This document shows, one piece after another, positions 1 through 64,000 of a stretch of 64,000 nucleotides of DNA. Numbering within the stretch: position 1 is the stretch's first letter; every line of letters begins with the position of its first letter. A model generated the notes under the pieces. That model had not been told where the DNA came from. It ran no database searches and saw only the letters and a list, made by a program, of their open reading frames with translations. The translations under genes and the position numbers were made by a program. The stretch is taken from contig JBDTBU010000195.1 of the NCBI GenBank assembly GCA_039923935.1, positions 1,843 through 65,842 on the forward strand. Reading direction: 5' to 3'. The stretch comes from Ktedonobacteraceae bacterium. GTDB lineage: Bacteria > Chloroflexota > Ktedonobacteria > Ktedonobacterales > Ktedonobacteraceae.

Positions 1-3000
1 TTTCTGGACCTGCTGAAACGTGTACGCGAGGCAGCGATAGGCGCATATGAACACCAGGATATTCCTTTTGAGAAACTTGTGGAAAGCCTTCAGCCAAACC
101 GCAACCTGAGTCATAATCCTCTCACTCAGGTAATGTTCGCTTTGCAAAATGTGCCACAAGAAGAAGTACATCTACCCAACCTCAGTTTTGTAACACTGAG
201 TAACGTGGAAAACACACTTATAACTGGTGTGGGGGGGGCTACTACTGGTCACGAGAGTCAGCTTCATCGTGCGATATCTGAGAATAAAACGGCGATGTTC
301 GACCTAGACATGACCTTTTGGGAGCGGGGAGACAAGCTGGTTGCCGAACTCAAGTACAATACTGATCTGTTCGAGCCTGAGACTATCGACCGTTTGCAGG
401 AGCATTTTCTCACGTTACTTGAAAGCCTTGTTGCAGACCCGACGCAGCGAATCAGGGATACCTCGCTGCTTTCGATCCAGGAACGGACGCTGCTGATTGA
501 AGAGTGGAACGCAACCGAAACTCCCTATCCCCTCGATCAGCTTTTCCATGAATTTGTGATGGAGCAAGCCCAATCTACTCCCACGGCTCTGGCGGTCAGT
601 GATGGTCAGGAACAGCTCTCCTACCAGGAATTGCTAACGCGTGCAGAGCACTTGGCTGCTCATTTGCAAGCACTGGGTATTCAAGCGGAGCAAGAGCAAC
701 TGCTGGGGCTTTACATGGAGCGTTCGGTATCCTGGGCTGTGACTGTGTTGGCTATTATGCTGGCAGGCGGGGTCTATCTACCGTTAGACCCGCATCACCC
801 CTCAAGCCGCCTGCGCTATGTCCTGCAACACGCAGGCTGTCAACGGGTACTGACGACGCGTGCACAGGCGACCCGGCTTGGTGATCTGCTGGATGCTCCA
901 ACTTCTGTGCAGGTGTATTGTGTGGAGGATCTGGCGACACAGAAAGCTTGCGAGGCGTATCAACCGGTATGTTATGCAGGGGAGCATCTAGCGTATGTCA
1001 TCTACACCTCAGGTTCTACAGGCATGCCCAAAGGTGTGATGATCGAACACAAAGGTATGCTCAATCATCTGCTTGCCAAAGTTGAGGCGCTAGAGTTGAG
1101 TGCGCAAGATATCGTCGCACAGACAGCCTCCCATTGCTTTGATATCTCTGTTTGGCAACTCCTGGCAGCCTGGCTGGTCGGCGGGCAAGTACGTATCTAT
1201 CCTGAGCAGATAGCCATCGACCCAGAGGCGCTCCTTCAGCAGACCGAGGCCGATGCTGTCAGTGTCATTGAGGTTGTGCCATCGTTATTGCGTGCGATGT
1301 TAGATCTGCTCGATCTGGCCTCCAGTGAACAGCGTCCATCTCTGCTCGACCTGCGTTGGATGATCCCAACTGGTGAAATCCTGGGCACAGATCTGGTACA
1401 ACGTTGGCTACACTATTACCCGCATATTCCTTTGCTTAACGCCTATGGGCCAACAGAGTGCTCTGATGATGTGACACATCATATGATTGCTGAGTCACTA
1501 GAGCCTGAAGCATTAGGACGTGCTGTGCCTATTGGTCGCGCATTACCCAATCTGCGGCTGTATGTGCTTGATATCCAACAACGGCCCCAACCTGTTGGTC
1601 TATGGGGTGAAATCTATGTCGGAGGTGTAGGGGTTGGGCGTGGCTACCTAGCTGATCCCGTGCGTACTGCTCAGAGTTTTGTACCTGATCCCTGGGGGTC
1701 GATGGTTGGAGGTCGTCTGTATCGAACAGGTGATCTAGCCCGGTATCGTGCTGATGGAAATCTTGAGTTTCTCGGTCGTGTGGATCACCAAGTGAAGTTG
1801 CGTGGTTATCGAATTGAATTGGGCGAGATAGAACAGGTTTTGCATTCACATACAGGGGTACGTGAAAGTATTGTGCTTGTGCGCGAGGATGAGCCTGGTC
1901 GTCAGCGGTTGGTCGCTTATATTGTGCCCCAGCCTGGGGAGAACCCTGAGTTAGAGGATCTCCAGCGCATTGCCCGTGAAGCGTTACCCGAATATATGAT
2001 CCCCTCAGCTTTCGTGCAACTTGAAGCGTTCCCTTTAACGCCAAATGGGAAACTGAATCGCCAGGCACTGCCTCTACCCGCTGAACAGGATGCTGGCCAG
2101 GCACACGAAGACTATGTTGCGCCGCGTACTCCTCTAGAGAAACAATTAGTGGATCTCTGGAGCACATTACTGGGTGTTGAGCGTGTTGGAATCTCTGATG
2201 ACTTTTTCGCTTTAGGAGGGCATTCACTGTTAACAGTCCGCCTAGTAAGCGAGATTGAAAAGCTGTTTGGGAAGCGTCTGCCGTTAGCCTCGATCTTCCA
2301 GGGTCGCACCGTGGATGCGCTAGCCCAACTCCTGAGCCGTTCTTCTGAATCTGCTTCACCCTGGTCGCTGGTACTTGAGATGCAGCCTCAAAAGAGGGAT
2401 CTCCCCGCCGAAGCCATGCTTGACCTGACGGATTGTCCAGAAGTTTGGCCGGACGAGTTCAATACCGAGCCAGCAAATATTTTGCTGACTGGTGCAACAG
2501 GCTTCTTGGGAACCTTTCTGCTAGCTGATTTGCTCAAATATACCAAGGCAGATATCTACTGCCTCGTGCGTGCTAAGAATGGAGAACAGGCGAGGCAACG
2601 GTTGCAGGCGAGCCTGGAAGGCGCGTTACAGTGGCAACCGGAGTTTAGCACCAGAATAAAGCCTGTGATTGGTGACCTAGCCCTCCCACGGCTTGGTCTG
2701 TCTGAGCAGATGCAGGAGGAACTAGCTCAACGCATTGACACTATCTACCACAATGGTGCTCAGGTCAATATGTTGTATCCCTATGAGGAGTTGAAGGCCG
2801 CGAATGTGCAAGGTACCCGTGAGATCCTCAGCCTAGCAACGAGGTATAGAGTCAAACCAGTGCACTATATTTCCACCTTGAGCGTCTTCCCACATAAAGG
2901 GGAGACACGTCTACAGTATGTGCGTGAGCAGGATTCGCTTGATGATTTTCACGAGCATGTACGTGGTGGCTATGGTCAGAGCAAATGGGTAGCAGAGAAG

Positions 3001-3603
3001 ATCGTGGCTATTGCTCGCTCGCGGGGATTGCCTGTCGTCGTGTACCGGCCAGGTCGGATTACTGGTCATAGCCAGAGCGGTTTCTGGCGATCTGAGGATA
3101 TCCTGTACCGGATGATGAAGGGTTGCCTCCAGCTTGGCATGTGCCCCATGTTCCCGACGGATAACACGCTGGAAATGACGCCAGTGGATTTCGCGAGCCA
3201 GGCAATTGTTGCTCTATCCAGGCGGAAATCTTCTCTTGGCCAAGCCTTCCATATCTGTTGTCCACCAGGAGCAGAAGCGCGGATTAACGATATCATGAAC
3301 TGGATTACCACTGCTGGCTATCCACTCCAACAAATACCGTATGAAGAGTGGTTCGAGGAGCTGTCTCGCGTGGTCAGTCAGGGACAAAAAAATGAGTTAG
3401 CGGACATTCTGCCTCTGCTCCCTCAGCCTAGTCAATCATCGCAGGAGGCCAAGCAGCCCTTGATGATAGTGCAAGATAACAGGTATACTGTGAAGACACT
3501 GGCCCGCGCTTCGATTACCTGTCCTTCTGTCGATCAGAATTTGCTGCGTACATACGTGTCGTATATGGCGCAAGACAGTTTCATACAAAGTATCACCCAT
3601 TAG
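1..3603 (+). CDS. Non-ribosomal peptide synthetase, last module (C-domain tail, A, PCP, terminal thioester reductase); 5' end lies outside the window
   Basis: Frame 1 is open from nt 1 (FLDLLKRVREAAIGAYEHQDIPFEKLVE, a C-domain C-terminal motif). A-domain cores present: LAYVIYTSGSTGMPKGV, NAYGPTECS, YRTGDLARY, GRVDHQVKLRGYRIELGEIE, PNGKLNR. PCP motif DDFFALGGHSLL (Ser codon 2224-2226). R domain has ILLTGATGFLGTFLL (NAD(P) binding) and YGQSKWVAE (YxxxK). Confidence 0.95.
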   Translation, partial: FLDLLKRVREAAIGAYEHQDIPFEKLVESLQPNRNLSHNPLTQVMFALQNVPQEEVHLPNLSFVTLSNVENTLITGVGGATTGHESQLHRAISENKTAMFDLDMTFWERGDKLVAELKYNTDLFEPETIDRLQEHFLTLLESLVADPTQRIRDTSLLSIQERTLLIEEWNATETPYPLDQLFHEFVMEQAQSTPTALAVSDGQEQLSYQELLTRAEHLAAHLQALGIQAEQEQLLGLYMERSVSWAVTVLAIMLAGGVYLPLDPHHPSSRLRYVLQHAGCQRVLTTRAQATRLGDLLDAPTSVQVYCVEDLATQKACEAYQPVCYAGEHLAYVIYTSGSTGMPKGVMIEHKGMLNHLLAKVEALELSAQDIVAQTASHCFDISVWQLLAAWLVGGQVRIYPEQIAIDPEALLQQTEADAVSVIEVVPSLLRAMLDLLDLASSEQRPSLLDLRWMIPTGEILGTDLVQRWLHYYPHIPLLNAYGPTECSDDVTHHMIAESLEPEALGRAVPIGRALPNLRLYVLDIQQRPQPVGLWGEIYVGGVGVGRGYLADPVRTAQSFVPDPWGSMVGGRLYRTGDLARYRADGNLEFLGRVDHQVKLRGYRIELGEIEQVLHSHTGVRESIVLVREDEPGRQRLVAYIVPQPGENPELEDLQRIAREALPEYMIPSAFVQLEAFPLTPNGKLNRQALPLPAEQDAGQAHEDYVAPRTPLEKQLVDLWSTLLGVERVGISDDFFALGGHSLLTVRLVSEIEKLFGKRLPLASIFQGRTVDALAQLLSRSSESASPWSLVLEMQPQKRDLPAEAMLDLTDCPEVWPDEFNTEPANILLTGATGFLGTFLLADLLKYTKADIYCLVRAKNGEQARQRLQASLEGALQWQPEFSTRIKPVIGDLALPRLGLSEQMQEELAQRIDTIYHNGAQVNMLYPYEELKAANVQGTREILSLATRYRVKPVHYISTLSVFPHKGETRLQYVREQDSLDDFHEHVRGGYGQSKWVAEKIVAIARSRGLPVVVYRPGRITGHSQSGFWRSEDILYRMMKGCLQLGMCPMFPTDNTLEMTPVDFASQAIVALSRRKSSLGQAFHICCPPGAEARINDIMNWITTAGYPLQQIPYEEWFEELSRVVSQGQKNELADILPLLPQPSQSSQEAKQPLMIVQDNRYTVKTLARASITCPSVDQNLLRTYVSYMAQDSFIQSITH

Positions 3604-3637
3604 AGTAATGTTGTAATAGAAAAGAGGAACGAGACGA

Positions 3638-4036
3638 ATGAATCAGCAAAGCCAGCACGAGGAAAATGTCCGTGCGTACCATGGTGAAGGTGAGTATAGC
3701 GCTCCTGGACCAGGAGCGCAGGATGAGAGCTATGCTTATACGCCACAACTCTCTAGAAGCGACGTTGAAGAACGCTTTCAGCCACATGAAGAGTGGAGAC
3801 AAAAAGCCAGCATGGCCCAGCCAGATTTCAGGCAGTCGCTCTCCGCTGGCCAGCGACTAGCCATGGCTATCGTTTCGGTTTCAATACTAGTACCCTTGGT
3901 AGCGATTCTGATTACTGCTGATGTTTCCAGTGAGAATGCTGGCAACCCGCTGCTCATTGGAAGTCGCTTGATAGCGCTGCTCCTGGTCTGCCTGACAATT
4001 ATGGTTGTGAATCTGGCCTTTAACAGGCGTCGTTGA
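3638..4036 (+). CDS. Hypothetical small membrane protein (polar N-terminus, two C-terminal hydrophobic helices)
   Basis: 132-aa ORF 35 nt after the NRPS stop, preceded by aaagaggaacgagacgaATG. Hydrophobic stretches LAMAIVSVSILVPLVAILI and LIALLLVCLTIMVVNL. No recognisable family. Confidence 0.4.
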   Translation: MNQQSQHEENVRAYHGEGEYSAPGPGAQDESYAYTPQLSRSDVEERFQPHEEWRQKASMAQPDFRQSLSAGQRLAMAIVSVSILVPLVAILITADVSSENAGNPLLIGSRLIALLLVCLTIMVVNLAFNRRR

Positions 4037-4076
4037 TGGCCTTTTTAGGGAGTAGATACTACGAGCTGACACGTTG

Positions 4077-5015
4077 CTATGCTAGCACTGGGATGCCGGG
4101 TAATTCGATCTCCAGACCGATCACTTTGAGTTTCTTGCGTAGCGAGTCACGTCCGTAACGAAAAGATTTCCAGGGGTCATCCCCTTCTGCCAGCATACGC
4201 TGAATCAACTCATCGGGGAGTGTGAGACCTTCAAACGCAATGGGTGCATAGTAGTTGATCGCGTCACGAATCACGCTGGCATAGGAAGCATCGCGCTGGA
4301 GCATATCGCGCAGAAAACGCACGCCGAATAACACATGGCGCGATTCATCACGTGTTAAGGCAGCCATACCGGCGCAGAGTGAAGGGAAGATATGCTCCTC
4401 GCGGAACCGTTCGAGCAGAGCACGTTGACCAGCCAGGGCCATAGTTCCTTCTATGATGAGATGATAGAGCACAACTCCCTCAATCAAGTGGGTAAGGTTC
4501 TGTGGTTCCTGACGAATGCGATTAGCGGTCTCTGGAAGGGCTTCGAGCAGGATATAGCGTGTAGCCGGATTAATGTGCTGCCGTGCGATAGCTAACGATT
4601 CTTCCAGGCTGGTGGCATCAATCTCTAGAACATCGTGGAAAAAACGGTCAAAAAACACAGTATGGCGAGCCTCATCGACAAGCTGGGTTGTGAGATAGAT
4701 GCGCATTTCCTCATCGGGAGCTGCCAACACATAAGGAGCCAGAGCATCAGTGACACAAGCTTCGCCTTGGAAGAAGGTAGCAAGCGTCGCCACATGACTT
4801 GCGCGTTCTTCTTCGGACATATCTTCCCACTGAATGCGATCAGCGATAAAATCAATCTCTTGTGATTGCCACTGCTGGCGTTCCCAACGATAGTAGAGTT
4901 CTCGGTAGGTTGGCAGGTGTACCAGCCCCTGGTCGATACTCTGCAGAATTTCAGCCACAGAGACATCCTGTAACTGTTCCAGGTTGGCATCATCGGCTGA
5001 TATTTCTATAGACAT
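4077..5015 (-). CDS. Ferritin-like di-iron carboxylate protein (RNR R2-like / R2lox-like oxidase)
   Basis: Four-helix di-iron ligand pattern E...EXXH...E...EXXH: FFQGEAC, VDEARH, IIEGTMA, TRDESRH. GGAGAAT Shine-Dalgarno before the ATG. Last gene of the minus-strand operon with the thioesterase and ABC genes. Confidence 0.7.
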   Translation of the reverse strand: MSIEISADDANLEQLQDVSVAEILQSIDQGLVHLPTYRELYYRWERQQWQSQEIDFIADRIQWEDMSEEERASHVATLATFFQGEACVTDALAPYVLAAPDEEMRIYLTTQLVDEARHTVFFDRFFHDVLEIDATSLEESLAIARQHINPATRYILLEALPETANRIRQEPQNLTHLIEGVVLYHLIIEGTMALAGQRALLERFREEHIFPSLCAGMAALTRDESRHVLFGVRFLRDMLQRDASYASVIRDAINYYAPIAFEGLTLPDELIQRMLAEGDDPWKSFRYGRDSLRKKLKVIGLEIELPGIPVLA

Positions 5016-5023
5016 AGATTCTC

Positions 5024-5815
5024 CTATAAACTGGCCCCCAAAGGGACATCAGCAGTCTTTGTCACTAGGGCTTGGGAGATGATTTGTAAGACGGCTGCTT
5101 GTGCTGGTCGAATAAAGAGATGGTTACCAAGCAACATATGAGTGGCGAAGTCCTGGCTGGTCTGTTTACGCCACGTTTCAAGCTTCGCCTGTTGTACACG
5201 TTTATCCTGCTGACCACCTAGCACAGTAATAGGGCAAGCAAGCGGCTCCTGAGCATGAAATTGATAGGATTCACAGACTGCGAAATCGGCACGTAGGATA
5301 GGTAACAAGAGTTGTCGCAGTTCTTCGTTTGCCAGAATCTCCGGGCTAGTCCCATCTAGTTCGAGCAACGTCTTCATCAGTGCGGAATCAGAGAGCGCAG
5401 ACTCAGGAAGTGCCTGACGCGGCTCATCAGAAGGTGTCTCAGGGGAGCGGTAGGCCGAGAGAAACAGGTGTTCAGGCAAACGAGCCCCTTGCTGGCGCAG
5501 TTGGCGCGTGAGTTCAAAACTGACGAGGGCACCCATGCTGTGGCCAAAGAAGGCATAAGGCATGTCGAAGTAGGGTTGGAGAGCCTGTGCCAACGCTTGA
5601 ATCAGTCCATCAAGACGTCGCAAGGGTGGCTCCTTGACCCGATTCTCGCGTCCCGGAAACTGCACTGGATAGACATCAATCTCTGGTGCAAGGAGGCTAA
5701 TCCAGGGGTAGTACGTAGAAGCACCACCCCCTGCGAAAGGAAAACAGAACAGGCGTACGCGGGCGGCTGGATTGGGCCTGGCACCGAAGATCCAGTTCTT
5801 TGTAGGAGGGATCAT
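5024..5815 (-). CDS. Type II thioesterase (alpha/beta hydrolase, NRPS/PKS editing type)
   Basis: LFCFPFAGGGAS N-terminal motif, GHSMGALVSFE nucleophile elbow (GxSxG), C-terminal GNHLF His motif. Start placed at ATG 5815 (AAGGAAAG upstream). Alternative starts 5836 and 5854 overlap the upstream permease stop. Confidence 0.85.
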   Translation of the reverse strand: MIPPTKNWIFGARPNPAARVRLFCFPFAGGGASTYYPWISLLAPEIDVYPVQFPGRENRVKEPPLRRLDGLIQALAQALQPYFDMPYAFFGHSMGALVSFELTRQLRQQGARLPEHLFLSAYRSPETPSDEPRQALPESALSDSALMKTLLELDGTSPEILANEELRQLLLPILRADFAVCESYQFHAQEPLACPITVLGGQQDKRVQQAKLETWRKQTSQDFATHMLLGNHLFIRPAQAAVLQIISQALVTKTADVPLGASL

Positions 5816-5828
5816 ACTATTGCTTTCC

Positions 5829-8183
5829 TTACTCATAACGCAGTGTCTGGGCAATCTTCACACGCGTTGCGGCGAAGACTGGGCCAATACATGCCAGCGA
5901 GGCCAGTACGAAGATGGCCACCAACATCCAGATCAGGTAGAAAGGATTGAAAGCGAAGGGCACTGGTGCCAAAAGTTTGGCCTGAATCTGCAAGAGACCC
6001 CAGGAAGCTGGGAAGCCCAAGATTAAAGCGAGCACCCAGGCCAGGCCACCGAGTGTGACCCCCTCGGCCCAGAAAACCTGTGCCACTTTTCTGCTCGCCG
6101 CGCCCATTGAGCGCAAAATGCCGATTTCACGCCGCTTTTCTAGAACACTCATCACCAGGGCATTGGCCAAACCAACCGAGCCAACCAGCGCGATAATAAT
6201 TGCCACAAGGTCGAGCAAGGTATAGATGGTCTGGTATTTGCTCTGGGCCTGTGCAATCTGGTTTTGTGCTGTGGTAATGTTTGCTAATAGCCCGGCATTG
6301 CTCATGGCTGCATCAACCCGATGGGCCAGAGCATCAATGTCTGCCTGTGTGGGAGCATGGATAGTCGATTGGATCATCACTTTCTGTGAATAGTCGCCAG
6401 GCATATTGAAGAGCGCATTAATCTGGGTAATTGGCGCGAGCAGGACACCAAAGTTGCCAGGACCGATATTGCTAAAGTCGCGGGCAACACCTATAATATG
6501 CCATTGGACTGTGTGCAGGCCAAGGGAAAAGGTAATGGTATCGCCGATTTTCAGCCCAGACTTATCTGCGGCATCCTGACTGATGATAACCGCGTTCTTG
6601 TCGTCATTGGTAAACCAGCGTCCAGCAGAGATGTCCCGCTGGTAGAGTTGGGTGTCGAGCTGCACTCCGGTGAGCGCGGCATCGCCCCAATGTGTTGTGG
6701 CCTTATCCTGACTGAAGCTCTCGATGCGTCCTACGCCTGGTACGGATGAGAGAACTTGCTGGAAGCGACTGAGCGGGATTGCGTCGTCTAGTGAGACCAT
6801 TGTATCAAAGTGATACACGGTGTAGACCTGGTTCAAGAAGGTGTTAAACGAATAGTTGGCTGTCTGCACTGCCAGAAACGCTGCGCCAGAAACCCCCAGG
6901 ATCAGCAGGGTCAGTCCCGTGCGCAAGCGTTTGCGAAAGACACCACGCGTGCCAAATTGGAAGGTCTGAGGCAACCACCCAAAAAGAGCACGTGCGATTG
7001 TGCTCCAACCACGATCCCCCTGGTTAGCAGTATTTTCCAAGCCGTAGCCGCTCAGGGCTTGCTTCACGGTTATACGTGTTCCCAAGTACACGGGTATCAG
7101 CGCAGCGAGCAAAGGTGTGCCGATGCCAACGATTGCCGCTTCAAGAATCTGCCAGGGCGCAACCTGGAGCGGCCCAATATCTAGAGAAACCAGCTTTCCC
7201 AAGTACTGGGCCAGCAAGTAGCCACCCGCAGTGCCTACTACGATACCAAGTGCAGTACCGATGATAGCATACACGCTGACCAGTGCGAGATAGTGACGCA
7301 TAATCTTGCCACGTCCGCCTCCAACGGCCTTCATGGTTCCAATGGCCTGAACCTGTTCTGTAATCAGAGCCATGATAGTACCTAAGAGCAAAATGACGCT
7401 TAGCAGGATAGCGATGACCGAAAGGACGTCCATAATCCCAAACAGACCATTGGCAATCTGGGAAACGCTATCGTCGCGTCCGACATTGGAGCCAAGAATG
7501 GGCGTCTTGTGCTGATCCATTACTTGCGAAAGCTGGGTCAGCGTTTGATAGCGTTGGTCATAGTTTTCGACACGTAGGGCGAAATTGGTCACGCCTGAAC
7601 GATTGAAAAACGTCTCAAAGGATGGTTCATTCATATACCCATAAGCACGGCCAGCCAGAGCGACCTGAGGAAGCCCCTGAGTGACCTCAAAGCCTGAGAT
7701 GGTCAGAGGCTTATAGGTGGTGCCTACTTGGATTGAGACGGTATCGCCGATATGGATATTCGTGAGTGTGTGATCACTTTCATCCAGGATGACCTGGCCT
7801 GGTCCAGGCAGGTGTCCTTCAACAAGCTTGAAACGCCCGATCTTCATCTGCTCGAAGTCGAGGATGCCCAGAACCTGGATTACTTTGTGATCCTGGCCGA
7901 TAGCCCAGCTTGTGACAATGCTACCCTGAGCCTGGACGCTTAACACATTGGGCTGCTGTTGAATGATAGCGGCCAAATTCGGTGAGGTTGGCGCAGTGTA
8001 GATCTGCATATCGGCTTGAGATGTGATGTTTGAGCTAAATTCCAGGCTGCTTTTGAACTGGCTTGAAGCAATGTTAATTGCTGATAGGCCAATAATCCCG
8101 ATGGCAATGCCGATCACTGTGAGAAGCGTGCGTGCTTTTCTATGTGAAATGTCCCGAAAAACTTTCTTTCGTAACGCGGTCAT
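5829..8183 (-). CDS. ABC transporter permease, MacB/FtsX type with two FtsX domains
   Basis: 784 aa. N-terminal RKARTLLTVIGIAIGI helix, large extracytoplasmic domains, and two C-terminal 3-TM FtsX-like blocks including EKRREIGILRSMGA. Directly downstream of a MacB-type ATPase. Confidence 0.85.
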   Translation of the reverse strand: MTALRKKVFRDISHRKARTLLTVIGIAIGIIGLSAINIASSQFKSSLEFSSNITSQADMQIYTAPTSPNLAAIIQQQPNVLSVQAQGSIVTSWAIGQDHKVIQVLGILDFEQMKIGRFKLVEGHLPGPGQVILDESDHTLTNIHIGDTVSIQVGTTYKPLTISGFEVTQGLPQVALAGRAYGYMNEPSFETFFNRSGVTNFALRVENYDQRYQTLTQLSQVMDQHKTPILGSNVGRDDSVSQIANGLFGIMDVLSVIAILLSVILLLGTIMALITEQVQAIGTMKAVGGGRGKIMRHYLALVSVYAIIGTALGIVVGTAGGYLLAQYLGKLVSLDIGPLQVAPWQILEAAIVGIGTPLLAALIPVYLGTRITVKQALSGYGLENTANQGDRGWSTIARALFGWLPQTFQFGTRGVFRKRLRTGLTLLILGVSGAAFLAVQTANYSFNTFLNQVYTVYHFDTMVSLDDAIPLSRFQQVLSSVPGVGRIESFSQDKATTHWGDAALTGVQLDTQLYQRDISAGRWFTNDDKNAVIISQDAADKSGLKIGDTITFSLGLHTVQWHIIGVARDFSNIGPGNFGVLLAPITQINALFNMPGDYSQKVMIQSTIHAPTQADIDALAHRVDAAMSNAGLLANITTAQNQIAQAQSKYQTIYTLLDLVAIIIALVGSVGLANALVMSVLEKRREIGILRSMGAASRKVAQVFWAEGVTLGGLAWVLALILGFPASWGLLQIQAKLLAPVPFAFNPFYLIWMLVAIFVLASLACIGPVFAATRVKIAQTLRYE

Positions 8184-8220
8184 AAAAGTACCTCCCTAGG
8201 AAACTCCTCCGGCATGGAGA

Positions 8221-8958
8221 TTAAGATGACACGTCACGTCGATTGACAATCCGGCCATCAAGAAGATCGATACCACCATCGGCACGCTGGGCTAGGTCAC
8301 GATCATGCGTCACATAGATGATGGTTTTCCCCTGGCGACCCAAATCTGCTAGTAAGTCGAAGACCTGCTGCGCGTTCTGGGAATCCAGATTGCCAGTCGG
8401 TTCATCAGCTACCAACACCGGTGGGTTATTCACCAGGGCACGCGCAATGGCGACGCGTTGTTGCTGCCCTCCCGAAAGCTCGCTGGGCAGGCGCTTCATA
8501 TACTGCTCCATCCCGACCAGTTGCAGACATTCCTCGGTACGCACGCGCCACTGGCGACGGGGTAGCACTTGCCCCAGTTCGAGCGCCATCAATACATTCT
8601 CCTGGGCTGTCAATGTGGGCAAGAGTTGGAAGAACTGAAAGACAATGCCAACATTGTGGCCACGCCACTTTGCTAGACGATTCTCGCTCATCTTCTGCAG
8701 AACTTTGCCGTCAAAGAGCACCTGACCTGAACTAGCACTGTCGATGCCAGTCAAGATGTTGAGGAGCGTTGATTTGCCACTGCCTGACGGTCCATTGATA
8801 GAAAAAAGTGTCCCTTTTGGGATCGAGAAGGAGAGAGCATCAAGGATCACTGTTTTGGTGAAACGACTTGTAATCACCTTTGAAACATTCTCAACGCTGA
8901 CCTGAATCGTATCAGCAGCTTGTGCACTATGTGCAGGTGGAGGTCCAACAGTTGCCAT
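8221..8958 (-). CDS. ABC transporter ATP-binding protein (MacB/LolD-like)
   Basis: Walker [13 protein letters not shown], signature [15 protein letters not shown], Walker [14 protein letters not shown]-loop YVTHD. Confidence 0.92.
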
Positions 8959-9092
8959 ATAGTATTCCTTTCTTGCTTAGAGTCTTCTTGCACGTTCGAG
9001 AGTCAACTCACTGACGGCTATCGAGGTAGCCTTCAAACGTTTACCAACATTGTCCTCTGTCCTTCCTTGGAAGGGAAAATGTCCTTCTGATG

Positions 9093-9881
9093 CTAGTACT
9101 GGCTCAGGGAACCCTGTTGCTTGGCAACCCGTTCACTGTATTTGAAGAGCACCCATCCGATAATCAAGTACACGGAGGAGTTCACAATTAACCAGATCAG
9201 ACTCTTATTATCCCACACTGTTATAAGCGATTGCCCGTTTAATAAGACATTGCGCAACACATCGATGCCCTGCGTAATGGGGAGTGTTCTGGCAAAAAAC
9301 GCCAGCCAGGGTGGGAAGTGAGTAATTGGCAGAAGGGAGCCAGTTAGGAAGAGTAGCGCATTCTGGATGAGATCGGCGAGCGCATCAACCTGTTTAAAGA
9401 TCAGAGTCAGTCCACCAAGGATGAGGGCGAAGCCGAAAAGTCCAGCCAAAGTCAAGCCCATAATCACCAGGCCTTCCCAACGCAGAGGAATGGAAATACC
9501 AAGGAGCAGGGCCAACGCAATGCTTGTCAACAAAACCATGATGGTTGTGGTGAGTAAGGTAGCCAGAACACGCCCTAAAATCAGTATCTCCGTGCGTGCG
9601 GGCGTCATGTACATCTGCTCAAGTGTGCCCGCCTGAGCTTCCCCAACGAGGTCCGCACCAGTGCTCATAATGATGATACGTGCATAGAGCCAGACGACAT
9701 AGCCAAGAAACAGCACGGTTAATTGTTGGGGATTGAATTGACCATTGCCCAGAAAAAAGCTCGCACCAACGAAAATGATGCCAATCACCAACAGTTGAGT
9801 GAGAACGTTAAATTTGTAATCCCAGATGATTAAGAAACGTTTGTACGTTTCATTGAACATAGCTAGCAATGAGATGCTCAT
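9093..9881 (-). CDS. ABC-2 type transporter permease
   Basis: Six hydrophobic helices, about 262 aa from ATG 9881 (MSISLLAMFNETYKRF). The start overlaps the end of the upstream ATPase by 32 nt. The longer 323-aa reading adds a non-membrane N-terminal extension and was not used. Confidence 0.75.
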   Translation of the reverse strand: MSISLLAMFNETYKRFLIIWDYKFNVLTQLLVIGIIFVGASFFLGNGQFNPQQLTVLFLGYVVWLYARIIIMSTGADLVGEAQAGTLEQMYMTPARTEILILGRVLATLLTTTIMVLLTSIALALLLGISIPLRWEGLVIMGLTLAGLFGFALILGGLTLIFKQVDALADLIQNALLFLTGSLLPITHFPPWLAFFARTLPITQGIDVLRNVLLNGQSLITVWDNKSLIWLIVNSSVYLIIGWVLFKYSERVAKQQGSLSQY

Positions 9882-10911
9882 GTTGTTCTCCCTTCTCGCC
9901 TTCACTGGCACTTTTCTCTTTCTCTCCAAGAATCTGCTCACCACCGTCCAGCAACTGGACAAAAATCTCTTCCAGATTGGGCTGGACGCGTGTGACAGAC
10001 AACAGAGGAAGATCGTGGCTATGGATAGTGTTGAGGTATGTATACAGGATGCTCTGGTCAGCAATGCTTCCAGTCAGCGTGGTCTCATCATTTTCCGTGG
10101 CGATAGTTAAGCCCTCAAACCAATCTACATTCTGCACATCTCCTTTGAGTCGGATCTGATAGTGTTCCTGGCGGAAAAGATGTAACAGTTCTGCTAATGG
10201 TCGATTCGTCAGCAGACACCCCTTACGTATGATAGCCACGCGGTCACAAAGTTCTTCAGCCATATCCAGTTGGTGGGTAGTGAGTACAACGGTTTTCCCT
10301 TGCTCTTTGGTCAAGCGCTGAATCCATTCTTTGACGGTACGGGCAGCTTGGATATCCAGGCCCAAAGTTGGCTCGTCTAGTAGAACAATCGACGGATTAC
10401 CGATTAGAGCACAGGCGATAGCTACTTTTTGTTGCATACCACGAGAAAAGGTACGAATGGGATCGTTGCGTCTCCCCCAGAGATCGAGTTCGCCTAGCAA
10501 CTCTTTGGCGTGCGCTTTGAGTTCTTTACCCCAACAACCTTTCAGGTGTCCGAAGTACATTAGATTTTGCCATGCTGTCAGACGCCAATACACGTTGCGA
10601 GTTCCTTCCAGGACCGCGCCTATCTGGTACATGGCCGCGCGACGTTCACGTAAAACGTCATGACCACCAATGCGGACCTGCCCGGTCGTGGGGGTGACCA
10701 GTCCACACATCATTTTAATGGTGGTGGTTTTTCCAGCACCATTGGCACCAAGAAAACCAAAAACCTGCCCAGTCTCGACCACGAGATTGAGGTTGTCTAC
10801 AGCTGTAACTGTTTCTCGGCGAGCAACTGGGTAGACTTTACTCAGCCCTGTGATCTCAATCGCGGCGGGTGATAGACCGCTTGTTTTCATAGTGGAATGC
10901 TCCTTCTTCAA
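9850..10911 (-). CDS. ABC transporter ATP-binding protein (ABC-2/DrrA-like)
   Basis: Walker A GANGAGKTTTIKM, signature FSRGMQQKVAIACAL, Walker B VLLDEPTLGLD, H-loop TTHQ. Confidence 0.9.
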   Translation of the reverse strand: MKKEHSTMKTSGLSPAAIEITGLSKVYPVARRETVTAVDNLNLVVETGQVFGFLGANGAGKTTTIKMMCGLVTPTTGQVRIGGHDVLRERRAAMYQIGAVLEGTRNVYWRLTAWQNLMYFGHLKGCWGKELKAHAKELLGELDLWGRRNDPIRTFSRGMQQKVAIACALIGNPSIVLLDEPTLGLDIQAARTVKEWIQRLTKEQGKTVVLTTHQLDMAEELCDRVAIIRKGCLLTNRPLAELLHLFRQEHYQIRLKGDVQNVDWFEGLTIATENDETTLTGSIADQSILYTYLNTIHSHDLPLLSVTRVQPNLEEIFVQLLDGGEQILGEKEKSASEGEKGEQHEHLIASYVQ

Positions 10912-11139
10912 CTTTCATTACTCAATAATCGCCTTATCATAAGGGTACTTTGCCAATAGGGCGCTGTCATGTTGAAGGGGTAGTATTTTTTATACGGGAA
11001 GGAGGGTAATATGATTGATGCTAAACATCGTAGAGAAAATACGCTTGCCAGGGCATGACAATACGCTCTCTGACAAGTATCTTTTGAAAGAGGGTTTTTT
11101 GACAGTTGCTTGTTCATACGTTTGGAAAGGCAATCGAGT

Positions 11140-13794
11140 ATGCATAATGATCAGAGCCACGCCGGGTTCCTGGCTTTGCAGATAGAGCAGATAGGGGACA
11201 GTAACCTGGGACAAGCAGCCGCTGGATTGCCAGAGCACTTGGTTCCCCTGGATGCTGAGCAGTGGGATCTCTGGCGCTTTGTCTGTTTGCGAGGCGCTGG
11301 TTTCCCGGCCCGGCAGGCGCTCGATCTCTCGGCTCCCGCGTGTACCGCTCTTGTAGATCAGCTTATTTTAGCCGAAGAAGAGTATACGCGCACACAGGCT
11401 GCTACGCTGGAAGCACTCAACAGCGAACTGATGTATGCGACTGGAGAGCGACATGCGCAACTTGTACAAGCCTTTCGAACCATCAGCAAACTTCGCCCTC
11501 CGCAAGCATTTTCACTCGCGATCCCTGCTTGTGATGGGATAGATGCCTTACAAGTCGTTTATGAACGTCTAGTCAGGCTTCAGACGGAACTGCCAAACGC
11601 TTTTGAAGCTGCGATGCTGACTATAGCGCGTGTGGTACAGACGCTGGCTGGCGATGATCGCTTCCGAGAAGCCGTGACATGGCAGAACCGCCAAGCGCTC
11701 CAGACTGGGTTTGAAACGCTTTTACGCTCTACACCTGAGCAAATTGTGAACCAGGCCAAACGGCGCAGGAATGGAACCCTGGTCGCGAACTATATCCAGC
11801 GTTATGCGCTCAAAAATGATAGTATTGGCTTCTTTGGTCCAATAGGCTGTGCTACACTTACTGCATCGGATGTGGCTATTTCAGTTTGTCCTGGTCCTCA
11901 GCTTCTGGAGAAGCGTACCGTCTATTTCGAGGGCTGGTGCATGGAAGAATTGGCCGCAGCTTTGGTGAGAGAGAATCAACAGTTGCTCTGCTGGTGCGCA
12001 CCGCGTCAAATGCCACATCTGTATCTTGCTGGCACGCAACTCGCGCTCCCTTTTGCCCCTCCAATTAAGCTCTCCATCAGTCAAGCAGCAGTATTTGAAG
12101 CCTGTACGGGCTTTCACTCAGCGCGATCAATCGCCAGAAGGCTGCTCCTCAATCATTCCACAAACGGATTGCAAAATGAGGCCCAGGTCTACACCATTCT
12201 CGATCAGCTCTGCGCCAGCAAACGTATTGTATGGGCGCTGGAGATCCCTCCTGAGGGCAATGCTCCCGAACAAGCATTACGCTACTGGCTAGAGCGCATC
12301 GAAGAGAAGGATCTACGTGAGAAGTCCCTGGCCTCCCTGGAACGCCTGGAACAGGCCCGCACTGCGGTTTCTCATGCCGCTGGAGATCCCGTCCGGCTGG
12401 ATGAGGCTCTGGCAAAATTAGAGACAGAGTTTGTTGAACTGACCAGTAAGACGGCAACGCGTGCGGAGGGGAAAACCTATGCTGGTCGTACGCTTGTCTA
12501 TGAAGATTGTCGTCGGGCTATCGATGTGACTTTTGGGCCTGACCTGGTTCGGGCTATGCGCGAACCTCTGCCCCTGCTACTCACGAGTGCGCGTTGGTAT
12601 ACCTATGAAATTGCGAAGCTCTATGAGCAAGCTTTCATCGATGCTTTTCTCGAATTGTCCTCTGACTCTGACTCTGCTACGGTCAATCTCACGGATTTCT
12701 GGCTGTGGATGCAACCATTTTTCTATGATGATGAACAGCGTCTCAGCGACCTCATCCTACCGGAGTTTCAGCAGCACTGGCTGGAGATTTTCGCGCTCAC
12801 AGACGAGCAGCGGAATCTGCATCAGCTCGTGTACCGTGCCAGCGACTTGCGGGAGCGTGTTCTCCAACGTTTTTCTGCGCCAGCTCCAGGCTGGAATGCA
12901 GCCTGCTATCATAGCCCTGACCTATTACTTGATGCCAAAGATGTTGAGGCCATTCAGAGGGGAGATTATCAGGTCGTTCTAGGTGAGTTGCATATTGCTA
13001 TGAATACGCTACAAATTACGGCCTTTCTTGCTCAACATCCTACTCCTGAGGACATCCTCCAGGCAGTAGCCCTTGATGTGCCCGCACCGCGCGTGTTGCC
13101 AATCCTCTCGAAAGATCTGTTTCCTATTTACCGGCTCCGTCCCTCCCTAGTAACGCCCAAAGATTTTTACCTGGTGTATACACCAGATGTGTGCGCCCCA
13201 ATTGCAACTCCTGCAACTGTCTTAACGCTGAGTTCCCTGGTGGTTGAGGAGAGGGATGGTAGGCTCGTTGCGCGAACACGCGATGACCTCTACTGTTTCG
13301 AGTTGATCGAAGTATTTGCCGAATTCCTCTCACGCTTGATCTATGGGTCCTTTAAAATGTTCCCACCAAGCAAACACATGCCGCGAATAACTATCGATCA
13401 GATGGTCGTGAGCCGCGAGGCTTGGTATTTCGCGCCCCAGGATCTTGTTTTTGCAAATGAGAAAACTCCCCTGGAGCGCTTTATAGCAACTCGGCGCTGG
13501 GCGCAAAGAAATGAGATGCCGCGCTTCATTTTTGTCAAAGTGGCAACCGAGCCGAAGCCATGCTTTATTGATTTTGACAGTCCAATGTATGTTGAGGTGT
13601 TCTTAAAGATGGTGCGTCAGGATATGCGTAAAGATCCTGCAATGCTCTCGTTGGCGATTACTGAGATGCTGCCAACTCCTGATCGGCTCTGGTTGCAGGA
13701 TAGAGATGGTGAGCATTATACCAGTGAATTACGTTTTGTTGCTGTTGATCACGTCTCTTGTTATGCGAGTAAGGAGGCTGAAATGCGCATATAG
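11140..13794 (+). CDS. Lantibiotic-dehydratase (LanB) N-terminal glutamylation-domain protein with no elimination domain (small LanB / PEARL-like)
   Basis: WDLWRFVCLRGAGFPA and YALKNDSIGFFGPIGCA resemble LanB N-terminal motifs (NisB LRSTPFGLFS region). MPRITIDQMVVSREAWYF plus MPRFIFVKVATEPKPCFIDFDSPMYVEVFL matches the block that ends the glutamylation domain (NisB IPRLVFDEIVISPAKWKIW ... EFYIVNGDNKVYL). Only about 45 aa follow it. ATG 11140 preferred over TTG 11110. Confidence 0.75.
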   Translation: MHNDQSHAGFLALQIEQIGDSNLGQAAAGLPEHLVPLDAEQWDLWRFVCLRGAGFPARQALDLSAPACTALVDQLILAEEEYTRTQAATLEALNSELMYATGERHAQLVQAFRTISKLRPPQAFSLAIPACDGIDALQVVYERLVRLQTELPNAFEAAMLTIARVVQTLAGDDRFREAVTWQNRQALQTGFETLLRSTPEQIVNQAKRRRNGTLVANYIQRYALKNDSIGFFGPIGCATLTASDVAISVCPGPQLLEKRTVYFEGWCMEELAAALVRENQQLLCWCAPRQMPHLYLAGTQLALPFAPPIKLSISQAAVFEACTGFHSARSIARRLLLNHSTNGLQNEAQVYTILDQLCASKRIVWALEIPPEGNAPEQALRYWLERIEEKDLREKSLASLERLEQARTAVSHAAGDPVRLDEALAKLETEFVELTSKTATRAEGKTYAGRTLVYEDCRRAIDVTFGPDLVRAMREPLPLLLTSARWYTYEIAKLYEQAFIDAFLELSSDSDSATVNLTDFWLWMQPFFYDDEQRLSDLILPEFQQHWLEIFALTDEQRNLHQLVYRASDLRERVLQRFSAPAPGWNAACYHSPDLLLDAKDVEAIQRGDYQVVLGELHIAMNTLQITAFLAQHPTPEDILQAVALDVPAPRVLPILSKDLFPIYRLRPSLVTPKDFYLVYTPDVCAPIATPATVLTLSSLVVEERDGRLVARTRDDLYCFELIEVFAEFLSRLIYGSFKMFPPSKHMPRITIDQMVVSREAWYFAPQDLVFANEKTPLERFIATRRWAQRNEMPRFIFVKVATEPKPCFIDFDSPMYVEVFLKMVRQDMRKDPAMLSLAITEMLPTPDRLWLQDRDGEHYTSELRFVAVDHVSCYASKEAEMRI

Positions 13795-13897
13795 CAAAAT
13801 ATGGATAGGAAAGTTCGGCGTGTTGCCGATGGCAGTTTTTGACAATACGACAAAGGGCGAGGGTATCTCGCTGTTCTGAGAAAAGAGAGCTATTCAG

Positions 13898-14122
13898 ATG
13901 ATAAGAGATGAAAAAGAAGATACTACGATTTACAAAGTAGTTGTAAATCACGAGGAGCAATATTCGATCTGGCCTATTGAACGTGAGAATCCATCGGGTT
14001 GGAGAGATGGAGGGAAAAGTGGGATGAGGGAAGAGTGTCTGTTGCATATTAAAGAAGTATGGACAGACATGCGTCCGCTTAGTGTGAGAGAGAAAATGCA
14101 GCAGTCAGCTACGAAAGGATGA
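13898..14122 (+). CDS. MbtH-like protein (NRPS adenylation-domain partner)
   Basis: 74 aa with the family signature [24 protein letters not shown] ... [14 protein letters not shown]. Confidence 0.92.
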
Positions 14123-14132
14123 GTATTATATA

Positions 14133-15182
14133 ATGATAAGCAGAGATGAGGATGCTATTCTGTACCTTTGCAGGCAAGATGTAGAGCACCTCTGTACAAA
14201 AATTGATAGCATCGCTGTTCTACGAGAGGTTTTTTCACTCCATGCTTCTCGTCAAACCATTCTTCCCGACGAGGCCTATCTTGGTTGGACAAACGTTCAC
14301 CAAGAAAATGTCAGGAGCTTGAATATGCCAGCCTATGTGGGGGGAACCTTCGATATAGCTGGTACTAAAGTCATCAATGGCAACATTTCCAATCCCACAC
14401 GAGGTGTTCCGCGTGCAAGCGGCATGACCTTATTGCTTGATCCAATTTCAGCACGTATTTGCGCAATTATGGAAGGAGCCTACCTTTCTAGCTTGCGTAC
14501 TGCCAGCGTAACAGCCCTCGCAGTAGATTTGCTGAAAGGCGATGATATTCAGTGTCTGGGTATTATTGGTGCTGGAATTCTCGCTCAAGCGCATATTGAA
14601 CTGCTATTGCGGCATCTACATTCATTAGAGACAATTTATATATATGATACGAATCAACAGCGCGTTGTAGAATTGGGACTACTTCTGGCCCCTTTGCTTG
14701 AAGCACATCATGTAGTTTGGCAATGTATGCTATCTGCGGAGGCTGCTATTCGTTCGGCACAGTTAATCATCCCCGTGACAACAACAACAACAAGTTACAT
14801 TCCTTTTGTCTGGCTTCAGGCGGGAGCAATCGTGGTGAATGTTTCGCTAGATGATGTTATGCCAGATGTTATTTTGCAAGCGCAGAGTGTGGTCGTCGAT
14901 GACTGGTTTCTCGTCAGAAACGATACTCGTCGTTTGCTGGGTCGGATGTATCATGAAGGGAAAATTATTGGGCCAGATGACGAAAGAGAACCAATGAATG
15001 GGCAAAGGAAAATCAATGCCCAACTTGGGGAGCTTGTGCTAGAAACAAAGGTTGGTCGCCGTGATCGGCAGGATATTATCCTTGTAAATCCTTTTGGGCT
15101 GGCGATTGAAGATGTCGCCCTGGCACAACGGGTCTATCAGAAGGCTCAGGAACTAGGTGTGGGAAGAAAGCTCGCCCATTAG
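14133..15182 (+). CDS. Ornithine cyclodeaminase / mu-crystallin family enzyme
   Basis: Family blocks GTKVINGNISNPTRGVPRASGMTLLLDP, LSSLRTASVTALAVDLL, Rossmann LGIIGAGILAQAH and NPFGLAIEDVALA. Starts 11 nt after the MbtH stop. Confidence 0.8.
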   Translation: MISRDEDAILYLCRQDVEHLCTKIDSIAVLREVFSLHASRQTILPDEAYLGWTNVHQENVRSLNMPAYVGGTFDIAGTKVINGNISNPTRGVPRASGMTLLLDPISARICAIMEGAYLSSLRTASVTALAVDLLKGDDIQCLGIIGAGILAQAHIELLLRHLHSLETIYIYDTNQQRVVELGLLLAPLLEAHHVVWQCMLSAEAAIRSAQLIIPVTTTTTSYIPFVWLQAGAIVVNVSLDDVMPDVILQAQSVVVDDWFLVRNDTRRLLGRMYHEGKIIGPDDEREPMNGQRKINAQLGELVLETKVGRRDRQDIILVNPFGLAIEDVALAQRVYQKAQELGVGRKLAH

Positions 15183-15223
15183 AGTCCCGCAGAATCGAGT
15201 TGCTTTGTCGTGAAAACGATATT

Positions 15224-15457
15224 TTACGCCAGGAGCGGGCTTACCAGCACACGCACATCAGGTGCACCTTGCGGTTCGGGAACATGACACTCACTCACGG
15301 AAATCGCGGAGAAATCAGGCAGGTTCGTAGGTGCTTGAGCGTTCATCTCTTTGAGGAAAGCACGCGTTTGCAGCAATGATTCTGCCGTAAGAGCCAGTGT
15401 AGGAAACAGATCAAGCATCGCAACAAGTTCTGCGTTTACAAGATTTCTCGTTGTCAT
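15224..15457 (-). pseudogene. Truncated N-terminal fragment of an alpha/beta-hydrolase (esterase/lipase-like)
   Basis: A strong AGGAGG SD and ATG at 15457 give MTTRNLVNAELVAMLDLFP...SECHVPEPQGAPDVRVLVSPLLA. This resembles the lid/N-terminus of hydrolase-fold-3 esterases but stops after 77 aa, before any HGGG or GxSxG motif. Confidence 0.35.
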
Positions 15458-15689
15458 AGGATCCTCCTTGTGAAATGATAGAAAGGAAACGTCTATCTCG
15501 CCCAATTGGTGCTCTTTGTTGAGGTGAGATAATACCTGAGATCGTGTGCCTCTGTTGCTGCTCAAAGCCAACTGAGCAGCAACAGAGGCATTATATGGTA
15601 AGGGAAAACCCCTCATAGCTCTTTTCTGCTATCTCCTCTCGCTAATGTTTCTGGAAATCATGCAGGATCTCGCGAAAGTGAGATTGGAA

Positions 15690-16561
15690 AGTGAAAAAGT
15701 GAACAGTCCCCTTTTGAAGTAATTTTCCACTGTGATCGTAGAAGACAGTACATCAATCATATTCCCATCGGCTCTTGCAGAAATATGGAAAAAATGTGGG
15801 TGAGAGGAAAATACAAGTAATACAGCAATAAAAGCGTCTGTCCGTTGGGATGTAGTAACTGGTAAATTAGATGGTTCTCGACTTACCAATGGCCGTATGA
15901 ATGATCACAAGAGTCTGTTTGAGATAGAAGAATGACCAGAAGGATCAGTGTATATTGCTGGCTTTGGATTTTTTGCGATTGACCGATTGTGCCGTATAAC
16001 AAGAGAGAAAAAGGAAAAGATATTTGTCACACGTTTACAATCAAAAATGAACGTATATCATCGTTGTGGACATCGCGTTCATCTCGGATAATGGTTATTA
16101 CCAATATCCACCGTAAATGGGCGAAATATTCGGAAATTCTGGTGCTACTGCGGTTGCGCTGGCAAATCGAACGGCTCTTTCGGCTCTGGAAGGAAGATGC
16201 AAAAATTGATGAATGGCGCACAAAGAAACCATATCGTATTTTGTGTGAATTCTATGCAAAAACATGTGCCATGATTATCCAACAGCCTTTCATACAGAAG
16301 GGGTGTTGGCTCGATCCATTTCGGAGTCTTGTCAAAGCAGCGGACTCCCTTCGCCGTGAATGTAATCGAATTATGATCGCTTTTTACGAGGGAAATCTTG
16401 AAAAGATGGTGCAATCTCTTTTGCATACATTGCAATCTAGATGTCGTGTTGAACGTCGAGCCGCCTATCCCAGCACAGCCCAGCTTTTGTTAGATGGCCT
16501 GGATTGGCAGTTCGAATTGCTCTTATCCGCAAGAGGATCAAGGCGACATTGCCAATGTTAA
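15690..16561 (+). pseudogene. Decayed IS4-family (DDE) transposase
   Basis: One frame reads VEDSTSIIFPSALAEIWKKCG*, AIKASVRWDVVTGKLDGSRLTNGRMNDHKSLFEIEE* and EGSVYIAGFGFFAIDRLCRITREKKEKIFVTRLQ..HLG*, so at least three in-frame stops. A frame change follows into VITNIHRKWAKYSEILVLLRLRWQIERLFRLWKEDAKIDEW (YREK-region motif). The N-terminal part is missing. Confidence 0.7.
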
Positions 16562-16647
16562 GCGAATGTTAATATACTGCACTTTGCTAACTAGATAAAG
16601 ATAATCGGCGTTGCTAGATGTAGGTGGTAGATTTCGGCACCCTGTCT

Positions 16648-16699
16648 GTTATCTGCTAATATGTTCCACTCCGAAAAGTGAAACATATTAGCAGATAAC
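16648..16699. repeat. Long inverted repeat / hairpin (23-bp stem, 1 mismatch, 6-nt loop)
   Basis: GTTATCTGCTAATATGTTCCACT - ccgaaa - AGTGAAACATATTAGCAGATAAC, read directly from the sequence. Confidence 0.9.
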
Positions 16700-17053
16700 T
16701 ATACCTTACTTCAAACTAAAAATCAAGTATTTATGGATTTATATGGCAAAAAGCTATAAAATGCTCGTACCCTAGCGTGAACCCATTTTACCACTTACTG
16801 CGAACAAATTTTTACTGACGAAAGCTAATAGAGTCTTCAATAGAATTCTGGTTGCTTTGCAATAACGCGAAAACTGCTCAGTTTACCTCTCAAAAAATCG
16901 GTTCAGAAGCACATTTATAGGGCGGGAAATTCTATAAATAATATATTTATGAGTTCAATAAAGGTTGCTTTTCCCGGCAGAGAAGTACTACACGCCCTTT
17001 TTCTGTGAGAGAAGTGGAATGAGGCAAGGTAGCAAGCGGGGTCATCAACCTTT

Positions 17054-17108
17054 ATTTTGCCAGCTTATCTGACAGCTTATAAACAGATTTTGCCAGCTTA
17101 TCTGACAG
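17054..17108. repeat. Tandem-spaced 22-nt direct repeat (period 33 nt)
   Basis: ATTTTGCCAGCTTATCTGACAG at 17054-17075 and again at 17087-17108, both perfect copies. Confidence 0.9.
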
Positions 17109-17273
17109 TTATTGGATCGAATTGGGGAGGAGTGACCCGAACAGCGACGAACAAGCACATCATTGTGAATCGGCCTGAGAATTGCCTTCATATGGCTTTC
17201 CCAAAATACGCTACTGCCGCATCACATCTGTCTGGAGAGGATGTGATATGATATTTAGGTAGAAAAAACTTTG

Positions 17274-17294
17274 CATTAGCTTGACAAGCTAATG
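17274..17294. promoter_or_regulatory. Perfect 21-bp palindrome overlapping a TTGACA hexamer, about 120 nt upstream of the SpeD-like gene (candidate operator)
   Basis: CATTAGCTTG-A-CAAGCTAATG. TTGACA lies at 17281-17286. Confidence 0.5.
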
Positions 17295-17411
17295 TAAAAT
17301 ATCTTTCAGTGTTGATTTTTGAAAACACAGTGTGTGTTGGAAGCACTGCCAGTATTGGCAGTGGCGGTGGCACGTCACTTTGGTACAAAATAAGAGGAGA
17401 AAACAAAAAAG

Positions 17412-17840
17412 ATGCTGGTGCATTTGATGTTGGAGCTTTACGGATGCAGTCGCGAGGTTTTGAGCAATGAGCCGCTGCTGCGTCGTGTGCTGGACGAGTA
17501 CCCGGCGCGGGTTGACATGGAAAAGGTTAGCCCAGTCCATCTGTACGATATTGAAACATCCAATCCGCTGGACGCGGGTATGTCAGGTTTCGTGGTTATC
17601 GCGCAGAGCCATATCAGCATGCATGCCTGGCCCGAATATGGCGAGGTTGACATCGACATTTGTTCGTGCAAAGAATTTAGTCAGGAAGATGCCATCGCGT
17701 TTGCGAAAAAGATGTTCCAAACCGATGACGTAGAAGCACATTTCATGATCCGCGCGACCCGTTCGCTGCGGCCAGAAACCCCTGATCCTGAGCGCTATGA
17801 GGCTGCCATGGCCGCACGCATGGTGAAGGCGGTGCGTTAA
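17412..17840 (+). CDS. Pyruvoyl-dependent decarboxylase of the small bacterial/archaeal S-adenosylmethionine decarboxylase (SpeD/SpeH) family
   Basis: GMSGFVVIAQSHISMHAWPEYGEVDIDICSC aligns with the self-cleavage/pyruvoyl block of class 1 AdoMetDC (..SESH..IHTWPE..D.F.C). AAGAGGAG SD upstream. Confidence 0.8.
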   Translation: MLVHLMLELYGCSREVLSNEPLLRRVLDEYPARVDMEKVSPVHLYDIETSNPLDAGMSGFVVIAQSHISMHAWPEYGEVDIDICSCKEFSQEDAIAFAKKMFQTDDVEAHFMIRATRSLRPETPDPERYEAAMAARMVKAVR

Positions 17841-17862
17841 GAAGAAAGAAGATTGTGATACG

Positions 17863-18753
17863 ATGACCAATTCGTCTGTGACCCAGTTCGGTGCGCCCGA
17901 TGCGCCATTTTGCGACCCTGCCACCGCGCGTGTGGCGATTATTCCGGCCCCGCTAGAGTATAGCGTTTGCTATATGACAGGCACCCAACATGGGCCACAG
18001 GCGATTTTGGATGCCTCCAGCCAGATGGAACTCTATGACGAAGAACTGGATTGGTGTCCCATTGAAGTTGGTATCTATACACGTCCGGCGTTAGATTATA
18101 CAGGCATGAGCCACGCAGCAGCCTTGCAGGCAACTGGCGAGGCCACACGCGAAGCGCTCGCCCTTGGGCAACTTCCCCTGATCCTTGGTGGTGAACACTC
18201 TCTCTCCGCACCTCCTATTGCGGCAGTGCGCAACTATTTTCCCGACCTGACCGTTATACATATTGACGCTCACGGCGACTTGCGCGATACCTACGAAGGG
18301 ACGCGGCTCTCGCATGCCTCTGTCGAACGGCGCGTAGTCGAGATGGGCATTCCGTTGACTGAAATTGGCATTCGGAGCTTTAGCCCGGAAGAAGCGGAAT
18401 TTCTGAAAAGCAAACCAGATGTCGCTATTGTCTGGGGCTATCAGCTTGCCAATGGCACAGCCAACATTCCTTGGGAACGCCTGAGCAAGCACACCTATGT
18501 CACTATCGATCTGGATGCCTTCGATCCAAGCGAGATGCCCGCCGTTGGCACGCCAGAGCCAGGTGGACTGCACTGGTATCAACTGCTGAACCTTTTTCGC
18601 GACATTTGCCAGCGTACGACGATTGTTGGTATGGATGTGGTAGAACTCTGCCCCATGGAAGGGCAGACGCGGGCCGACTTCCTGGCCGCGAAGCTGGTGT
18701 ATAAGATGATTGGCTATCGCTTTCACGCAGAATACGCGCAAAACAAACGCTAG
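17863..18753 (+). CDS. speB: Agmatinase (ureohydrolase family)
   Basis: Mn-binding blocks ILGGEHSLS, VIHIDAHGDLRD, YVTIDLDAFDPSEMPAVGTPEPGGL and VGMDVVEL. Confidence 0.85.
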   Translation: MTNSSVTQFGAPDAPFCDPATARVAIIPAPLEYSVCYMTGTQHGPQAILDASSQMELYDEELDWCPIEVGIYTRPALDYTGMSHAAALQATGEATREALALGQLPLILGGEHSLSAPPIAAVRNYFPDLTVIHIDAHGDLRDTYEGTRLSHASVERRVVEMGIPLTEIGIRSFSPEEAEFLKSKPDVAIVWGYQLANGTANIPWERLSKHTYVTIDLDAFDPSEMPAVGTPEPGGLHWYQLLNLFRDICQRTTIVGMDVVELCPMEGQTRADFLAAKLVYKMIGYRFHAEYAQNKR

Positions 18754-18906
18754 TACTGCTGCATACGCAACCATTCCAGGGCAGGACAAGCTTGTCTTGA
18801 TCTTTGCCCAGGAATAGTGCCTTGCTCACGTACGGCAACAACTGCATGGTTTTTAGACTACCAACTATAATGAGAGTATTACACTATCAAGGATGTTGTA
18901 TAAACG

Positions 18907-19944
18907 ATGAATAGAGTATCGCTCGTGTATCTATCAAATTTTTGGCAGAATCGTCAGATAAATAGCCACATCTCCTGTCGAGCCAGTCTCGTGTTCCTCT
19001 GTCTTCTCGCAATGCTGCTGACTGCCTGCGACTGGGGTAATAGCGGCAGTAGTGGTCAGCACCAAGCGCTACAAACTGATAACGGGAGCACTGTCACCTA
19101 TAGTACACGCTCCTCAGATGTGTTGGTGCGTTTATTTTATGGTGGTGGCAAGGTTGGTACGTTAGAATTGACGCCAGAGATCAGCCTCTACGGAGATGGT
19201 ATGTTTATCACTGGGCCAAGCTTGCAATTGCGCCAGGGTGGGATCTCAAACGATGATCTGCAAAACCTGTTGCATACCCTGACTGGCACTGATAATCTGC
19301 TTCAATTGCACCGTCAGGTTTTTAACGATATTCCCAATCAGAACGCGGCTCTGCTCCAGGTCACGCTCAACGACAAGAAGTACCAGTTTGTCTATGGACC
19401 GTTCGGCCATCTTCAAGAGGGCAGCCAGGATAGGCATGAGTACCAGCAATTGGGCGACGCTATTGGTGCTATCCAGCAGGCACTCAGCCACCCGACGCAA
19501 GCCTATACCTCGCCACAGAGCGCCCTGTTGGTGCATCAGACCTTCCGCGAGGATTTTACCGAGAATCAGAATCAGACTATTCCGCGCTGGACGCTCAGCA
19601 GGACACTGAACTTGGCACACGCGGCTATCTACGAGTGCGGGGTGGTTCCAGCCGATTTTACTAGTCCGAACTTGGACCTTGGCTGCCTGAACTACACTAT
19701 TCCTCAACTCGCGATCTTGCTTGACCAGCAAAATAGCAACCTGGTTGAAAATCTGTTACATGGCACGCCGCAACAGATGTTTCTCGAAAATAACGACTAT
19801 TATATTGTGATGCTACGCCCGCTCTTGCCTGACGAGCTAGCGCAGCACCACGTAGCTATGTACGGCAACAATAACCAGGACTATACACCCGTCCCGTTGA
19901 AAAGCGGGCCTATTCCCGTGCCAACAGTCACCCCCAGAGCTTGA
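18907..19944 (+). CDS. Hypothetical secreted lipoprotein
   Basis: Signal peptide with lipobox LAMLLTAC. No recognisable catalytic motif. Confidence 0.5.
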   Translation: MNRVSLVYLSNFWQNRQINSHISCRASLVFLCLLAMLLTACDWGNSGSSGQHQALQTDNGSTVTYSTRSSDVLVRLFYGGGKVGTLELTPEISLYGDGMFITGPSLQLRQGGISNDDLQNLLHTLTGTDNLLQLHRQVFNDIPNQNAALLQVTLNDKKYQFVYGPFGHLQEGSQDRHEYQQLGDAIGAIQQALSHPTQAYTSPQSALLVHQTFREDFTENQNQTIPRWTLSRTLNLAHAAIYECGVVPADFTSPNLDLGCLNYTIPQLAILLDQQNSNLVENLLHGTPQQMFLENNDYYIVMLRPLLPDELAQHHVAMYGNNNQDYTPVPLKSGPIPVPTVTPRA

Positions 19945-19968
19945 GAACACAGCAGAATGGGCCAAGTC

Positions 19969-22308
19969 TTATCTGTGCATTGCCAGCCAAACCTTCTCAG
20001 GGGTCAAAGGCATGTCCAAGGCTGTGACACCCAGGGGTGCCAGCGCGTCAAGCACGGCGTTTGTGATCGCTGTCGGTGCACCAATACAGCCAGCTTCGCC
20101 GACGCCTTTGGCACCAAGAATGTTGCGCGGGCTGGGTGTCTCGGTATGGCTCAACTCAAAGTTGGGTAGCTCTGTGGCGAGCGGGAGCGCATAATCCATC
20201 AACGTGCCACTGAGTACCTGCCCACCCTCAGCGTAGAGAACCTGTTCGTACAGCGCCTGCCCTATACCTTGCGCCAGGGCGCCGTGCAACTGACTCTCTA
20301 CCAGCATAGGCACGATGACGCACCCGCAATCATCAACTCCTATGTAGCGCTGTACCTTGACTTCACCTGTCTCAGCATCTACTTTTACAACAGCGAGATG
20401 CGCTCCAAAGGGATATGCTAAGTCCTCCGGCTCAAATCCTTGCATACTGCACAATCCCTGAAGCAGTTCGTTGCGCAAGACTTCCGGGTATTGTTCTTTT
20501 TGCACGACATCTTCAGCGATCCCTGCCAATTGGCCCAATGTGTAGAATTTGCCCGGTACGCCTGTCACCTGCACACGGCCAGCGGAGAGTTCAAGGTCGC
20601 TTTCGGCTGCCTCCAACAAGTGTGCGGCCAGGAGTAGCGCCTTCTTCTTTACATCGCGTGCCGAAAGAGTAATTGCGCTCCCGCCAACCGCCATGCTGCG
20701 ACTGCCAAACGTACCAACCGAGTGGGTATTTGGGCTATCAGCAATGATCACCTCGACCTGTTCGATTGGCACTGCAAACTCAGCAGCGACGAGATACGCA
20801 AAAGCCGTCACATGGCCCTGCCCACTGTCAACCGAAGCCGTCTCCACCACAATCTTGCCCTCTGGGGTGATATGGGTCTGAGCGGTATCGGGGCGTCCAC
20901 TCAGACCTTGTCCGCCAGAGGCACAGCTCTCGACATAAAAAGAGAGGCCAATTCCGATATGCTGACCTTGTTGACGTAAACGTACCTGCTCAGCCCGCAA
21001 TGCCGGATAGTCCGCCTTTTCCAGTAAGAGATCGAGTGCCTGGGTATAATCGCCTGAATCGTAGATTGTTCCTGTTGCTGTTGTGTAGGGGAATGCTTCT
21101 GGTGCTATAAAATTGCGTCTACGCACCTCTACAGGATCGATCCCTAATTCATGTGCGATAGCCTCAATTGTGCGCTCGATAAAATAACTTGCCTCTGGCC
21201 GCCCGGCTCCGCGATAGGCACCAGTCGGGGCAGCACTTGTTTTGACCCCTTTCAGAATCGTTTTAATTGCAGGAATAGCATAGGTGCCAGAGATCATCGA
21301 GACCGTCGATGACGCACTGAGCAGGCTTACATCGCTGGGATAGCCACCAAGGTCCGCACAAACTTCGGCCTTCAACCCAATAATCGTGCCGTCCTTGCGC
21401 ACAGCGGCCTGCATATCGGCAATCATGCCACGTCCATGACCCATCGAGACCATGTTTTCTGTACGACCCTCTAGCCAGCGCACAGGACGTTGCAAGGTAT
21501 GTGCCAGGAAAGCTGTGATAGCCTCTTCGCCACACATCCGTGTCTTGCCACCAAAGGCTCCGCCTACATTGGGAATGGTAATCGAGATGTTGGTCGGTGG
21601 AATGTACAGAATGAGCGCCAGTTGCAGACGAGCGAGCGGGATGGATTGGCTGGAAACCCAGACGGAGAGCGTGCCATCGGCATGTCCTTCGGCAAGGATC
21701 GCCCGACATTCCATCGGTACGGGAGCTAGGCGCGGCTGGATCAGACGCACGGATACCACTGCATCAGCCTGCGCAAAACTCGCTTCGACATCACCAGTTC
21801 CACCCTCCTGCACAATGGCGATGTTCCCATGCTCATCGAACAAAGCGGGTGCATCGCGGTGTAGAGCAGCCTCTAGCCCGGCTACAGACGGCAGTACTTC
21901 GTAGTCAACCTCAATCAGATCGGCGGCATCCTTCGCGCTTGCCTCACTCTCGGCCACAACAGCAGCTACTGGCTCACCCATAAAATGCACCGTGCCGTCC
22001 GCGAGACATGGTTGAGGTGTCCATGACGAACGTGGGTCTAAGCCCGTCAGCAGTCCACCCAGGTGACGCACCTCGGCTGCTGTCACCACCATCACCACAC
22101 CAGGATGGGTCTGGGCCGAACTTACGTCAATATCCACAATACGGGCATGGGGATACGGACTGTAGACAAAACTGGTGTAGAGCATGCCTGGCCGACGCAT
22201 ATCTCCGACATACTGACCCTGGCCAGTTATCAAAGCGAGGTCTTCGCGACGACGCAGCTTCTCTGCTCGTGCTGGTTTCTGTTGGGTTGTACTTTGGTTG
22301 TCACTCAA
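19969..22308 (-). CDS. Xanthine dehydrogenase / aldehyde oxidase / CoxL-family molybdopterin-binding large subunit
   Basis: 779 aa. N-terminal a/b-hammerhead block RREDLALITGQGQYVGD...HARIVDID, Moco-domain blocks including PTGAYRGAGRPEASYFIE (AYRGAGR-type active-site loop), and C-terminal GVGEAGCIGAPTAITNAV. Confidence 0.88.
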   Translation of the reverse strand: MSDNQSTTQQKPARAEKLRRREDLALITGQGQYVGDMRRPGMLYTSFVYSPYPHARIVDIDVSSAQTHPGVVMVVTAAEVRHLGGLLTGLDPRSSWTPQPCLADGTVHFMGEPVAAVVAESEASAKDAADLIEVDYEVLPSVAGLEAALHRDAPALFDEHGNIAIVQEGGTGDVEASFAQADAVVSVRLIQPRLAPVPMECRAILAEGHADGTLSVWVSSQSIPLARLQLALILYIPPTNISITIPNVGGAFGGKTRMCGEEAITAFLAHTLQRPVRWLEGRTENMVSMGHGRGMIADMQAAVRKDGTIIGLKAEVCADLGGYPSDVSLLSASSTVSMISGTYAIPAIKTILKGVKTSAAPTGAYRGAGRPEASYFIERTIEAIAHELGIDPVEVRRRNFIAPEAFPYTTATGTIYDSGDYTQALDLLLEKADYPALRAEQVRLRQQGQHIGIGLSFYVESCASGGQGLSGRPDTAQTHITPEGKIVVETASVDSGQGHVTAFAYLVAAEFAVPIEQVEVIIADSPNTHSVGTFGSRSMAVGGSAITLSARDVKKKALLLAAHLLEAAESDLELSAGRVQVTGVPGKFYTLGQLAGIAEDVVQKEQYPEVLRNELLQGLCSMQGFEPEDLAYPFGAHLAVVKVDAETGEVKVQRYIGVDDCGCVIVPMLVESQLHGALAQGIGQALYEQVLYAEGGQVLSGTLMDYALPLATELPNFELSHTETPSPRNILGAKGVGEAGCIGAPTAITNAVLDALAPLGVTALDMPLTPEKVWLAMHR

Positions 22309-22846
22309 AATAGTGGTCCCCCTTTGTCAGGATACAAAAAACGCTTGATGAAGGGTATCTTGTGGCCTGCTTGCAGAGAAACTCGCCCGGAGTAAAAAAT
22401 ATCTTCCAGACAAGTTTCACTTTTTTACTCGAAATACAGTTTTGCTGGAACCCGATACTCCAAAGATTGATGGATATGGCACTTTAAGGTACTGGCAAGA
22501 TGCGTGCATCTGTGGTCAAAACACCTAATCCACCATAAAATACGGAATAACAGCGTCTCTACTATAGTTACGGCCTTTCGTTATAACGCGAGATTATCGC
22601 GTAAAACAGGCAGTATCGGAGCATGTCTGTTGATTTTACACGATAATGCATTAATAAGAGATAAACCCCCGCAACCATAGTAATGATGCTGTTGATCTGC
22701 GTCATGCTCACTCATCTCTTAAGCACACTACAATGCTAAAATACCTCACCATAACAAAAGTCCGTAATCATAGATGGGACACCATTGATCTGCGTCAGGT
22801 TTTTGCGGAACCCCAAGCGAACATTGGCTTCTGCAAGAGCGGCTTT

Positions 22847-23605
22847 TTAGGCGCTATGCTGTTTGATAAAGGCCAGTACCTTGCTCCATGCGTCGGTTGA
22901 AGCCTCGGCATACTCGGTGGCGCGGCGGTCAAAGAAGCTGTGGGGTGCGCCCTCGTAAATCACGATCTCGTGCTCTACGCCCGCTTGATCCAGATTGGTG
23001 TCGAGAGTGTGCACCTGCTCAACTGGGATACCCTGGTCAGCGCCGCCAAACAGGCCCAGGAAGGGATTGTGTACATGCACCGACTCATCCAGTACAGTGC
23101 CATTGCTGCCAGGGAACTGACGAGCCAGGCCAGCGTAGAAGCCAATCGCACCAGCTAATTTGAGGTCTTGGGTACTCGACAGAATTGAGAGGCTACCGCC
23201 CATACAGAAGCCCATGATAAAGGTTGATTTGCCTGTCGGCAGATGGCCCAGTGTGGCTTTGATGTCGGCGAGCAGGCCAGGGAATTGGAGTTGCTGGACA
23301 TGCGGCCAGAACTCGAATGCATCGTTGCGCTCGGTTAGCCCGGCGGTGCGCCCGAAATAGTCGAAAGCCAGGGCTGTCACGCCGATTTCCGCGAACCGCA
23401 GGGCCAGCTCTTTGTAGAACTGATGTAGCCCGCGTATATCGGGATAGAGCACAATCTGAGCGCCGCTCGCCTGCTCCTGCGCGGGGCGTGCCAGGTATGC
23501 TGCGAACTGATTGCCGTCTGTGGCTGTCAACACGAGATCCTCGCCATGCGCCTGCCCATTCGCGCCTGGTGGCATAGGCGGACGTGCATTATCATCGTAA
23601 CACAT
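22847..23605 (-). CDS. Dienelactone hydrolase family protein
   Basis: alpha/beta hydrolase with nucleophile block FIMGFCMGGSLS, GGADQGIP and YEGAPHSF. Confidence 0.75.
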   Translation of the reverse strand: MCYDDNARPPMPPGANGQAHGEDLVLTATDGNQFAAYLARPAQEQASGAQIVLYPDIRGLHQFYKELALRFAEIGVTALAFDYFGRTAGLTERNDAFEFWPHVQQLQFPGLLADIKATLGHLPTGKSTFIMGFCMGGSLSILSSTQDLKLAGAIGFYAGLARQFPGSNGTVLDESVHVHNPFLGLFGGADQGIPVEQVHTLDTNLDQAGVEHEIVIYEGAPHSFFDRRATEYAEASTDAWSKVLAFIKQHSA

Positions 23606-23776
23606 TGATTGTTTGTCCTTTCACTTGTAGATGTTTCATTATCATATTCCATGATCGCACACAGGTGCAAATGTTGTGAGCTTGAAAGAAAAAAGAAAGT
23701 ATTTTTTTGACAGGAAATGTGCGAGGCGCTATCATAAGAAAACGAATATATTGAGCATACATATGAGAAAGTAATT

Positions 23777-24463
23777 ATGCAAAGTAAACCACAGAGATCT
23801 ATCCAGCCACCCAAAGCGCCAGTGCTGCCCAGAAAGTTCCTGGGGCGTACATTGCCTGGGGAACAACTGGCGGCCTATGGGCGATACGGTCAGTTGAGTC
23901 TCGCACGTGAGCAGTTCAGCGGCCAACTTGCCGAACGGCTCTCGTTCGAGGAGACGCTTTTGAAGCAGGTTAGCCTGCACGCAACTGAGTTAGCGCACGC
24001 ACGCATCGGCGATAGCCGTTTGAGCGAGTGCGATCTGGCCAATGCTAGCTGGTTCCAGGCCGATTTTGCCCGCGTCGAAATGCTCAACTGTCGCCTAACC
24101 GGTTTTCGCGCCATCGAATCGCGTTGGCAGGATGTGCTTTTTAAGGACTGTCAGGCGTCGCTGGCGCAGTTTCGCTTCGCCGTCTTCAAAACAGCCCGTT
24201 TCGAGCACTGCGATCTCAGCGACGCCGATTTCCAGGGCGCGGACCTCACTGGCGTCGTCTTTGCCGATTGTGACCTCAGCCGCGCAGAGATGTCCGGGGC
24301 GAAGCTGGCAGGCGCGGACCTGCGCGGCTGCACACTCGATGGCGTGCACGCTGGCCTGAGCGAGTTGCGCGGCGCGGTGATTGATCCCTCACAAGCCCTG
24401 GCTCTGGTGCAAGCTTTTGGAATAGTGGTTGAATGGGCTGGGCAGGGTGCCAGCGAGATGTAG
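23777..24463 (+). CDS. Pentapeptide-repeat protein
   Basis: Long run of A(D/N)LxX pentapeptides, e.g. CDLSDADFQGADLTGVVFADCDLSRAEMSGAKLAGADLRGCTL. Confidence 0.88.
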   Translation: MQSKPQRSIQPPKAPVLPRKFLGRTLPGEQLAAYGRYGQLSLAREQFSGQLAERLSFEETLLKQVSLHATELAHARIGDSRLSECDLANASWFQADFARVEMLNCRLTGFRAIESRWQDVLFKDCQASLAQFRFAVFKTARFEHCDLSDADFQGADLTGVVFADCDLSRAEMSGAKLAGADLRGCTLDGVHAGLSELRGAVIDPSQALALVQAFGIVVEWAGQGASEM

Positions 24464-24467
24464 GAGC

Positions 24468-25631
24468 TTATGGCCCCTGGCGTATCTGAATATTCCCACT
24501 ATCGGTCTTTACCGTTGTCGGTGCCCCACGGCCTGTCTGCGTGGAAAAATCGCTGGTAGAACTGCCTGTTCCAGGATCGATGTGGAGTTGTATGGCGGTA
24601 TCGCTGGGCAGGGCGAGATCGATTTCTCCACTTGTGCTCGTAAAAGTATAGTTTCCCTGTGGGTCTAGTAGCCCAACCATCATAATGCTTGCTTCTGTCT
24701 GGGCCTGAATCTGGCCTTGCCCACTCAGGTTGACCTGTTGTAATGCAATTGAGCCGTTATTGCCGGTAACGACGTATTTTCCACTGAGCGAGCTATTGAC
24801 AATACGCACATCTCCTTGCGTCGAGGAAATGTTGGACTGGCCGCTAATGGTATCGTTGTTCATGGTAATTGAGCGGTCAGCCTGGAGATTGACCTGCCCA
24901 TGTATCCCGTCAATCTCGATATTGCCACTGCTTGTACCCAGGTTGAGGGCAATGTTCTGCGGCAGAGCAATATCCAGCAAGACGGGATTGCCATCGGTGG
25001 GAGGGTTCACCTTGATGGTCAAAGTGCCGTCGCTGCCCTGCGAAAATTGCAACGGGTCTGACACCGAGCTGTCGCTTAATGCCTGAATTTGGCTCTGTGT
25101 GCCGGGCACGCCGCCATGTACGTGAATGGAGCCGCTGGGATCATCGATTTTCACGGTTGAGGTATGCGCCATATCGTAGCCATACGAGTGCATGACGATC
25201 TGCGACCCCGATCTCCCTGTGTTAAACGCGTGATTCTCTCCCTCAAACGCATGGTTCCCTTTTACGAATGCATGGCTCTCTTTCACCGACGCCTGGTCCT
25301 GCCCTGCCACCATTGCCATCGCCCCAAGCAGAACCGGAACTAAGCAGATCAGGGCAACAATCACTACCAGCCAGGGCCAGAGCGGTCGTCGCGTGCGAGA
25401 TTGTACAGCTATTTTGTCTTGATAAGAGGGCATCTGGTGATGGGCTGCTGGATGTTGTTGCCCCTGATACCCTTGCTTATAAGAAGCGCCGCGCTCATCC
25501 AGCTTATGCTCTTCCGCCAGCCGCTCATGTTGTAGAGCATTGTCAGGTTGGGGGATAGCGTGTGCTTGCGCAGCCAACTGCGCAGAGGGTTGCCAATCTG
25601 GATTGGCAAACTGCATTTCTTGTTCATTCAT
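24468..25631 (-). CDS. Membrane-anchored beta-strand-repeat protein (DUF4097/LiaG-like)
   Basis: Gln/Pro-rich N-terminus, one TM helix (LWPWLVVIVALICLVPVLLGAMAMV), then repeated SGNIEI / GDVRI / GSIAL / SGEIDL / SGNIQI strands. Confidence 0.6.
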   Translation of the reverse strand: MNEQEMQFANPDWQPSAQLAAQAHAIPQPDNALQHERLAEEHKLDERGASYKQGYQGQQHPAAHHQMPSYQDKIAVQSRTRRPLWPWLVVIVALICLVPVLLGAMAMVAGQDQASVKESHAFVKGNHAFEGENHAFNTGRSGSQIVMHSYGYDMAHTSTVKIDDPSGSIHVHGGVPGTQSQIQALSDSSVSDPLQFSQGSDGTLTIKVNPPTDGNPVLLDIALPQNIALNLGTSSGNIEIDGIHGQVNLQADRSITMNNDTISGQSNISSTQGDVRIVNSSLSGKYVVTGNNGSIALQQVNLSGQGQIQAQTEASIMMVGLLDPQGNYTFTSTSGEIDLALPSDTAIQLHIDPGTGSSTSDFSTQTGRGAPTTVKTDSGNIQIRQGP

Positions 25632-26157
25632 CGTTCACTCGTTTCTGCTGTTTTTGCATGTATTTGCTCTCAAAAATGATCTTTACTCCTCTTGAGAAGG
25701 TGCAGCAATGATCTCAACACTTTGCTGCATCTTCCCGTGTGGGAGCGAGATGTTGTTGACCTTGTACCGTTGCTTTGAATATCTCTGTCTATAGAAAATA
25801 TATCTCTCGTAGACAAAGCAGCAACTCAACCATGATAGTTTGCCCTCAGAACATGAAAAATTTGCTTCTATCTATTTGTATGCAGAAGTATACTGAAAGG
25901 TAGGAGCAAATTATTATGGGTTGCCAGTGTCCCGGCAAAAGCTGGGGTCTGCGCCCATGCGGGGAAAGTGTGTGGTAGCAGGTATTCAACATCGCTTTAC
26001 TAGAGCAGATCTATCCTACTACTGTGACCTTTATTCCTCTCTGCATTGCACGACTTTCGTTCTGTCCTGCATTCCTTTGCGTCCCGATGAAGCACACGCT
26101 CCTGCTTTGTCTGGCAGATTGGGCCGCCGAGAGGAGGCCCGGACAGGAGGAACAATC

Positions 26158-27102
26158 ATGAAAGGAATTTCTATGCTTAACAGACATTTCACGGAAAGAA
26201 AAATGTATGTGTTCGCAGTGTTGGCTGTACTGGCGCTGCTACTTCTCGCTGGATGTGGCAATAGCACCTCGGCATCGCCAGCATCTTCGTCATCTTCAAC
26301 TACTTCGTCACAGAATGTTTCGGTCAATACAGTTGTTACCGTGACGACGACTCCGAGTAGCGGCGATTCTGCTCAGGCTACTTTGAAACACATGCCTACA
26401 GGTACCGCCAATCTCAGTTGGGATCACACGACGAAGATGTTGACAGTTCAGGTGATGTTGACAGGTCTTGCTCCCAATAGCACCCATCCGAATCATATTC
26501 ACGACGGAAGCTGTGCTAACCAGGGAAAGGTGCTCTATCCATTGAGCAACCTTGTGGCCGACGCTCACGGTGTAGCGAATGCCACCTCAAAAATTGCGTT
26601 GCCGAATGGTATCCCCGCCAAAGGGATTTATCTGAACGTTCACAATGGTCCTGGCCTCGCGCCTGCCGATCAATTTTTGCCGATTGTGTGTAGCGATATC
26701 ACCAACCATGATACCTCGCTCAGAAGTAGCCAGGTCGTCCAGCTTGCGCTTCAGTCTGCTCCAAATAGCAGCCAGAACGAAGATGCGAGCGGCGTGGTCC
26801 ACTTGAGCATATCAGGGCACACCCTCAAGGTGCAATTGGAGATAAGCGGCCTGGAGCCACATAGCCAACACGCGGCCCATATCCACGCTGGTAGCTGTGC
26901 CAGCCAGGGTGCGGTTCTCTATCCTTTGGAGGTGGTCAAAGCCGACGCTGCTGGCAAAGCCACAGTGACGACGACGATTCAGAATGTGACAGCGATCCCT
27001 TCCACCGGTTGGTATGTCAATGTGCATCGCAGCACCGATCTCTCTACCCAGACCGGTTTTGATCCCACCAGTTGCGGCGATGTGACTCTGAACCGCGTAT
27101 AA
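26158..27102 (+). CDS. Lipoprotein with two tandem CHRD-like domains
   Basis: AGGAGG 8 nt before ATG 26158. Lipobox LLLAGCGN. Internal duplication STHPNHIHDGSCANQGKVLYPL...GIYLNVHNGP versus SQHAAHIHAGSCASQGAVLYPL...GWYVNVHRST. Confidence 0.6.
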   Translation: MKGISMLNRHFTERKMYVFAVLAVLALLLLAGCGNSTSASPASSSSSTTSSQNVSVNTVVTVTTTPSSGDSAQATLKHMPTGTANLSWDHTTKMLTVQVMLTGLAPNSTHPNHIHDGSCANQGKVLYPLSNLVADAHGVANATSKIALPNGIPAKGIYLNVHNGPGLAPADQFLPIVCSDITNHDTSLRSSQVVQLALQSAPNSSQNEDASGVVHLSISGHTLKVQLEISGLEPHSQHAAHIHAGSCASQGAVLYPLEVVKADAAGKATVTTTIQNVTAIPSTGWYVNVHRSTDLSTQTGFDPTSCGDVTLNRV

Positions 27103-27178
27103 TATTCTCTTCTTATATAAAGGATGAAGTGCTGCACATGTTTTCATGTACAACGCTTCACCTTTTATTTTTAGAGTA

Positions 27179-27319
27179 ACTCATATTCTCGTGCTCAATG
27201 AGGGGCGCGTCGAGGCCAGCGGCACTGCCGCAGATCTTCTGCTCACCTCCTCTGAGTTTCGTGCCATCTGGTCTAGCGAAACAGAAGAGGCTTCTGTTTC
27301 TGAGGGAGCTACCGTATAA
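27179..27319 (+). pseudogene. Orphan 3'-terminal fragment of an ABC exporter ATPase gene
   Basis: Translates to THILVLNEGRVEASGTAADLLLTSSEFRAIWSSETEEASVSEGATV*, the typical tail after the H-loop of MsbA-type ABC proteins. Nothing of the gene exists upstream. Confidence 0.6.
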
Positions 27320-27369
27320 AAGCCTCTTTACCGTTTCGGAAATAGAACTCATGCCGGATTTTGTAAAAG

Positions 27370-27419
27370 GATACCACGAAGTCGAGGAAAACACTGCTTT
27401 TCTTCGACTTCGTGGTATC
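27370..27419. repeat. Very stable hairpin (22-bp stem including one G-U, 6-nt loop)
   Basis: GATACCACGAAGTCGAGGAAAA - cactgc - TTTTCTTCGACTTCGTGGTATC, read directly. Confidence 0.9.
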
Positions 27420-27554
27420 TGGGAAAGCTGGAAGGCTCAGAAGAGCAGCCAGCCCAAAGATGTTCTGGTACCTTTGGTTCGTCTAAACATCAGAATTTGG
27501 GCCTCTGCCTATACTGAATACTAGGAGTAGAGAACAACGTTGGATTAGTCCTTT

Positions 27555-27818
27555 TTGGGTGAGAAGAAAGTTAGGTGGGGGATGATGCTTCCTATTGTCA
27601 TGATTGGTATATCGCTGTTTTTTCTGGCCTTTATAGGCATCAACAAATTAGGGGCCACGATTTTTGGATTGGCCGCAGCGATTGGCATGTTATTTGGCAT
27701 ATATTTCGTCTGGGTGGGCCTAACAGGTAACAACGGAAATTTGTTTATCTGGGGAAGCATCCTTGCGGTAGCGGCAGGGGCAACGTTGATCTATCTCAAA
27801 ACGAGTTTTAGTGATTAA
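27555..27818 (+). CDS. Small hypothetical membrane protein (three predicted TM helices)
   Basis: 87 aa, almost entirely hydrophobic (MLPIVMIGISLFFLAFIGI..., LAAAIGMLFGIYFVWVGL, WGSILAVAAGATLIYL). Confidence 0.45.
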   Translation: MGEKKVRWGMMLPIVMIGISLFFLAFIGINKLGATIFGLAAAIGMLFGIYFVWVGLTGNNGNLFIWGSILAVAAGATLIYLKTSFSD

Positions 27819-27902
27819 GGGTGTACTCGCTCACGTTTTTTCTGGCTGAGCGTGGTCCCTTGTTTTTGCGTACGCTACATGCTATGGTGAGATAGAAATA
27901 TC

Positions 27903-28427
27903 TTGTATGGAGCGAAATTCGTCATGAATGTTTGGTACCCGGTCCAGATTCGTTTTCGTGATCTCGACCCTCTGGCCCATGTGAACAATACTGTCTACTT
28001 TGTGTATCTTGAGGAAGCCCGCAGCTATTACTTCAATCAGCTTGACTTGGAGCACTGGCCGACGCAGACTGAAGATCAGATCAATCCCACGGCAGAGGAG
28101 GTGACGCATACCTCGCGTATCTCAACGACCACGATTGGGGCGCACTATGGGATGCTGGTCAAAGATGTTAACTGTACCTATCAATTGCCGTTGATTCGTT
28201 CGGATCAAGCCGAGGTTGGTGTGCACGTCACGCGTGTTGGGCACACTAGTGTCGTAATCGAGCAACAAATCCGTGATGCTCGCGAGCACGAGCGCATCTT
28301 TGCAATTGGACGTACCGTGCTGGTTTGGGCGAACTACCATACTGGTCGGCCTCAACCCGTGCCACCCACGCTACGCGCTGCCTTTGAGCGCATGGAGGGA
28401 CACGCTTTCCCCGCACCAGAAAAATAA
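27903..28427 (+). CDS. Acyl-CoA thioesterase, 4HBT (hot-dog) family
   Basis: VRFRDLDPLAHVNNTVYFVYLEEAR is the YbgC/4HBT signature. The true start may be the internal MNVWYP. Confidence 0.75.
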   Translation: MYGAKFVMNVWYPVQIRFRDLDPLAHVNNTVYFVYLEEARSYYFNQLDLEHWPTQTEDQINPTAEEVTHTSRISTTTIGAHYGMLVKDVNCTYQLPLIRSDQAEVGVHVTRVGHTSVVIEQQIRDAREHERIFAIGRTVLVWANYHTGRPQPVPPTLRAAFERMEGHAFPAPEK

Positions 28428-28444
28428 AATCCAGAGGCATAGTA

Positions 28445-28493
28445 TACGTAGATCATACAAGAACATCTCACTCGCTCTTGTATGATCTACGTA
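28445..28493. terminator. Bidirectional terminator-like hairpin between convergent genes (18-bp perfect stem, 13-nt loop)
   Basis: TACGTAGATCATACAAGA - acatctcactcgc - TCTTGTATGATCTACGTA. It sits between stop 28427 (+) and stop 28495 (-). Confidence 0.7.
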
Positions 28494-28494
28494 C

Positions 28495-29376
28495 TTAAAA
28501 CAATCTCCCCTGCTCAATTTCTCCATCCCGCTGCCCTGTGCTGGTTTCTCCGCTCCAGGGCAGATCAGGTAGATCGCTCAAGCGTTGAACACGGTGATAG
28601 AGTTCGCGGCAGATGTCAGGTGAATAATCTTCAGTGGGGCAATGGCAAAAGACATAGAGGGTGAGGCCGCGAGTCAGCCACTGGGCAAGTTTGATCGCCC
28701 AAGCGTCCAGAAATGGCGCGTTGATCTCACTGTTCATATGGCCGACGTAGCGTAAAAAAACGAAATCGGTGGTGATGGCTGGGTGTATTGGCAGGTTAGG
28801 TTTGCGTTCACGCGCTTGCAGCATGGCCTGATCCTCAGCAGGACCAACGCGGATGGGGCGCGTGTCCATGATGACGCGTGCAGCCCCGTGCTGATTGAGC
28901 AGTGTATTGAGAGCCAGACCTTGCTCTTTCTCGAAGAAAGCGGGATGGCGCACCTCAATAGCTAGGCGCGTGTCATCGGGCCAGAAGCTAAGCCAGGTGG
29001 CGAGCTGCTGGAGCCGATTTGGCCCAAAGTTGGGTGGCAATTGGAGGAAGATTGGTCCCAGACGCTCGCCCAGACCACGCATACGTGCGACAAAGGCCAG
29101 GGTGGGTTCGCGTGTGGCCTCTAACGCTGGCGAACGGCTGATATCACGCGGAATCTTGGGGCAGAAGCGAAACTCCGGCGGTGTCTCGGCCCGCCAACGT
29201 GCAATAGTCTCCGCGCCAGGCACTGCATAAAATGTCGTATTTCCCTCAACTGTCGTTAATTTCTGACTATAGATGCGTAGAAAATCGCCCGGCGGTGTGC
29301 GCGGCGGGAAGAGCGAACCAACCCATTCTTTGTGGCTCCAAATTGGGCAGCCGATGTAAAATCTCCTCGTTTCCAT
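28495..29376 (-). CDS. DUF72 (UPF0759) family protein
   Basis: METRRFYIGCPIWSHKEWVGSLFP...LRIYSQKLTTVEGNTTFYAVP matches the DUF72 N-terminal signature. The 44-aa N-terminal extension of the long ORF was not used. Confidence 0.8.
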   Translation of the reverse strand: METRRFYIGCPIWSHKEWVGSLFPPRTPPGDFLRIYSQKLTTVEGNTTFYAVPGAETIARWRAETPPEFRFCPKIPRDISRSPALEATREPTLAFVARMRGLGERLGPIFLQLPPNFGPNRLQQLATWLSFWPDDTRLAIEVRHPAFFEKEQGLALNTLLNQHGAARVIMDTRPIRVGPAEDQAMLQARERKPNLPIHPAITTDFVFLRYVGHMNSEINAPFLDAWAIKLAQWLTRGLTLYVFCHCPTEDYSPDICRELYHRVQRLSDLPDLPWSGETSTGQRDGEIEQGRLF

Positions 29377-29510
29377 GCACGTATTGTATACACCCACCAG
29401 CTTTTTACGCAAGCAGACTCGTGCTTGCCTGCAACACCAATTCCTCATCGATAAATGGGAACCTTTTCCCACTCTCTGACCGTATATGAGTACAGAAGAA
29501 AGGATCATCT

Positions 29511-30062
29511 GTGCTACATTGCGAAGATGCGCTCATCGAGCAAGCCAGGCAAGGGGACCAGGAAGCGTTTCGCCAGTTGTGGGACGAGCACCACGGTGTG
29601 GCGATGGCTGGAGCTTTGCGTCTCTGCCATCAAACGAGCTTGGCTGAGGATATCACTCAGGGGGCGTTCCTGTTGGCTTGGCGTGGCTTGCCGCGTTTCC
29701 AGGCGGGGCTACCCTTTCGCCCGTGGCTGATGCGGATCGTGTATCGCCACGCCCTGGATGTGATGGAGCGGCAGCGCGTCTATCTGCAACCACTTGTGCC
29801 TGTTGCACTGGAAACCCTAGCGCGTGGACCCAACCAGTATGAACGCGATCCGCAAGAAATGATCCCTCAGCGTGAGGAGTTGCGCGTGGCTCTGGCGCGG
29901 CTGAACGCCGATCAACGACGGGTCATCGCGCTACGCTATGGGGCCGATCTGACCGAGAGCGAGATCGCGCAGGTGCTCGGCTGGCCTGTGGGTACCGTGA
30001 AGTCGCGTCTCAATCGTGCGCGGGAGCGGTTACGCATGTGTTTGCTGGAAGAAAGGGAGTAG
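29511..30062 (+). CDS. ECF-type RNA polymerase sigma-70 factor
   Basis: GTG start. Region 2 (AFRQLWDEHHGVAMAGALRL..., PFRPWLMRIVYRHALD) and region 4 HTH (RRVIALRYGADLTESEIAQVLGWPVGTVKSRLNRARERL). Confidence 0.88.
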   Translation: MLHCEDALIEQARQGDQEAFRQLWDEHHGVAMAGALRLCHQTSLAEDITQGAFLLAWRGLPRFQAGLPFRPWLMRIVYRHALDVMERQRVYLQPLVPVALETLARGPNQYERDPQEMIPQREELRVALARLNADQRRVIALRYGADLTESEIAQVLGWPVGTVKSRLNRARERLRMCLLEERE

Positions 30063-30887
30063 GTGACGGTTATGTCTCAAAAAAATGCTCATGTCAAGAC
30101 TGAAGAACGGTGCTACCGCGACATGGAGGAGCGTCTGACAGCCTATTATGGACCAGCGTTGCCACCACATGCACTATCAGAAGCGGCGTGGCTCCAGGTG
30201 CGTGCTCAACTGGATGTGACGCGGCGTGTGTCGAGTCATGAACGTCGCGTGCGTTGGCCCGGCTTTGCACGTCTAAGAAGCAAGCAAACGATCCCGCCTA
30301 ATCTCCGGAGAGTGTTTGTCGAACTGTTGGCACAGATAAACTATCGCCGTCCTCAGCCTGTTTTGCGCTGCTCTTTCAACGCGCGTCTCAGCCAACCCCA
30401 TGTGCAAACTTCGCCGCTTGGGCGTGGACACATCCGGCTAGCATTGCCAGAGCGGCTGACGTTGCAGCAGATTGAGGTAGAAGTGCTGTTGGCTGCGGGA
30501 CTGGCTCGCTGCTCTGGTGCGTCTCGAACACTGTTCGTGCTGCCGCGTACGCTCCTGGCCTGTGGCCTCCTGCTCGTCATGGCTGTGCTACCCCTGGCGA
30601 ACGTCGAACGTAAGGCGCTCTGGCTGTTACTGGCCGCGTTGGCCTGTTGCCTGGCTGGAGGTTGCCTGCTCACTTGGCAGAAACGTGCTGTGGCCTTGCG
30701 TGCAGATTACCAGGCGGTGCAGTGGTTAGGGCGAGAGCGCGTCTGCCAGGGTCTCCACTTGCTCGCTAAGCATGGACACGTACAATACCAACCGGCGTGG
30801 GGCGAACCCTCACTAGCCGAGCGTATCGAGCGCATCTGCGGCACACAGACCTCAATCAAAGATAATCATCTGACGTTGGTACATTAA
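30063..30887 (+). CDS. Membrane protein, putative cognate anti-sigma factor (assigned by position only)
   Basis: Starts at the nucleotide after the sigma-factor stop. Two central TM helices (LLACGLLLVMAVLPL, LWLLLAALACCLAGGCLL). No zf-HC2 motif seen. Confidence 0.3.
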   Translation: MTVMSQKNAHVKTEERCYRDMEERLTAYYGPALPPHALSEAAWLQVRAQLDVTRRVSSHERRVRWPGFARLRSKQTIPPNLRRVFVELLAQINYRRPQPVLRCSFNARLSQPHVQTSPLGRGHIRLALPERLTLQQIEVEVLLAAGLARCSGASRTLFVLPRTLLACGLLLVMAVLPLANVERKALWLLLAALACCLAGGCLLTWQKRAVALRADYQAVQWLGRERVCQGLHLLAKHGHVQYQPAWGEPSLAERIERICGTQTSIKDNHLTLVH

Positions 30888-31024
30888 AAATGCCACTTTG
30901 CGATAAAAATGGAACTTGCTTGCTCCGTACTTTATATAGAGAGACGGAGCTAGCTTCCGTCCTAGGAATAATGTCGTTTCCATCTCATGTTTCATCTACA
31001 TGTCTCAAAGGAGTGAGCATTCCT

Positions 31025-31420
31025 ATGGCAACCAGAATGACACCAGAGATTGAACTACCTGATACTCTCGATCAGCCGCAGACACAAACAAAGCCGCAGC
31101 GCTCGGATGATTGGTTTACACGCACCAGACATCGTGTTAAGCTCGCTATGTCGGGTGATGACGAAGAATTGTTAGTGGTCAACAACACACTGATCTCCTG
31201 GTACGTCTACCACAATTTTCATAAGCTAGGGATTATTGATCCAGGCGAGGCACTCATTTTCTATGTGCAGACACGTGGCAAATTGAGTGTGCGCCCCAGC
31301 TTGGAGAGCGATGCAGTTGAATACTTGGTACTCGACCTCAACACGCATATCGCCAGCGCCGAAATCTATCTCCGACATATCGGCCAGGAGCTAGAGACGT
31401 ACGAAATGCGTGCTGCGTGA
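31025..31420 (+). CDS. Hypothetical protein
   Basis: ATG 31025 preceded by AAAGGAG; 131 aa; no family recognised. Confidence 0.4.
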   Translation: MATRMTPEIELPDTLDQPQTQTKPQRSDDWFTRTRHRVKLAMSGDDEELLVVNNTLISWYVYHNFHKLGIIDPGEALIFYVQTRGKLSVRPSLESDAVEYLVLDLNTHIASAEIYLRHIGQELETYEMRAA

Positions 31421-31517
31421 GCTATTCTGCCTGATTTCCGATCAAAAATGCTCTACTATAGTTCCGTCCTAAAACCTTTTTTGTGTGCGTTTTAGTCTTG
31501 CAAAAGGATGACCGTGT

Positions 31518-32579
31518 ATGTCTCCACGCTTGACCGACTGGAGCTTGGCACTGGCTGCCCTGTGCGCTGGTGTGACTGGTTTGCTCAGCCTAATAAGTGG
31601 GCACCTGGAAGAGTGGTTCGTCTTTACGCTGCATGGTATTGCGGGTTTCTGGCTATTGTTGCTCATGTGGGGCAAGCTGCGGCGTGTCTGGCCGCGCCTG
31701 ATTTCGCTTCAACGCTGGGATCGCCACACCATCTTTGGGGTACTGGCGTTGCTGTTTGTCATTGGCGTGACTGGATCAGGCATTTGGTGGGCTGGTGGTG
31801 GCCAATGGTTCTTTGCTGGGTTTAATCTGTTGAACTGGCATATTATCTTGGGTTTCGTGCTTACAGCGGCTATTGTCACGCACATGGTCGCACGCGCCAA
31901 ACGATTGCGTACACGCGATCTTGTAGGCAGGCGACGAGTACTGCATTTTAGCGGCTTGCTCGTTGGCAGTGTCCTACTCTGGCCAGGACAGCAGTTTGCC
32001 GAACGGGTTCTGCAACTGCCCGGAGCGCGTCGGCGCTTCACTGGCTCATACGAAAGTGGCAGTTACGCAGGCAACGCATTTCCCTTTTCAAGCTGGGTCG
32101 CGGATCAGCCACGCCCGCTTGATACACAGACTTGGCAACTTTCACTTGGCGGCGCTGTCACCACACCGCGCACCTTCTCTTACGACGAACTCGTATCTGC
32201 AGGAGATGAATTAGAGGCAACGCTCGATTGTACAGGCGGCTTTTACAGCACTCAACGCTGGCGGGGTATGCGCATCGGACGCTTGCTCGACGCCGTGACG
32301 CTCCACGAAGATGCGCGTTATGTGAGCTTTATCTCGGTGACAAGCTACCGTTGGAGTCTGCCGCTGGAAGAGGCGCGGACAGCGTTGTTAGCGACCCACA
32401 CAGGCTCGGAGCCGCTCGCATATGAGCACGGTTTTCCTCTGCGCTTAATCGCCCCAGGTCGGCGCGGCTTTGAGTGGGTCAAATGGATTACCCATATCGA
32501 AGTACGAACCACGCCCGATCCCGGTCAGGTGCTCAGCATTTTTAGCAGTAGTTTTACCGATGCCGGGCGTGGCATATGA
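31518..32579 (+). CDS. Membrane-anchored molybdopterin-dependent oxidoreductase (sulfite-oxidase/MsrP-like fold) with N-terminal 4-TM His-containing domain
   Basis: C-terminal blocks LDCTGGFYSTQRWRGMRIGRLL and HGFPLRLIAPGRRGFEWVKWITHIEV are typical of the Oxidored_molyb domain. The N-terminal 130 aa are four hydrophobic helices with conserved His. Confidence 0.75.
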   Translation: MSPRLTDWSLALAALCAGVTGLLSLISGHLEEWFVFTLHGIAGFWLLLLMWGKLRRVWPRLISLQRWDRHTIFGVLALLFVIGVTGSGIWWAGGGQWFFAGFNLLNWHIILGFVLTAAIVTHMVARAKRLRTRDLVGRRRVLHFSGLLVGSVLLWPGQQFAERVLQLPGARRRFTGSYESGSYAGNAFPFSSWVADQPRPLDTQTWQLSLGGAVTTPRTFSYDELVSAGDELEATLDCTGGFYSTQRWRGMRIGRLLDAVTLHEDARYVSFISVTSYRWSLPLEEARTALLATHTGSEPLAYEHGFPLRLIAPGRRGFEWVKWITHIEVRTTPDPGQVLSIFSSSFTDAGRGI

Positions 32580-32606
32580 GTTTTTTACTCTTCTGTCCAC
32601 GTAAGT
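32480..32606. repeat. Direct repeat copy 1 (127 bp), covering the functional 3' end of the Mo-oxidoreductase gene
   Basis: 120/127 identical to 34628-34754. All 7 differences are transitions. Weaker similarity continues about 10-15 nt on both sides. Confidence 0.95.
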
Positions 32607-32629
32607 CGGCAAACTGCCTTTCCCCCACT

Positions 32630-32668
32630 AAAAAGACCACGGCCCGACTCAGTAGAGCCAGGGCCGTG
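32630..32668 (-). terminator. Rho-independent terminator-like hairpin after the XRE-TPR gene
   Basis: Minus strand reads CACGGCCC-15 nt-GGGCCGTG followed by GTCTTTTTA. Confidence 0.55.
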
Positions 32669-32678
32669 ATACGAGTGG

Positions 32679-33890
32679 CTAGAACAGTTCGGGCCTCTGA
32701 GCTTTCAGCAGTGAAACTCCGAAATGTGCGGTATCGGCTTCTGTGCGGTACGGGGAGTTACGCAGTGTGTGATAAACGCTTTCCAAGTGTGCTGAAAGTG
32801 TATCCATGTTGAACCGTGATGTCACTTCTAGCGCAGCATTCGCGTAGGCCGTGGACATAGGGAAGTTCCCTACTCCCAAGTACGCTTTAGCAAACAGGAT
32901 GTTCCTGTGAACGCTGCGACGCGGGGAAGTGGTCGGTAGTGTTCGCTCCAACTCTTCAAGCTCAGACAGAGCGAGAGCAGGTGAGCCAAGAGGTGCATAA
33001 AGATATGCACTTGCCCGGTTCAATCGCCAGCGTTCCAGGTCCAGGCGGGCCGCAACATTGGGATCAACTGGCACCTGCCCGATCTGGTTCCCAGCAGAGT
33101 CGATAATGTTCAGCGCAGTCGTGAACTCTCCCGTATCTCTCGCTGTATAGGCATAGACCAAGCCTTTCCTCACGTTCACTAGTCCCTGGTAAAATGGGCT
33201 AACACCCTTTACCGCATCTGTAGCTTTAAAATCGGCGAGAGACTGTGTGAGGACAGACTGATTGCCAGAGAGTTCAAACTGGCTTACGCCCGTCTGCGCC
33301 CTTTGTCGAAGCGCGTGTACATACAAATTATACTGCTTTTCCTGATGCGACAGAGTGACAGTTTTTCCAAGGAGTGTACTGGCTGCGGCGGGATTTTGCT
33401 CGGAAACAACATCTGCGGCCAAAACCTGATATTCACACAGCAGATTAATCACCTGTGTGCGATTTCCTGTAGAGTAGAGGGCTGCATTCTCCAACGCAGC
33501 CACGCGCCTTCTAATGTCTTTCGCTACTCTATAGGTCGTTCCGGCTTGCCATGTCCCAGTATATGTCTGAAGTGTTTGCTCGTACTCAGCCACATCGACG
33601 TGTGGACTTGAGAAGAGTTGTGCGGTGGATTGTGATGTAAGCACGCCAAGTCCAGCGAGCGCGAGCGGCATATCAACAATCCTCGCTAAAATGGCTCTAC
33701 GCCCTTTGTCTACTAACATTTCTCCAGCCTCCAAGTGATAGATGAATGACGGATCAATAGGGGTGTCTTCCCTCCCTATTTCCTCGCTGTACACCAGTGC
33801 AAGCTGTCGGGCAGCCCAACCTAAAGCCTTTCGATGACTACGTAGTTCCCGTCCAAACGTGATCGCGTCGAAATCGGTGTCTGCCTTCAT
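32679..33890 (-). CDS. XRE-family HTH regulator with C-terminal TPR-like helical-repeat domain
   Basis: N-terminal ITFGRELRSHRKALGWAARQLALVYSE (HTH_XRE-like), then about 300 aa of helical repeats (..YAYTARDTGEFTTALNIIDSA.., ..LFAKAYLGVGNFPMSTAYANAALEV..). Confidence 0.65.
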   Translation of the reverse strand: MKADTDFDAITFGRELRSHRKALGWAARQLALVYSEEIGREDTPIDPSFIYHLEAGEMLVDKGRRAILARIVDMPLALAGLGVLTSQSTAQLFSSPHVDVAEYEQTLQTYTGTWQAGTTYRVAKDIRRRVAALENAALYSTGNRTQVINLLCEYQVLAADVVSEQNPAAASTLLGKTVTLSHQEKQYNLYVHALRQRAQTGVSQFELSGNQSVLTQSLADFKATDAVKGVSPFYQGLVNVRKGLVYAYTARDTGEFTTALNIIDSAGNQIGQVPVDPNVAARLDLERWRLNRASAYLYAPLGSPALALSELEELERTLPTTSPRRSVHRNILFAKAYLGVGNFPMSTAYANAALEVTSRFNMDTLSAHLESVYHTLRNSPYRTEADTAHFGVSLLKAQRPELF

Positions 33891-34093
33891 ATCGCACCAT
33901 CCTTCACCGTAATAGTAAACCAAGTGAACGTCTAAAAATATGAGTGACTATCACATTTTACTCATAGGAGTGAACGAGGATGTTTGCGTCACTTCACTCA
34001 CATAACCGCGCCTGCTCCCATGTTATCATGATTTTTGGTAGATGTACACATTAACGGTAGTGTTACATAAGAGAACACTGTTGGAGGAAACGT

Positions 34094-34312
34094 ATGAGCA
34101 ATACAAGTGAGGTAGCCCTACTGAGGGCGTGGATCGACCTCGAAGTAGAGGCGCTCCAGCGTATCAAAAGTGGCTTCGCTCGCGTAGCGGACCACGAGAC
34201 GATCATGAACCATTACAGGACAATTGATGTGTGCTATCAAGGATTAGCACAACAGGTAGGCGAAGAAAAGGCCAACGATGACGTTTGCGACAGATTGGAC
34301 ATCATACAATGA
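34094..34312 (+). CDS. Small hypothetical protein (72 aa)
   Basis: GGAGGAAACGT-ATG start. The stop overlaps the next ATG (ATGA). Confidence 0.4.
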   Translation: MSNTSEVALLRAWIDLEVEALQRIKSGFARVADHETIMNHYRTIDVCYQGLAQQVGEEKANDDVCDRLDIIQ

Positions 34313-34554
34313 AAGACATTCTTGAACTGGTGGAGCAAAAGGCTGAACCTCTGAACTCTTGGGATGCTTACGCTATTCTGCTGCGGTATCTGAACGAAGC
34401 CTATCACCGGGTTCTCTTGCGGGGCTTGTCGAACAGCGATATTGATGCTGCACTTACTGTAGAGTTAGAGCACGTGGCAGTCATGGTTGCCAGTATTTTT
34501 CCGGTAGAAGGATTAGAGGAGCTAGAGTCCTACTTGCTCACTGCGTCTACCTAA
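34309..34554 (+). CDS. Small hypothetical protein (81 aa), translationally coupled to the previous ORF
   Basis: ATG 34309 overlaps stop 34310-34312 of the preceding ORF (caATGAaa). Confidence 0.4.
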   Translation: MKDILELVEQKAEPLNSWDAYAILLRYLNEAYHRVLLRGLSNSDIDAALTVELEHVAVMVASIFPVEGLEELESYLLTAST

Positions 34555-34627
34555 TTTCGATACGAGTACCACCTGCTCTTGTCCCTGCTTGACGGGCGGT
34601 GCTCTCTTTTCCCTCTGAAAGTGAACC

Positions 34628-34754
34628 CAAATGGATTACTCATATCGAAGTACGAACCACGCCCGATCCCGGTCAGATGCTCAGCATTTTTAGCAGTAGT
34701 TTTACTGATGCCGGACGTGGTATATGAGTTTTTTACTCTTCTGTCCATGTGAGT
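34628..34754. repeat. Direct repeat copy 2 (127 bp), carrying a dead copy of the Mo-oxidoreductase C-terminus and the live 3' end of gene 34733-35917
   Basis: The + strand translates to KWITHIEVRTTPDPGQMLSIFSSSFTDAGRGI*, a remnant of the last 32 codons of gene 31518-32579. Confidence 0.95.
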
Positions 34755-35917
34755 TTGTCGGCCTGCAAGCGCTTGAGAAGGGCGGGACGGCGTAGGTGAG
34801 GTTGAACCCAGGTGCGCAAACGTTCTTGAAACTGCTGGGTTTCTTTAAAGTAATCGGCAGCGTCACGCAACTCAACCAAGACTTTCACGGCTTCTTCGTA
34901 GCCTGTGCCTGTACCGCGTGCCGCTGCGATCTCGGCTTGACGCCAATGCGTATCTTTGTGCTTGTGGATATCTTGTAGATGACTCTGCCGAGCTAGCCGC
35001 TCCTGTACACGCTGCTCGTACTCCTGTTTGACGTGTATGGCCTCGCTTTCGGCGTATAGCGTGGTATAGCTGACACGCTCGCCTAACGCTGGGGCTGCTT
35101 TCGTCTTGCCCTGACCCAACGCACGCAACTCTTGTACCAGCAGACGGCTCAGACCCGGCTCATTGCGAGCTAAGCGCAGCAAGTAATCGTTGCTGCGTTC
35201 TTGTGGCAATAGCTCAACCCAGGCCGCGAAATTATCGCTAGGTAAAGGCTTGCCTGTCTGGCTGTGGCGACCTGCCGCAGTGAGCAGTGCTTCTGGCACG
35301 AGCAATAACTCTGCTAGTTCCTGCTGTGCCTCTGTTAACGTGCTAAAAGCGTAAGGGACTGGTGGTACCCCTCTTAGCTCATTATCCTCACCGTCGTCTT
35401 CGCCATCCTCTTCTTCTTCATCATCCTCGTCGTCTTCTTCTTCGCTCCCATCCCATAGCATAGACTGACTGGACAGCCAGCCTATATACAGCGAACGCAG
35501 ATCCCCTGCCAGCAATTCATCGCGAATGGCAATGAACGAGCCAAGTTCACAATCCAGTATCTCGTCAGGCGGTTCCATCTCGCTTATCTGAAAATGGAGA
35601 ATATCATAATCTGCATGTTTGGTAAACGTGACAACGTCCTCGAAATCGTAGCCCTCGATGAGATCGGCTGGTAAGGCTCCATGCGGGAAGCGCAGTGCCA
35701 GTTGTGGCGAACCCCAATTGGCCCAATACAGGAAGCCATCGAAGTATTTATGCAGCACTTTGAGAGGATCGTGCTTAAAGTCACCCCAATGATATTCAAT
35801 CAGGGCGTGGGTAGACGATGCATGAATGTGACTGGAAAGGTCGTTGACCGCATCCAGTTGCGCCCGCGTCAGGGGCCGATCACAGGTCATAAATTCGTAA
35901 CGTTGATATTCGCTCAT
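34733..35917 (-). CDS. Conserved hypothetical protein with central poly-acidic tract
   Basis: 394 aa. N-terminal MSEYQRYEFMTCDRPLT... and an acidic run SEEEDDEDDEEEEDGEDDGEDNE. No catalytic motif recognised. Confidence 0.5.
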   Translation of the reverse strand: MSEYQRYEFMTCDRPLTRAQLDAVNDLSSHIHASSTHALIEYHWGDFKHDPLKVLHKYFDGFLYWANWGSPQLALRFPHGALPADLIEGYDFEDVVTFTKHADYDILHFQISEMEPPDEILDCELGSFIAIRDELLAGDLRSLYIGWLSSQSMLWDGSEEEDDEDDEEEEDGEDDGEDNELRGVPPVPYAFSTLTEAQQELAELLLVPEALLTAAGRHSQTGKPLPSDNFAAWVELLPQERSNDYLLRLARNEPGLSRLLVQELRALGQGKTKAAPALGERVSYTTLYAESEAIHVKQEYEQRVQERLARQSHLQDIHKHKDTHWRQAEIAAARGTGTGYEEAVKVLVELRDAADYFKETQQFQERLRTWVQPHLRRPALLKRLQADKLTWTEE

Positions 35918-36035
35918 GACTATGCTCCTCTATATGGCATCAATGATAGCATATCATAGCACATGAGCAAAAGGTGCGTGCATCTACTCTCCTTGACATC
36001 CTCCCCATGCCTAAAAGGGCAAGGGATTCCCACCC

Positions 36036-36149
36036 TCACGAATGGGTTTTCCTGTTTCGCTGAGGCTTGCCAGTTTGAGCTTTCGCCCTCCCTGGTCTGA
36101 CAGCCTCTCCACAGGCTTCAAATACCGCCAGCCCGGCGGCATGCACATT
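36036..36149 (-). CDS. tnpB: tnpB exon 2 (C-terminal 37 codons plus stop)
   Basis: Encodes NVHAAGLAVFEACGEAVRPGRAKAQTGKPQRNRKTHS*, the family-typical tail that normally follows ...DINAAKN. It is in frame with exon 1 once 36150-36804 is removed. Confidence 0.8.
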   Translation of the reverse strand, partial: NVHAAGLAVFEACGEAVRPGRAKAQTGKPQRNRKTHS

Positions 36150-36804
36150 GTAGAGTAGACGGCCAGCGAGGTTCTGTCTCCAGACCTTTTCTGTCCGTCC
36201 CTCCCCGAACCAGGGCTTGCTGCTTTCACAGCACCCGGCTCTCCAGTTCCAGCATCTGAACAAGTGAATACTGACTCGGACTTATGCATCTCGCGGCCTC
36301 ATCATTCTTTTGTGTTTGATGCCTTTCCCTGTTTCCCTTCCCCGTGTCTCAGGCGTTACCCTGAGCATTTGAGTACTCTGAAAACTCCGTCGTCATAGGC
36401 TCGCACCCTTAGACGATCCCGCATTTGCGCGTCTCAAACGTTCAGTGCGTTTAGGTGCCCATACACGTCCCCTTGAACCAGCTCATTGCTGGTCGTTCAT
36501 CGGAGAGAGCGTCACACACCCGCTAAGAAAAGGCATGTGTTCCGATGTCACCGCCACAGGTATGTTGCGGTGGGCCAACGCTTAGACCACTGGGGACTTG
36601 GGTTCAACCAATGCTGGCTTCACCTGTATCTGCGCACAGGACTTGCGGTGCATCACCATACATACCTTCTGGTTTAACCGCTTTCCCAACATGCTGCTTT
36701 CCTCTTTGAGTTTCCTCGCCAAGTAGGTTGGGCGTCCTTGAGGTCACTTGCTCTCGACCTCATCTCCCTACGGGAGAAATTTGATACGCGCCGAAACGGC
36801 GCAC
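36150..36804 (-). mobile_element. ORF-less group II intron (self-splicing ribozyme), 655 nt
   Basis: 5' GUGCGCC at 36804 downward. Domain V is GAGCCGGGUGCUGUGAAAGCAGCAAGCCCUGGUUC (36241-36207) with AGC triad, 2-nt bulge and GAAA loop. Domain VI is GAGGGACGG/CCGUCU-A-CUC with a bulged A at 36156, 7 nt from the 3' end ...CUCUAC (36150). No RT-like ORF inside. Confidence 0.85.
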
Positions 36805-37872
36805 CTTTGCGGCGTTGATATCTCGGTCATGGACAACGCCGCATTCGGGACAGGTCCACTGGCGGACCTCTAACGATAAGGAGTCGAGAATATGTCCACA
36901 ATGGGAACACCGTTTGGAAGAGGGATACCAGCGGTCAATCTTGACCACGTTCCTGCCGTACCATTTGGCTTTATATTCCAGTTGGGAGACAAACTCAGAC
37001 CAGCCAACATCAGAAATAGCTTTCGCAAGGGAGTGATTCTTGACCATGTTCTTGACTGCCAACGTCTCCACGCAGATCGTTTGGTTTTCACGGATCAGGC
37101 GAGTGGAGAGTTTGTGCAGGAAATCACGGCGGCGATCAGCTATCCTGGCATGGATACGCGCCACCTTCTTGGCGGCTTTGGCTCTATTCTTCGAGCCTTT
37201 CTTTTTCTTCGCGTGCCGACGTTGAGCATTGGCAAGCTTCTTCTCATCCTTGACGAAGAAGTGGGGATTGCCGACTTTCTCACCAGTGGAGAGGATCACG
37301 AAGTCTTTCAAGCCCAGATCAGCCCCAACGGTCTGCTCTACTGGCGTGAGATGGGGAATGTCCTGCTCCACCAGGATCGAGACAAAGTAGCGATCAGTAG
37401 CATCCTTAGAGACGGTCACAGTGCTAGGCTTGCTTCCTTTGGGCAAGGGACGCGACCAACGAATAGCAAGAGGCTCGGCCATTTTTGCGAGAGTAAGCGT
37501 GGCATTGTTCCACGTAAATGCAGAGGTGGTGTACTCAGCCGATTGCTGGTTGCGTTTCTTCTTAAACGTGGGGTACTTGGTTTTTCCATCAAAGAAGTTT
37601 CTGAATGCCTTGTCCAAATGCCTCAAGGCTTGTTGGGTAGGAACACAGGACACCTCATTGAGCCATCTATGCTCTGCATCCTGTTTCAGGAGTGTCAGTT
37701 GGGCAGAGGTGTCGCTATAGTAGAGGCGTTTCTTTTCTTGGTAGTAGGCATCGGTACGCAAGCGCAACGCCCAATTATAAATGTAACGAGCACAGCCAAA
37801 CGTCTGAGCAAGAATGTTCTTCTGCTCATCGGTTGGGTAAAACCTGTACTTCAATGCTCGTTTCTGTTCCAT
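36805..37872 (-). CDS. tnpB: tnpB exon 1 (RNA-guided endonuclease TnpB, IS200/IS605 OrfB family)
   Basis: ALKYRFYPTDEQKNILAQTFGCARYIYNWAL N-terminus. RuvC residues in GADLGLKDF, ICVETLAVKNM and HDRDINAA. Zn finger CSHCGH...CPECG. The unspliced reading ends in an atypical 14-aa tail, VRRFGAYQISPVGR (stop at 36760). Confidence 0.92.
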
Positions 37873-38049
37873 GTTTCACATCATAACAGGTATGGTGTGA
37901 AAAGTCAACAAGAAAGGAAAACGTGCTTCCTCCCCATATGTCAAAGCACAGGGGTATCCGCACGTCACATTCAGATGAGATACAATAAAGAGCAAGACTG
38001 ATGCGTATATCGTCATTTACAAAAACGCAGAGACAAGGAGGGTTTTCCT

Positions 38050-39399
38050 ATGCTCACACGATTGCAAGAACGCCTGGGCGCAAAGATGGTGACTGATCCA
38101 GCGGTGCTGGAGGCACATGGGCAGGATAAGAATTATCCACAAGTGTACCCGCCGCTGGCGGTTGTTTTCGCTGAAACAGTGGCGGATATTCAGGAGGCGC
38201 TGGCGTGGGCGCGGGCAGAGAACATACCCGTTATTCCCTATGGTGGCGGCAGTAGTCTGGAGGGGCAATTAACGCCACAAGGACCGGTGCTCAGTCTCGA
38301 TCTGTCGCGTATGAAACGTGTTCTGACAACGCGCCCGGCTGATTTTCTGGTCGAGGTTGAGCCGGGGATCACACGTGAGGGGTTGAACGCAGCCATTGAG
38401 CAAACAGGGCTATTCTTTCCAGTTGATCCAGGAGCCAATGCTACGTTAGGTGGCATGGCCGCAACCAATGCCAGCGGCACAACGACGGTGCGCTATGGTG
38501 GGATGCGTCAGAATATTGCCGAGATGGATGTTGTGCTGGCTAGCGGTGAGTTGCTGACGCTTGGACGCAGTGTGCGTAAGACCAGCAGCGGCTACGACCT
38601 GAAAGATTTATTTATCGGTTCGGCTGGCACACTGGGCATTATCACGCGTCTGGTGCTACGTCTCTATCCAATCCCGGCCTTTGTGCATACTCTGCGCGTC
38701 TTCTTTCCTGGATTGCGTGAAGCGAGTGAGGCGGCGTATCGCATTATGGCAAGCGCACTGCCTGTGGCACGTCTCGAATTGCTGGACGAGTTGAGTCTTG
38801 GCTTTATCAATCGCGACCAGGGACAGAACTATTTGGAGAAGCCAGCACTGTTTCTAGAATTCCACAGTTCCAGTGCCCAGGCCATTAGCGAGGAATCACG
38901 ATTGGCCGAGCAATTGATGCGCGAGGCGGGTGCATTGGAGATCAACGCGGCCAGCACTGCCGAGGAACGGGCAATCCAGTGGGATGCCCGCCATAATTTT
39001 TACTGGGCGGTAGTGCGTTGTAACCCTGGTTGCCTCCACTACAGTACTGATACAGCAGTGCCCCTATCGCGTGTTAGTGACCTGGTGCTGTACGCGCAAC
39101 ACTTACTGCAAGAGATGAACCTGCCCGGTTGCATTATCGGGCATATCGGCGACGGCAATTTTCACACCGTGCTCGCGATCCAGCCAGACCAAGCAGAGCA
39201 GGCCGAGGACTATTCGCTACGTTTGACCAAACGCGCCTTGGAACTTGGCGGCACTGCCACAGGTGAGCACGGTATCGGCCTAGTTAAGAAAAGGTTCTTA
39301 CACGAAGAGCATGGTGCGGCTGTCGAATGGATGCGCCAGATCAAGGGCTTGTTCGATCCACAAGGTTTGCTGAATCCCGGCAAGATCTTTGATCTTTGA
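38050..39399 (+). CDS. FAD-linked oxidase (GlcD / D-lactate dehydrogenase family)
   Basis: FAD_binding_4 blocks PVIPYGGGSSLEGQ and GTLGIITRLVLRLYP. C-terminal GEHGIGLVKKRFL and DPQGLLNPGKIF. Confidence 0.85.
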   Translation: MLTRLQERLGAKMVTDPAVLEAHGQDKNYPQVYPPLAVVFAETVADIQEALAWARAENIPVIPYGGGSSLEGQLTPQGPVLSLDLSRMKRVLTTRPADFLVEVEPGITREGLNAAIEQTGLFFPVDPGANATLGGMAATNASGTTTVRYGGMRQNIAEMDVVLASGELLTLGRSVRKTSSGYDLKDLFIGSAGTLGIITRLVLRLYPIPAFVHTLRVFFPGLREASEAAYRIMASALPVARLELLDELSLGFINRDQGQNYLEKPALFLEFHSSSAQAISEESRLAEQLMREAGALEINAASTAEERAIQWDARHNFYWAVVRCNPGCLHYSTDTAVPLSRVSDLVLYAQHLLQEMNLPGCIIGHIGDGNFHTVLAIQPDQAEQAEDYSLRLTKRALELGGTATGEHGIGLVKKRFLHEEHGAAVEWMRQIKGLFDPQGLLNPGKIFDL

Positions 39400-39684
39400 C
39401 CACTGGTAAAAAATTTCTGCCCCAGAAATTCCTCTTGTCCACGTTTCATTGTAGGGCCGGACGGAAAGTCGCGCGAGCAGTTGGTGTTCTGAACAACACC
39501 TGCTCGATGAGGGGGGACTGACCGTCCGGTTTTTTGTGGGCATGCAGGAGCGAAATCGGCTGGGTGGTTAAGAGCAAGGGCCAGAGCATAGCACATTCTG
39601 GCTGTTTTTGGCAGAAAAGGCCGATATTCTGAGGAAAGTGGCTATACTATAGACGATTACGCATCAAAACATGGAGGTTTATTT

Positions 39685-40614
39685 ATGTCACCTGTCATAG
39701 TTACAGCACTTTTACTCACTGTAACGCTGCTCATCATAAGCGTTTTTATGCTTAGTGCGTGGGGTGCACGCCACAAACATATGCGCGTGCTGGCAGAGCA
39801 GAGAAAGGACGAGCTATCAACAACGACAGGACGTATGATGGTGGTGATGCAGTTGATGGATGGGTCTGTTGTTGGAATCGAGAATCAGGCACCCGTGGAG
39901 CTAACACATACGCTGCCAGCGGTGGTGCCCTCAGCACATTTGTCGTCGAGTTGGTATAATCGACAGCGCTCGCTGGTTTCCCTAGGTTTACTTGCGATGC
40001 TGGTCCTTGGTCTGCTCATTCAGACAGGGGTCGCGGGCGATATGGTCCACAAACTCACACAAGGCATCACTCTGAACAGTGCGCAGCTTTCAGCACAAAA
40101 CATCTCAACCGCGTTTCAGCCGCTACCTGATACGGCCAGTTCGCGGATTGTGCGTGTGAATTCAGCGGCGAGTAACCAGTACTCCACAAATGCCCAGCTT
40201 CAGATCTGGTCCTGGTCTTCCTGTTCAGGCATTTCGCTAGAAGAGGTGATTAACGCCTATGGGCACCATTATATCGCCTCGGATATGTTGCAGGTTGAGC
40301 TGAACATGGGGATCTGGAATACCTACGACGGCTTGACGGCTGGTGAGCCTGGCATGGCGCGTGCTGCAGCCCACTTTGGTTTTAAAGCTGATCCCAATCC
40401 CCCACGCACATTGCAGGCTTTGATCGATGTCACGAATAGCGGCACTCCAGTGATTATTGGTATGCCCGGCCATATTCTCGTGATGAAAGGCGGCGATGCA
40501 AATAATGTCTTTCTGGTGGACTCCTCACTGGCGAACCGCACGATACTCACGCACGCTCAGTTTATGAATATCTGGACAAAATTCAGCGTGCTGCTTACGC
40601 CAATAGGGATGTAG
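39685..40614 (+). CDS. Membrane-anchored protein with C-terminal papain-like (C39-like) peptidase domain (tentative)
   Basis: N-terminal TM helix. C-terminal WSWSSCSGISLEEVINAYG (candidate Cys) and GMPGHILVMKGGD (candidate His). Confidence 0.35.
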   Translation: MSPVIVTALLLTVTLLIISVFMLSAWGARHKHMRVLAEQRKDELSTTTGRMMVVMQLMDGSVVGIENQAPVELTHTLPAVVPSAHLSSSWYNRQRSLVSLGLLAMLVLGLLIQTGVAGDMVHKLTQGITLNSAQLSAQNISTAFQPLPDTASSRIVRVNSAASNQYSTNAQLQIWSWSSCSGISLEEVINAYGHHYIASDMLQVELNMGIWNTYDGLTAGEPGMARAAAHFGFKADPNPPRTLQALIDVTNSGTPVIIGMPGHILVMKGGDANNVFLVDSSLANRTILTHAQFMNIWTKFSVLLTPIGM

Positions 40615-40712
40615 TCCCTGAGTTACCATAGTTACACGAGAAACGTGTTGTCTGCGAGAAAAGCGTGGAATGTTTTTCTCACAGACAACACGTTTCTCGT
40701 GTAACGTATCCT

Positions 40713-41828
40713 CTAATAAACCAGTACACGAGTATACAGACCCACATACTGATAAATCCAGGCAGCGTTGTCCAGAGAGACATTAATGCAGCCGTGGGAG
40801 CCATCGAAGGAGAATGCATCACCACTAGAGTCCTGATGGGGATACTGTGTATCAGGACCATAATCGTCGCGCCACCAACTATCATGGATGAAGTAGCCGT
40901 CACTATGATAAAGCAGGGCATAGTGGATAGGCGTAGCAGGATACCAGTAAGCCGAGCCTACAGGAGCACCAGATGTAAAGGTAGTCGGCGACAGTTTGTT
41001 TTCAATTTCCCAGGAACCGGGTAGACTGGGCTTTTCTGGCCGACCAGTGGTGACATGGAAAGCCTTGACCAGTTGCGCACCATTGTACACGCGCATAGTC
41101 TGTTCGCTCAGCGAAACGACGACGACCTTCTGGTTTGTGAAACCGTGGCTCTGAATGAGCATAAGATCGGCCAAATGGGTTTTGTTCCAAGGCGTTGTAT
41201 CGCTGAGGTTGTTCTTATATGCCTGAAAACTAGCCAACGAAGTGTTGGCCTCTTCAATGGCCTGCTGATAGTCCGCCAGGGTTTTCGCACTGCTCAGATC
41301 GTCTGAGATGATGCCGCCCATGCCGTTGGGACCGTATTCATAGCCCAGATGATACGTCGTATTGTTGTACCTATCATAGTACGTGTGCTCTTTGCTCCAG
41401 ACAGTAGCTTGTGCGCTCAATTGTTGCTGGAGATCTCCCGACTCGGCTTTAAGCGCGGGAATTTTGATGCTCTCGACATGCTTTGTCAGTGTGCTTAAAG
41501 CATCCTGGTAGACAGTATTGCTTCTGGCCGTGTTCAAAGCCTGTTGATCGCTGCGATAGTTCTGTTGGTAGGAACTGGTCTCGCCCTTGAACTGTTGCAT
41601 CAGCGCAATCCACTGCTGGAAGGTCTTTAGTTGCGTCTGGCCTTCCTGGAGCAGCGATGCAGCTACAACGGGTTGAGAGTTAGCGTTGGCTTTGTTGATG
41701 GCCTGGGTGCTGCTAGCGTCGCCGCACGCATTCAGCAAAAGCAGGCAGCCGAGCAAAAACAACGTGAAAAGGCCCAACCCGCGTGGGCGGGCGTAAGAGC
41801 GAAAGCGTGGTACTTGTTGGTTACGCAT
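40713..41828 (-). CDS. L,D-transpeptidase (YkuD domain) lipoprotein
   Basis: Lipobox LLLNACGD. Catalytic block YFIHDSWW...GSHGCINVSLDNAAWIY. Confidence 0.85.
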   Translation of the reverse strand: MRNQQVPRFRSYARPRGLGLFTLFLLGCLLLLNACGDASSTQAINKANANSQPVVAASLLQEGQTQLKTFQQWIALMQQFKGETSSYQQNYRSDQQALNTARSNTVYQDALSTLTKHVESIKIPALKAESGDLQQQLSAQATVWSKEHTYYDRYNNTTYHLGYEYGPNGMGGIISDDLSSAKTLADYQQAIEEANTSLASFQAYKNNLSDTTPWNKTHLADLMLIQSHGFTNQKVVVVSLSEQTMRVYNGAQLVKAFHVTTGRPEKPSLPGSWEIENKLSPTTFTSGAPVGSAYWYPATPIHYALLYHSDGYFIHDSWWRDDYGPDTQYPHQDSSGDAFSFDGSHGCINVSLDNAAWIYQYVGLYTRVLVY

Positions 41829-42065
41829 ATGCTCATCCCTTCTATAAATCCATAACAATATATATTTTGCTATGCGTGCTATCTACCTCCAGGATACACA
41901 CTGCTGTGTAATGTCACTATATCATCGTATCAAAATATGTAAGGACTGCGGGCGCTGTATACCATTTTCGAGGTTTTGCCAAGGACGGTTGTAAACGTGG
42001 AAGTTTGCCCCATCTCCAGGCACCAACCCTTATGTTCGGTCCTGGAGGAGGCGTGAGGAGATGTA

Positions 42066-42461
42066 CTATGTTGGTAGAAACAGTAAAACCAGTACATAAA
42101 CGGCGGCCAGGGCCAGAGCCAGGAAAAAGCTCCCAGTCATAATACGTGAGACACGATATGTCCCGACGCCGATACCGTAGCGGGGACGAAACGTTCCCAT
42201 AGCTGTGCGTAGAGCGATGAGCAGCAAAATCAGCAATAGCAGCGCGTCAAAGACTCGTACAAGTGTGGCACCGCTAAAGACGGCGAAGGTGATACCAATA
42301 GAACCAAAGGCAAGCATCGCCCCCAAAACGGCCACAGCGGCCACTCCAATGAAAAGAGCGTCGTCATATGCGCGTTTGAGCAAGCCAGGCACGATTTTGA
42401 CCAACAAGACCAAGCCCGCACTATAGGCCACGATACAGCCAAACGTTAAAAGCCAGAGCAT
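42066..42461 (-). CDS. Hypothetical integral membrane protein (four TM helices)
   Basis: 131 aa, hydrophobic throughout. Confidence 0.5.
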   Translation of the reverse strand: MLWLLTFGCIVAYSAGLVLLVKIVPGLLKRAYDDALFIGVAAVAVLGAMLAFGSIGITFAVFSGATLVRVFDALLLLILLLIALRTAMGTFRPRYGIGVGTYRVSRIMTGSFFLALALAAVYVLVLLFLPT

Positions 42462-42586
42462 GATTCTCTATTCCCCTTCTATCAGGTATTGTGTTATTAT
42501 ATCACACCAGCCTCGCAGATGGAGACGCGCTTCGGTTAGTTGAGGTATACTGAGAACACACTTTACATAAAGGCAAAGCACGCAAC

Positions 42587-43594
42587 ATGGTTGAATTACA
42601 CTGGCGCAACAAAGAGCTTGAGCAGCGCCCAGACAAGTCCGAGGCAAGCTTGCACACACGCACCACTTACCCCAGTGTGGGCGAGATAACTGGTAATGCC
42701 CATAGTGCAGAAAATTGGCACAATCGACTGATTCAGGGCGAACGCGCAGAGGTGCTGACGGCGCTGCTACCGGAGTTTGCTGGTCGTGTCGATCTCGCCT
42801 ATATTGATCCGCCATTTATGACCGGACGCGACTTTATGAGCGGGTCTACGCTAGCGTATAGCGATAAATGGCAGGGTGAATTGGACGCGTATTTGCCGTG
42901 GCTCGCAACAACGCTGCATCTACTACACCGCCTGTTAGCAGAGGATGGCAGCCTGTATGTGCATTTGGATTGGCGTGTGGCTCATTACGCCAGAGTCCTA
43001 CTGGACGAGATTTTCGGCACAAACTTGGATGGACGCAGCGCGGGCTTTCAAAACGAGATTATCTGGCATTACCAGTCAGGCGGGCGGGCCATGCGACGTT
43101 ACGCACGTAAGCACGATACCATCCTCTTTTATAGCAAATCCGCAGATTACTGTTTCCACAGAGAACGCATCGGAGAGAAGCGCGGAACCAGCAAACGCAA
43201 TCACATGCGCAAACATCTGGACGAGCACGGACAGGTCAACTGGAGCATCAAAACGCACGGGCGTGTCTACACCTATTCTGAAGAGAGCCGCATGACCCCA
43301 GCGGACGTGTGGAGCGACATCAGCCATCTCCACCAGCGCGATCCCGAACGCAATGGTTATGCTACCCAGAAGCCTGCCGCGCTACTCGAACGCATCGTAC
43401 TTGCCTCCTCTGAACCGGGTGATCTCGTGCTCGACTGCTTCTGTGGTAGCGGCGTCACTCCCGCCGTAGCCGAGCATCTCGCTCGACGCTGGCTAGCCTC
43501 CGACCAAGGCGACTTGGCTATTTCCTCTACACGCGCTCGCCTGCTAGCTTTGCCGGAACGCACGCTGTTTGTGGAGCAGTTTCTCAAAGGTTGA
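42587..43594 (+). CDS. DNA methyltransferase, N6-adenine/N4-cytosine type (beta class, motif IV before motif I)
   Basis: DLAYIDPPFMTG (motif IV, DPPF), YATQKPAALLERIVLASSEPGDLVLDCFCGSGVT (motifs X and I). Confidence 0.85.
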   Translation: MVELHWRNKELEQRPDKSEASLHTRTTYPSVGEITGNAHSAENWHNRLIQGERAEVLTALLPEFAGRVDLAYIDPPFMTGRDFMSGSTLAYSDKWQGELDAYLPWLATTLHLLHRLLAEDGSLYVHLDWRVAHYARVLLDEIFGTNLDGRSAGFQNEIIWHYQSGGRAMRRYARKHDTILFYSKSADYCFHRERIGEKRGTSKRNHMRKHLDEHGQVNWSIKTHGRVYTYSEESRMTPADVWSDISHLHQRDPERNGYATQKPAALLERIVLASSEPGDLVLDCFCGSGVTPAVAEHLARRWLASDQGDLAISSTRARLLALPERTLFVEQFLKG

Positions 43595-43648
43595 GTGTTG
43601 TTTTGTAGGCATATACTGTGTAATAGGTGCCCACAAAACAACACTCAA
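43591..43648 (+). terminator. Hairpin starting in the methyltransferase stop codon (21-bp stem, 1 mismatch, 16-nt loop)
   Basis: TTGAGTGTTGTTTTGTAGGCA ... TGCCCACAAAACAACACTCAA followed by CTCTCTTTATTT. Confidence 0.6.
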
Positions 43649-43762
43649 CTCTCTTTATTTCCCCCTACTGAACACGCCCATTTCTGCCGATTGAAGATAG
43701 CAGGAGGGATGCCGATAGGAGAGGCTAGCACCTATCTGAGCAGAAATGGAGAGGTATCTTCT

Positions 43763-44203
43763 ATGACGCAGGCGTATAATCCAAAGTTTCCGCAAACCAT
43801 CAGTGGTGCGCTCTACCCGCGCAATTATGTTGTGGCGGTCATTGATGACCTGTGGGAGGCACAAATGGCTGCACAGGCTTTTTTAGACGCGGGGTATGAC
43901 GTGAGCGACATCCGTTTGATGGATAGTCACGAGGCGTTACAAAATATTGATGAACTGGAAGCCGGTAGAAACTGGTTTCAGCGTTTCTTATCCAGTTTTC
44001 AGGGTACTACCGACGAAACAGGTGCATCAGTTTATAAATCCGAAGCTCTAAGAGGGTATCATATCCTCCATGTGCATGCAACCACGTCTGAGGAGGTCGA
44101 GAAGATTCGCGATATCCTGGAAGTGTATCACGCACATACGATCAAGTTTTTTGGACCGTGGTCTGTAGAGGATATTCCGCCCAGGCATGTGCAAACGCAC
44201 TAG
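43763..44203 (+). CDS. Hypothetical protein
   Basis: ATG 43763 with GGAGAGG upstream; 146 aa; no family recognised. Confidence 0.45.
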   Translation: MTQAYNPKFPQTISGALYPRNYVVAVIDDLWEAQMAAQAFLDAGYDVSDIRLMDSHEALQNIDELEAGRNWFQRFLSSFQGTTDETGASVYKSEALRGYHILHVHATTSEEVEKIRDILEVYHAHTIKFFGPWSVEDIPPRHVQTH

Positions 44204-44243
44204 CTCCGCCTCTGGCAACATCCGAGTGACAAGCAAGAGCCTT

Positions 44244-44726
44244 CTATCTTACAAGCTCTTGCTTGTCGATGGGGAAAAACGGCTCGTGCCATGCGTGAAT
44301 CAGTGCCAGCACATCCTGCAACCCCTGACGTGCACCACGGCGTTGCGCTTCTGTCAACGTGGTCGCGGCGGCGAATTCCTCTTCATCCAACAGCAGCACC
44401 TCGCCAGATGGCTTGACCCAGACATCGAGCAGTAGATCGATCTGCTCGACGCGCTCCTCGCCAATCTGCGCGGGCATGGCAACATTGCAGTACCAACCTT
44501 TGCGCTGACCATGTGTGTCTGCAATCGCGAAGATATTAAACCACCGATCCGTGTAAAAATATTCGCGAAAATGATCCCCAGGTTCAAAGATCGCATAGCC
44601 TAGGTCCATGCTCGGACGATTCCAGTGCGCGTCCAGAATCACTCCATTTTCGATATGAGCATGCACCTCTGCCAGATACCGCGTTTTTTCCTTGCCTTGG
44701 TGATTGAGTTTCACGACAGTAATCAC
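44244..44726 (-). CDS. DUF402 family protein (FomD/nucleoside-diphosphatase-like fold)
   Basis: YFYTDRWFNIFAI...GWYCNVAMP...IDLLLDVWVKPSGEVLLLDEEEF matches the DUF402 pattern. Confidence 0.6.
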   Translation of the reverse strand: MITVVKLNHQGKEKTRYLAEVHAHIENGVILDAHWNRPSMDLGYAIFEPGDHFREYFYTDRWFNIFAIADTHGQRKGWYCNVAMPAQIGEERVEQIDLLLDVWVKPSGEVLLLDEEEFAAATTLTEAQRRGARQGLQDVLALIHAWHEPFFPIDKQELVR

Positions 44727-44845
44727 TTTTCCTCCGCATAGTTACCATGCAATGTATCTCACCCTATAGCGAGACGCACATTCAGCCTAATCAGGATGCG
44801 CCTCGCCTTCCAACTGTTTTACCAAAATGTCTTTGCTCGCCAACG

Positions 44846-45118
44846 CTAATGCAACACGGGAGAGAGAGCCACAATCAAGCTTACCACCAGTGCTACCAGG
44901 ATGCCAGCAATCAGCAGAATACCAGCGCGGGCGTAACGCAAGCCGTAATCCCGCTCGCGCTGATCCATTTCAGAGACAGATTGCATCAGCAATGGTTCGT
45001 CCTTCACAGATTGCATATTGGCCCCAACTACGCCCCGTGTGTAGAGATACATACTCAAACAATACCCTGCAATAATAAACGCGCTAAGCACAACTACTGT
45101 GAGCAGGAAGGTAACCAT
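44846..45118 (-). CDS. Small hypothetical membrane protein
   Basis: 90 aa with two hydrophobic helices. Confidence 0.4.
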   Translation of the reverse strand: MVTFLLTVVVLSAFIIAGYCLSMYLYTRGVVGANMQSVKDEPLLMQSVSEMDQRERDYGLRYARAGILLIAGILVALVVSLIVALSPVLH

Positions 45119-45278
45119 TGGTGTCTCCTTAACCAGACCTCCAGGTACTGACTGTTGTTTCAGATTGTTTCAATGCGTCCCAATAGTAGTGACGCAGTTC
45201 ACAAACAAATATCAAATCGTCAGCAATAGGAATCTCGCAATGGCACAGGTCACCACCCTTGAGGTTATTGGTAGTATC

Positions 45279-45707
45279 TCACACAGACCCAGGTAAAACG
45301 TGGGTAATTGCTGAGACCAGGGTTTGCAACTTAAACGGCTTTTCCACCAGTCTTGCCTCTGGTGCAATGAGAAAAGCTAGGTTGATTTCAGCGCTTGTGG
45401 CTGCGGTACAGAAAATCAGCGGAAGCTCGCAGGTATATGGGTTATTGCGCAAAAGACGCGCAACTTCCAGTCCAGACATGTTTGGCAAGTGCAAATCAAG
45501 AATAAGCACATCTATGGGGAGCAAGGGAAATACTGTACCCTCGTACTTCGTGGGCGTTTGCCCAGAGGACGGGTCCAGAATGAAGAGCGCGTGCAAGCAA
45601 TCAGACGCTTCCACGTAAATCGTCACGTCGTGTCCGGCGTAACCGAGCATGGTAGCGCTGAGTTTCGCAATGCGATGGTTGTCTTCCAGAAGGCCAACAC
45701 GGGACAT
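45279..45707 (-). CDS. Stand-alone response-regulator receiver domain protein (CheY-like)
   Basis: VGLLEDN, DVLILDLHLPNMSGLEVARLLR and IFCTA blocks. No output domain. Confidence 0.8.
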   Translation of the reverse strand: MSRVGLLEDNHRIAKLSATMLGYAGHDVTIYVEASDCLHALFILDPSSGQTPTKYEGTVFPLLPIDVLILDLHLPNMSGLEVARLLRNNPYTCELPLIFCTAATSAEINLAFLIAPEARLVEKPFKLQTLVSAITHVLPGSV

Positions 45708-45977
45708 ATGCTTTTCTCCAGGCAGCATCCTTGCTTGGTTCTCTTTCTCTGTCCAATTGTAAAGGCTCTCTTAGATACTGTCAAGCGAATTCTCATGAAA
45801 TTAGCTGAGAATGGATATTTGCTCGCTTGAGAAAGTTTGCCTATCGACGGATAGGTTTTTATCGGCTACAATCAGTGTGTACCACAGTACTTGTGTGTAT
45901 ACCTACTGCCTTGACAGCGAAAAACGCTAAAAATCCTCTGGTGCAAGCCAGGAACATCGATAAAAGAGTAACAAAAC

Positions 45978-46433
45978 ATGAGTGAACAAGAAACCGTGAA
46001 TGCGTTTCCTGTCAGTGTCGTGCGCTACGGGATGGGGAAAGAGATCCAGTTGTATGCAGATGAACTGGTTGTGACGAGTCGGGAAGAGAGCAAAGAAGTG
46101 CGCTTGCCCCTGAAAACCGTCGAGCGTTTGACCCTGACGCCGGGCGATCCCAATCCCGCGAAGCTCGTGCTCCTGGCCGACCTCACCGATGGCTCAAGCA
46201 TGTTGCTGGCTGAGGGTATGACCAATGCACGTGATTTCCGTGAGATGCTGCCCCATTTGACCGAGCTGTACCCGGAGATTCTACTTGATCCGCCGGATAT
46301 GGCCGAACAGCTACGTCAAGCCCTGAACACCCGTCGCGCCTGGAGCTTGACCTGTTATGGGACGATTATTCTCATGTGTCTCTTTCTTTATGGATTGTAT
46401 TTGTTGGTTACGTTTATTGGCATGCATCGCTAG
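45978..46433 (+). CDS. Hypothetical protein with C-terminal TM helix
   Basis: 151-aa ORF; C-terminal WSLTCYGTIILMCLFLYGLYLLVTFI. Confidence 0.45.
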   Translation: MSEQETVNAFPVSVVRYGMGKEIQLYADELVVTSREESKEVRLPLKTVERLTLTPGDPNPAKLVLLADLTDGSSMLLAEGMTNARDFREMLPHLTELYPEILLDPPDMAEQLRQALNTRRAWSLTCYGTIILMCLFLYGLYLLVTFIGMHR

Positions 46434-46446
46434 ACTGGAGCATAGT

Positions 46447-47370
46447 ATGGAAATCAATCAGGATATTCAGGAAATTCCAGCAATGAGTCCCGATCCACGT
46501 ATTCGCGTCTTCCGGCGCATCCTGCATGGGTTGGAAGGCTTTGAGGGCATGGAGGTCGATGTCTACGTGGTCCTGGGCGAACGCTACGTTGTGCTTTTGG
46601 ATACGCTGCTCTGCCCGGCTGATATGGCTGCACTTATGCAGGTCATCGGGCCGGAGCTAGGCAATAGGCAGCTTCTCTGCGTCAATAGTCATGCCGATTG
46701 GGATCATGTGTGGGGCAACAGCTATTTCAGCGGCGAGCGGAGCGTGCCCATTCTGGCTCACGAGCACTGTTCGCAGCGTATGAACTCCGAGGCAGCACGC
46801 CAAAAACTGGCAGATCTTCAGGCTCGTGCTCCTGTCTTTCGCGACGTGCAATTGGTGCCTCCAAGCCTGACATTCAACGAGCAAATGACCATCCACGCTG
46901 GCGGTCTGACCATTGAACTGCTGCACGCGCCGGGACATTGCCCGGATCAGATCGTCGCCTGGCTACCTGAACTGCGTCTCCTGCTGGCCTTCGATGCCGT
47001 AGAAATGCCGTTGCCCTGTCTGAAAAATGCAGCCGGTGTTCCGCTCATGTTTGCCACACTGCAACGTCTTATCGCGCTCAACGCACAGCGAGTACTCTGC
47101 TCACATGGTAATACCACCAGCCCAGCACTGATCTCAGAAAACCTGGCCTATGTGCGCGAGATCGAACGGCGTGCACGTTTGCTGCTAGCACACCACACGC
47201 CCACAGAGGCTGAACTGGAGCACGCGGCTGAACTCGTCGGCTATGCCTTTGATGAGGTGATTGCTCCTATTACTGTAGAGGTAGATCGGGCGTTTTATGC
47301 ATCAGCACACGAGCAGAATGTCCGCGCAACGCTGCAATGGCTATCATCCCCTGTTGCACATCAGTCATGA
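46447..47370 (+). CDS. Metallo-beta-lactamase-fold hydrolase
   Basis: VLLDTL...VNSHADWDHVWGN (HxHxDH-type block, variant) and LLHAPGHCPDQIV. Confidence 0.6.
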   Translation: MEINQDIQEIPAMSPDPRIRVFRRILHGLEGFEGMEVDVYVVLGERYVVLLDTLLCPADMAALMQVIGPELGNRQLLCVNSHADWDHVWGNSYFSGERSVPILAHEHCSQRMNSEAARQKLADLQARAPVFRDVQLVPPSLTFNEQMTIHAGGLTIELLHAPGHCPDQIVAWLPELRLLLAFDAVEMPLPCLKNAAGVPLMFATLQRLIALNAQRVLCSHGNTTSPALISENLAYVREIERRARLLLAHHTPTEAELEHAAELVGYAFDEVIAPITVEVDRAFYASAHEQNVRATLQWLSSPVAHQS

Positions 47371-47410
47371 AAAAGAGGAAGGTGGGTGATAGCTCTCTCA
47401 AGAAAGAAGG

Positions 47411-48052
47411 TCATTCTTGAATAATCAAGCGTAGTTTGCGTTTGAACACCTTCTCAAAGAGATCGGCCTTCTCATAGGCGTGCCCCATCTCTAGATCCAG
47501 GTCGGCTAACGGGCGCACTTGCAATGCGATGGTCCAGGTTTCGTCGTTGTAGAGTTCTTCGGGTGCGGAGAGATGCAATACGCGACCATCGTGGTTATAG
47601 TCCAGCGCGTCGGCGATGCGTATGAGCGCAGACAGTGCCGAGACTCGCTTACGTGCAGCCCTGTTCAACACAGCATATTCCGCGTGAGATGTGCTGGGCA
47701 GTGCTCGACGGTGATAACGGGCAATACAGGCGATTTCATGGCGTTCTGTCTCGGTGAAATCGGGCAACGGTGTCTCTTTAATCAGGCGATAGCTGTGTTT
47801 ATGATGGCGGCGTAGCTCGATCAGCATACCGGTATTATGCAAGAAGGCCGCGCGTGTGAGCAGACGTTGCGCCTCTTCATCCAGCTTGTGCAGCGGGCGG
47901 GTTGCGCAAAACAGTTCACCTGCCAGCCGCTCGACTTGGCGTGCGTGCGGCCAATCTTCCACCTGTAGCCCTCCACTGAGATACAATTCCTCAGACGTAG
48001 GTTCCGAACGTTGCCGCCAATCTAAATCCTCGCTAGGAAACGAGGTCATCAT
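47411..48052 (-). CDS. HD-domain protein resembling the C-terminal domain of Ppx/GppA phosphatases
   Basis: AAFLHNTGMLIELRRHHKHSYRLI and IARYHRR blocks. Confidence 0.65.
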   Translation of the reverse strand: MMTSFPSEDLDWRQRSEPTSEELYLSGGLQVEDWPHARQVERLAGELFCATRPLHKLDEEAQRLLTRAAFLHNTGMLIELRRHHKHSYRLIKETPLPDFTETERHEIACIARYHRRALPSTSHAEYAVLNRAARKRVSALSALIRIADALDYNHDGRVLHLSAPEELYNDETWTIALQVRPLADLDLEMGHAYEKADLFEKVFKRKLRLIIQE

Positions 48053-48138
48053 AAAACTCTCCCTTTGTATTTTTTCTCCGAGTATAGGTTAGAACTTCTG
48101 TTGATCTTCATAAACGCGAATTTGCTACGAACATCTTT

Positions 48139-48756
48139 TTACGTATCTGCATGCCTTGCCAGCATCGCCATGATCTCCTTGCGGAAATGACGTTGCTCAA
48201 GTTGGTCCCAATGCTGGCGAAAGGCTGTGTAGGATTGTTCACGGCGGCGCTCCTGGCGGCGTAAAAAGCTCTCTAGACCCTGACGTTCCCCAGCAGAGAG
48301 CGCGGGCGTATGTGTGGTATCCAAGAGGCTGTTGAGCATCTCCTGGCTGAGCAAGGTTTTGCGCTGTGTTGCTAACTCTGCCTCGCGTTTGCCACTGAGG
48401 GGTGTCGTCTCCTCTGCCTGAAGGGAGAGCCGTAGCAGGGCCAGCATGACCTCACTATCGTGCAGCGTTCCCAGTTCATCTTGCAGATTGGCGAGTTCTT
48501 CCGCGATCCCTACGCTTGCTGTGGGTAAACAGTGCGCGAAAATTTCCAGGGTATAGCGCAACCGTTTGGCCGCGATGCGCATATCGTGTAGCTCCTGGAT
48601 ATTCGCGGGACTTCCTACATAACCAGTGTAGGCATAGAGGTCCGCCAGCCGCTCGCGGGCAATAATGCGTGCGTTTTGTGCGCTGGATGCCTGGGTCTCT
48701 AGCCCGGTAATCGCTCGTGCTTTCGCCATTAATTGTCCGTCCCTTCGCGTACGCAA
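48139..48756 (-). CDS. CHAD-domain protein
   Basis: LHDMRIAAKRLRYTLEIF is the CHAD signature helix. The gene overlaps the upstream gene by 28 nt. Confidence 0.75.
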   Translation of the reverse strand: MRTRRDGQLMAKARAITGLETQASSAQNARIIARERLADLYAYTGYVGSPANIQELHDMRIAAKRLRYTLEIFAHCLPTASVGIAEELANLQDELGTLHDSEVMLALLRLSLQAEETTPLSGKREAELATQRKTLLSQEMLNSLLDTTHTPALSAGERQGLESFLRRQERRREQSYTAFRQHWDQLEQRHFRKEIMAMLARHADT

Positions 48757-50126
48757 GCTTTTATTTGATCCTCTAGCTTTTTCCCATCCAGACGGCTCAG
48801 CACTACCGTTAGCTCTTGCTGTTTCTGTTGGCGATACGCGTGTAGCCGCTCTACCAGCCGGCGTACGCCTTCCTGCTCTTCCTCGCTCACATTTTCCAAC
48901 TGCTCATAGAGATGATGGAGCATCACGTCGGTATCACGCGCTTCCCCCAACGCATCGGCCACTTTTTTTATCTTACGATAGACCTTTTTGAATAATGTGC
49001 GGTCACAGCATGATTGATAGGCATCTAATGCAGCACGTAGGCGGCGCGAGGCCACACGCATCTTATGAACTGCCTCGATATCCTCATGCTTGAGCACTTC
49101 AGCAGGCCATTCCAGCATTGTATGCAGGCGTTCCAGCAGCACAGTACGCGCGGATTGCGCGAAGCTCTCCTCAGTTGTTTCCTCTTTGCCAGCCTCTCCC
49201 AGCCAATTTTCGCCGAAACGCGCATAGGCGAGCAAAACGCCCTCACGGATGCCATGCGGGCTAACCACAATCTCGTGGATTTGGAGCCGTCGCATTACAT
49301 GCGCAATAATCAATGTTCCAGCCAATAAGATGCGTGCGCGTGCCAAAGGTTGTTTGTAGAGGTTCGCGATATCTGTGGTTTCCAGAGCGCTCAGTAGACC
49401 TTGGCAACGTGCCAGATCTTCCAGCGAGAGCCGCCGAGGCTCAATCGGACGGTGAAAAGCCTCCTGTACCAGATAGCATAACGAATTCGCACTACCTCCT
49501 GTAACAATCAACGTGGGGGCGCGTTGTTTTATGGGGACACCACGCAAATACGTTTGCAGGAAGGTCTCGGCTGCCTCGATCTCACCCGAAGTTGGCGGGT
49601 CGCCAGAGAGGTAGCGGTCATGCAGCCAGCCGGAGCCAATCGGTAGCGAGGTGCGCCATACGAGATGCATCTTGCGAGCAAAGGCCAGCTCTAAGCTGCC
49701 GCCGCCCAGATCCATCACCCCTATCTGCTCATGTTCGCCTGCCTCATAGGTCGCGCCAAAGAACGTCAGTGCCGCCTCAGCCGCTCCACTAATCAACTGC
49801 ATCTCCAGGCCTGTCTGCTCTTTCACCGTTGCAATAAACTCGGAGCTATTACTGGCTTGACGGATCGCCTCAGTGGCTACCACAAAGATACGTGTGGCCC
49901 CATGCTGTGCAGCTAGAGCCTGATATATTTGCAGGGTGGCAATAGCAGCTTGAGATTTTGCGGGCGAGATCGCGCCTGTCGCCGTCACACTCTCCCCAAT
50001 GCGCACCATTTCCACCTCGTCCGCCACAATTTCCAGCGTATCAGGGAAACAGCGAGCGACCACAATATGGATCGTATTGCTGCCCACATCGATGGCGGCG
50101 CACATGGGAGCCGAGCGGGTTTTCAT
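48729..50126 (-). CDS. Ppx/GppA-family phosphatase fused to a C-terminal CHAD domain
   Basis: Actin-like ATPase motifs AIDVGSNTIHIVV and VMDLGGGSLEL. C-terminal VHKMRVASRRLRAALDAY (CHAD). Confidence 0.85.
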   Translation of the reverse strand: MKTRSAPMCAAIDVGSNTIHIVVARCFPDTLEIVADEVEMVRIGESVTATGAISPAKSQAAIATLQIYQALAAQHGATRIFVVATEAIRQASNSSEFIATVKEQTGLEMQLISGAAEAALTFFGATYEAGEHEQIGVMDLGGGSLELAFARKMHLVWRTSLPIGSGWLHDRYLSGDPPTSGEIEAAETFLQTYLRGVPIKQRAPTLIVTGGSANSLCYLVQEAFHRPIEPRRLSLEDLARCQGLLSALETTDIANLYKQPLARARILLAGTLIIAHVMRRLQIHEIVVSPHGIREGVLLAYARFGENWLGEAGKEETTEESFAQSARTVLLERLHTMLEWPAEVLKHEDIEAVHKMRVASRRLRAALDAYQSCCDRTLFKKVYRKIKKVADALGEARDTDVMLHHLYEQLENVSEEEQEGVRRLVERLHAYRQQKQQELTVVLSRLDGKKLEDQIKACVREGTDN

Positions 50127-50320
50127 AGAGCTGCCTTTCTCAGTGTAACGTGAGTAACGTGTAGAAGCGTAAATAAACGCAACTATGCTCCTGGCGCTAG
50201 TATATGCAGGATGTTGACTTTATTATAGCACGCTTGATGAACTCAACTGGTGTCAGTTTATGACGCTGGCAAGCATGTGCACGACATTTTCCGGGCCTGC
50301 AAAAAAGGTCTTCTATCCTC

Positions 50321-50349
50321 TTGACAGAATTTTGGGAATGCTGTATTAT
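50321..50349 (+). promoter_or_regulatory. Sigma-70-type promoter for the tRNA gene
   Basis: TTGACA (50321-50326), a 17-nt spacer, then TATTAT (50344-50349), 30 nt upstream of the tRNA 5' end. Confidence 0.65.
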
Positions 50350-50379
50350 AAACCACGTCCAAGAGGACAAACACACCGC

Positions 50380-50463
50380 GCCGAAATGGTGAAATTGGTA
50401 GACACGCAACGTTCAGGGCGTTGTGCTCGAAAGGGCATGGGGGTTCGAGTCCCCCTTTCGGCA
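50380..50463 (+). tRNA. tRNA-Leu (anticodon CAG), long variable arm, CCA not encoded
   Basis: Acceptor GCCGAAA/TTTCGGC, anticodon stem-loop CAACG-UUCAGGG-CGUUG, T arm GGGGG-TTCGAGT-CCCCC. Close to E. coli tRNA-Leu(CAG) in layout. Confidence 0.93.
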
Positions 50464-50567
50464 TCCTTCTTTATTGAGAGGTGGCCTCAGGCAAGGAGAG
50501 AAGCGGCTTGGGGTAGTTGGGGATGGCCTACAAAAAACGCTTTACGACAATTTTTACGACAGTTTGC

Positions 50568-51785
50568 TTATCCCTCAGAATGAGCACGTCCTGGCATTTC
50601 CTTTTCTTGTTTTCCCTTCTTTGACCCACTCTTTTCAATCGCCGCATTTAGCTTGTAGATCGCATCTTGATGCATGCCGGGGAGGACATGGGAATAAATG
50701 TCCATGGTCATTGAGATCAGGCTGTGACCAAGAATTTCTTGTACCACCTTCGGATGGACTCCAAGGCTGAGCAAAAGGGTCGCTGCACTGTGGCGCAAGT
50801 CATGGAAGCGAATATCCGGCAAATCGGCTTTCTTCAAGAAAACTTTCAGTCGATCGAGGATGTCCTTTGTTGGATTCAGGTGCGTTCCTAGAGATGTGCA
50901 GAACACGTAGTCATGTTCTTGCCAGTACATTCCAGCTTTCTTCCTTTCTTCTCTCTGGCGCACACGATGCTCTTCCAATGCTTTGAAAGCAAAGGAAGCG
51001 ATGACGATGGTACGTCGGCTTTTCTGCGTTTTTGTTTCTGCTTCCTCATATCCTTTCCCAGGCAGTTTACTTGGAATCCGTGAAAGGATTCGACGCACCT
51101 GCAACGTTTCTTTCACCAAATCAATGTCCTGCCATTTGAGACCCATGATTTCTCCACGTCTCATACCAGTCGCGAGCGCGAGTTTAAACAACGCTTCCAG
51201 GCGATGCCCCTTGACAACTTCCAGCAGTTTCTGTATTTGCTCTAACGTTAATGCAGTGACCTCAAACTGCTGTTCACGAGGCGGAGTGACCGCGTCACAC
51301 ACATTTCTTGCAATAAGATTCCACTTCACAGCAGTATCCAGAGCTTTGTGTAACAAGCTATGAAAGCCAATCACTGTTGATCCGGAAAGTCCGTCTTGTA
51401 ACTTCTTTGCATAAAAGGCTTGCACATGCTGTGCCGATAAGCTCTGTAGCTTGTGACGACCCAACACTGGAAGAATATGAAGGCGCAGGATCTCCTCATA
51501 TCGCTCATAGGTGCGAGGCCGAATACTTTGTTTTTGTGTGTTCTCCAGCCAATCGGTTAAAAACTGCACTAACGTTTGTTGAGGAGCAGCAATAAATGTG
51601 TTCTGCTGTACCTCATACAGAGCTTTCCGCAATTTCTCCCGCGCTTCCTTTTGTGTTTTCGCATAGAGCGTTTTCCGCTTGCCCTCTGCGGTGGTAAATG
51701 TCGCTGCGTAGGTACCATTTTGACGCTCATAAATCGTACCTTCACCGTTCCCGCGACGACCGCTCTTCTTGCTCCGGTTTTCCAT
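50568..51785 (-). CDS. Tyrosine-type site-specific integrase (phage integrase family)
   Basis: N-terminal GEGTIYERQNGTYAATFT (arm-binding type). Catalytic RGEIMGLKWQDI, FHDLRHSAATLLL, LGHSLISMTMDIYSHV (R..HxxR..Y). Confidence 0.9.
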   Translation of the reverse strand: MENRSKKSGRRGNGEGTIYERQNGTYAATFTTAEGKRKTLYAKTQKEAREKLRKALYEVQQNTFIAAPQQTLVQFLTDWLENTQKQSIRPRTYERYEEILRLHILPVLGRHKLQSLSAQHVQAFYAKKLQDGLSGSTVIGFHSLLHKALDTAVKWNLIARNVCDAVTPPREQQFEVTALTLEQIQKLLEVVKGHRLEALFKLALATGMRRGEIMGLKWQDIDLVKETLQVRRILSRIPSKLPGKGYEEAETKTQKSRRTIVIASFAFKALEEHRVRQREERKKAGMYWQEHDYVFCTSLGTHLNPTKDILDRLKVFLKKADLPDIRFHDLRHSAATLLLSLGVHPKVVQEILGHSLISMTMDIYSHVLPGMHQDAIYKLNAAIEKSGSKKGKQEKEMPGRAHSEG

Positions 51786-52113
51786 AAAAGATCTTCCTTT
51801 CCAAAGGTTTTTTATGCGCAAAGCTGCACACACCAATAGAGTACCATAATTCTGGGCTATTGGGAACAAACGTACAAAACCTGGCCTTTCGGTTTTCCTT
51901 GTTTGCCAGCAACTGCGGCAGGAAAAACAGTGGGAGGTGAAAATAACCCAATCTCCTGAAGTGGGTTACCGCCCTATGCGATCTCGCCTTTAGCGACTGC
52001 GATACGTACTCTTGCGCATCCCCAATGAGATGCGCAAGATCGCTCTCGGGCTAAAACCCTGAGAAGGATGCCCTCTTTGCAAGGTTTCTCAGGTAGCACA
52101 GACCTCTATCTAT

Positions 52114-52314
52114 TTAACTAGCTTCACGCCTTTTTTCAAGCCAGTGTTGAAGGTCCTCTTTAGATACCCGTACGGCTCGCCCAAACTTTATTATAGGAAG
52201 GTTTTCTTTCCAAATCAGTTCATAGACTTTCGTTCTCCCTAGGCTGAGTACTTTTGCAACTTGCGGAATCGTTAAAAGCATTTGGAAGGACGTTGGTTGG
52301 TCATGTGGTTCCAT
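52114..52314 (-). CDS. Excisionase-family HTH DNA-binding protein
   Basis: LLTIPQVAKVLSLGRTKVYELIWKENLPIIKFGRAVRVSKEDLQHWLEK matches the excisionase/MerR-like HTH_17 pattern. Confidence 0.8.
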   Translation of the reverse strand: MEPHDQPTSFQMLLTIPQVAKVLSLGRTKVYELIWKENLPIIKFGRAVRVSKEDLQHWLEKRREAS

Positions 52315-52868
52315 TGCTCATTCTCTTTCTGAATTATCATAATCCTGTAGTCCGATCTCGATCTCTTTGGAGAGCACTCGCTTTCTGCTCTTGTCTAAGG
52401 GATCGAGGCGTTTACTACAAGTATGCCCAATTCGTCGGTCAGATACCACAACAAAACTCTACAAAATGTCGTGTAGAGAAAAATGGAGGGTTTTGTAGAG
52501 TGCATAAACAAATAAAAAGAGTAAAAATCAATATATTGCGATTGAATATATCACAGAGTAGAGAAAACGGTTACCCATGATGTTGCTTGGAAAGGATGCA
52601 CAGTAGACTTTATTCCGGTTGTAGTATACTCAAGAAAAACCAAAACAGGGAGAGTCACATGAGCGGATTAAGATAGGCAGAAGTGGTGAGGCCACCTACA
52701 TTTTGTCCAAAGGAGCGGAAGGATGACGCTGATCCCAAGGGGTTACAGGAGCAAGACGCGGCATAGCGGCAAGATACCAAGCGTGCAGAGATTGTTCAGA
52801 TATAGTGTCCCATATGACCTCTCCATGGGACCGATCGCACGGTTTTGTCTAAAAAGAGCCATTTGTTG

Positions 52869-52898
52869 TATCGCAACAACGCCTCTCTCGTTGCGATA
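52869..52898. repeat. Hairpin TATCGCAAC-12 nt-GTTGCGATA
   Basis: 9-bp perfect stem with loop aacgcctctctc. It shares a GCAAC/GTTGC core and loop length with the hairpin at 53174-53213. Confidence 0.8.
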
Positions 52899-53173
52899 TC
52901 GTGCCCTACCCTCAGCTTGCATTCTAACGCGTGCATTCTCTCTCATAATGATCGAGCCACGCACGCCACCCATCGGACAGGGATCTCCATCTGAGAAGCT
53001 AGAGGAGCCTATAGAAAGGGTCGGCTTGTTTTTGAGCCGAAGAGCGTCTTGCAATGTTGAGATAATCAAAACTGGTGGATCCTCGATCATTCAAGGCAAA
53101 ACGCTTCCTGCTTCTTTCTTAGAGCGCGAAGGGAAAGCCTGCCTCTCTTGACTTAAAACGAATGGAATGCTAC

Positions 53174-53213
53174 TTTTGTGTGGCAACAAGGATCATCTCG
53201 TTGCCACACAAAA
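53174..53213. repeat. Hairpin TTTTGTGTGGCAAC-12 nt-GTTGCCACACAAAA immediately upstream of the second recombinase gene
   Basis: 14-bp perfect stem with loop aaggatcatctc. It ends 23 nt before ATG 53237. Confidence 0.85.
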
Positions 53214-53236
53214 AAAAGCAGAAAGGGAAATATATC

Positions 53237-54304
53237 ATGACGATGGTATTGCTTCTTCGGAGCGATCGGACAGCGCTGATCGACCATACCATTGCACTTT
53301 GGATCAAAACCAAAGCGGAATTGTCGAATAGTTTGCGGACCAGAGAAAGCTATGAGCACGCTATTACCACGTTTCGCAGTATGGCCCTTGCTGCTGGCAT
53401 CGACCTCGATGGGTTTCCCCCAACAGATCCTATTCGTCACAGAACGTTCGATGAAATGGAACACGCCCTTGCAGCTCTTGGACTCATGGCACAAGTCTGG
53501 GCCTCATCGGCTCACAAGGAAAAACAACGTCAAGAAGGCGTCAGTGCGAATACGTACAACAACCGCCTTTCGGTTATCAGTAGCTTTTACACTTTTGGGA
53601 AAGAGCGGCGGTTGCTGCGCATGGATAATCCGATTGAACATATCGAGCGACGCAAGGTTCAGGACTACATCTCAGCACGTCCCCTTTTCAAAGATCAGAT
53701 CGCGGCAGCACTGGCGAAGATCGATAAGCAGACCGTGGCAGGAAAACGTGATCATGCACTCCTTTTGCTTTTGCTCGGAACAGGACGCCGAGCCAGTGAG
53801 GTCCGCATCCTCACATGGAAGGATCTGCTCATCTATGATGGAGGGATAACCATCCATTTTCACTGTAAGGGATCTAAAGAGTTGTACGATCACCTAGAAC
53901 CACGGGTGGTTCGCACGCTACTCGCCTATCTCAAGGTTATGTTCCATTACGACCCAAAAGGGTCTCCTCCTGCTCCCGGTTCTGAGATTGCCCCAGAACA
54001 ACCGATCTGGTTATCCTTTTCCCATAAACGATACCATCAACCGTTATCTCAGCGAGGTCTGGCGGATATCTTCGAGCGTTATTTTGGCATGACGAAGATC
54101 CACGCCACGCGACACACTTTTGCGCTGACAATGCTCAAATCGGGGGCAACCATTCTAGAAATCATGCAACGGCTTGGCCACAGCAATATTGCGACAACCA
54201 GCCGCTATCTGAATAGCTTAGCAAGTACTGACAATAGCTTTGCTTCTCAAATCCTTGACGAGATGGGGATTGCAGATGATGAGGAGTTTGTCTCTGGTCT
54301 GTGA
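53237..54304 (+). CDS. Tyrosine recombinase (XerC/D-like)
   Basis: SAM-like N-domain (ESYEHAITTFRSM), catalytic GTGRRASEVRILTWKDL, HATRHTFALTMLKSG, LGHSNIATTSRYL. Confidence 0.88.
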   Translation: MTMVLLLRSDRTALIDHTIALWIKTKAELSNSLRTRESYEHAITTFRSMALAAGIDLDGFPPTDPIRHRTFDEMEHALAALGLMAQVWASSAHKEKQRQEGVSANTYNNRLSVISSFYTFGKERRLLRMDNPIEHIERRKVQDYISARPLFKDQIAAALAKIDKQTVAGKRDHALLLLLLGTGRRASEVRILTWKDLLIYDGGITIHFHCKGSKELYDHLEPRVVRTLLAYLKVMFHYDPKGSPPAPGSEIAPEQPIWLSFSHKRYHQPLSQRGLADIFERYFGMTKIHATRHTFALTMLKSGATILEIMQRLGHSNIATTSRYLNSLASTDNSFASQILDEMGIADDEEFVSGL

Positions 54305-54551
54305 CCTCGTGCGCATGGGGATTACAAGTTGAAAACCCATCATGACGATAACAACCCTTTCCTTTTCAAACGCTCAATATTTTATTTCTTGTATTAAAAC
54401 AGAGGATTTTCAATTCTCTCCTGTAGAGGAATTTCTCATCAATGGAACAAAAACCTGTGCTCTTCGTTGAGTACAGATTTGTTTGTTTGCAAGCCTTCTC
54501 TTTCCATATGGTAGCAGTCAGTACTCACTGCATCTCTCAGGAAGGAAGGAG

Positions 54552-55811
54552 CTACCCAGCGCGATATTCCTGCTCATGCTCTTCTGACAAAAAAACACGA
54601 GCATATGCTGTAACAACCGGATGCAACCAGTAGGAGCCATTCTTTCTCCATTCGAGTAATCCTGTGTCCACCAGGGAATCGAGTAGATGGATTTGGAGGC
54701 CCGGTTGGTGCAAGGCCATTACCTGCTGCTCAGTAAAAGGTGCCGTCGGCATCGGTAGGGCATGAACGAGTAAAGAGAGCGCTTTTTTCGGCAACGGAGG
54801 AAGCCGTTGGATACTGCTGCTTATGGCCGCATACAAGGAGCACGGTTGGTGTGCATGAATACGCATCGAGCAAGGAATATTCAGATAAAACGCGTCCTGC
54901 GTGAGCCTGAACAAGGCTTCTTCAAAACGCCGTGGCGACGAAGCACGCGCTTCGCAACGCAAGTACTCACCCAAAAGCACTAATGCCAGCGGTAACTTAC
55001 TGACATGTTGCATAAGATTTTCCATGTGCTGGCGATATTTTTGTACCAGTGTGGGCGGAAGAGATCGTATAAGCAGTGTGAAAGCCTCAGTATTGTTCAG
55101 ATCTGGTACTCGGTAAATGGTATGGCTTTGGGAGAGAGCAAGCTTTTTTTGTCGTGTTGTGAACACATACTGGCATTGTGTTCCTCCCACGAGATACGCG
55201 AATAAATCATTCTCCCAGAGGTCATCCAGGAGAAAAAGGATGCGGCGTGATCCAATAGCCATACGTAAACGATCCCGCGCTTGTTCCGGATTTTTCGGAA
55301 GGGTTGAGAGACCAAGGAGACGTCCCCAGCGTTGCAGATGCTGCAACGGCTGGGATTCCTGTCCCACCGTGGCCCAGAATACACCATCAAACGTGGTACG
55401 GAGTTCCGGGTGTGTGGCAAGCATGTGTAAGACCGCTGTTTTGCCCTGGCCTGGCCAGCCAATAAGGCTCAGAATCTGTTTGGGAGAAGGACTCTCAAGT
55501 TGTTGTTGCAACTGCTTGAACAGTGCCTGCTGCCCTACCAGCGTTGTATTGGGAGAATGCATGGGGACAGATATATCGATAATCGGAACAGTCGCACGTT
55601 GCAATGTTCTCTCATCGGAATATTCTTGCGGCCAAAAGGTGGTCTCAGGAAGATGAAGGTATTCACAAATCAACTGGCGATGAAACGTGTTTGGTTTCAT
55701 CCCTTGCCGTTCCCAGCGGTGAATCGAGACACTACTGACATCGAGAACCTTTGCGAATTCTTCCTGTGTGAGACCAGCGTGAATGCGGGCGCGTCTCAAC
55801 CATTCATTCAT
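54552..55811 (-). CDS. HTH (XRE) - NB-ARC/STAND P-loop NTPase
   Basis: N-terminal LRRARIHAGLTQEEFAKVLDVSSVSIHRWERQG. Walker A IGWPGQGKTAVL, Walker B RILFLLDDLWE, then a helical/winged-helix region. No obvious C-terminal repeat sensor. Confidence 0.75.
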   Translation of the reverse strand: MNEWLRRARIHAGLTQEEFAKVLDVSSVSIHRWERQGMKPNTFHRQLICEYLHLPETTFWPQEYSDERTLQRATVPIIDISVPMHSPNTTLVGQQALFKQLQQQLESPSPKQILSLIGWPGQGKTAVLHMLATHPELRTTFDGVFWATVGQESQPLQHLQRWGRLLGLSTLPKNPEQARDRLRMAIGSRRILFLLDDLWENDLFAYLVGGTQCQYVFTTRQKKLALSQSHTIYRVPDLNNTEAFTLLIRSLPPTLVQKYRQHMENLMQHVSKLPLALVLLGEYLRCEARASSPRRFEEALFRLTQDAFYLNIPCSMRIHAHQPCSLYAAISSSIQRLPPLPKKALSLLVHALPMPTAPFTEQQVMALHQPGLQIHLLDSLVDTGLLEWRKNGSYWLHPVVTAYARVFLSEEHEQEYRAG

Positions 55812-55979
55812 TTTTGTGCACTTTCTCTCAAATCCTTTTTTAAGGCAGATATAGACAAGAGGCATCATGAACTTAAAAAAAGAGATCAATCAACACGAAA
55901 AACAGAGCTTTCTACCTGTGCGTTTCTAGACGAATGCAACGATACGCGAAACATATGTACTCGCGACAGCACTCTCGCT

Positions 55980-56462
55980 TTACCAACGCCAACCAGCCGT
56001 CTGTGGCTCCTGCCGGTATGAAAGCAGCCCCGCCCAATACGCAACCTGACGTGCTAAAGCGTCCGCTTCGAATGCAGGATGAGAACGAGGAGACGGGTTC
56101 TCGACAATTTCTCGCATTGCCTCCTCACAGTAGGCATCACATTGTGCAGGATCTTTCATGCCCATGCACTTGGCGAGGTAGCGCAGGTAGTTTCGACGAC
56201 GGGCGTGTATGAGATCTACGGGGACTAAAACAAAATGGGCTTTGTTCGTCGTAAGGCCACCATAGTATGTTGGAACAGAAGGATCAAAGATCTTTTTGTA
56301 AGGAAACAGCACTCCTGGCTGCCAGTTATACCACTGTCGCATGTCATCCTCGACCTGGTCAAGCGCGGTTGCCGGGGAGTACACATAAATGTGCTCGGCT
56401 AACGAGCTTTCTAGGGTTCCTTTAATGGCGGGATGCTGATTTTCTTGCTCTTTCTTCTCCAT
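55980..56462 (-). CDS. Hypothetical protein (160 aa)
   Basis: ORF co-oriented with and upstream of the STAND NTPase. No family recognised. Confidence 0.4.
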   Translation of the reverse strand: MEKKEQENQHPAIKGTLESSLAEHIYVYSPATALDQVEDDMRQWYNWQPGVLFPYKKIFDPSVPTYYGGLTTNKAHFVLVPVDLIHARRRNYLRYLAKCMGMKDPAQCDAYCEEAMREIVENPSPRSHPAFEADALARQVAYWAGLLSYRQEPQTAGWRW

Positions 56463-56716
56463 GAATCGTTTCCTTTTCTAGCAAGGGAAGGCTGGAAGGC
56501 CTCCTTACTGCTCATGCTCGTTTACAGGTAACTCAGCACTATTTTGGAACAAAGATCGGCCTTCAACATATCTGACAAAAACACTCGCCGAAAAATGTTC
56601 TATCCTCTAGGCATAAAGGGCAGGATGTCAGAACGATAGACCAAGCAGATGACATGGTGATACTGCTCAGCAGGCAAGATGGTTTTCCATCTCACGAACG
56701 TTTTGACCCTAATAAA

Positions 56717-56767
56717 TTAGCTATTTCACTATGAATAGCTAACAAAAATAAGAATTATTAGCTATTC
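56717..56767. promoter_or_regulatory. Three copies of TTAGCTATT(T/C) (two direct, one inverted) in a divergent AT-rich intergenic region; candidate operator set
   Basis: TTAGCTATTT at 56717-56726, GAATAGCTAA at 56733-56742 (inverted), TTAGCTATTC at 56758-56767. Confidence 0.5.
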
Positions 56768-57064
56768 ATTTGCTTATGCCTAACAATAATAGTTATACTA
56801 GATAGAGACGCGGCTTGTCAAGCTTTTTCCCAGCCAATTGGCTGAGCAGTAAAAATCGATGAGAAAGCCTTCTCTGGATTGTCTGTATTTTATGTATGTA
56901 ACATACAGAGTAAAATACTCTCGTTCTTACCGTTTTAATCACTCTCCCATAAAAATATTGTGAAGCAAAAAAAAACATGGTAAAATAGACACAATCGCAG
57001 CAATACGAGGGACACATCCGTCGTCTTACGAAGAACATCCGTCACACTGGGACGATAGGTCGTC

Positions 57065-58054
57065 GTGACACCAACGAACAACAGGGAGAAGCATACGCAT
57101 ATGCGCAACGATCAGCATTACCATCAGCCGCACTGGCAAAAGCTGCTGCCTGAGTTTGCTCCGTTACCGCATTCCTTCGTAGAATATCTCTTTACCCATC
57201 CTGAGCGGTTCGACCTTTCAGCGTTTTCTTACGACCCTGACGCCTCCCTCTTTGATCGCGTTTGGGCCAATATCCAGATGATGCGAGGGAATGTGTTTGG
57301 CTATGTCCTCTCCGTCGTGCTTGCAGAACGCTCTGGTGCATTGGATACTCGGCTTTCGATCAGCTGGTTCCACAAAGCAATGAAAGGATTTGATCCACTG
57401 CACGAGGAATCATCCCGGGCGACATTCACCAACTGGCAAACACGAGGGCTGTTACGTACGCAAGAGTTTGGCGTCCCTGAGCCAAATTCGGCGTCTTCGC
57501 TTTTGATGATGAGATCGCTTTCGTCCCAGCGCCGCTCCTGGCTCCCAAGGAGTATGGATTCTCATGAGCCCTGGTTCTGGGTTTGGGGCAAGGGACCCAC
57601 TGATGAAACGCCGCAGGTGTACCAAATCCCACTTCAGGCTGACCTTCCGCCCCACACGCTGCTTTGGACAAGCTGGGGTGGAGCAGCCTGGCTTCCTGGT
57701 TGGAAAAGCGTGCGCCAAGTTGGAGCGATTGCATGGGCTGGAACGATGCCATTTCGTGGACAAACGTTGTGGCATCTTTCTGCGGAAGAACTGGCAGCCT
57801 GGGATCACGGTTTTGTGGAGAACGCTCAGTTGGGAATACAGCCACACACCGCACTCCCAGGCCTTCATATGGCATACGGAGTGAATAACGAATCGTATAG
57901 GTTGGCACGGTTGAATACGTTGGCCGATGAACTTCTTTCCAGAGTTGGAGAACCACTGTTGTATCAGCATCTCGAACGCTACTACTCTCGGCGCCTTCCT
58001 CCCAATGCACTTGTGCCCTCAGAGCAGAGTTCACTCGATCCCTGCACCAAATAA
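57065..58054 (+). CDS. Hypothetical protein (about 320 aa, Trp-rich)
   Basis: ORF with a GTG start at 57065 or ATG at 57101. No family recognised. Confidence 0.4.
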   Translation: MTPTNNREKHTHMRNDQHYHQPHWQKLLPEFAPLPHSFVEYLFTHPERFDLSAFSYDPDASLFDRVWANIQMMRGNVFGYVLSVVLAERSGALDTRLSISWFHKAMKGFDPLHEESSRATFTNWQTRGLLRTQEFGVPEPNSASSLLMMRSLSSQRRSWLPRSMDSHEPWFWVWGKGPTDETPQVYQIPLQADLPPHTLLWTSWGGAAWLPGWKSVRQVGAIAWAGTMPFRGQTLWHLSAEELAAWDHGFVENAQLGIQPHTALPGLHMAYGVNNESYRLARLNTLADELLSRVGEPLLYQHLERYYSRRLPPNALVPSEQSSLDPCTK

Positions 58055-58169
58055 GGAACGGGGTAGTTTGGTAATCGAGGAGTGCCCAATTAGGAGTGCT
58101 TACGAGGTGCTTTTTCTTGTTTTCCCTTCACTCTTCTGGCTCTATTCCTACTCTCTCCCAAAATACGCA

Positions 58170-58457
58170 ATGAGATTGCGTGGAACTACTAACCTCTCTA
58201 CGTTAAGCTTGCTCAAATTGAACGAGGTTCATTGGGTGAGTACACTACGTCTACAATTTGGTAGAAACCTCCGCCGGCTTCGTAAGCAGAGGAATATAAC
58301 ACAAGAGAGATTAGCAGAAACGGCAAACCTTTCTGTAGAGCAGATTAGCTTTATAGAACGGGGGATATCTGGAGCTTCCTTTGACTCTCTGCCAAGGCTC
58401 GCAGAAGCGCTCAACGTTTCTGTGAAGGATCTTTTTACTTCCGAACAAGAAACGTGA
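58170..58457 (+). CDS. Small XRE-family HTH transcriptional regulator
   Basis: FGRNLRRLRKQRNITQERLAETANLSVEQISFIERGISGASFDSLPRLAEALNVSVKDLF. ATG 58170 was chosen; the longer ORF from 57927 overlaps the previous gene. Confidence 0.75.
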   Translation: MRLRGTTNLSTLSLLKLNEVHWVSTLRLQFGRNLRRLRKQRNITQERLAETANLSVEQISFIERGISGASFDSLPRLAEALNVSVKDLFTSEQET

Positions 58458-58884
58458 TGCGCACCTTCTCACCAGAATCACCTGTCGTTCGAGAGATTTA
58501 TTGCATGGAGCACCGTCTATGAGATGGTGGTGACGAATGAAAAAATCATGCTGGAATGAGACAAAGAAACGTTCACTATCACGCTCGGCTTTACCATTCG
58601 CCACCACCATCTCTTTGTCTAAGATCCTCTTCGGAAACCGACAAAGAACGTGAGCCTGTTCGCGACTCCAAAGATATTTTCCAATATTACTGACTATAGG
58701 TATAATCCATTCGTGCAGAAATGTGTTTTTCTTTTACCTTAGAGGCTCCCCTTCGTTCTAATTGTAGAGTTTAATTTGTGAAAAGAGCATACTCATACTA
58801 CAATGAAAGGGAAGATTGGGAACACTCCGCTTATGCGCTTTTAAGAAAACGAATAAGCGGGTTGTTCACTCAAACGCTACACAT

Positions 58885-59742
58885 ATGGATAAAACACAAA
58901 AAACACACCAGTCCGGCACTCGTCGGCACTATCTTGCGGACACTGAAAGTGCAGCGGAATTGCAACGGCTCGTGCTTCAAGATGCCATGCTCACTGATAT
59001 CTGTACCCCACTGCTGGCACCACGCTTGTCCACAGTGCCATTAAGCATTCTGGATATTGCCTGTGGCCCAGGCATCTGGGCGATGCGAGTCGCGAAAGCG
59101 TACCCCCAATCCCACATTACTGGCACCGACATTAGCCCATGTGTGATCGACTATGCTCGCCTGACTGCAGGTGGGGACGGTATCTCTAATGTGACATTTA
59201 CACAGGCAGATTTTTATCATCTTGATCAGACCTTCCACCAGGAGCAGTTTGATTTTGTTCATGTGCGTCAAGTGCTCTGGCATTTAGGTTTAGGTAAAGA
59301 GGAACTTATTCGGCAATGGGCGACGCTCCTGAAACCAGGAGGGATAATGCGCCTGACGGACTGGGAGGCGTCGATCACCAATTCGCCAAGCTTTAACCTG
59401 CTCACGCACTACCTCAAGCAGGCACTTCATGCATACAAACGCTCGGATAGTGAATACTGCGTAGGAATTGTGTATCAACTGTTTCCGCTGTTACGGCAAG
59501 CAAGCTTCTCGCAGATCGTCGAGCAGCCCCATTATGTGAATTTTAGCGCTGGAACCGATTTTCATGATGTCTATATTCAGGATATTACGCAAGGAGCTAT
59601 TGCACTGGAAAAGTTCATTGTAGGGAGTGGCAAGGTAGATTGCGACACCTACCGAGCGTGTCTGCGAGAATCGATCAAAGAAATCGACTCGCCAGATTTC
59701 CTGGGAGGACATTTTTTCTTATCAGTATGGGGCGTGAAATAA
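58885..59742 (+). CDS. Class I SAM-dependent methyltransferase (small-molecule type)
   Basis: Motif I ILDIACGPGIWAMRVA, post-I TGTDIS, motif II/III FDFVHVRQVLWHL...LKPGGIM. Confidence 0.75.
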   Translation: MDKTQKTHQSGTRRHYLADTESAAELQRLVLQDAMLTDICTPLLAPRLSTVPLSILDIACGPGIWAMRVAKAYPQSHITGTDISPCVIDYARLTAGGDGISNVTFTQADFYHLDQTFHQEQFDFVHVRQVLWHLGLGKEELIRQWATLLKPGGIMRLTDWEASITNSPSFNLLTHYLKQALHAYKRSDSEYCVGIVYQLFPLLRQASFSQIVEQPHYVNFSAGTDFHDVYIQDITQGAIALEKFIVGSGKVDCDTYRACLRESIKEIDSPDFLGGHFFLSVWGVK

Positions 59743-60122
59743 GTCCTGGCTGATAGGAAGTGCGATTTCAACACGAGAGGGCGCAGTTTAACAGAAGTGT
59801 AATATCCTACGCCCTCGGAATCATCAAGACAAAAGCTCTGATGACTTCCCATGTCGATCTTGAAGTTCCCAGGCAGATCGATGGTATTGCCATGCTAACC
59901 GCCGCACAGCGAAACGTGGAGTCCAACACAAAGCCGTATCTGCGGCTGTGATAGCCTCCTAGCTTTGCAAGCAATTGTTTCCGAACCACGCCTTAAAGTG
60001 CCTATAGGGTCCTTGCATGGCAATGAAGGAACAGCATTTTATTACCCTCTACCTATCCCGGTGCTCGCTTTGATACACAAACATGCGAAAGTATGGACAG
60101 GCTCATTTTCAGCAAAACACGG

Positions 60123-60962
60123 TTATTCCTTCTTCGGTTCCAAATTTTCAGCAAGCCATATCAAGATACCTGGTTTCTCCTTCTGGCCAATAATCACTGT
60201 GCGCAAAATCTGCGCATCGCTCTGTGAGACGGACTCTCCGTGTGCCAGCAGGTTGCGCTTCTTGGAAATGCCTTCCCTGTCCATGCGCTGTATGATGGTC
60301 GCAAAATCTGCGATATTACCGTTTGCGGCTTTGACAATCTCCTCACATAGTCGCCAGTCAGCTTTGGCTTTCGCGATATCCTCCTGGTATTTTGGAGCGT
60401 GAGATGGGCGCGGGTCTTCTGCTTGAAGATGATACATCATTATCAGAAAACCAAGCGTCATCTCGCGGCTAAACCCTTTCTGGGCCACATCAGCGTAATA
60501 CTTGTATTTCGGATAGTAATCGTGAATGCGTCGGTTCATCTCTTTCTCCAGCGCTCGACAGTATTGAATCGCAGGAGCCGCCCAGTCTTGTAAGCCTTTG
60601 GCATGTGTGTATTCTTCCCAGACATATTCGCCGCTGAGCAGGTTGTTGCGGGTCTCTTCAGCAAGGTGGCGTTGATGTTTTTTCCAGTAGTCACCAAAGA
60701 TCCAATCCTCGAAATGCGCTTCAATCGCTGTGGTATTGCCGTGGCGCTGCACATATTGCTCGATGGTTCGTCCAACACCCAGAAAAATGTGGCTGCGCAA
60801 CTGTTCAGCCCGTGTTTCATTGCCAGCGTTCTCAGCCTCGTTCAGTCTCTCCTCAGAGCGCGTGCGCAGATCGCCATTTTGTTGCGTTAAGCCACTCAGC
60901 GTATCAACGCGAATGACGAAGGGAGGAAAGGAGATTTCCTTTCGGCTACTTGGTTTTGCCAT
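60123..60962 (-). CDS. Hypothetical protein with C-terminal HEPN-like Rx4H motif
   Basis: ISKKRNLLAHGESVS (R-N-x-x-A-H) sits near the C-terminus of a predicted all-helical protein. ATG 60962. Confidence 0.45.
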   Translation of the reverse strand: MAKPSSRKEISFPPFVIRVDTLSGLTQQNGDLRTRSEERLNEAENAGNETRAEQLRSHIFLGVGRTIEQYVQRHGNTTAIEAHFEDWIFGDYWKKHQRHLAEETRNNLLSGEYVWEEYTHAKGLQDWAAPAIQYCRALEKEMNRRIHDYYPKYKYYADVAQKGFSREMTLGFLIMMYHLQAEDPRPSHAPKYQEDIAKAKADWRLCEEIVKAANGNIADFATIIQRMDREGISKKRNLLAHGESVSQSDAQILRTVIIGQKEKPGILIWLAENLEPKKE

Positions 60963-61134
60963 GGAAACAGTGTATAATACACCCGTAAAGTACGCTCTCC
61001 CACGGGTTCCCAACAACATAGGTCTCCTTTTCTAGCACGAAGAAAAAGAATAGGGCAAGGAGGAGTCAATCTTGATCTCGTAGTGGAAATAGCCCGATTG
61101 CAACTTGCATACGCACAAGATAAAGGCATAGACT

Positions 61135-62283
61135 ATGGAAATAGAAACGAAAAAGCAAAATGGTCATCGTGAACGTCTAAAAGCCCGTTTTGTTAGTGGC
61201 GCAGATAGCTCACATAGTGAAGAAGCTCTGCTGGAGCTGCTTCTGACGTATGCAATTCCTCAAAAGGATGTCCAACCCTTAGCAGAGCGTCTGTTAACGA
61301 ATTTTGGCTGTTTAGAGAGGGTACTTTCTGCCGATCTGTCAGATCTTTCTCGACAGGAGGGAATCAAAGAACATACGGCGATATTGGTAAAACTGATAGA
61401 TTGGATACGTATGCATGTCACTCATAGTAGCGGCACAGATAATGCGCATTTACAGCCAGTAGAGATAGTCACACCTACTCTTTTTCCAGATGCTCTTTTG
61501 ATTGTTGAAAAGAAGCCTCTGCTCAATAGAGGATCATCTGCGCCGCCACGCACAGGATTGTTTGGCAAAGCATTGGTGCAGGAAACGGTTGATATGCTTC
61601 CACTCATTCCCGATACCAGTTCACTGGACGAGGTGCGTGCGTTTCTAAAACAACATTTACCTTTTAGTGGGCAAACCACACGCGAACGCAACGCGCAGTA
61701 TATTACCCGGCGCATGTTTCCCACAGGCGTCGTAGATCGCGGATTGCGACTCTTCGCCAAAACCTATGCAGGCCGCCGAGAACTACGCGAGGTGTGTTTC
61801 TATCGCTTCTGTAAAACTGAACCGCTCATGTATGACCTGATCGAGCAATTAATGCTGCCCGCGCTAGGCGCAGGACAAATACCGCGCAGTTTGTGGCGCG
61901 AGTATCTTAATCAACGTTTTCCTGGTTACTCCAGCACGAAAGATTGTTCACTCGCGTCCATTGAGGCGCTGGTTTCGGGGGGGCTGGCGGCAGCTGATCG
62001 TGAGACACTGCATTTTACCTATCGTGAGCCAACCCTGGCAGCTTTTGTCTTTGTTTTGCATAGCGAGTTTCCTGAGCCAGGGATGTTCAATATTTCCAGA
62101 CTGGAACAGAGCCGTGGTCTGCGTGCAATGCTCTGGCAACCAGAGTCGTTTCTCCCCATGTTGTATGAATTGCGCAATAAGCAGATTATTAGTAAGATTT
62201 CAGAGATTGATGCATTGCGCCAGTTTACCACAATCTATACGCTTGATCAGGTTTGTGAGATCCTTTCGCAAGCAGGGATGTGA
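61135..62283 (+). CDS. Fusion of a RadC-type N-terminal HhH domain with a BrxA(DUF1819)-like C-terminal region (tentative)
   Basis: GHRERLKARFVSGADSSHSEEALLELLLTYAIPQKDVQPLAERLLTNFGCLERVLSADLSDLSRQEGIKEHTAILVKLIDWI matches the RadC N-terminus, but the JAB/MPN domain is absent. The C-terminal 230 aa loosely recall BrxA (TTRERNAQYITRRMF, CFYRFCKTEPLMYDLIEQLM). Confidence 0.45.
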   Translation: MEIETKKQNGHRERLKARFVSGADSSHSEEALLELLLTYAIPQKDVQPLAERLLTNFGCLERVLSADLSDLSRQEGIKEHTAILVKLIDWIRMHVTHSSGTDNAHLQPVEIVTPTLFPDALLIVEKKPLLNRGSSAPPRTGLFGKALVQETVDMLPLIPDTSSLDEVRAFLKQHLPFSGQTTRERNAQYITRRMFPTGVVDRGLRLFAKTYAGRRELREVCFYRFCKTEPLMYDLIEQLMLPALGAGQIPRSLWREYLNQRFPGYSSTKDCSLASIEALVSGGLAAADRETLHFTYREPTLAAFVFVLHSEFPEPGMFNISRLEQSRGLRAMLWQPESFLPMLYELRNKQIISKISEIDALRQFTTIYTLDQVCEILSQAGM

Positions 62284-62819
62284 ACATGACAGATACCGAT
62301 ATTATTGAAAGCCTCTATCACAAATTGGAGGCCACCAGTGGACGCCGGATGTATGGCGTGTTGGGGCACTCCTATCAGGCGCTGACACGCTTTGCAAAGC
62401 AGCTCCAGCGAGTGAATATGCCTGATGGTCACCCTTTTCCTGCGCCACTTTCAGTCACACGCGGCATTCTCGCTGCAATCCCGGACAACGAGTTTCACGA
62501 ACTGGTAAAGGATGAGGCGAGACGCCCTGAGCCAACGCGTGCGCATATCAAGCAGGCTTTCGAGCGTTTCTTACGAGATCGCTTCGCGGCCAGTGAAGGG
62601 CTAGTCGTGCTGGAACATTTAGAACTGCTTTATGCCTATAATATCGATCTGGGTCTGTTCCGTGGTCTGGCTACAGACTCGCACAGCCTTTTCCTGCTTG
62701 TGCCGGGCAAACGGGAAAGCGGCTATACCAGGCTGTTTCCCGCCGACCAAACTGGTCGCACTTATGTCTTGCCGGCACAGCTTATTGTTGAAAATCATCT
62801 TTGGGAGTTACAGGACTAA
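62280..62819 (+). CDS. Small alpha/beta protein resembling BREX accessory proteins (BrxB/DUF1788 or BrxF-like), P-loop degenerate (tentative)
   Basis: The start (GTG 62280 or ATG 62286) overlaps the upstream stop. YGVLGHSYQALTRF sits where a P-loop would be, followed by LVVLEHLELLY and LFLLVPGKRESGYTRLF. Confidence 0.35.
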   Translation: MNMTDTDIIESLYHKLEATSGRRMYGVLGHSYQALTRFAKQLQRVNMPDGHPFPAPLSVTRGILAAIPDNEFHELVKDEARRPEPTRAHIKQAFERFLRDRFAASEGLVVLEHLELLYAYNIDLGLFRGLATDSHSLFLLVPGKRESGYTRLFPADQTGRTYVLPAQLIVENHLWELQD

Positions 62820-62822
62820 CCT

Positions 62823-64000
62823 ATGATAGAGAAGATTCCTGACGCACAACAGACAGCGCTTTTTCAAACCGAGATTCCCAGTATGCCTGATGGCTACTAT
62901 TCCGGCGACCAACCCAACTCTCGCCTGCGGGATTTTGTTGAAGCGCATCTCGCACAACATCCCTACGACCCTGAAGATGATACCTATAATGTCCCAGCCT
63001 TTACCAAACCAATCGAGACAACCAAGGCGACGGCCATTTATAACATGCATACCTACTGGTCGAAGAAGCCGCACGACGCGATCCGCCAGTATATTCACCA
63101 CTATACGCAGCCGGGCGACCTGGTGCTTGATTCTTTCTGTGGTTCTGGTGGCACAGCTTTGGCAGCTTTGATGGAAGGTTGCGCAGCCATCGCGATTGAC
63201 CGTAGCCCGGCGGCCACCTTTATCACGAAAAATTACTGCACACCCGTGGATACGATAGCGTTGCGCCGGGCCTTTGAGGAACTAAAAAAGCAAGTACAAC
63301 CAGAAATTGACTGGCTCTATGCTACACGCTGCGAGCGTTGCGGTGGTCCGGCAACCACTGCCTACACTGTCTACTCTCAGGTGTTTGAATGCCCACGCTG
63401 TCTGAACCGTGTTCCGTTGTTCGATTGTCCAGTGGAAAAGATCCAAGATACGCAGGGCAAGCAAAAGGAGATCACCGTTTGCCCCCATTGCCAGCAGCAA
63501 GGCAATATTGAAGAGATCAGCACGCGTGCCAAGAGATTCGGTGCGGTACCAGTGCTGGTTAACTATCATTGTCGAGGCAAATGCAAGCCCGCCCGCAGTG
63601 AACGGCGTCATAACGATGAAGATGCTAAAAAACGCGAGTATTTTGAAAAGTATGATCTAGCGAAAATTCGCGAGATTGAAGCAAAGGAGATTCCGCACTG
63701 GTATCCTACTCAAAAAATGATGAATGTAGCGGATGATACAAAACCGTGGGGGGTCAAATGGCGGGCAGGTACAAGCAACTTTCGTACGGTTGATGAGCTT
63801 TTTACCAAGAGGAATTTATGGGCTTTAGCAGCAATATTGGAAGAGTGTAAAGCCTCAAAGGCCGCCGACGCTCTGTTATGCGTATTTCAAGGCAATATCC
63901 TTAACGGTACTAAAATGCAGAGATATCGTGAAGGAGGTGGTGGATTTGCGAATGGCACCTATTACCTGCCGCAGCTTTCGCTAGAACGCGAACAGCTTGG
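62823..64000 (+). CDS. DNA methyltransferase, N6/N4 type, with N-terminal motif X/I and Zn-ribbon insertions; 3' end outside the window
   Basis: Open frame from ATG 62823 to the window end with no stop. IYNMHTYWSKKPHDAIRQYIHHYTQPGDLVLDSFCGSGGTALAA (motifs X and I). CERCGG-x16-CPRC and CPHC...HCRGKC cysteine pairs. Motif IV is not reached. Confidence 0.8.
   Translation, partial: MIEKIPDAQQTALFQTEIPSMPDGYYSGDQPNSRLRDFVEAHLAQHPYDPEDDTYNVPAFTKPIETTKATAIYNMHTYWSKKPHDAIRQYIHHYTQPGDLVLDSFCGSGGTALAALMEGCAAIAIDRSPAATFITKNYCTPVDTIALRRAFEELKKQVQPEIDWLYATRCERCGGPATTAYTVYSQVFECPRCLNRVPLFDCPVEKIQDTQGKQKEITVCPHCQQQGNIEEISTRAKRFGAVPVLVNYHCRGKCKPARSERRHNDEDAKKREYFEKYDLAKIREIEAKEIPHWYPTQKMMNVADDTKPWGVKWRAGTSNFRTVDELFTKRNLWALAAILEECKASKAADALLCVFQGNILNGTKMQRYREGGGGFANGTYYLPQLSLEREQL

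Follow-up and report, generated by a model that had tools for sequence, protein, structure and literature searches.

Enzymes annotated as 'lantibiotic dehydratases' are encoded in about 2,000 NRPS or PKS clusters, mostly of Actinobacteria, as surveyed by Yu & van der Donk (ACS Cent Sci 2024, PMC11212132). Among them is SnaE, a PEARL-like enzyme encoded in the threopeptin NRPS-PKS cluster of Stackebrandtia nassauensis, which was found by genetics to add Thr to a nonribosomal ureidopeptide and whose dependence on tRNA and ATP is deduced from homology, not from an in vitro assay (PMC11212132). SnaE is the sole NRPS-associated peptide aminoacyl-tRNA ligase (PEARL) characterised so far, by genetics only.

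Other PEARLs, namely TglB for 3-thiaglutamate and BhaB1, BhaB5, BhaB7 and AmmB1-4 for pyrroloiminoquinones, extend the C-terminus of an adjacently encoded ribosomal scaffold of 40-60 aa. The residues published for phosphorylation in PEARLs are E801 and R803 with E542 in TglB, and E813 and R815 with D558 in BhaB7, the first two forming an ExR motif. Y205 and R208 of BhaB7, together with the QRxxxK motif, are contacts for the 3' CCA end and the 5'-phosphate of the tRNA. Residues of both motifs have been examined by mutagenesis in TglB and BhaB7, and BhaB7 activity requires Y205 and R208. Dehydratases have neither the ExR Arg nor a tRNA motif of the QR..KND form (SI Fig. S12, PMC11212132). A further variation is provided by SinB1 and SinB2 of the sinefungin cluster, which act directly on small non-ribosomal molecules with Ala-tRNA (bioRxiv 10.64898/2026.05.21.726688). 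Thus, the PEARL family needs no peptide scaffold. The SinB acceptor is a nucleoside amino acid and not an NRPS product, and the sinefungin cluster has no NRPS; the likeness to the protein described here is one of chemistry.

Domain content, motifs and fold

The window, a stretch of 64,000 nucleotides from a Ktedonobacteraceae contig, encodes an 884-aa protein at positions 11140-13794 of the + strand (ATG at 11140, stop at 13792-13794), an in-frame TTG at 11110 being an alternative start that would add 10 aa. A first-pass annotation had read it as a stand-alone LanB-type protein from the N-terminal landmarks WDLWRFVCLRGAGFPA, KNDSIGFFGPIG, PRITIDQMVVSREAW, PRFIFVKV and CFIDFDSP, all of which are found in the translation, although 69 aa and not about 45 follow the last block (residue 815 of 884). 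The sole Pfam match is PF04738 (Lant_dehydr_N; 91.9 bits, E 3.7e-26, cutoff 28), the model of which ends (position 648/649) at about residue 820 and leaves 64 aa to the C-terminus. The elimination domain is indeed missing, as PF14028 is absent from the protein and no second Pfam match appears even at E<=10. The further claim that the window holds neither an elimination-domain gene nor a LanC also stands, since Pfam scans of about 50 window ORFs (roughly those of at least 100-150 aa) returned no Lant_dehydr_C and no LANC_like match. Neither YcaO nor a precursor gene was found in the 64-kb window or in annotated related loci, and neither PF14028 nor LanC in the Pfam-annotated related loci (L001-L004, L015-L020, L100-L101). 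The full-length class I lanthipeptide dehydratases NisB, MibB and MadB have an N-terminal glutamylation domain homologous to the window protein (PF04738; Foldseek E ~1e-20 to 1e-22) but come with a C-terminal elimination domain of about 300 aa (PF14028), LanA precursors and LanC, all absent here.

The AlphaFold (AF2) model of the protein, with a pLDDT of 89.8, has TbtB, GodF, MibB and NisB as best Foldseek matches, TbtB (6EC7/6EC8) at E 3e-26, TM 0.69 and 16% identity. The model superposes across the whole chain on the glutamylation-only enzymes TbtB and GodF (TM 0.66-0.69), whereas full-length LanBs superpose with their N-terminal part only. A profile search of PDB sequences likewise retrieved TbtB alone. 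TbtB (thiomuracin) and GodF (goadsporin, 9JHQ) are in the same length class and carry no fused elimination domain, but they esterify Ser or Thr from Glu-tRNA, need a separate elimination protein and a precursor peptide, are only 14-16% identical to the window protein, have no Arg at the ExR position and show the tRNA motif in an R...K/R form. Residues 291-360 (12010-12219, + strand) tentatively form an RRE-like winged-helix region of three strands followed by helices; AF2 secondary structure gives strands at 295-310 and helices at 313-359, and the family profile weakly matches PqqD 5SXY (E 0.09). Such a fold would suit a ribosomal peptide substrate too and counts, as far as it goes, against an NRPS product as substrate.

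The motifs are those of PEARLs. The sequence YIQRYALKND (residues 218-227; 11791-11820, + strand) represents the PEARL form, QRxxxKND, of the motif binding the tRNA 3' end and lines up with the SnaE, TglB and BhaB sequences in SI Fig. S12 (PMC11212132). Its Y218, Q220, R221, Y222, K225 and N226 are invariant in 38 homologues of 39-78% identity. In the same 38 sequences, E863 and R865 are invariant too; they belong to the ExR motif E863-L-R865 (13726-13734, + strand), associated in PEARLs with ATP-dependent phosphorylation of the acceptor carboxylate, and align with E801/R803 of TglB and with 'SELR' of SnaE. The counterpart of TglB E542 and BhaB7 D558 is tentatively D594 or E616, both invariant in the alignment. 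Among 264 family members, 230 carry ExR and 256 carry QRxxxKN[DE].

Like SnaE (845 aa), the window protein is a stand-alone PF04738 protein in an NRPS cluster without precursor peptide, and the two share FREAV(A/T)WQN, Y(A/I)QRY..KND(T/S)IGFF and YTSELRFVAV. Local alignment of two published signature segments, 96 residues in total, with the window protein gives scores of 107.5 and 77.5 for SnaE, compared with 53-60 and 33-58 for RiPP PEARLs, roughly half of SnaE's, and 20-49 and 12-28 for LanBs. On these two segments, SnaE appears to be a nearer relative of the protein than either the scaffold PEARLs or the LanBs. With TglB, BhaB and AmmB it has in common a glutamylation-type fold without elimination domain, the motifs ExR and QRxxxK(N/C)(D/E) and, presumably, the ATP- and aminoacyl-tRNA-dependent chemistry; unlike them, it has no conserved scaffold gene at its locus.

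Gene neighbourhood and conservation of the cluster

The surroundings of the gene are as the first-pass annotation had described them, with an MbtH-like and an OCD/SbnB-like gene next to it, ABC exporters diverging from it (5829-10911, - strand) and a C-A-T-R NRPS nearby. The NRPS gene (1-3603, + strand; Pfam) is the 3' part of a terminal gene running off the 5' end of the window; its full length, 1,526 aa, is present in two related loci (L013 and L019). Its C domain carries MHHIVSDA, its A-domain code, read by hand and alignment, is DIWEITADD(K), and its reductase domain is apparently intact, the TGATGFLG and YGQSK motifs being readable. It is followed by a gene for a conserved protein of 132 aa (3638-4036, + strand) with a C-terminal pair of predicted hydrophobic helices; this protein has no Pfam match and has orthologues in L001, L019, L022 and L027. 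On the - strand stand an R2-like ligand-binding oxidase, a ferritin-like, di-metal protein (4077-5015; PF00268, 55 bits; NF006200, 141 bits, under the cutoff of 194), and a stand-alone (type II) thioesterase (5024-5854; PF00975, 159.5 bits). The exporters comprise a MacB-type permease with duplicated FtsX and MacB_PCD domains (5829-8183; PF02687, PF12704), a MacB/LolD-type ABC ATPase (8221-8958; PF00005, 125.9 bits), an ABC-2 (DrrB-type) permease (9093-10064; PF01061, PF12698) and a DrrA-type ABC ATPase (9850-10911; PF00005; TIGR01188 drrA, 245 bits). The DrrB-type permease probably starts near 9881, because its orthologues have 262 aa, and the DrrA-type ATPase near 10890, because its L019 orthologue has 346 aa.

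Downstream of the PEARL gene on the + strand lie the MbtH-like gene (13898-14122; PF03621, 74.5 bits), encoding a 74-aa A-domain helper and retained in related clusters, and a gene for a 349-aa dehydrogenase of the ornithine cyclodeaminase (OCD)/SbnB family (14133-15182; PF02423, 127 bits; TIGR03944 SbnB family, 223 bits, under the cutoff of 327). The latter enzyme probably supplies 2,3-diaminopropionate. No SbnA gene occurs in the window; in four related loci (L002, L015, L020, L100) the SbnB-like gene has an SbnA-like PALP gene as its partner. The three genes had been called an operon; their adjacency is clear, with gaps of 103 and 10 bp and no terminator-like site between them on the + strand, whereas co-transcription would follow from this spacing by inference only.

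The same cluster recurs around PEARLs of 99, 78, 50 and 43% identity. In Ktedonobacteria, it conserves an NRPS ended by a reductase and bearing diamino-acid-type A domains, the type II thioesterase, MbtH, the SbnB-like enzyme, two ABC exporters and the R2-like oxidase, the last being kept in every cluster of the window type. The wider family amounts to about 1,900 clusters at 50% identity (E<=1e-30), and an NRPS adjoins most of the members sampled. Distant relatives in Herpetosiphonaceae, Pyrinomonadaceae and others are likewise located at NRPS ends. Of the 50 loci that span 12 kb or more, 33 have an A domain no farther than 10 kb from the PEARL gene, and at least seven of the remaining 17 are of the window cluster type, with the NRPS just beyond the fetched stretch. 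In a sister cluster (L020), the core is shared but the PEARL gene is absent at the corresponding site beside the DrrA gene, which fits an accessory tailoring role of the PEARL.

The SnaE cluster likewise includes an MbtH protein, a stand-alone thioesterase and two transporters, and in a relative of 78% identity (L001) an acyl-CoA dehydrogenase gene adjoins the PEARL gene as snaO adjoins snaE. The two systems differ in several respects. The window locus belongs to Chloroflexota, with relatives in Ktedonobacteria, and SnaE to Actinobacteria. Unlike the SnaE cluster, the window NRPS ends in a reductase domain and has diamino-acid-type A domains, neither of its visible C domains is of the ureido-forming kind, and the species shows no PKS module; the R2-like oxidase and the SbnB-like enzyme are additional.

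A probable SnaE-type ligase and its candidate acceptor

Taken together, ExR and QRxxxKND, the lack of an elimination domain and the conserved NRPS context support the earlier suggestion that an enzyme of PEARL type, dependent on aminoacyl-tRNA, is coupled to an NRPS, and we favour, with moderate confidence, its identification as a SnaE-type, NRPS-associated PEARL. Such a coupling had been called unusual, but it was already published in 2024 (PMC11212132), so that the window protein is an uncharacterised member of a described class in a precedented arrangement. Its domain content, motifs, fold, conserved NRPS context and absent dehydratase partner are direct observations. Its use of ATP and tRNA is predicted by homology, and the acceptor and the amino acid added are inferred.

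Modelled on characterised PEARLs, the reaction would begin with ATP bound in an ATP-grasp-like site comprising E863, R865 and a further acidic residue, probably D594 or E616. A free carboxylate of the nonribosomal product or of a carrier-bound intermediate would then be phosphorylated, and the acyl phosphate attacked by the alpha-amine of an aminoacyl-tRNA whose 3' CCA end would be held by Y218, R221 and K225. Hydrolysis of the tRNA ester would leave a scaffold one proteinogenic amino acid longer. A tailoring or extension role is the favoured one; tailoring was one half of what had been proposed, and the other half, a 'loading step', found no support.

The scaffold would come from the adjacent assembly line of at least three modules (...A-T / C-A-T / C-A-T-R), with chain release by the reductase domain. 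The three visible A domains have diamino-acid-like codes and appear to select a diamino acid, probably 2,3-diaminopropionate (Dap). The likeliest acceptor would be a carboxylate at the chain end that is not bound as thioester, for example one left, as happens in threopeptin and in peptide aldehydes of the antipain type, by a ureido-forming C domain in an unseen first module. Both C domains in view carry canonical motifs (IMHHIVTDG, MHHIVSDA) and not one of the EHHxxHDG type, the first module or modules lying beyond the window and the recovered contigs. This ureido-type motif does adjoin family members in two other loci, L051 and L062, the PEARL gene of the latter directly adjoining an A-T-C(EHHFVHDG)-A-T NRPS, which is the architecture of SnaA. 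Reductase release, for its part, gives an aldehyde or alcohol, and no free carboxylate is predictable from the available DNA. Besides a clade-restricted 15-codon uORF, no scaffold or carrier peptide gene adjoins the PEARL gene in the window; the SnaE and SinB subtypes do not require one.

Alternative roles and acceptor logics

A role as a C-terminal 'module', in which a carrier-bound or thioesterase-released acid would be extended from tRNA to aid off-loading, is suggested by relatives of the window protein. The family includes C-A-T-PEARL fusions (P0341, P0354), and many PEARL genes lie less than 250 bp from, or overlap, NRPS ORFs ending in T, as in L049, L051, L086 and L099, where the PEARL gene follows or overlaps an ORF devoid of release domain. 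In a Herpetosiphonaceae locus (L016), a terminal C-A-MT-T NRPS gene is followed by PALP, MFS and PEARL genes; no reductase or thioesterase match was detected in this NRPS, three of its Pfam families not being listed. In the window cluster, the stand-alone thioesterase could yield a free acid, but the terminal module has its own, apparently intact, reductase domain, a reduced C-terminus offers no carboxylate, and the PEARL gene stands 7.5 kb from the NRPS and is divergently transcribed. As the retention of ExR also speaks for a substrate with a free carboxylate and not for a thioester, this role is unlikely for the window protein.

Alternatively, the enzyme could append a residue to a ribosomal scaffold, a 'pearlin', on which it would be modified, e.g., by the R2-like oxidase or the SbnB-like enzyme, and then set free for use by the NRPS as a non-proteinogenic building block. 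This is the mode of all PEARLs characterised before 2024, the RRE-like region is retained, and tiny ribosomal peptides feeding NRPSs have a reported precedent (bioRxiv 2024.07.12.603347). The candidate scaffold would be the 15-codon uORF (11011-11058), which has a strong Shine-Dalgarno sequence, stands 82 bp upstream of the PEARL gene and has a conserved HRRENTxx(R/K)A end. It is kept only in the clade of at least 76% PEARL identity, being missing from the clade of about 50% identity and from Dictyobacter, where the cluster is otherwise conserved. Its conserved core coincides with a partly palindromic DNA motif, of which only a reverse-strand reading (KRIFST / NRIFPT) is found on the + strand of two loci (L041 and L002), suggesting that the motif is inverted there. 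The core thus resembles an operator, as it is partly palindromic, apparently inverted in some loci and abuts a promoter-like site (11055-11083). This site is part of a divergent intergenic control region (10912-11139) that also holds a conserved palindrome, CCTTATCATAAGG (10932-10944), and the motif CGTAGAGAAAATACG (11029-11043). Between the window and L019, all three of the uORF differences are nonsynonymous, whereas the PEARL proteins are 98.5% identical. The uORF looks like regulatory DNA. Since, moreover, the cluster has no protease gene and the signature segments are nearer to SnaE than to scaffold-dependent PEARLs, modification on a ribosomal scaffold is decidedly improbable here.

ATP would be dispensed with in a LanB-type acyl transfer, where the side-chain amine of Dap, the aza-analogue of serine, would attack the aminoacyl-tRNA. 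The resulting N-beta-aminoacyl-Dap branch would be stable and would make an elimination domain unnecessary. The protein folds like a glutamylation enzyme, A domains with Dap/Dab-like codes are found in the window cluster and in L016, and SbnA-like and SbnB-like genes often accompany the PEARL clade (17 and 16 of 89 loci, respectively), some of them being immediately adjacent on short contigs (L042, L048, L088 and L097). This co-occurrence may nevertheless stem from shared cluster ancestry, the invariant ExR would be superfluous for an ATP-independent transferase, the tRNA motif has the PEARL and not the LanB form, and the reaction has no precedent, so that it is given very little credence. That the protein supplies the glutamylation half of a split dehydratase, of lanthipeptide or thiopeptide type, making dehydroalanine or dehydrobutyrine with an elimination partner encoded elsewhere, as its 'lantibiotic dehydratase' label in Pfam and public annotation and its closest solved structures, the split halves TbtB and GodF, could suggest, is hardly credible given the PEARL-only Arg of ExR and QR..KND form, the 16% identity to TbtB and the lack of PF14028, LanC, YcaO and precursor in the 64-kb window or annotated relatives.

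The assignment as a SnaE-type PEARL has practical consequences, as genome-mining pipelines will mislabel the window cluster as a lanthipeptide/NRPS hybrid and mispredict its product by one amino acid, and PEARLs accepting small molecules are candidate tools for template-free peptide ligation in enzyme engineering. The locus shows a PEARL as a stable part of a conserved Ktedonobacteria cluster with diamino-acid-type A domains and a reductase-terminated NRPS. It is possible, if rather doubtful, that the clade found in Ktedonobacteria, Herpetosiphonaceae and Acidobacteria bypasses the ureido chain reversal and uses a second, undescribed acceptor logic. This may consist of tRNA-dependent extension or off-loading at the end of the assembly line, in line with the C-A-T-PEARL fusions and the terminal modules devoid of release domain, or of ligation to a peptide that would be rich in diaminopropionate and released by reduction, at one of its carboxylates or Dap side chains. 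Either option, if true, would be a new wiring of the translation machinery into nonribosomal synthesis. Whether PEARLs of nonribosomal pathways always follow ureido 'chain reversal' can be tested in this clade, close relatives being plentiful in soil Chloroflexota and Acidobacteria.

Domain content, fold and diagnostic motifs

The gene at 11140..13794 (+) is an 884-codon ORF with an ATG start, and the landmarks quoted in the first-pass annotation are all present in its translated product. The lanthipeptide dehydratase (LanB) N-terminal domain claimed there is borne out, as PF04738 (Lant_dehydr_N, the glutamylation-type domain) is the sole Pfam family matched (91.9 bits, E 3.7e-26, curated cutoff 28), with its model end mapping to about residue 820. 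PF14028 (Lant_dehydr_C, the elimination domain) is absent, no extra match appearing at E ≤ 10 in rescans of the full-length sequence and of its final 184 residues. The tail following CFIDFDSP is 69 residues long, a small correction to the earlier figure of about 45. Elsewhere in the 64-kb window, Pfam likewise reveals no elimination-domain gene or LanC-like cyclase among some 50 other ORFs, in line with the initial reading.

A search of PDB sequences with the single window-protein sequence gave no LanB match. A profile of 38 homologues (39-78% identity; alignment A1) found TbtB alone (E 1e-10), the glutamylation half of the split thiomuracin dehydratase. The AlphaFold2 model built from the same alignment is confident (mean pLDDT 89.8, pTM 0.88) and its Foldseek matches include TbtB (E 3e-26, TM 0.69 relative to the target), the split-LanB enzyme GodF and the N-terminal parts of MibB, NisB and MadB. 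Because Foldseek puts the model on these proteins, the window protein is predicted to be a glutamylation fold without a second domain.

The discriminating evidence between a dehydratase and a PEARL, a peptide aminoacyl-tRNA ligase adding one amino acid from charged tRNA, comes from motifs. These were compared using Fig. S12 in the Supporting Information of PMC11212132, in which dehydratases, PEARLs and SnaE, the NRPS-associated PEARL of the threopeptin cluster, are aligned over two regions. The tRNA-binding motif is QRxxxK(N/C)(D/E) in PEARLs and SnaE, whereas dehydratases display R...R/K...P(F/Y); the window protein carries YIQRYALKNDSIGFF. The C-terminal tail includes ExR in PEARLs and SnaE, whereas dehydratases lack the Arg, and it reads HYTSELRFVAVD in the window protein and MYTSELRFVAVN in SnaE. 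In TglB, a scaffold-peptide PEARL, the ExR residues are required for ATP-dependent phosphorylation of the acceptor carboxylate, and their counterparts in BhaB7, another such PEARL, are E813 and R815. E863, R865, Y218, Q220, R221, K225 and N226 are invariant throughout A1, and ExR is found in 230 of 264 family members, the tRNA motif in 256 of 264. Local alignment against the published SnaE segments scores 107.5 for segment 1 and 77.5 for segment 2, versus 53-60 and 33-58 for scaffold-dependent PEARLs and 20-49 and 12-28 for true LanBs, the SnaE comparison resting on these two segments, as SnaE itself is not among the 264 family sequences. The ExR and tRNA motifs and the segment scores support the assignment of the protein as a putative SnaE-type PEARL rather than a dehydratase half.

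Yu and van der Donk (ACS Cent Sci 2024, PMC11212132) described about 2,000 NRPS/PKS clusters, mostly actinobacterial, with "lantibiotic dehydratases" and without precursors. The threopeptin line includes a C domain with an EHHxxHDG motif that leaves a free carboxylate which the assembly line cannot extend, and SnaE is required for threonine addition to it, by an ATP- and Thr-tRNA-dependent mechanism that the authors deduced from homology (PMC11212132). SinB1 and SinB2, two further PEARLs, were shown in vitro to use Ala-tRNA on a small nucleoside (2026 preprint, bioRxiv 10.64898/2026.05.21.726688). For the PEARL-NRPS coupling put forward in the first-pass annotation, the kind of enzyme is thereby supported but its unprecedented status is not, as PMC11212132 already reports such coupling. 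A literature search for this cluster family found no paper and, judged from its sequence, the gene is an uncharacterised addition to the recently described NRPS-associated PEARL class. Unlike the studied actinobacterial examples, it belongs to another lineage and to a cluster type that is reductase-terminated with diamino-acid-type A domains.

Gene neighbourhood, assembly line and acceptor

The neighbours also agree with the original description by Pfam. An MbtH-like gene (13898..14122) and an ornithine-cyclodeaminase/SbnB-like gene (14133..15182) lie downstream, two divergent ABC export systems occupy 5829..10911 (-), and the last module of the nearby NRPS, C-A-T-R, runs past the 5' end of the window. 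The cluster also includes type II thioesterase and R2-like oxidase genes. It is plausible that the three + strand genes (PEARL, MbtH-like and SbnB-like) form one operon; their intergenic gaps are 103 and 10 bp, with no terminator-like site between. Directly after the terminal NRPS gene, orf132 (132 aa, 3638..4036 (+)) has no Pfam match; its N-terminal half is acidic or disordered, and its C-terminus carries two hydrophobic helices. The nearest clusters (L001, L019, L022) all have it in this place, L027 holds a copy of 45% identity, and the protein may serve as an accessory to immunity or export. As a small protein with two such helices, it was rejected as a scaffold peptide.

Beyond 15.2 kb the cluster gives way to a transposase remnant, DNA of lower G+C and genes of primary metabolism. 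Over 15200..17400, G+C falls to about 0.45, with a DDE transposase C-terminal fragment at 15989..16561, and an unassigned 130-aa ORF (15224..15616 (-)) lies just beyond the abrupt cluster end. These features point to an insertion or rearrangement at this edge of the cluster, an event that could account for the missing SbnA, no remnant of which was detected by tblastn across the 64-kb window. The SbnB-like dehydrogenase stands here without this usual PLP-dependent partner, both genes being kept in the related loci L002, L015, L020 and L100. Either the supply of 2,3-diaminopropionate (Dap) relies on a gene elsewhere, or the SbnB-like enzyme takes another substrate.

Same-species DNA (L013, L019) extends the line to ...A-T / C-A-T / C-A-T-R. 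Manual reading and alignment with a reference give DIWEMTADD, DIWVITADN and DIWEITADD as the codes of the three A domains, and their acidic residues at 278, 330 and 331 point to a basic side chain. They resemble the Dab code DIWELTADDK, and DIWEITADD(K) is presumably of Dab/Dap type; a literature search for the Stachelhaus code DIWELTADDK found no confirmation. From this likeness, the acidic residues and the SbnA/SbnB-type genes of the cluster family, the A-domain substrate is likely 2,3-diaminopropionate. The reductase domain has legible TGATGFLG and YGQSK motifs, and release by this domain would leave no C-terminal acid.

By homology, the PEARL would phosphorylate a free carboxylate at the expense of ATP, the amine of an aminoacyl-tRNA would attack the acyl phosphate, and the tRNA ester would then be hydrolysed. 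The two C domains in view have canonical motifs (IMHHIVTDG and MHHIVSDA), not ureido-forming ones, and a regular expression for EHHxxHDG matched only in L051 and L062 and in neither the window cluster nor its nearest relatives. The line begins with one or more modules beyond the window, and public contigs all break in repeated near-identical A domains (L013, L019, L100). GTDB representative genomes searched with the NRPS fragment yielded distant NRPSs only, and the 85-aa tail of the upstream NRPS gave no match as a query.

An antipain-like layout, A-T-C_urea-A-T / C-A-T / C-A-T-R, is possible. In its favour, the family members of L051 and L062 adjoin ureido-type C domains, L062 reproducing the SnaA architecture exactly and immediately next to its PEARL gene, and reductase-ended lines beside PEARL genes recur independently (L058, L064). 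Against it, if the partial first gene of L019 encodes a simple A-T loading protein, a ureido-type C domain would be expected next, which is not the case. An acceptor logic other than ureido chain reversal is conceivable, if doubtful, and would, if true, be where any real novelty lies. In L100 (2..9624, 54% NRPS identity), tandem reductase-ended NRPS proteins, [...A-T-R][C-A-T-C-A-T-R], precede a stand-alone ketosynthase; the second line begins with a C domain, and its donor must therefore come from elsewhere.

Recurrence of the cluster and competing explanations

The gene set recurs at 99% PEARL identity in L019 (NCBI assembly GCA_041691195.1), at 76-78% in L001 and L021-L023, at about 50% in L002-L004 and L024-L028, and at 43% in Dictyobacter alpinus (L015). 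Conserved are the reductase-ended NRPS, R2-like oxidase, type II thioesterase, MbtH, the MacB-type and DrrAB-type exporters and a PEARL gene transcribed away from DrrA, often with an SbnA/SbnB pair. The sister cluster L020 has the same core with PKS genes upstream and no PEARL gene at the corresponding site beside DrrA, and the enzyme therefore behaves as an accessory function.

Homologues at 42-43% identity likewise stand at NRPS cluster ends in Herpetosiphonaceae and Pyrinomonadaceae, and on one 1.26-Mb contig. The family comprises 1,924 clusters at 50% identity (E ≤ 1e-30). A metagenome scan added 79 loci. Of the 50 loci that span at least 12 kb, 33 have an A domain within reach, and at least 7 of the other 17 are of the window cluster type, with the NRPS just beyond the fetched stretch. 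Three or four PEARL-matching ORFs, separate genes or split ORFs, are found in each of the metagenomic loci L037, L060 and L079. In L037 an NRPS adjoins three full-length copies in tandem; L060 and L079, with no NRPS domain in reach, may be multi-PEARL "pearlin" clusters of the ammosamide type.

The PEARL gene very often directly follows the terminal NRPS ORF, which ends in T, T plus about 300 residues, C or R. Two family representatives (P0341, P0354) are C-A-T-PEARL fusions with the PEARL domain at the C-terminus, and in L049, L051, L086 and L099 the gene overlaps or lies within 250 bp of an NRPS ORF ending in T, with no release domain. These fusions and abutting genes hint that some family members could be the terminal step of an assembly line. 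Extension or off-loading at the C-terminal end is nevertheless unlikely for the window cluster, which its reductase domain makes a poorer fit.

The intergenic region 10912..11139 holds a 15-codon uORF (11011..11058 (+), MIDAKHRRENTLARA) with a strong Shine-Dalgarno sequence, GGAAGGAGGG. It is kept as an ORF in loci of 76-99% PEARL identity, its N-terminus variable and its HRRENTxx(R/K)A end fixed. Its core overlaps a partly palindromic motif, CGTAGAGAAAATACG, and a promoter-like site, and the palindrome CCTTATCATAAGG (10932..10944) is likewise conserved. Along with the RRE-like region kept in the window protein, the uORF would suit a scaffold-peptide "pearlin" route producing a building block, but it is confined to the closest clade and its conserved core is the partly palindromic DNA motif. 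Furthermore, the + strand in two loci of the 50% clade shows the reverse-strand reading only, which suggests that the motif is inverted there, and all three uORF differences between a near-identical genome pair are nonsynonymous. Such a route is quite unlikely; the uORF is probably an operator or leader, though a tiny scaffold peptide is conceivable. A search for small-ORF scaffolds was uninformative in close loci, where every frame is conserved, and found no conserved candidate peptide in loci at about 50% identity.

ATP-independent aminoacyl transfer to the side-chain amine of Dap draws on the status of Dap as the aza-analogue of serine and on the Dap genes frequent beside the clade, but the invariant ExR residues speak against it and make it very improbable. 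A split dehydratase with a distant elimination partner is the least credible explanation, well-nigh dismissed by the PEARL motifs and by elimination domains being consistently absent from the window ORFs scanned and the annotated related loci.

Other features of the window

A Ppx/GppA phosphatase-CHAD gene (47411..50126 (-)) is apparently split over three ORFs, carrying Ppx-GppA and the first part of CHAD (48729..50126 (-)), the rest of CHAD (48139..48756 (-)), and Ppx-GppA domain III with HD (47411..48052 (-)); frameshifts or a pseudogene may account for it. Further on, tyrosine-recombinase (phage integrase) genes at 50568..51869 (-) and 53162..54304 (+) adjoin an HTH/NB-ARC (STAND NTPase) gene at 54552..55889 (-). 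The segment 50568..55889, with its lower G+C of about 0.47-0.48, is probably an integrated mobile element.

Follow-up and report, generated by a model that had tools for sequence, protein, structure and literature searches.

On the minus strand of the window, the 64-kb stretch of DNA that was analyzed, an IS200/IS605 element without tnpA has its tnpB gene interrupted by a 655-nt ORF-less group II intron. The intron probably retrohomed into the codons of the third RuvC motif (RuvC-III) of tnpB at a position set by its base-pairing target, and its splicing would restore TnpB, with the guide scaffold able to fold regardless. In the proposed mechanism, retrohoming would have inserted the intron at AAC GCC GCA AAG, and a single promoter would drive transcription of exon 1, the intron, exon 2 and the right end as one RNA that continues into the flank. 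The guide scaffold could fold in this RNA with or without splicing, and only the spliced RNA would encode an active TnpB. Splicing and any further intron mobility would need a maturase/reverse transcriptase supplied in trans. Splicing, transcription and the omega RNA 5′ end are predictions from sequence. The intron position would not be a device for guide maturation; it would follow from what the intron base-pairs with.

The element spans 35993..37974 on the minus strand and is ∼1982 bp long with the intron and ∼1327 bp without it. Its left boundary is approximate and was placed at the start of similarity to two relatives (L001 and L084). A TCAT(C) motif at 37978–37974 precedes this boundary, and the TAM assignment (TCAT-like) is equally approximate. 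The right end is at 35993 (...GGGGAGGATGTCAA|GGAGAG..., minus strand), where the similarity of 77 relatives ends at the motif; the element terminates in ...GTCAA, as do these 77 relatives. Subterminal hairpins are present at both ends. The left hairpin (37965–37921; ACGTGCGG-ACCCCTG...CATGGGG-AGGAAGCACGT) contains a nested hairpin that is conserved in L001, L004, L006, L013, L015 and L084, and the right hairpin (36026–36003) has one U-U mismatch and is the imperfect hairpin (36004–36025) that an earlier, sequence-only reading took to mark the right end. With the right end at 35993 the intron lies 157 nt away, within the 150 to 200 nt estimated in that reading. A sigma-70-like promoter (TTGACT-17-TATGAT with a TG extension; 37880..37908) is located 7 nt upstream of the tnpB ATG. 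Its hexamers are kept in relatives, and no other promoter-like site was found on the minus strand between 35800 and 38100. The element lacks the Y1 transposase TnpA, as the stretch from the left end to tnpB contains no ORF, and like most of its relatives it is non-autonomous. The absence of tnpA defines the IS1341-type subgroup without affecting family membership. No second copy of the element was found in the 64-kb window.

The tnpB gene is split between codons 356 and 357 (K356|N357). Exon 1 (36805..37872) encodes codons 1 to 356, ends in ...HDRDINAAK and contains the zinc ribbon and the RuvC residues D185, E269 and D351, which align with ISDra2 D191, E278 and D361. Exon 2 (36149..36036) consists of 37 codons (357–393) and the TGA, 114 nt in all, and also supplies the first two-thirds of the omega RNA, counted from its 5′ end. 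The spliced product has 393 residues with the Pfam domains HTH_OrfB_IS605 (E = 2.7e-21), OrfB_IS605 (RuvC; 2.8e-30) and the Cas12f1-like_TNB zinc ribbon (3.2e-28). Relatives without an interruption, at up to 87% identity, align with it collinearly through the junction, and the K356|N357 junction is collinear with 80 uninterrupted loci and P0001. The closest known homologue, L084, has an empty site (GATATCAACGCCGCCAAG|AATGTC). The dN/dS of ∼0.1 in exon 1 points to an element under purifying selection.

Unspliced RNA encodes a 370-residue ORF consisting of the 356 exon 1 residues followed by a 14-residue tail (VRRFGAYQISPVGR). All three RuvC residues are therefore retained with an alternative tail, as the earlier reading had it. 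The unspliced product is expected to be inactive because the invariant Asn357 and the residues that follow are lost. ISDra2 TnpB withstands a stop codon only if it lies beyond residue 376, and earlier ones inactivate the protein (PMC11844463); the intron site corresponds to ISDra2 L366|N367, and the ISDra2 homologue has five extra residues in the truncation-tested segment. An exact look-up of the 370-residue ORF in public assemblies returned no record. A protein query that joined the zinc-ribbon end to the tail encoded by the intron, designed to find other interrupted tnpB genes, returned two ordinary partial TnpB fragments only, and the tail was present in neither. Interrupted tnpB genes are annotated as truncated “zinc-ribbon” or 370-residue proteins and their true C-termini are missed.

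The intron is confirmed as real and occupies 36150..36804. Its boundaries (GUGCG...CUAC) fit the group II consensus of 5′ GUGYG and 3′ AY, and its excision restores the host reading frame exactly. The Rfam model for domains 5 and 6 (RF00029) matches 36243..36150 and ends exactly at the last intron nucleotide, scoring 52.7 bits (gathering score, 40) with an E-value of 1.7e-7 for the whole window. Domain 5 (36207..36241) has an AGC triad and a GAAA loop, in line with the group II pattern of a 34-nt helix with such a triad and a GNRA loop. In domain 6 (36150..36206) the branch-point A bulges out at 36156, which is intron nt 649 and lies 7 nt from the 3′ end. A comparison of four intron copies shows compensatory changes in both domains and conservation of the branch A. 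The fold of the intron has a z-score of −3.1. Group I intron families had no match, leaving group II as the only ribozyme found.

Exon recognition is assigned to two predicted loops that are ∼50 nt apart, with the loop placement taken from the thermodynamic fold. EBS2 (GCGUU, intron nt 224–228, 36577..36581) lies in a hairpin loop and pairs perfectly with AACGC at −12..−8 of exon 1. EBS1 (CUUAGCG, intron nt 278–284, 36521..36527) lies in a hairpin loop and the edge of its stem and pairs with CGCAAAG at −7..−1 in six of seven positions, the exception being an A-A mismatch. The Rfam families for group II domains 1 to 4 had no match in the intron at E up to 10, so the fold and the exon-binding loops are the sole guide to its subclass and to how complete domain 1 is; the modeled EBS2 plus EBS1 layout is of the IIA/IIB type. 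The presence of EBS2 and the lack of a hairpin upstream of the site make a group IIC-type intron, which targets a terminator or hairpin, unlikely; the nearby hairpin is downstream. No reverse transcriptase/maturase gene and no long ORF with a YADD motif were found in the 64-kb window, and blastn found no second intron copy in the window or in the best 80 related loci. A blastn search of the intron against plasmids returned only domain 5–6 similarity to unrelated group II introns. One of these plasmid introns sits in an IS630-like transposase.

The intron may instead be a decaying relic that no longer splices here, leaving tnpB functionally a pseudogene whose intact appearance reflects a recent insertion. 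Splicing would then have been lost for want of a cognate maturase in this genome and because EBS1 is mismatched. The missing ORF and the lack of a reverse transcriptase in the window fit this idea, as do the single EBS1–IBS1 mismatch, the absence of a second intron or element copy from the window and the lack of a public record for the unspliced ORF. Against decay, the intron retains intact domains 5 and 6, its branch A and the consensus at either splice site, and the changes among intron copies are compensatory. Both exons are open, and both element ends, the promoter and the reading frame are intact. Dozens of group II reverse transcriptase genes have been reported from Ktedonobacter genomes, and these could act in trans (PMC3236041). 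A relic is the best of the alternatives and is nonetheless unlikely.

The target codons AAC GCC GCA AAG specify Asn-Ala-Ala-Lys of the third RuvC motif. They are the most conserved coding stretch of tnpB and lie just before the RNA-coding tail; EBS2 is complementary to the AAYGC sequence present in all 65 family members. A domain 5 pattern search, which is blind to flanking sequence, returned three contigs, and in each the RF00029 match ends directly before AAT ATT, AAT ATC or AAC ATC. These three further introns (L081, L082 and L083) thus directly precede the Asn-Ile-Leu start of a tnpB-like tail. The same pattern had no match in viral contigs. In L081 the tnpB frame is intact on either side of the intron, the match to an omega RNA profile begins with the very first base past the intron (E = 1.4e-31) and the homologous EBS1 loop, UUUUUG(CG), fits CGCAAAA/G perfectly. 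The L082 and L083 contigs are short and end within the intron, so their 5′ exons are not seen. Their 3′ exons gave nothing meaningful by tblastn against plasmids and no homologue in a large protein search, and the omega RNA profile had a weak match in L083 (E = 0.007) and none in L082. L083 has a CCGUG-loop-CACGG hairpin, and both contigs have right-end-like hairpins and GGGG...TCA ends. The motif-level resemblance (the Asn-Ile-Leu start and the hairpins) makes it probable that these 3′ exons are tnpB tails.

Among related loci, the best 80 genomic relatives listed and L084 are intron-less, and three related introns precede Asn-Ile-Leu tails. The earlier reading had offered a “safe harbour” for the intron as its alternative, and this is the idea closest to the evidence, since the exon-binding sites pair with conserved Asn-Ala-Ala-Lys codons and related introns recur there. 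A broader and tentative proposal is that an ORF-less intron lineage has specialized on tnpB through its near-invariant Asn-Ala-Ala codons. Near-invariant target codons could allow such a lineage to invade many TnpB subfamilies, and invaded elements would still make guide RNA because the site is just 5′ of the RNA-coding tail. Active nuclease might then appear only with the maturase of another intron, a three-layer selfish dependency in which splicing would be an on-switch for TnpB.

The arrangement could also be a selected switch, in which the dependence on splicing and maturase is kept as a regulator that holds TnpB nuclease low while guide RNA is made, either limiting damage to the host or tying maintenance of the element to the activity of the introns. 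The persistence of the lineage at this site in diverged elements (the window and L081 share 84% identity over the intron and 80% over exon 2 and the right end together) and the intact tnpB frame on both sides of the intron are consistent with selection, and a similar idea was raised for the RmInt introns in relation to the insertion sequences that house them (PMC4615759). These observations do not set selection for regulation apart from ordinary homing to a conserved site present in many copies, and the intron-less state of L084 and the best 80 relatives listed also weighs against selection for a switch, which we regard as improbable. On the preferred reading, retrohoming into the RuvC-III codons, the intron would lie beside the guide RNA because its exon-binding sites pair with the codons for Asn-Ala-Ala-Lys.

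The omega RNA was delineated by covariation in an alignment of 65 family members. It contains 39 pairs in nine helices that are 85.8% paired compared to 37 to 44% in slid controls, and the covariation score is 0.397 compared to 0.06 to 0.11 in these controls, with double changes in 30 pairs. The first conserved RNA element is an accessory 5′ hairpin (GCCGCC GGGCU GGCGGU; 36124..36140, −148..−132 from the guide) that starts 9 nt after the splice junction at exon 2 nt 10. It is paired in 99% of alignment cells, and three of its pairs have 23 to 31 double changes. The core scaffold (35993..36115, −123..−1) begins 34 nt after the junction at exon 2 nt 35. It consists of a long-range helix (36115–36111/36055–36051), stem 1 (36104–36102/36067–36065), an inner hairpin, a hairpin whose loop holds the stop codon (36046–36029) and the terminal hairpin, which is also the right-end hairpin. 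A putative pseudoknot pairs GAC (36095..36097, −105..−103) with GUC (35997–35995, −5..−3). Its strands are near-invariant, so covariation cannot show there, and their positions are identical to those of the ISDra2 pseudoknot (PMC10097598). The flank immediately 3′ of the right end (35977..35992; GGAGAGUAGAUGCACG) is presumed from its position to be the 16-nt guide.

All covariation-supported helices lie 3′ of the splice junction (−158/−157 relative to the guide), in exon 2 and the right end, and no covarying pair crosses the junction when 210 nt of upstream sequence is added. RNAalifold did propose a 3-bp pairing across the junction, from an exon 1 GAC or GAU to the right-end GUC. It was rejected: it is without covariation, it moves to another triplet when the sequence is extended and the exon 2 GAC occupies the exact position of the ISDra2 pseudoknot. 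The dS to L084 is 0.20 in exon 2 compared to 0.71 in exon 1, and codon periodicity is lost from about codon 368. By these measures, RNA-level constraint begins inside exon 2. The mature omega RNA 5′ end should fall near 36108–36140. This prediction, which comes from homology to ISDra2 rather than from RNA mapping, places it downstream of 36149, the outcome that the sequence-only reading had itself named as refuting its proposal, with the scaffold untouched.

That reading had argued for splicing-dependent guide maturation, in which the intron interrupts or abuts the scaffold and a functional omega RNA arises only after splicing. The intron and omega RNA do share one transcript, the sole promoter-like site being upstream of tnpB, and a large folded ribozyme ending 9 nt before the first conserved hairpin could disturb folding or processing. 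The covarying helices and the putative pseudoknot are located entirely 3′ of the junction, and in ISDra2 the region 5′ of −116 is dispensable and trimmed off (PMC10097598). Guide maturation by splicing is therefore very improbable. The 655-nt insertion is just upstream of the scaffold and not within it, one of the two placements first entertained. The idea that splicing gates an active nuclease survives by way of the protein, given the expected loss of Asn357 and later residues, and is not supported by way of the guide RNA. Since the intron leaves the guide RNA whole, splicing would be needed for the protein rather than for guide maturation, and it probably gates the former instead of the latter. 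That the 3′ splice site sets the guide 5′ end, with exon 2 freed as the omega RNA precursor by cleavage at that site or by release once the first step is complete, in place of TnpB-dependent 5′ processing, is scarcely credible: it has only the 9-nt proximity to the accessory hairpin in its favor, normal group II splicing ligates exons and frees no 3′ exon, and L084 and the best 80 relatives listed have the hairpin without the intron.

Cas12 descends from TnpB elements, in which the gene overlaps its guide RNA. With the intron ending 9 nt short of the first conserved guide RNA hairpin, these products are separated: the RNA is whole in one exon and the protein depends on splicing. The locus could serve as a test system for whether the supplies of guide RNA and nuclease can be uncoupled in vivo. 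If the intron lineage truly homes to the RuvC-III codons, it would illustrate how conserved sequence in one type of mobile element can be put to use by another. Here one selfish element is nested in another, a general arrangement that is already known. Group II introns in insertion sequences are a well-known pattern, so a single case is not surprising.

ORF-less group II introns are reportedly mobilized and spliced by the proteins of related introns in Thermosynechococcus elongatus families and in archaea. The intron described here resembles these families in being a short ORF-less lineage with several copies that presumably depends on a protein supplied in trans. It differs in its target, a fixed site in tnpB, and no ORF-containing parent intron was identified here. 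RmInt1 in ISRm2011-2 and RmInt2 in ISRm17 of Sinorhizobium meliloti are group II introns that naturally home to insertion sequences (PMC4615759). They likewise use a multicopy insertion sequence as homing site, recognize it by EBS/IBS pairing and condition expression of the element's protein on splicing. RmInt1 and RmInt2 encode their own reverse transcriptase/maturase, whereas the present intron is ORF-less, and they occupy IS630-type transposase genes or inverted repeats. The present intron instead has an IS200/IS605 element as host and lies in its RNA-guided nuclease gene, a short distance before the guide RNA. Group II introns inside IS200/IS605-family elements, including those of PCC 7107, are briefly mentioned by Kapitonov, Makarova and Koonin in 2016 (PMC4810608). 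These introns share the host family and, unlike the intron here, carry an ORF. Our literature searches for a group II intron inside tnpB found this brief remark only.

IStrons are chimeras of a group I intron and an IS200/IS605 element, for example in Clostridium (PMC4227781, PMC10690162). They too physically combine a self-splicing ribozyme with a TnpB/omega RNA element, and a similar closeness of splice site and guide RNA makes interplay conceivable. An IStron has its group I ribozyme at the 5′ end of the element and its 3′ splice site at or past the right end, overlapping the guide RNA, so that host transcripts lose the whole element. The group II intron here is nested in tnpB, removes only itself and does not overlap the guide scaffold. 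The locus is not an IStron, its only ribozyme being group II and wholly inside tnpB. A further reference is ISDra2 TnpB–omega RNA from Deinococcus radiodurans (PDB 8BF8, 8EXA and 8H1J), with a functional scaffold of −116..−1 (PMC10097598), to which the TnpB described here is homologous over residues 4–376 (E = 1e-80). ISDra2 has tnpA and no intron, the reverse of this element on both counts. Its scaffold is shorter (116 nt) and without the extra inner hairpin found here, and the 5′ RNA region corresponding to the accessory hairpin is unresolved in the ISDra2 structure. [quoted passage not shown]

The tnpB reading frame starts at an ATG at 37872 on the minus strand. After 356 codons, the last of them ending at 36805, it has reached ...HDRDINAAK and runs on into a stretch that starts with GUGCG. 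A near-consensus promoter (TTGACT-17-TATGAT, 37908-37880, minus strand) lies 7 nt before the ATG and is the sole promoter-like site on the minus strand between 35800 and 38100. The Rfam group II intron model RF00029 (domains 5-6) matches 36243..36150 with 52.7 bits against a gathering score of 40 (E = 1.7e-7 in the window), and the match ends exactly at 36150. Joining 36805 to 36149 creates a 393-aa protein with all three TnpB Pfam domains. Relatives of 386-393 aa from Ktedonobacteraceae and cyanobacteria (identity up to 87%), whose genes are uninterrupted, align collinearly with it through the junction. The closest relative (L084, GCA_041691195.1) has the empty site, GATATCAACGCCGCCAAG followed at the junction by AATGTC. 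Left unspliced, the ORF encodes 370 aa, of which the last 14 form the tail VRRFGAYQISPVGR. The sequence-only reading of a 655-nt intron (36804..36150) is confirmed, and its coordinates and descriptions were correct.

The exon-binding sites of the intron point to how it came to lie in tnpB. EBS2 (GCGUU, intron nt 224-228) and EBS1 (CUUAGCG, 278-284) occupy hairpin loops ~50 nt apart in the predicted fold. EBS2 pairs with exon-1 positions -12 to -8 and EBS1 pairs with positions -7 to -1 with one A-A mismatch. The combined target, AAC GCC GCA AAG, is the Asn-Ala-Ala-Lys codons of the third RuvC motif, and EBS2 is able to pair with the Asn-Ala codons in 65 of 65 family members. The proposal that the intron uses the element as a safe harbor is the best supported explanation, and the EBS pairing sharpens it to homing into a conserved coding motif.

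A metagenome scan with the domain 5 sequence, in which flanks were ignored, returned three contigs (L081, L082, and L083). All have RF00029 matches at the gathering score, and each intron ends directly before AAT ATT, AAT ATC, or AAC ATC (Asn-Ile). In L081, the match to the omega (TnpB guide) RNA profile begins immediately 3' of the intron and extends to a GTCAA end (E = 1.4e-31), the intron is 84% identical to that of the window, and exon 2 plus the right end is 80% identical. Its EBS1 loop, UUUUUG(CG), is a perfect partner of the common CGCAAAA/G, and L081 is a solid second case of an intron at the tnpB site. L083 has the CCGUG-loop-CACGG hairpin and domains 5-6 with 96% identity, and both L083 and L082 have right-end-like hairpins. 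Protein searches gave no homologue for either contig, and the omega RNA profile matches L083 weakly and L082 not at all; these introns probably lie in other or degenerate tnpB tails. Assemblies typically break within multicopy repeats, and the three contigs all end inside the intron, a sign of a multicopy repeat in those communities. Domains 5 and 6 have compensatory changes and a conserved branch A among the four intron copies. Together with the contig breaks, these are sequence-level signs of what may be a live, multicopy ribozyme, and a tnpB-specialized ORF-less group II intron lineage is a possibility. A Streptomyces sp. YIM 121038 plasmid (L085, NZ_CP030772.1, 355531-362626) carries a group II intron that encodes a reverse transcriptase, resembles the window intron in domains 5-6, and stops immediately upstream of the segment for the C-terminal part of an IS630-like DDE transposase, another intron-in-insertion-sequence case.

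The window intron has no ORF, the window ORFs of at least 150 aa contain no YADD-type reverse-transcriptase motif, and there is no second RF00029 match in the window. Ktedonobacter racemifer is reported to have 34 group II reverse-transcriptase genes, and its most frequent COG is TnpB (COG0675) (PMC3236041). By analogy with these 34 genes, a trans-acting maturase encoded in the source genome is plausible.

The start of the omega RNA was located in an alignment that covers, for 65 family members, the last 60 nt before the junction and everything from there to the right end. RNAalifold and an explicit pair count over the 65 sequences support nine helices, all 3' of the splice junction. They include an accessory hairpin of 6 bp (exon-2 nt 10-26, window 36140-36124; 99% paired, with 23-31 double changes at three of its pairs), a long-range helix (exon-2 nt 35-39/95-99), the stem-1 equivalent (exon-2 nt 46-48/83-85), an inner hairpin, a hairpin with the stop codon in its loop, and the terminal right-end hairpin. 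Across the helices, 85.8% of cells are paired versus 37-44% with slid partners, and the covariation score is 0.397 versus 0.06-0.11 in the slid controls. Near-invariant GAC (-105..-103) and GUC (-5..-3) motifs coincide exactly in position with the pseudoknot strands in the structure of ISDra2 (PMC10097598). The only junction-crossing pairs from RNAalifold, 3-bp GAC/GUC or GAU/GUC, were rejected because they do not covary and the partner changes when more upstream sequence is included. dS is 0.71 in exon 1 but only 0.20 in exon 2, and the codon-position variability pattern disappears at about codon 368 and beyond, near exon-2 nt 34. Four relatives (L002, L005, L021, and L024) have in-frame stops inside the conserved tnpB tail with nucleotide conservation going on to the right end, which argues that the tail is conserved as RNA and not as protein. 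These independent signals agree with a putative RNA constraint inside exon 2. All supported helices lie 3' of the junction, so the intron is outside the guide scaffold: 9 nt separate it from the first conserved RNA element, and the core scaffold begins 34 nt downstream of it.

The accessory hairpin (alignment columns 73-89) also encodes AAGLAV, AVGLTV, or AEGLSV among relatives. The codons of residues 2 and 5 of this peptide base-pair with each other, and the two residues therefore covary, a clear example of one stretch constrained both as RNA and as protein. Five cyanobacterial relatives (L042, L046, L072, L079, and L080) have in-frame insertions of ~30-90 nt beside this region of tnpB and the omega RNA.

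The sequence-only reading proposed that splicing could gate the formation of an active nuclease, which is supported by inference for the protein and not supported for the guide RNA. The TnpB aligns to ISDra2 TnpB with E = 1e-80, and the intron site corresponds to the L366|N367 boundary of ISDra2. Deep mutational scanning of ISDra2 showed tolerance of stop codons only beyond residue 376 (PMC11844463), and its C-terminal domain 376-408 is dispensable (PMC10097598). The unspliced product has unrelated sequence in place of Asn357, whose codon is invariant at its first two positions in 65/65 sequences, and the following residues. The functional ISDra2 scaffold is -116..-1, and the sequence 5' of it (-231..-117) is removed by trimming and is not required (PMC10097598). 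The guide scaffold would thus be complete in spliced and unspliced RNA alike, and active protein would need splicing. Splicing-dependent maturation of the guide is not supported, since homology and covariation put the predicted omega RNA 5' end downstream of 36149, an outcome that the sequence-only reading had itself named as counting against the idea.

The element is intact. Of the 80 closest related loci listed, 77 stay similar up to ...GGGGAGGATGTCA(A/C) and diverge directly beyond it, which sets the right end at 35993, 157 nt from the splice junction; the guide presumably starts at 35992. A nested left-end hairpin (37965-37921, minus strand) is also found in relatives, and the stretch shared with L084 and with another related locus (L001) sets in at a TCAT(C) motif near 37978-37974. 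In the alignment with ISDra2, the catalytic residues D185, E269, and D351 correspond to D191, E278, and D361, and dN/dS in exon 1 is ~0.1 against the two closest intron-less relatives. The element has no tnpA and is therefore non-autonomous, as are most relatives. Its neighbors are ordinary chromosomal genes, including those for a FAD oxidase, molybdoenzymes, and a DNA methylase. Directly downstream of the right end, a 394-aa ORF (34733-35917, minus strand) with an acidic stretch rich in Asp and Glu and without a Pfam match starts 76 nt away, so the presumed guide sequence falls within its upstream region. A 127-nt direct repeat (94% identical) has its first copy (32480-32606) at the 3' end of a molybdopterin-oxidoreductase ORF (31518-32579) and its second (34628-34754) 2.1 kb downstream, overlapping the stop of the 394-aa ORF. 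Between the copies is a 414-aa ORF (32679-33923, minus strand) with a helix-turn-helix-like N terminus and no Pfam match; repeat and ORF may represent a small insertion by which the end of the gene was duplicated.

Homing of group II introns into insertion sequences is a well known pattern, as with RmInt1 in ISRm2011-2 and RmInt2 in ISRm17, where control of splicing was suggested to limit host-element mobility (PMC4615759). Group II introns inside IS605 transposons are mentioned in passing for two cyanobacteria (PMC4810608), and literature searches turned up no account of a group II lineage that lacks an ORF and occupies the tnpB RuvC-III codons as its fixed site. IStrons are combinations of a group I intron and an IS200/IS605 element in which splice site and guide RNA come into conflict (PMC10690162). 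In IStrons the element is inside the intron, whereas in the window the intron is inside the element, a further example of the known pattern of a group II intron in an insertion sequence.

What the first reader, a model, noticed from the sequence alone, without database searches (positions are those of the whole stretch)
36036..37872. ORF-less group II intron splitting the 3' end of an IS200/IS605 tnpB gene
On the minus strand the tnpB ORF has RuvC residues in GADLGLKDF, CVETLAV and HDRDINAA, and a Zn finger CSHCGH..CPECG. It leaves the family-typical sequence right after ...DRDINAAK (codon 36807-36805) and stops 14 codons later. The next nucleotides are GUGCGCC, the GUGYG 5' consensus of group II introns. 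Near the other end lies a 35-nt hairpin, GAGCCGGGUGCUGUGAAAGCAGCAAGCCCUGGUUC (36241-36207). It has an AGC triad, a 2-nt bulge and a GAAA tetraloop, which is a textbook domain V. A domain VI helix follows (GAGGGACGG / CCGUCU-A-CUC) with a bulged A at 36156, 7 nt from ...CUCUAC (36150). Joining 36805 to 36149 keeps the frame. It yields ...DRDINAAK|NVHAAGLAVFEACGEAVRPGRAKAQTGKPQRNRKTHS*, the usual TnpB C-terminal tail, for 393 aa in total. The 655-nt insert has no RT/maturase ORF. I know of group I intron-IS605 chimeras (IStrons), but not of a group II intron inside tnpB.
Basis: partly seen in the sequence, partly recalled or inferred. Interest (0 to 1): 0.9.

Follow-up and report, generated by a model that had tools for sequence, protein, structure and literature searches.

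The report
ORF-less group II intron in tnpB
A 655-base self-splicing-type (group II) intron without its own protein gene sits exactly inside the most conserved catalytic motif of a transposon nuclease gene (tnpB); it is real and belongs to a soil-bacterial intron lineage that specifically homes into that motif, but introns living inside insertion sequences are an already known habit.

Summary
Window 36804..36150 (minus strand) is a complete, ORF-less group II intron. Removing it joins tnpB codon 356 to codon 357 and gives a 393-aa TnpB. That protein is colinear with uninterrupted homologues (77-87% identity), and one homologous locus is contiguous at the DNA level exactly at the insertion point.

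Evidence for the intron:
- Rfam RF00029 hits domains V/VI at 52.7 bits.
- Domains I-II carry 40 compensatory base pairs.
- EBS1, EBS2 and delta pair with the flanking exons and covary with them across about 60 related copies.

I found 26 related copies in Ktedonobacter genomes and soil metagenomes. Nearly all lie after the same codon of ...D(R/A)DxNAAx|N... in divergent tnpB genes. Some carry a 597-aa RT-maturase-HNH protein whose closest solved relative is LtrA. Identical ORF-less copies sit in unrelated genes, so they are mobilised in trans.

ORF-less, trans-mobilised bacterial group II introns are published, including ones at a conserved site of an IS200-family element. So are group II introns inside IS605 elements.

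The new parts are the RuvC-III homing site and the intron's position at the 5' edge of the putative omegaRNA. Splicing in vivo is untested.

The parts
35993..37973 (-). tnpB-only IS200/IS605-family insertion sequence. It is about 1981 bp with the intron and about 1326 bp without it. The right end (RE) is exact at 35993 (...GGAGGATGTCAA). The left end (LE) is approximate, just after a shared TCATC.
   Evidence: I aligned the window with 7 independent homologous elements (L039-L043, L027, L001). Similarity stops abruptly after GGATGTCAA on the right. On the left it starts at about CATC|TGAATGTG. No tnpA-sized ORF lies between the LE and the neighbouring FAD-oxidase gene.
37880..37908 (-). Promoter-like site for tnpB inside the LE: TTGACT, 17-nt spacer, TG-TATGAT. 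It ends 8 nt before the ATG.
   Evidence: Consensus scan gives 10 of 12 matches. The TTGAC and TATnaT hexamers are conserved in the LE alignment of 6 elements. Function is inferred, not shown.
37932..37954 (-). LE subterminal hairpin (CCCCTGTGCTTTGACATATGGGG). It resembles the RE hairpin.
   Evidence: The hairpin is conserved, with compensatory differences, in L039, L040, L042 and L043.
36805..37872 (-). tnpB exon 1, codons 1-356. It contains the HTH, RuvC-I (D185), RuvC-II (E269), the zinc finger and RuvC-III (D349-R-D351-I-N-A-A-K356).
   Evidence: Pfam hits PF12323, PF01385 and PF07282. The catalytic residues fall in invariant columns of alignment A1.
36811..36817 (-). IBS2 (CAACGCC, exon positions -13..-7). 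These are the Asn-Ala codons of the NAA motif.
   Evidence: It pairs 6 of 7 with EBS2. The pairing covaries across copies: GCGUUG/CAACGC, GCAUUG/CAAUGC, CCAUUG/CAAUGG.
36805..36810 (-). IBS1 (GCAAAG, exon positions -6..-1).
   Evidence: It pairs 5 of 6 with EBS1 CUUAGC, with one internal A.A mismatch. EBS1/IBS1 covary strongly across the family.
36150..36804 (-). ORF-less group II intron, 655 nt, running from 5' GUGCG to CUCUAC 3'.
   Evidence: None of the 172 consensus base pairs of the ORF-less family alignment is broken in the window copy.
36420..36804 (-). Domain I (about intron nt 1-385).
   Evidence: Consensus fold of 8 copies over D1 plus D2 and the first pairs of D3 gives 119 pairs. 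Of the cells, 98% are paired. 40 pairs show changes on both sides, against 19.9 +/- 2.7 in shuffles (0 of 500 reach the observed value) and 2-8 in slid controls.
36576..36582 (-). EBS2 (AGCGUUG), in a hairpin loop of domain I.
36522..36529 (-). Delta (UU, 36529..36528) followed by EBS1 (CUUAGC, 36527..36522), in a terminal loop of domain I.
   Evidence: Delta pairs with exon positions +1/+2 (AA) and covaries with them across target classes (30 of 32 copies).
36390..36416 (-). Domain II, a short hairpin (intron nt 389-415).
   Evidence: helices 21-22, which include compensatory changes.
36331..36385 (-). Domain III (intron nt 420-474).
   Evidence: Consensus fold of the ORF-less copies.
36242..36330 (-). 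Domain IV remnant (intron nt 475-563). This is where the 597-aa IEP ORF sits in the full-length relatives. It keeps the conserved CGCGAGAUGC (36295..36286), which corresponds to the IEP start region.
   Evidence: Alignment with L027/L001 and with 10 other ORF-less copies. A role as an IEP-binding site (DIVa-like) is inferred by analogy with IIA introns.
36207..36241 (-). Domain V: AGC triad, 2-nt bulge, GAAA loop. It has one extra bulged U compared with the 34-nt consensus.
   Evidence: Rfam alignment.
36152..36204 (-). Domain VI, with the bulged branch-point candidate A at 36156.
36036..36149 (-). tnpB exon 2, codons 357-393 plus the stop codon. The first two nucleotides, AA, are delta'.
35993..36149 (-). 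Structured 3' region of the element, the putative omegaRNA scaffold. It consists of four conserved hairpins and ends at the RE. It begins at, or within about 10 nt of, the 3' splice site.
   Evidence: Consensus fold of 8 elements gives 48 pairs, 16 of them with compensatory changes. Calling it an omegaRNA is an inference from what is known of TnpB systems. No Rfam family matched.
35973..35992 (-). Flank immediately after the RE. If the element behaves like characterised TnpB systems, this is the guide portion of the omegaRNA.
   Evidence: This sequence differs in every homologous element. The guide role is inferred only.

Best explanation
Window 36804..36150(-) is a non-autonomous (ORF-less) mobile group II intron of IIA architecture. 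It belongs to a lineage abundant in Ktedonobacteria.

The lineage retrohomes into the DNA that encodes the RuvC-III motif of TnpB nucleases (...D-R/A-D-x-N-A-A-x | N-I/V...). The intron RNA recognises the target by base pairing. EBS2 (AGCGUUG) pairs with the Asn-Ala codons. EBS1 pairs with the next six nucleotides. Delta (UU) pairs with the AA that starts the next Asn codon.

Full-length relatives carry a 597-aa RT/maturase/HNH protein in domain IV. The window copy is an internal-deletion derivative that keeps the ribozyme and the start region of the former ORF. To splice and to move it must rely on such a protein supplied in trans by a full-length copy elsewhere in the genome.

When transcribed from the tnpB promoter and spliced, the intron restores a full 393-aa TnpB. 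If it stays unspliced, translation ends 14 codons into the intron. The intron also rides passively with the insertion sequence.

Shown here: the anatomy, the exact boundaries, the pairings, the existence of IEP-bearing relatives, and recent mobility of ORF-less copies in related genomes.

Inferred: splicing in vivo, dependence on a trans-acting IEP, and presence of that IEP in this genome.
For: Rfam domain V/VI hit ends exactly at the junction.

The empty site exists in homologues at both protein and DNA level.

The six-domain fold shows strong covariation. No consensus pair is broken in the window copy.

EBS1/IBS1 pair at a mean of 4.80 of 6, against 2.91 when exons are reassigned at random (maximum of 2000 shuffles, 3.42). 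EBS2/IBS2 pair at 5.39 of 7, against 2.95 (maximum 3.71).

Delta-delta' covaries as UU/AA, GG/CC, UA/UA, AG/CU and GA/UC.

I found 26 further copies of the tnpB-type lineage (8 in genomes, 18 in metagenomes), 27 with the window. All but two lie after the homologous codon of divergent tnpB genes. Host protein identity falls as low as 37%, while the introns are 70-87% identical.

Full-length copies with an RT + maturase + HNH ORF occur at the same site in K. robiniae (L027, L001) and in metagenomes (L063, L086, L118). That IEP matches LtrA over its full length, E = 4e-120.

L004 and L014 are 100% identical ORF-less introns, one in an IS240/IS6 DDE transposase gene and one in a tnpB gene of the same genome. 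L090 and L094 are 99.8% identical in different tnpB exons. ORF-less copies therefore moved after losing the ORF.

Experimental precedent for trans-mobilised ORF-less introns: PMC2882425.
Against: There are no transcript data, so splicing of this copy is unproven.

No IEP gene lies in the 64-kb window, and the rest of the genome is not available.

EBS1/IBS1 of the window copy has an internal A.A mismatch (5 of 6). EBS2/IBS2 has one terminal mismatch (6 of 7). Both could lower efficiency, although 5 of 6 is the commonest value in the lineage.

Rfam's D1-D4 models give no hit.

The class assignment (IIA/ML) rests on delta-delta' and on the best solved-structure match of the relatives' IEP. No phylogeny was built.
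Confidence: 0.88

Rival explanations
1. The intron is a stranded relic. It was inserted by retrohoming but can no longer splice in this genome, because there is no compatible IEP or because the exon pairings are mismatched. In that case this tnpB copy is effectively a pseudogene that makes a 370-aa C-terminally altered protein.
For: No IEP lies in the window. There is one EBS1/IBS1 mismatch and one EBS2/IBS2 mismatch. Bacterial group II introns generally need their maturase in vivo (established knowledge; PMC2882425).
Against: The ribozyme is fully intact, with 0 of 172 consensus pairs broken, which is the best of 11 ORF-less copies. Both exons are open and conserved, 87% identical to an uninterrupted homologue with all catalytic residues kept. 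Related genomes hold ORF-less and IEP-encoding copies side by side. K. racemifer is reported to have 34 RT-X-HNH genes (PMC3236041).
Confidence: 0.25
2. All tnpB-resident copies descend vertically from a single ancient insertion and diverged together with their host tnpB genes. They would not then result from repeated site-specific homing.
For: The insertion position is the same in all tnpB hosts.
Against: Introns are 70-87% identical at the nucleotide level, while host TnpBs are as low as 37% identical in protein. Most close TnpB homologues lack the intron. Identical or 99.8% identical introns sit in different genes, including a non-tnpB IS240/IS6 transposase at a look-alike site AATGCTGCCAAG|AAG. 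EBS1 differs between copies to match each exon.
Confidence: 0.03
3. The match is a chance resemblance or an unrelated insertion, for example a MITE, and not a group II intron.
For: Rfam D1-D4 models do not match.
Against: The RF00029 hit is above the gathering score. Covariation greatly exceeds the controls. The EBS/IBS/delta pairings hold. IEP-bearing relatives exist at the same site.
Confidence: 0.01

Closest known systems
ORF-less TeI3 group II introns of Thermosynechococcus elongatus, in particular family F4, which is inserted at a conserved site of the IS200-family element ISEL1 (Mohr et al. 2010, PMC2882425)
   Same: Both are bacterial ORF-less deletion derivatives of an IEP-encoding intron that keep remnants of the ORF ends in domain IV. 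Both have good EBS/IBS pairing with their exons. Both proliferate by retrohoming driven by IEPs of related introns. Both insert preferentially into other mobile elements, including an IS200/IS605-family element. Twintrons occur in both.
   Different: The intron lineage differs: the T. elongatus introns are IIB/chloroplast-like (my own knowledge), whereas here the architecture is IIA-type and the IEP is LtrA-like. The host phylum differs (Chloroflexota, Ktedonobacteria). Here the target is defined as the RuvC-III codons of tnpB and is used across many divergent tnpB families. I could not establish whether the ISEL1 site lies in tnpB. Several independent ORF deletions seem to have occurred here (three types of D4 remnant), not a single one.
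[quoted passage not shown] PCC 7107 (Kapitonov, Makarova and Koonin 2016, PMC4810608, their Fig. S9)
   Same: A group II intron lies inside an IS605-family element, and its IEP carries an HNH domain.
   Different: That report is a one-sentence mention of ORF-containing introns in cyanobacteria. The insertion position is not given in the text, and the supplement is not held. ORF-less copies, the homing-site logic and the relation to omegaRNA are not described there.
Ll.LtrB / LtrA (Lactococcus lactis, subgroup IIA, mitochondrial-like lineage)
   Same: The IEP of the full-length relatives aligns with LtrA over its whole length (E = 4e-120). Target recognition uses EBS2, EBS1 and a delta located immediately 5' of EBS1 that pairs with the first 3'-exon nucleotides.
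   Different: The window copy has no ORF. Its ribozyme is 655 nt, shorter than the Ll.LtrB delta-ORF ribozyme (about 0.9 kb, my own knowledge). Domain V is 35 nt with an extra bulged U. The natural home is tnpB, not a relaxase gene.
IStrons (group I intron fused to IS605/IS607-type elements, such as CdISt1; PMC4227781, PMC10690162)
   Same: A self-splicing-type intron is physically associated with a tnpB/omegaRNA-bearing insertion sequence. The ribozyme and the guide RNA lie next to each other on one transcript.
   Different: There the ribozyme is group I, sits at the 5' end of the element, and serves to splice the whole IS out of host transcripts. Here it is a group II retroelement that invaded the tnpB ORF itself and, if spliced, repairs tnpB and not the host gene. 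It is not a member of the IStron class.
RmInt1 in ISRm2011-2 (Sinorhizobium meliloti; PMC3035460, PMC4238363)
   Same: A bacterial group II intron whose natural homing site lies inside the transposase gene of an insertion sequence.
   Different: RmInt1 is IIB3/class D, its IEP lacks the endonuclease domain, and its host IS belongs to a different family.

Membership tests
Group II intron (ribozyme) | 5' end consensus GUGYG | tested here: met
   GUGCG lies at 36804..36800. It is invariant in all related copies.
Group II intron (ribozyme) | Domain V hairpin with AGC triad, 2-nt bulge and GNRA loop, followed by domain VI | tested here: met
   RF00029 scores 52.7 bits against a gathering score of 40, over the full model, at 36243..36150(-). 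Domain V is 35 nt, with one inserted U.
Group II intron (ribozyme) | Bulged branch-point adenosine in domain VI, 7-8 nt from the 3' splice site | tested here: met
   A36156 is unpaired in both the single-sequence and the consensus folds. It is the 7th nucleotide from the 3' end.
Group II intron (ribozyme) | Six-domain secondary structure supported by comparative data | tested here: met
   For D1-D2, 119 pairs were predicted and 40 show compensatory changes. The controls are far lower. D3-D6 come from the consensus of 11 ORF-less copies, 172 pairs in all and 50 with double changes. Tertiary contacts other than EBS/IBS/delta were not mapped.
Group II intron (ribozyme) | EBS1-IBS1 and EBS2-IBS2 pairing with the 5' exon | tested here: met
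   The window copy pairs 5 of 6 and 6 of 7. Family-wide covariation is well above shuffled controls.
Group II intron (ribozyme) | Precise removal restores a continuous host gene (an empty site exists) | tested here: met
   Protein alignment A1. DNA of L039 is contiguous at the site.
Group II intron (ribozyme) | Splicing through a lariat, in vivo or in vitro | not testable with these tools
   No transcript data are available.
Subgroup IIA / mitochondrial-like (ML) lineage | Delta lies immediately 5' of EBS1 and pairs with the first nucleotides of the 3' exon. This replaces the EBS3-IBS3 contact in the coordination loop. | tested here: met
   The two nucleotides 5' of EBS1 pair with +1/+2 in 30 of 32 copies. 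They covary across five target classes.
Subgroup IIA / mitochondrial-like (ML) lineage | IEP belongs to the ML clade | tested here: inconclusive
   The window copy has no IEP. The relatives' IEP matches LtrA best, over its full length (4e-120). Other solved group II RTs match only through the RT domain, at 1e-27 to 1e-34. No phylogeny against the reference classes was made.
Non-autonomous (ORF-less, trans-mobilised) group II introns | No RT/maturase ORF in domain IV | tested here: met
Non-autonomous (ORF-less, trans-mobilised) group II introns | Closely related IEP-encoding introns exist that could act in trans | tested here: inconclusive
   They are present in related genomes and metagenomes (L027, L001, L063, L086, L118). 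Whether one is present in the window's own genome cannot be tested, because only 64 kb is available and it holds no IEP.
Non-autonomous (ORF-less, trans-mobilised) group II introns | Evidence that copies moved after losing the ORF | tested here: met
   L004 and L014 are 100% identical and sit in different genes. L090 and L094 are 99.8% identical and sit in different exons. Several ORF-less copies in unrelated tnpB genes share the same deletion architecture.
IS200/IS605-family tnpB-only element (IS1341-like) | TnpB with HTH, RuvC and zinc-finger domains | tested here: met
   Pfam PF12323, PF01385 and PF07282 on the spliced product.
IS200/IS605-family tnpB-only element (IS1341-like) | Conserved ends with subterminal hairpins and a sharp loss of similarity at the ends | tested here: met
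   The RE ends ...GGATGTCAA at 35993. The LE lies near 37973, with a hairpin at 37954..37932.
IS200/IS605-family tnpB-only element (IS1341-like) | omegaRNA encoded at the 3' end and overlapping the end of tnpB | tested here: inconclusive
   A conserved structure with 16 compensatory pairs spans 36149..35993. No curated RNA family matched and no expression data are available.
IStron | Group I intron ribozyme at the 5' end of an IS605/IS607-type element | tested here: not met
   The only ribozyme hit is group II, and it lies inside the tnpB ORF.

The most novel reading that the evidence does not exclude
The tnpB-homing lineage may do more than use a safe haven. It may be functionally entangled with the RNA-guided system.

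The 3' splice site coincides, within about 10 nt, with the 5' edge of the conserved structured RNA that is probably the omegaRNA scaffold. Splicing, or 3'-splice-site hydrolysis, could therefore compete with omegaRNA maturation from the same transcript, or could define it. Splicing efficiency would then set the TnpB protein : guide ratio. This would be a group II counterpart of the intron/guide-RNA conflict described for group I IStrons.

A related point concerns HNH-carrying group II introns that repeatedly enter the RuvC-coding region. They would give a living example of the route proposed for the origin of the HNH insertion in IscB/Cas9 (PMC4810608).
Probability: 0.15. Interest if true: 0.75.

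Novelty: new member of a known kind. Interest (0 to 1): 0.45.

Why it matters
The element shows a hyperparasite strategy. A retroelement has tuned its RNA guide sequences (EBS2/EBS1/delta) to the codons of the one motif that no active TnpB can change: the RuvC-III Asp-x-Asn-Ala-Ala block. This gives it hundreds of pre-multiplied, non-essential landing sites that themselves transpose.

It also shows that short ORF-less derivatives, the intron equivalent of MITEs, outnumber the autonomous copies in the contigs recovered here.

For the TnpB/omegaRNA field there are two practical consequences. First, gene callers will report truncated '370-aa' TnpBs where the real product may be a spliced 393-aa protein. 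Second, the intron abuts the presumed guide-RNA scaffold, so intron and guide share one transcript.

For the group II field, the family offers a natural set of about 60 copies with diversified EBS/IBS/delta combinations.

None of this overturns current understanding.

Tried and rejected
- Rfam with permissive E-values over 35900..37000 gave no hit to any D1-D4 group II model, any omegaRNA-type family or any group I intron.
- A search of the window for a second domain V, or for other intron or tnpB copies, found none.
- tblastn with the related IEP against the window found nothing.
- An exact-sequence look-up of the truncated 370-aa ORF found nothing on record. It is a Ktedonobacteria relative: the best TnpB match is 87% identical, from GCA_041691195.1.
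- The supplement of PMC4810608 (Fig. S9) is not held. I could not check whether the cyanobacterial introns use the same site. The same applies to the ISEL1 site in PMC2882425.
- My first domain V regular expression was too strict for most metagenome loci. I replaced it with Rfam hits.
- An initial assumption that the intron was IIB was dropped after the LtrA match and the delta-delta' test.
- A predicted helix that pairs the IBS region with upstream exon sequence is not supported by compensatory changes, so I disregarded it.
- I did not run the large protein searches on the IEP, because the answer would not change the verdict.
Full report
**1. The observation**

On the minus strand, ORF 36760..37872 encodes 370 aa. 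The sequence is a typical TnpB up to ...CPECGVVHDRDINAAK and then runs 14 more codons to a stop. The next bases after codon 356 are GTGCGCC.

Rfam's Intron_gpII model (domains V and VI) hits 36243..36150(-) at 52.7 bits against a gathering score of 40, over the full model. The hit ends exactly at the proposed 3' splice site. It is the only RNA hit in the window apart from one tRNA. The 35-nt domain V is unique in the window.

Translation from 36149 gives NVHAAGLAVFEACGEAVRPGRAKAQTGKPQRNRKTHS*. The joined 393-aa protein carries the HTH_OrfB_IS605, OrfB_IS605 and Cas12f1-like_TNB domains.

**2. The empty site**

A protein search returned thousands of TnpBs. The best are 393 aa long, 77-87% identical and cover 100% of the joined protein; one is named as Ktedonobacteraceae. 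In the alignment the junction ...DRDINAAK|NVHAAG... lies inside a gap-free block with invariant D349, R350, D351, N353, A354, A355 and N357.

At the DNA level, the locus of the closest homologue (L039) aligns up to window 36805 and resumes at 36149 with adjacent coordinates 4068|4069. The insert is therefore 36804..36150, 655 nt.

**3. Related introns and their sites**

A scan of species-representative genomes with a degenerate domain V pattern gave 38 loci. Nine of them hold sequence 70-87% identical to the window intron, in Ktedonobacter robiniae, K. racemifer and two Ktedonobacterales MAGs. One of the nine, L008, holds only a 3' fragment.

The eight complete copies start GTGCGCCGTTT and end CT(CT/TC)AC. 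Seven of the eight lie after the fourth codon of N-A-A-x, or N-G-S-L in one case, in the RuvC-III motif of tnpB genes. Those genes are only 37-79% identical to the window's TnpB and are confirmed as TnpB by Pfam.

The eighth, L004, sits in an IS240/IS6-type DDE transposase gene at a look-alike site, AATGCTGCCAAG|AAG.

A metagenome scan with a 5'-end pattern returned 81 loci, all from soil-type projects. Eighteen carry the same EBS2 type. All but one of these lie at ...DRDxNAAx| sites of varied tnpB genes.

The other loci belong to sister lineages. These sit at other recurrent sites, at least one of them in a putative DDE transposase (...CTDGWxAY|; weak Pfam match).

**4. The ribozyme**

A consensus fold of eight copies over domain I, domain II and the first pairs of domain III predicts 119 pairs. 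Of the cells, 98% are paired. Forty pairs show changes on both sides, against 19.9 +/- 2.7 in shuffles (0 of 500 reach the observed value) and 2-8 when partners are slid by 1-3 columns.

A consensus of eleven ORF-less copies gives all six domains, with 172 pairs and 50 showing double changes. The window copy breaks none of them. Domain VI has the bulged A at 36156.

**5. Exon recognition**

Two loops of domain I pair with the 5' exon.
- EBS2 is AGCGUUG (36582..36576). It pairs with CAACGCC (36817..36811), the Asn-Ala codons.
- EBS1 is CUUAGC (36527..36522). It pairs with GCAAAG (36810..36805) at 5 of 6 positions.

Both loops covary with the exons. Examples are CUUGGC/GCCAAG, GAUUGC/GCAAUC, CAAACU/AGUUUG, CCAUUG/CAAUGG, and quite different pairs in the sister lineages.

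With fixed alignment columns and 59 non-redundant copies, EBS1/IBS1 pair at a mean of 4.80 of 6. When exons are reassigned at random the mean is 2.91, and the maximum of 2000 shuffles is 3.42. For EBS2/IBS2 the values are 5.39 of 7 against 2.95 (maximum 3.71). Within the tnpB lineage alone, EBS1/IBS1 pair at 5.29 against 3.75.

The two nucleotides 5' of EBS1 pair with exon positions +1/+2 in 30 of 32 copies. They covary as UU/AA, GG/CC, UA/UA, AG/CU and GA/UC. This is the IIA type of delta-delta' contact.

**6. The protein partner**

L027 and L001 (K. robiniae) carry a 597-aa ORF in domain IV with RVT_1, Intron_maturas2 and AI2M-like HNH domains. Among solved structures the best match is LtrA over the full length, E = 4e-120. 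Other group II RTs match only through the RT domain. NCBIfam's group II RT/maturase model scores 278.8 bits, just under its cut-off of 300.

Three metagenome copies at tnpB sites are also about 2.4 kb long. Neither the window intron nor the 64-kb window encodes such a protein.

The ORF-less copies keep the segment CGCGAGAUGC, which is the start of the IEP ORF in L027. By analogy with IIA introns, where DIVa around the start codon is the main IEP-binding site (as cited in PMC2882425), this may be what lets a trans-acting IEP recognise them. That is an inference.

**7. Mobility of ORF-less copies**

L004 and L014 are 100% identical over 648 nt but lie in two different genes of one genome. L090 and L094 are 99.8% identical in different tnpB exons.

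Counting copies whose 3' end could be placed, there are 11 ORF-less copies of 639-694 nt, plus two ORF-less outer introns that carry a nested intron. Against these there are 5 ORF-containing copies. Short contigs bias this count towards short copies. Three types of domain IV remnant suggest several independent deletions.

**8. The host element**

Similarity among eight independent elements ends sharply after ...GGAGGATGTCAA at window 35993 (the RE). On the left it begins near 37973 (the LE), next to a shared TCATC. A promoter-like TTGACT-17-TATGAT lies just upstream of the ATG.

The 157 nt from the 3' splice site to the RE fold into four conserved hairpins, with 48 pairs and 16 compensatory. 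This is where TnpB systems encode their omegaRNA (established knowledge; PMC8612924, PMC10055086). The intron therefore abuts the 5' edge of the presumed guide-RNA scaffold. No curated family confirms the omegaRNA.

**9. Comparison with the literature**

Searches for group II introns together with TnpB, IS605 or Ktedonobacter found two direct precedents.
- Kapitonov et al. [quoted passage not shown] PCC 7107.
- Mohr et al. [quoted passage not shown] They are mobilised by 'driver' IEPs of related introns and insert preferentially into other introns or insertion elements. This includes a family at a conserved site in the IS200-family element ISEL1, and twintrons.

The K. racemifer genome paper counts 34 RT-maturase-HNH genes. 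ORF-less bacterial group II introns are a standing category in the reference database.

I found no description of RuvC-III of tnpB as a homing site, or of the relation to omegaRNA. The library does not hold subscription-only papers or the Zimmerly database.

**10. Verdict**

It is a new member, with a newly defined homing site, of a well-known kind of element, and not a new kind.

Interest is moderate. The result is tidy and useful for the TnpB and group II fields, and it offers a testable speculative link to guide-RNA biogenesis. It would not surprise specialists in bacterial group II introns.

Noticed in passing
L016:3314-3964 (also L025, about 5323-6015): A twintron. In both K. racemifer copies, a second, different ORF-less group II intron of about 651 nt (GTGCGCCTTTG...CCCTAC) is inserted in domain III of the tnpB-homing intron, between ...GTAGTA and CTCAAA. 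In L016 it has its own RF00029 hit (3875-3964, 50.5 bits). In L025 only the insert position and its similarity to L016 were seen.
   Followed up: partly
L004:6548-7195: An ORF-less intron 100% identical to the tnpB-resident L014 copy sits in an IS240/IS6-family DDE transposase gene (..RRNKNAAK|KFFRKLLKGL..). The site mimics the tnpB target (AATGCTGCCAAG|AAG). This is an apparent ectopic retrohoming event.
   Followed up: yes
L044-L124 (metagenome loci): Sister lineages of the same intron family have other EBS1/EBS2/delta sets and sit at other recurrent sites. Examples are ...LLVCTDGWxAY| (a weak DDE_Tnp_IS240-like protein), ...QENAIRD-type sites, ...GATGCCATCCCGATTGTTGTG| and ...TGGTACGTCGTA|. 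Most host genes were not identified.
   Followed up: partly
L008:2-2346 and L088:6339-11697: L008 holds an IEP ORF of the same intron type, interrupted by about 1.37 kb of foreign sequence. L088 has two further domain V/VI hits downstream of one intron 5' end, which suggests nested or tandem introns.
   Followed up: no
window:32480-32606 and window:34628-34754: A direct repeat of about 127 nt, 94% identical, 2148 bp apart. It contains a long internal palindrome (CCACGCCCGAT...ATGCCGGGCGTGG) and overlaps the 3' ends of two ORFs. It may be a small repeated or mobile element.
   Followed up: partly
window:37945 (L125, Logan SRR26386615 contig): The only public contig found with the neighbouring FAD-oxidase gene ends 105 nt upstream of that gene, inside the LE of the insertion sequence. 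This is what one expects if the element is multi-copy in that genome.
   Followed up: no
window:36207-36241: Domain V is 35 nt long. It has an extra bulged U in the lower helix compared with the 34-nt consensus. The same shape occurs in otherwise unrelated introns of Solirubrobacterales, Alphaproteobacteria and other MAGs recovered by the pattern scan.
   Followed up: no
window:50380-50463: A tRNA gene (Rfam RF00005, 51.9 bits), unrelated to the finding.
   Followed up: no
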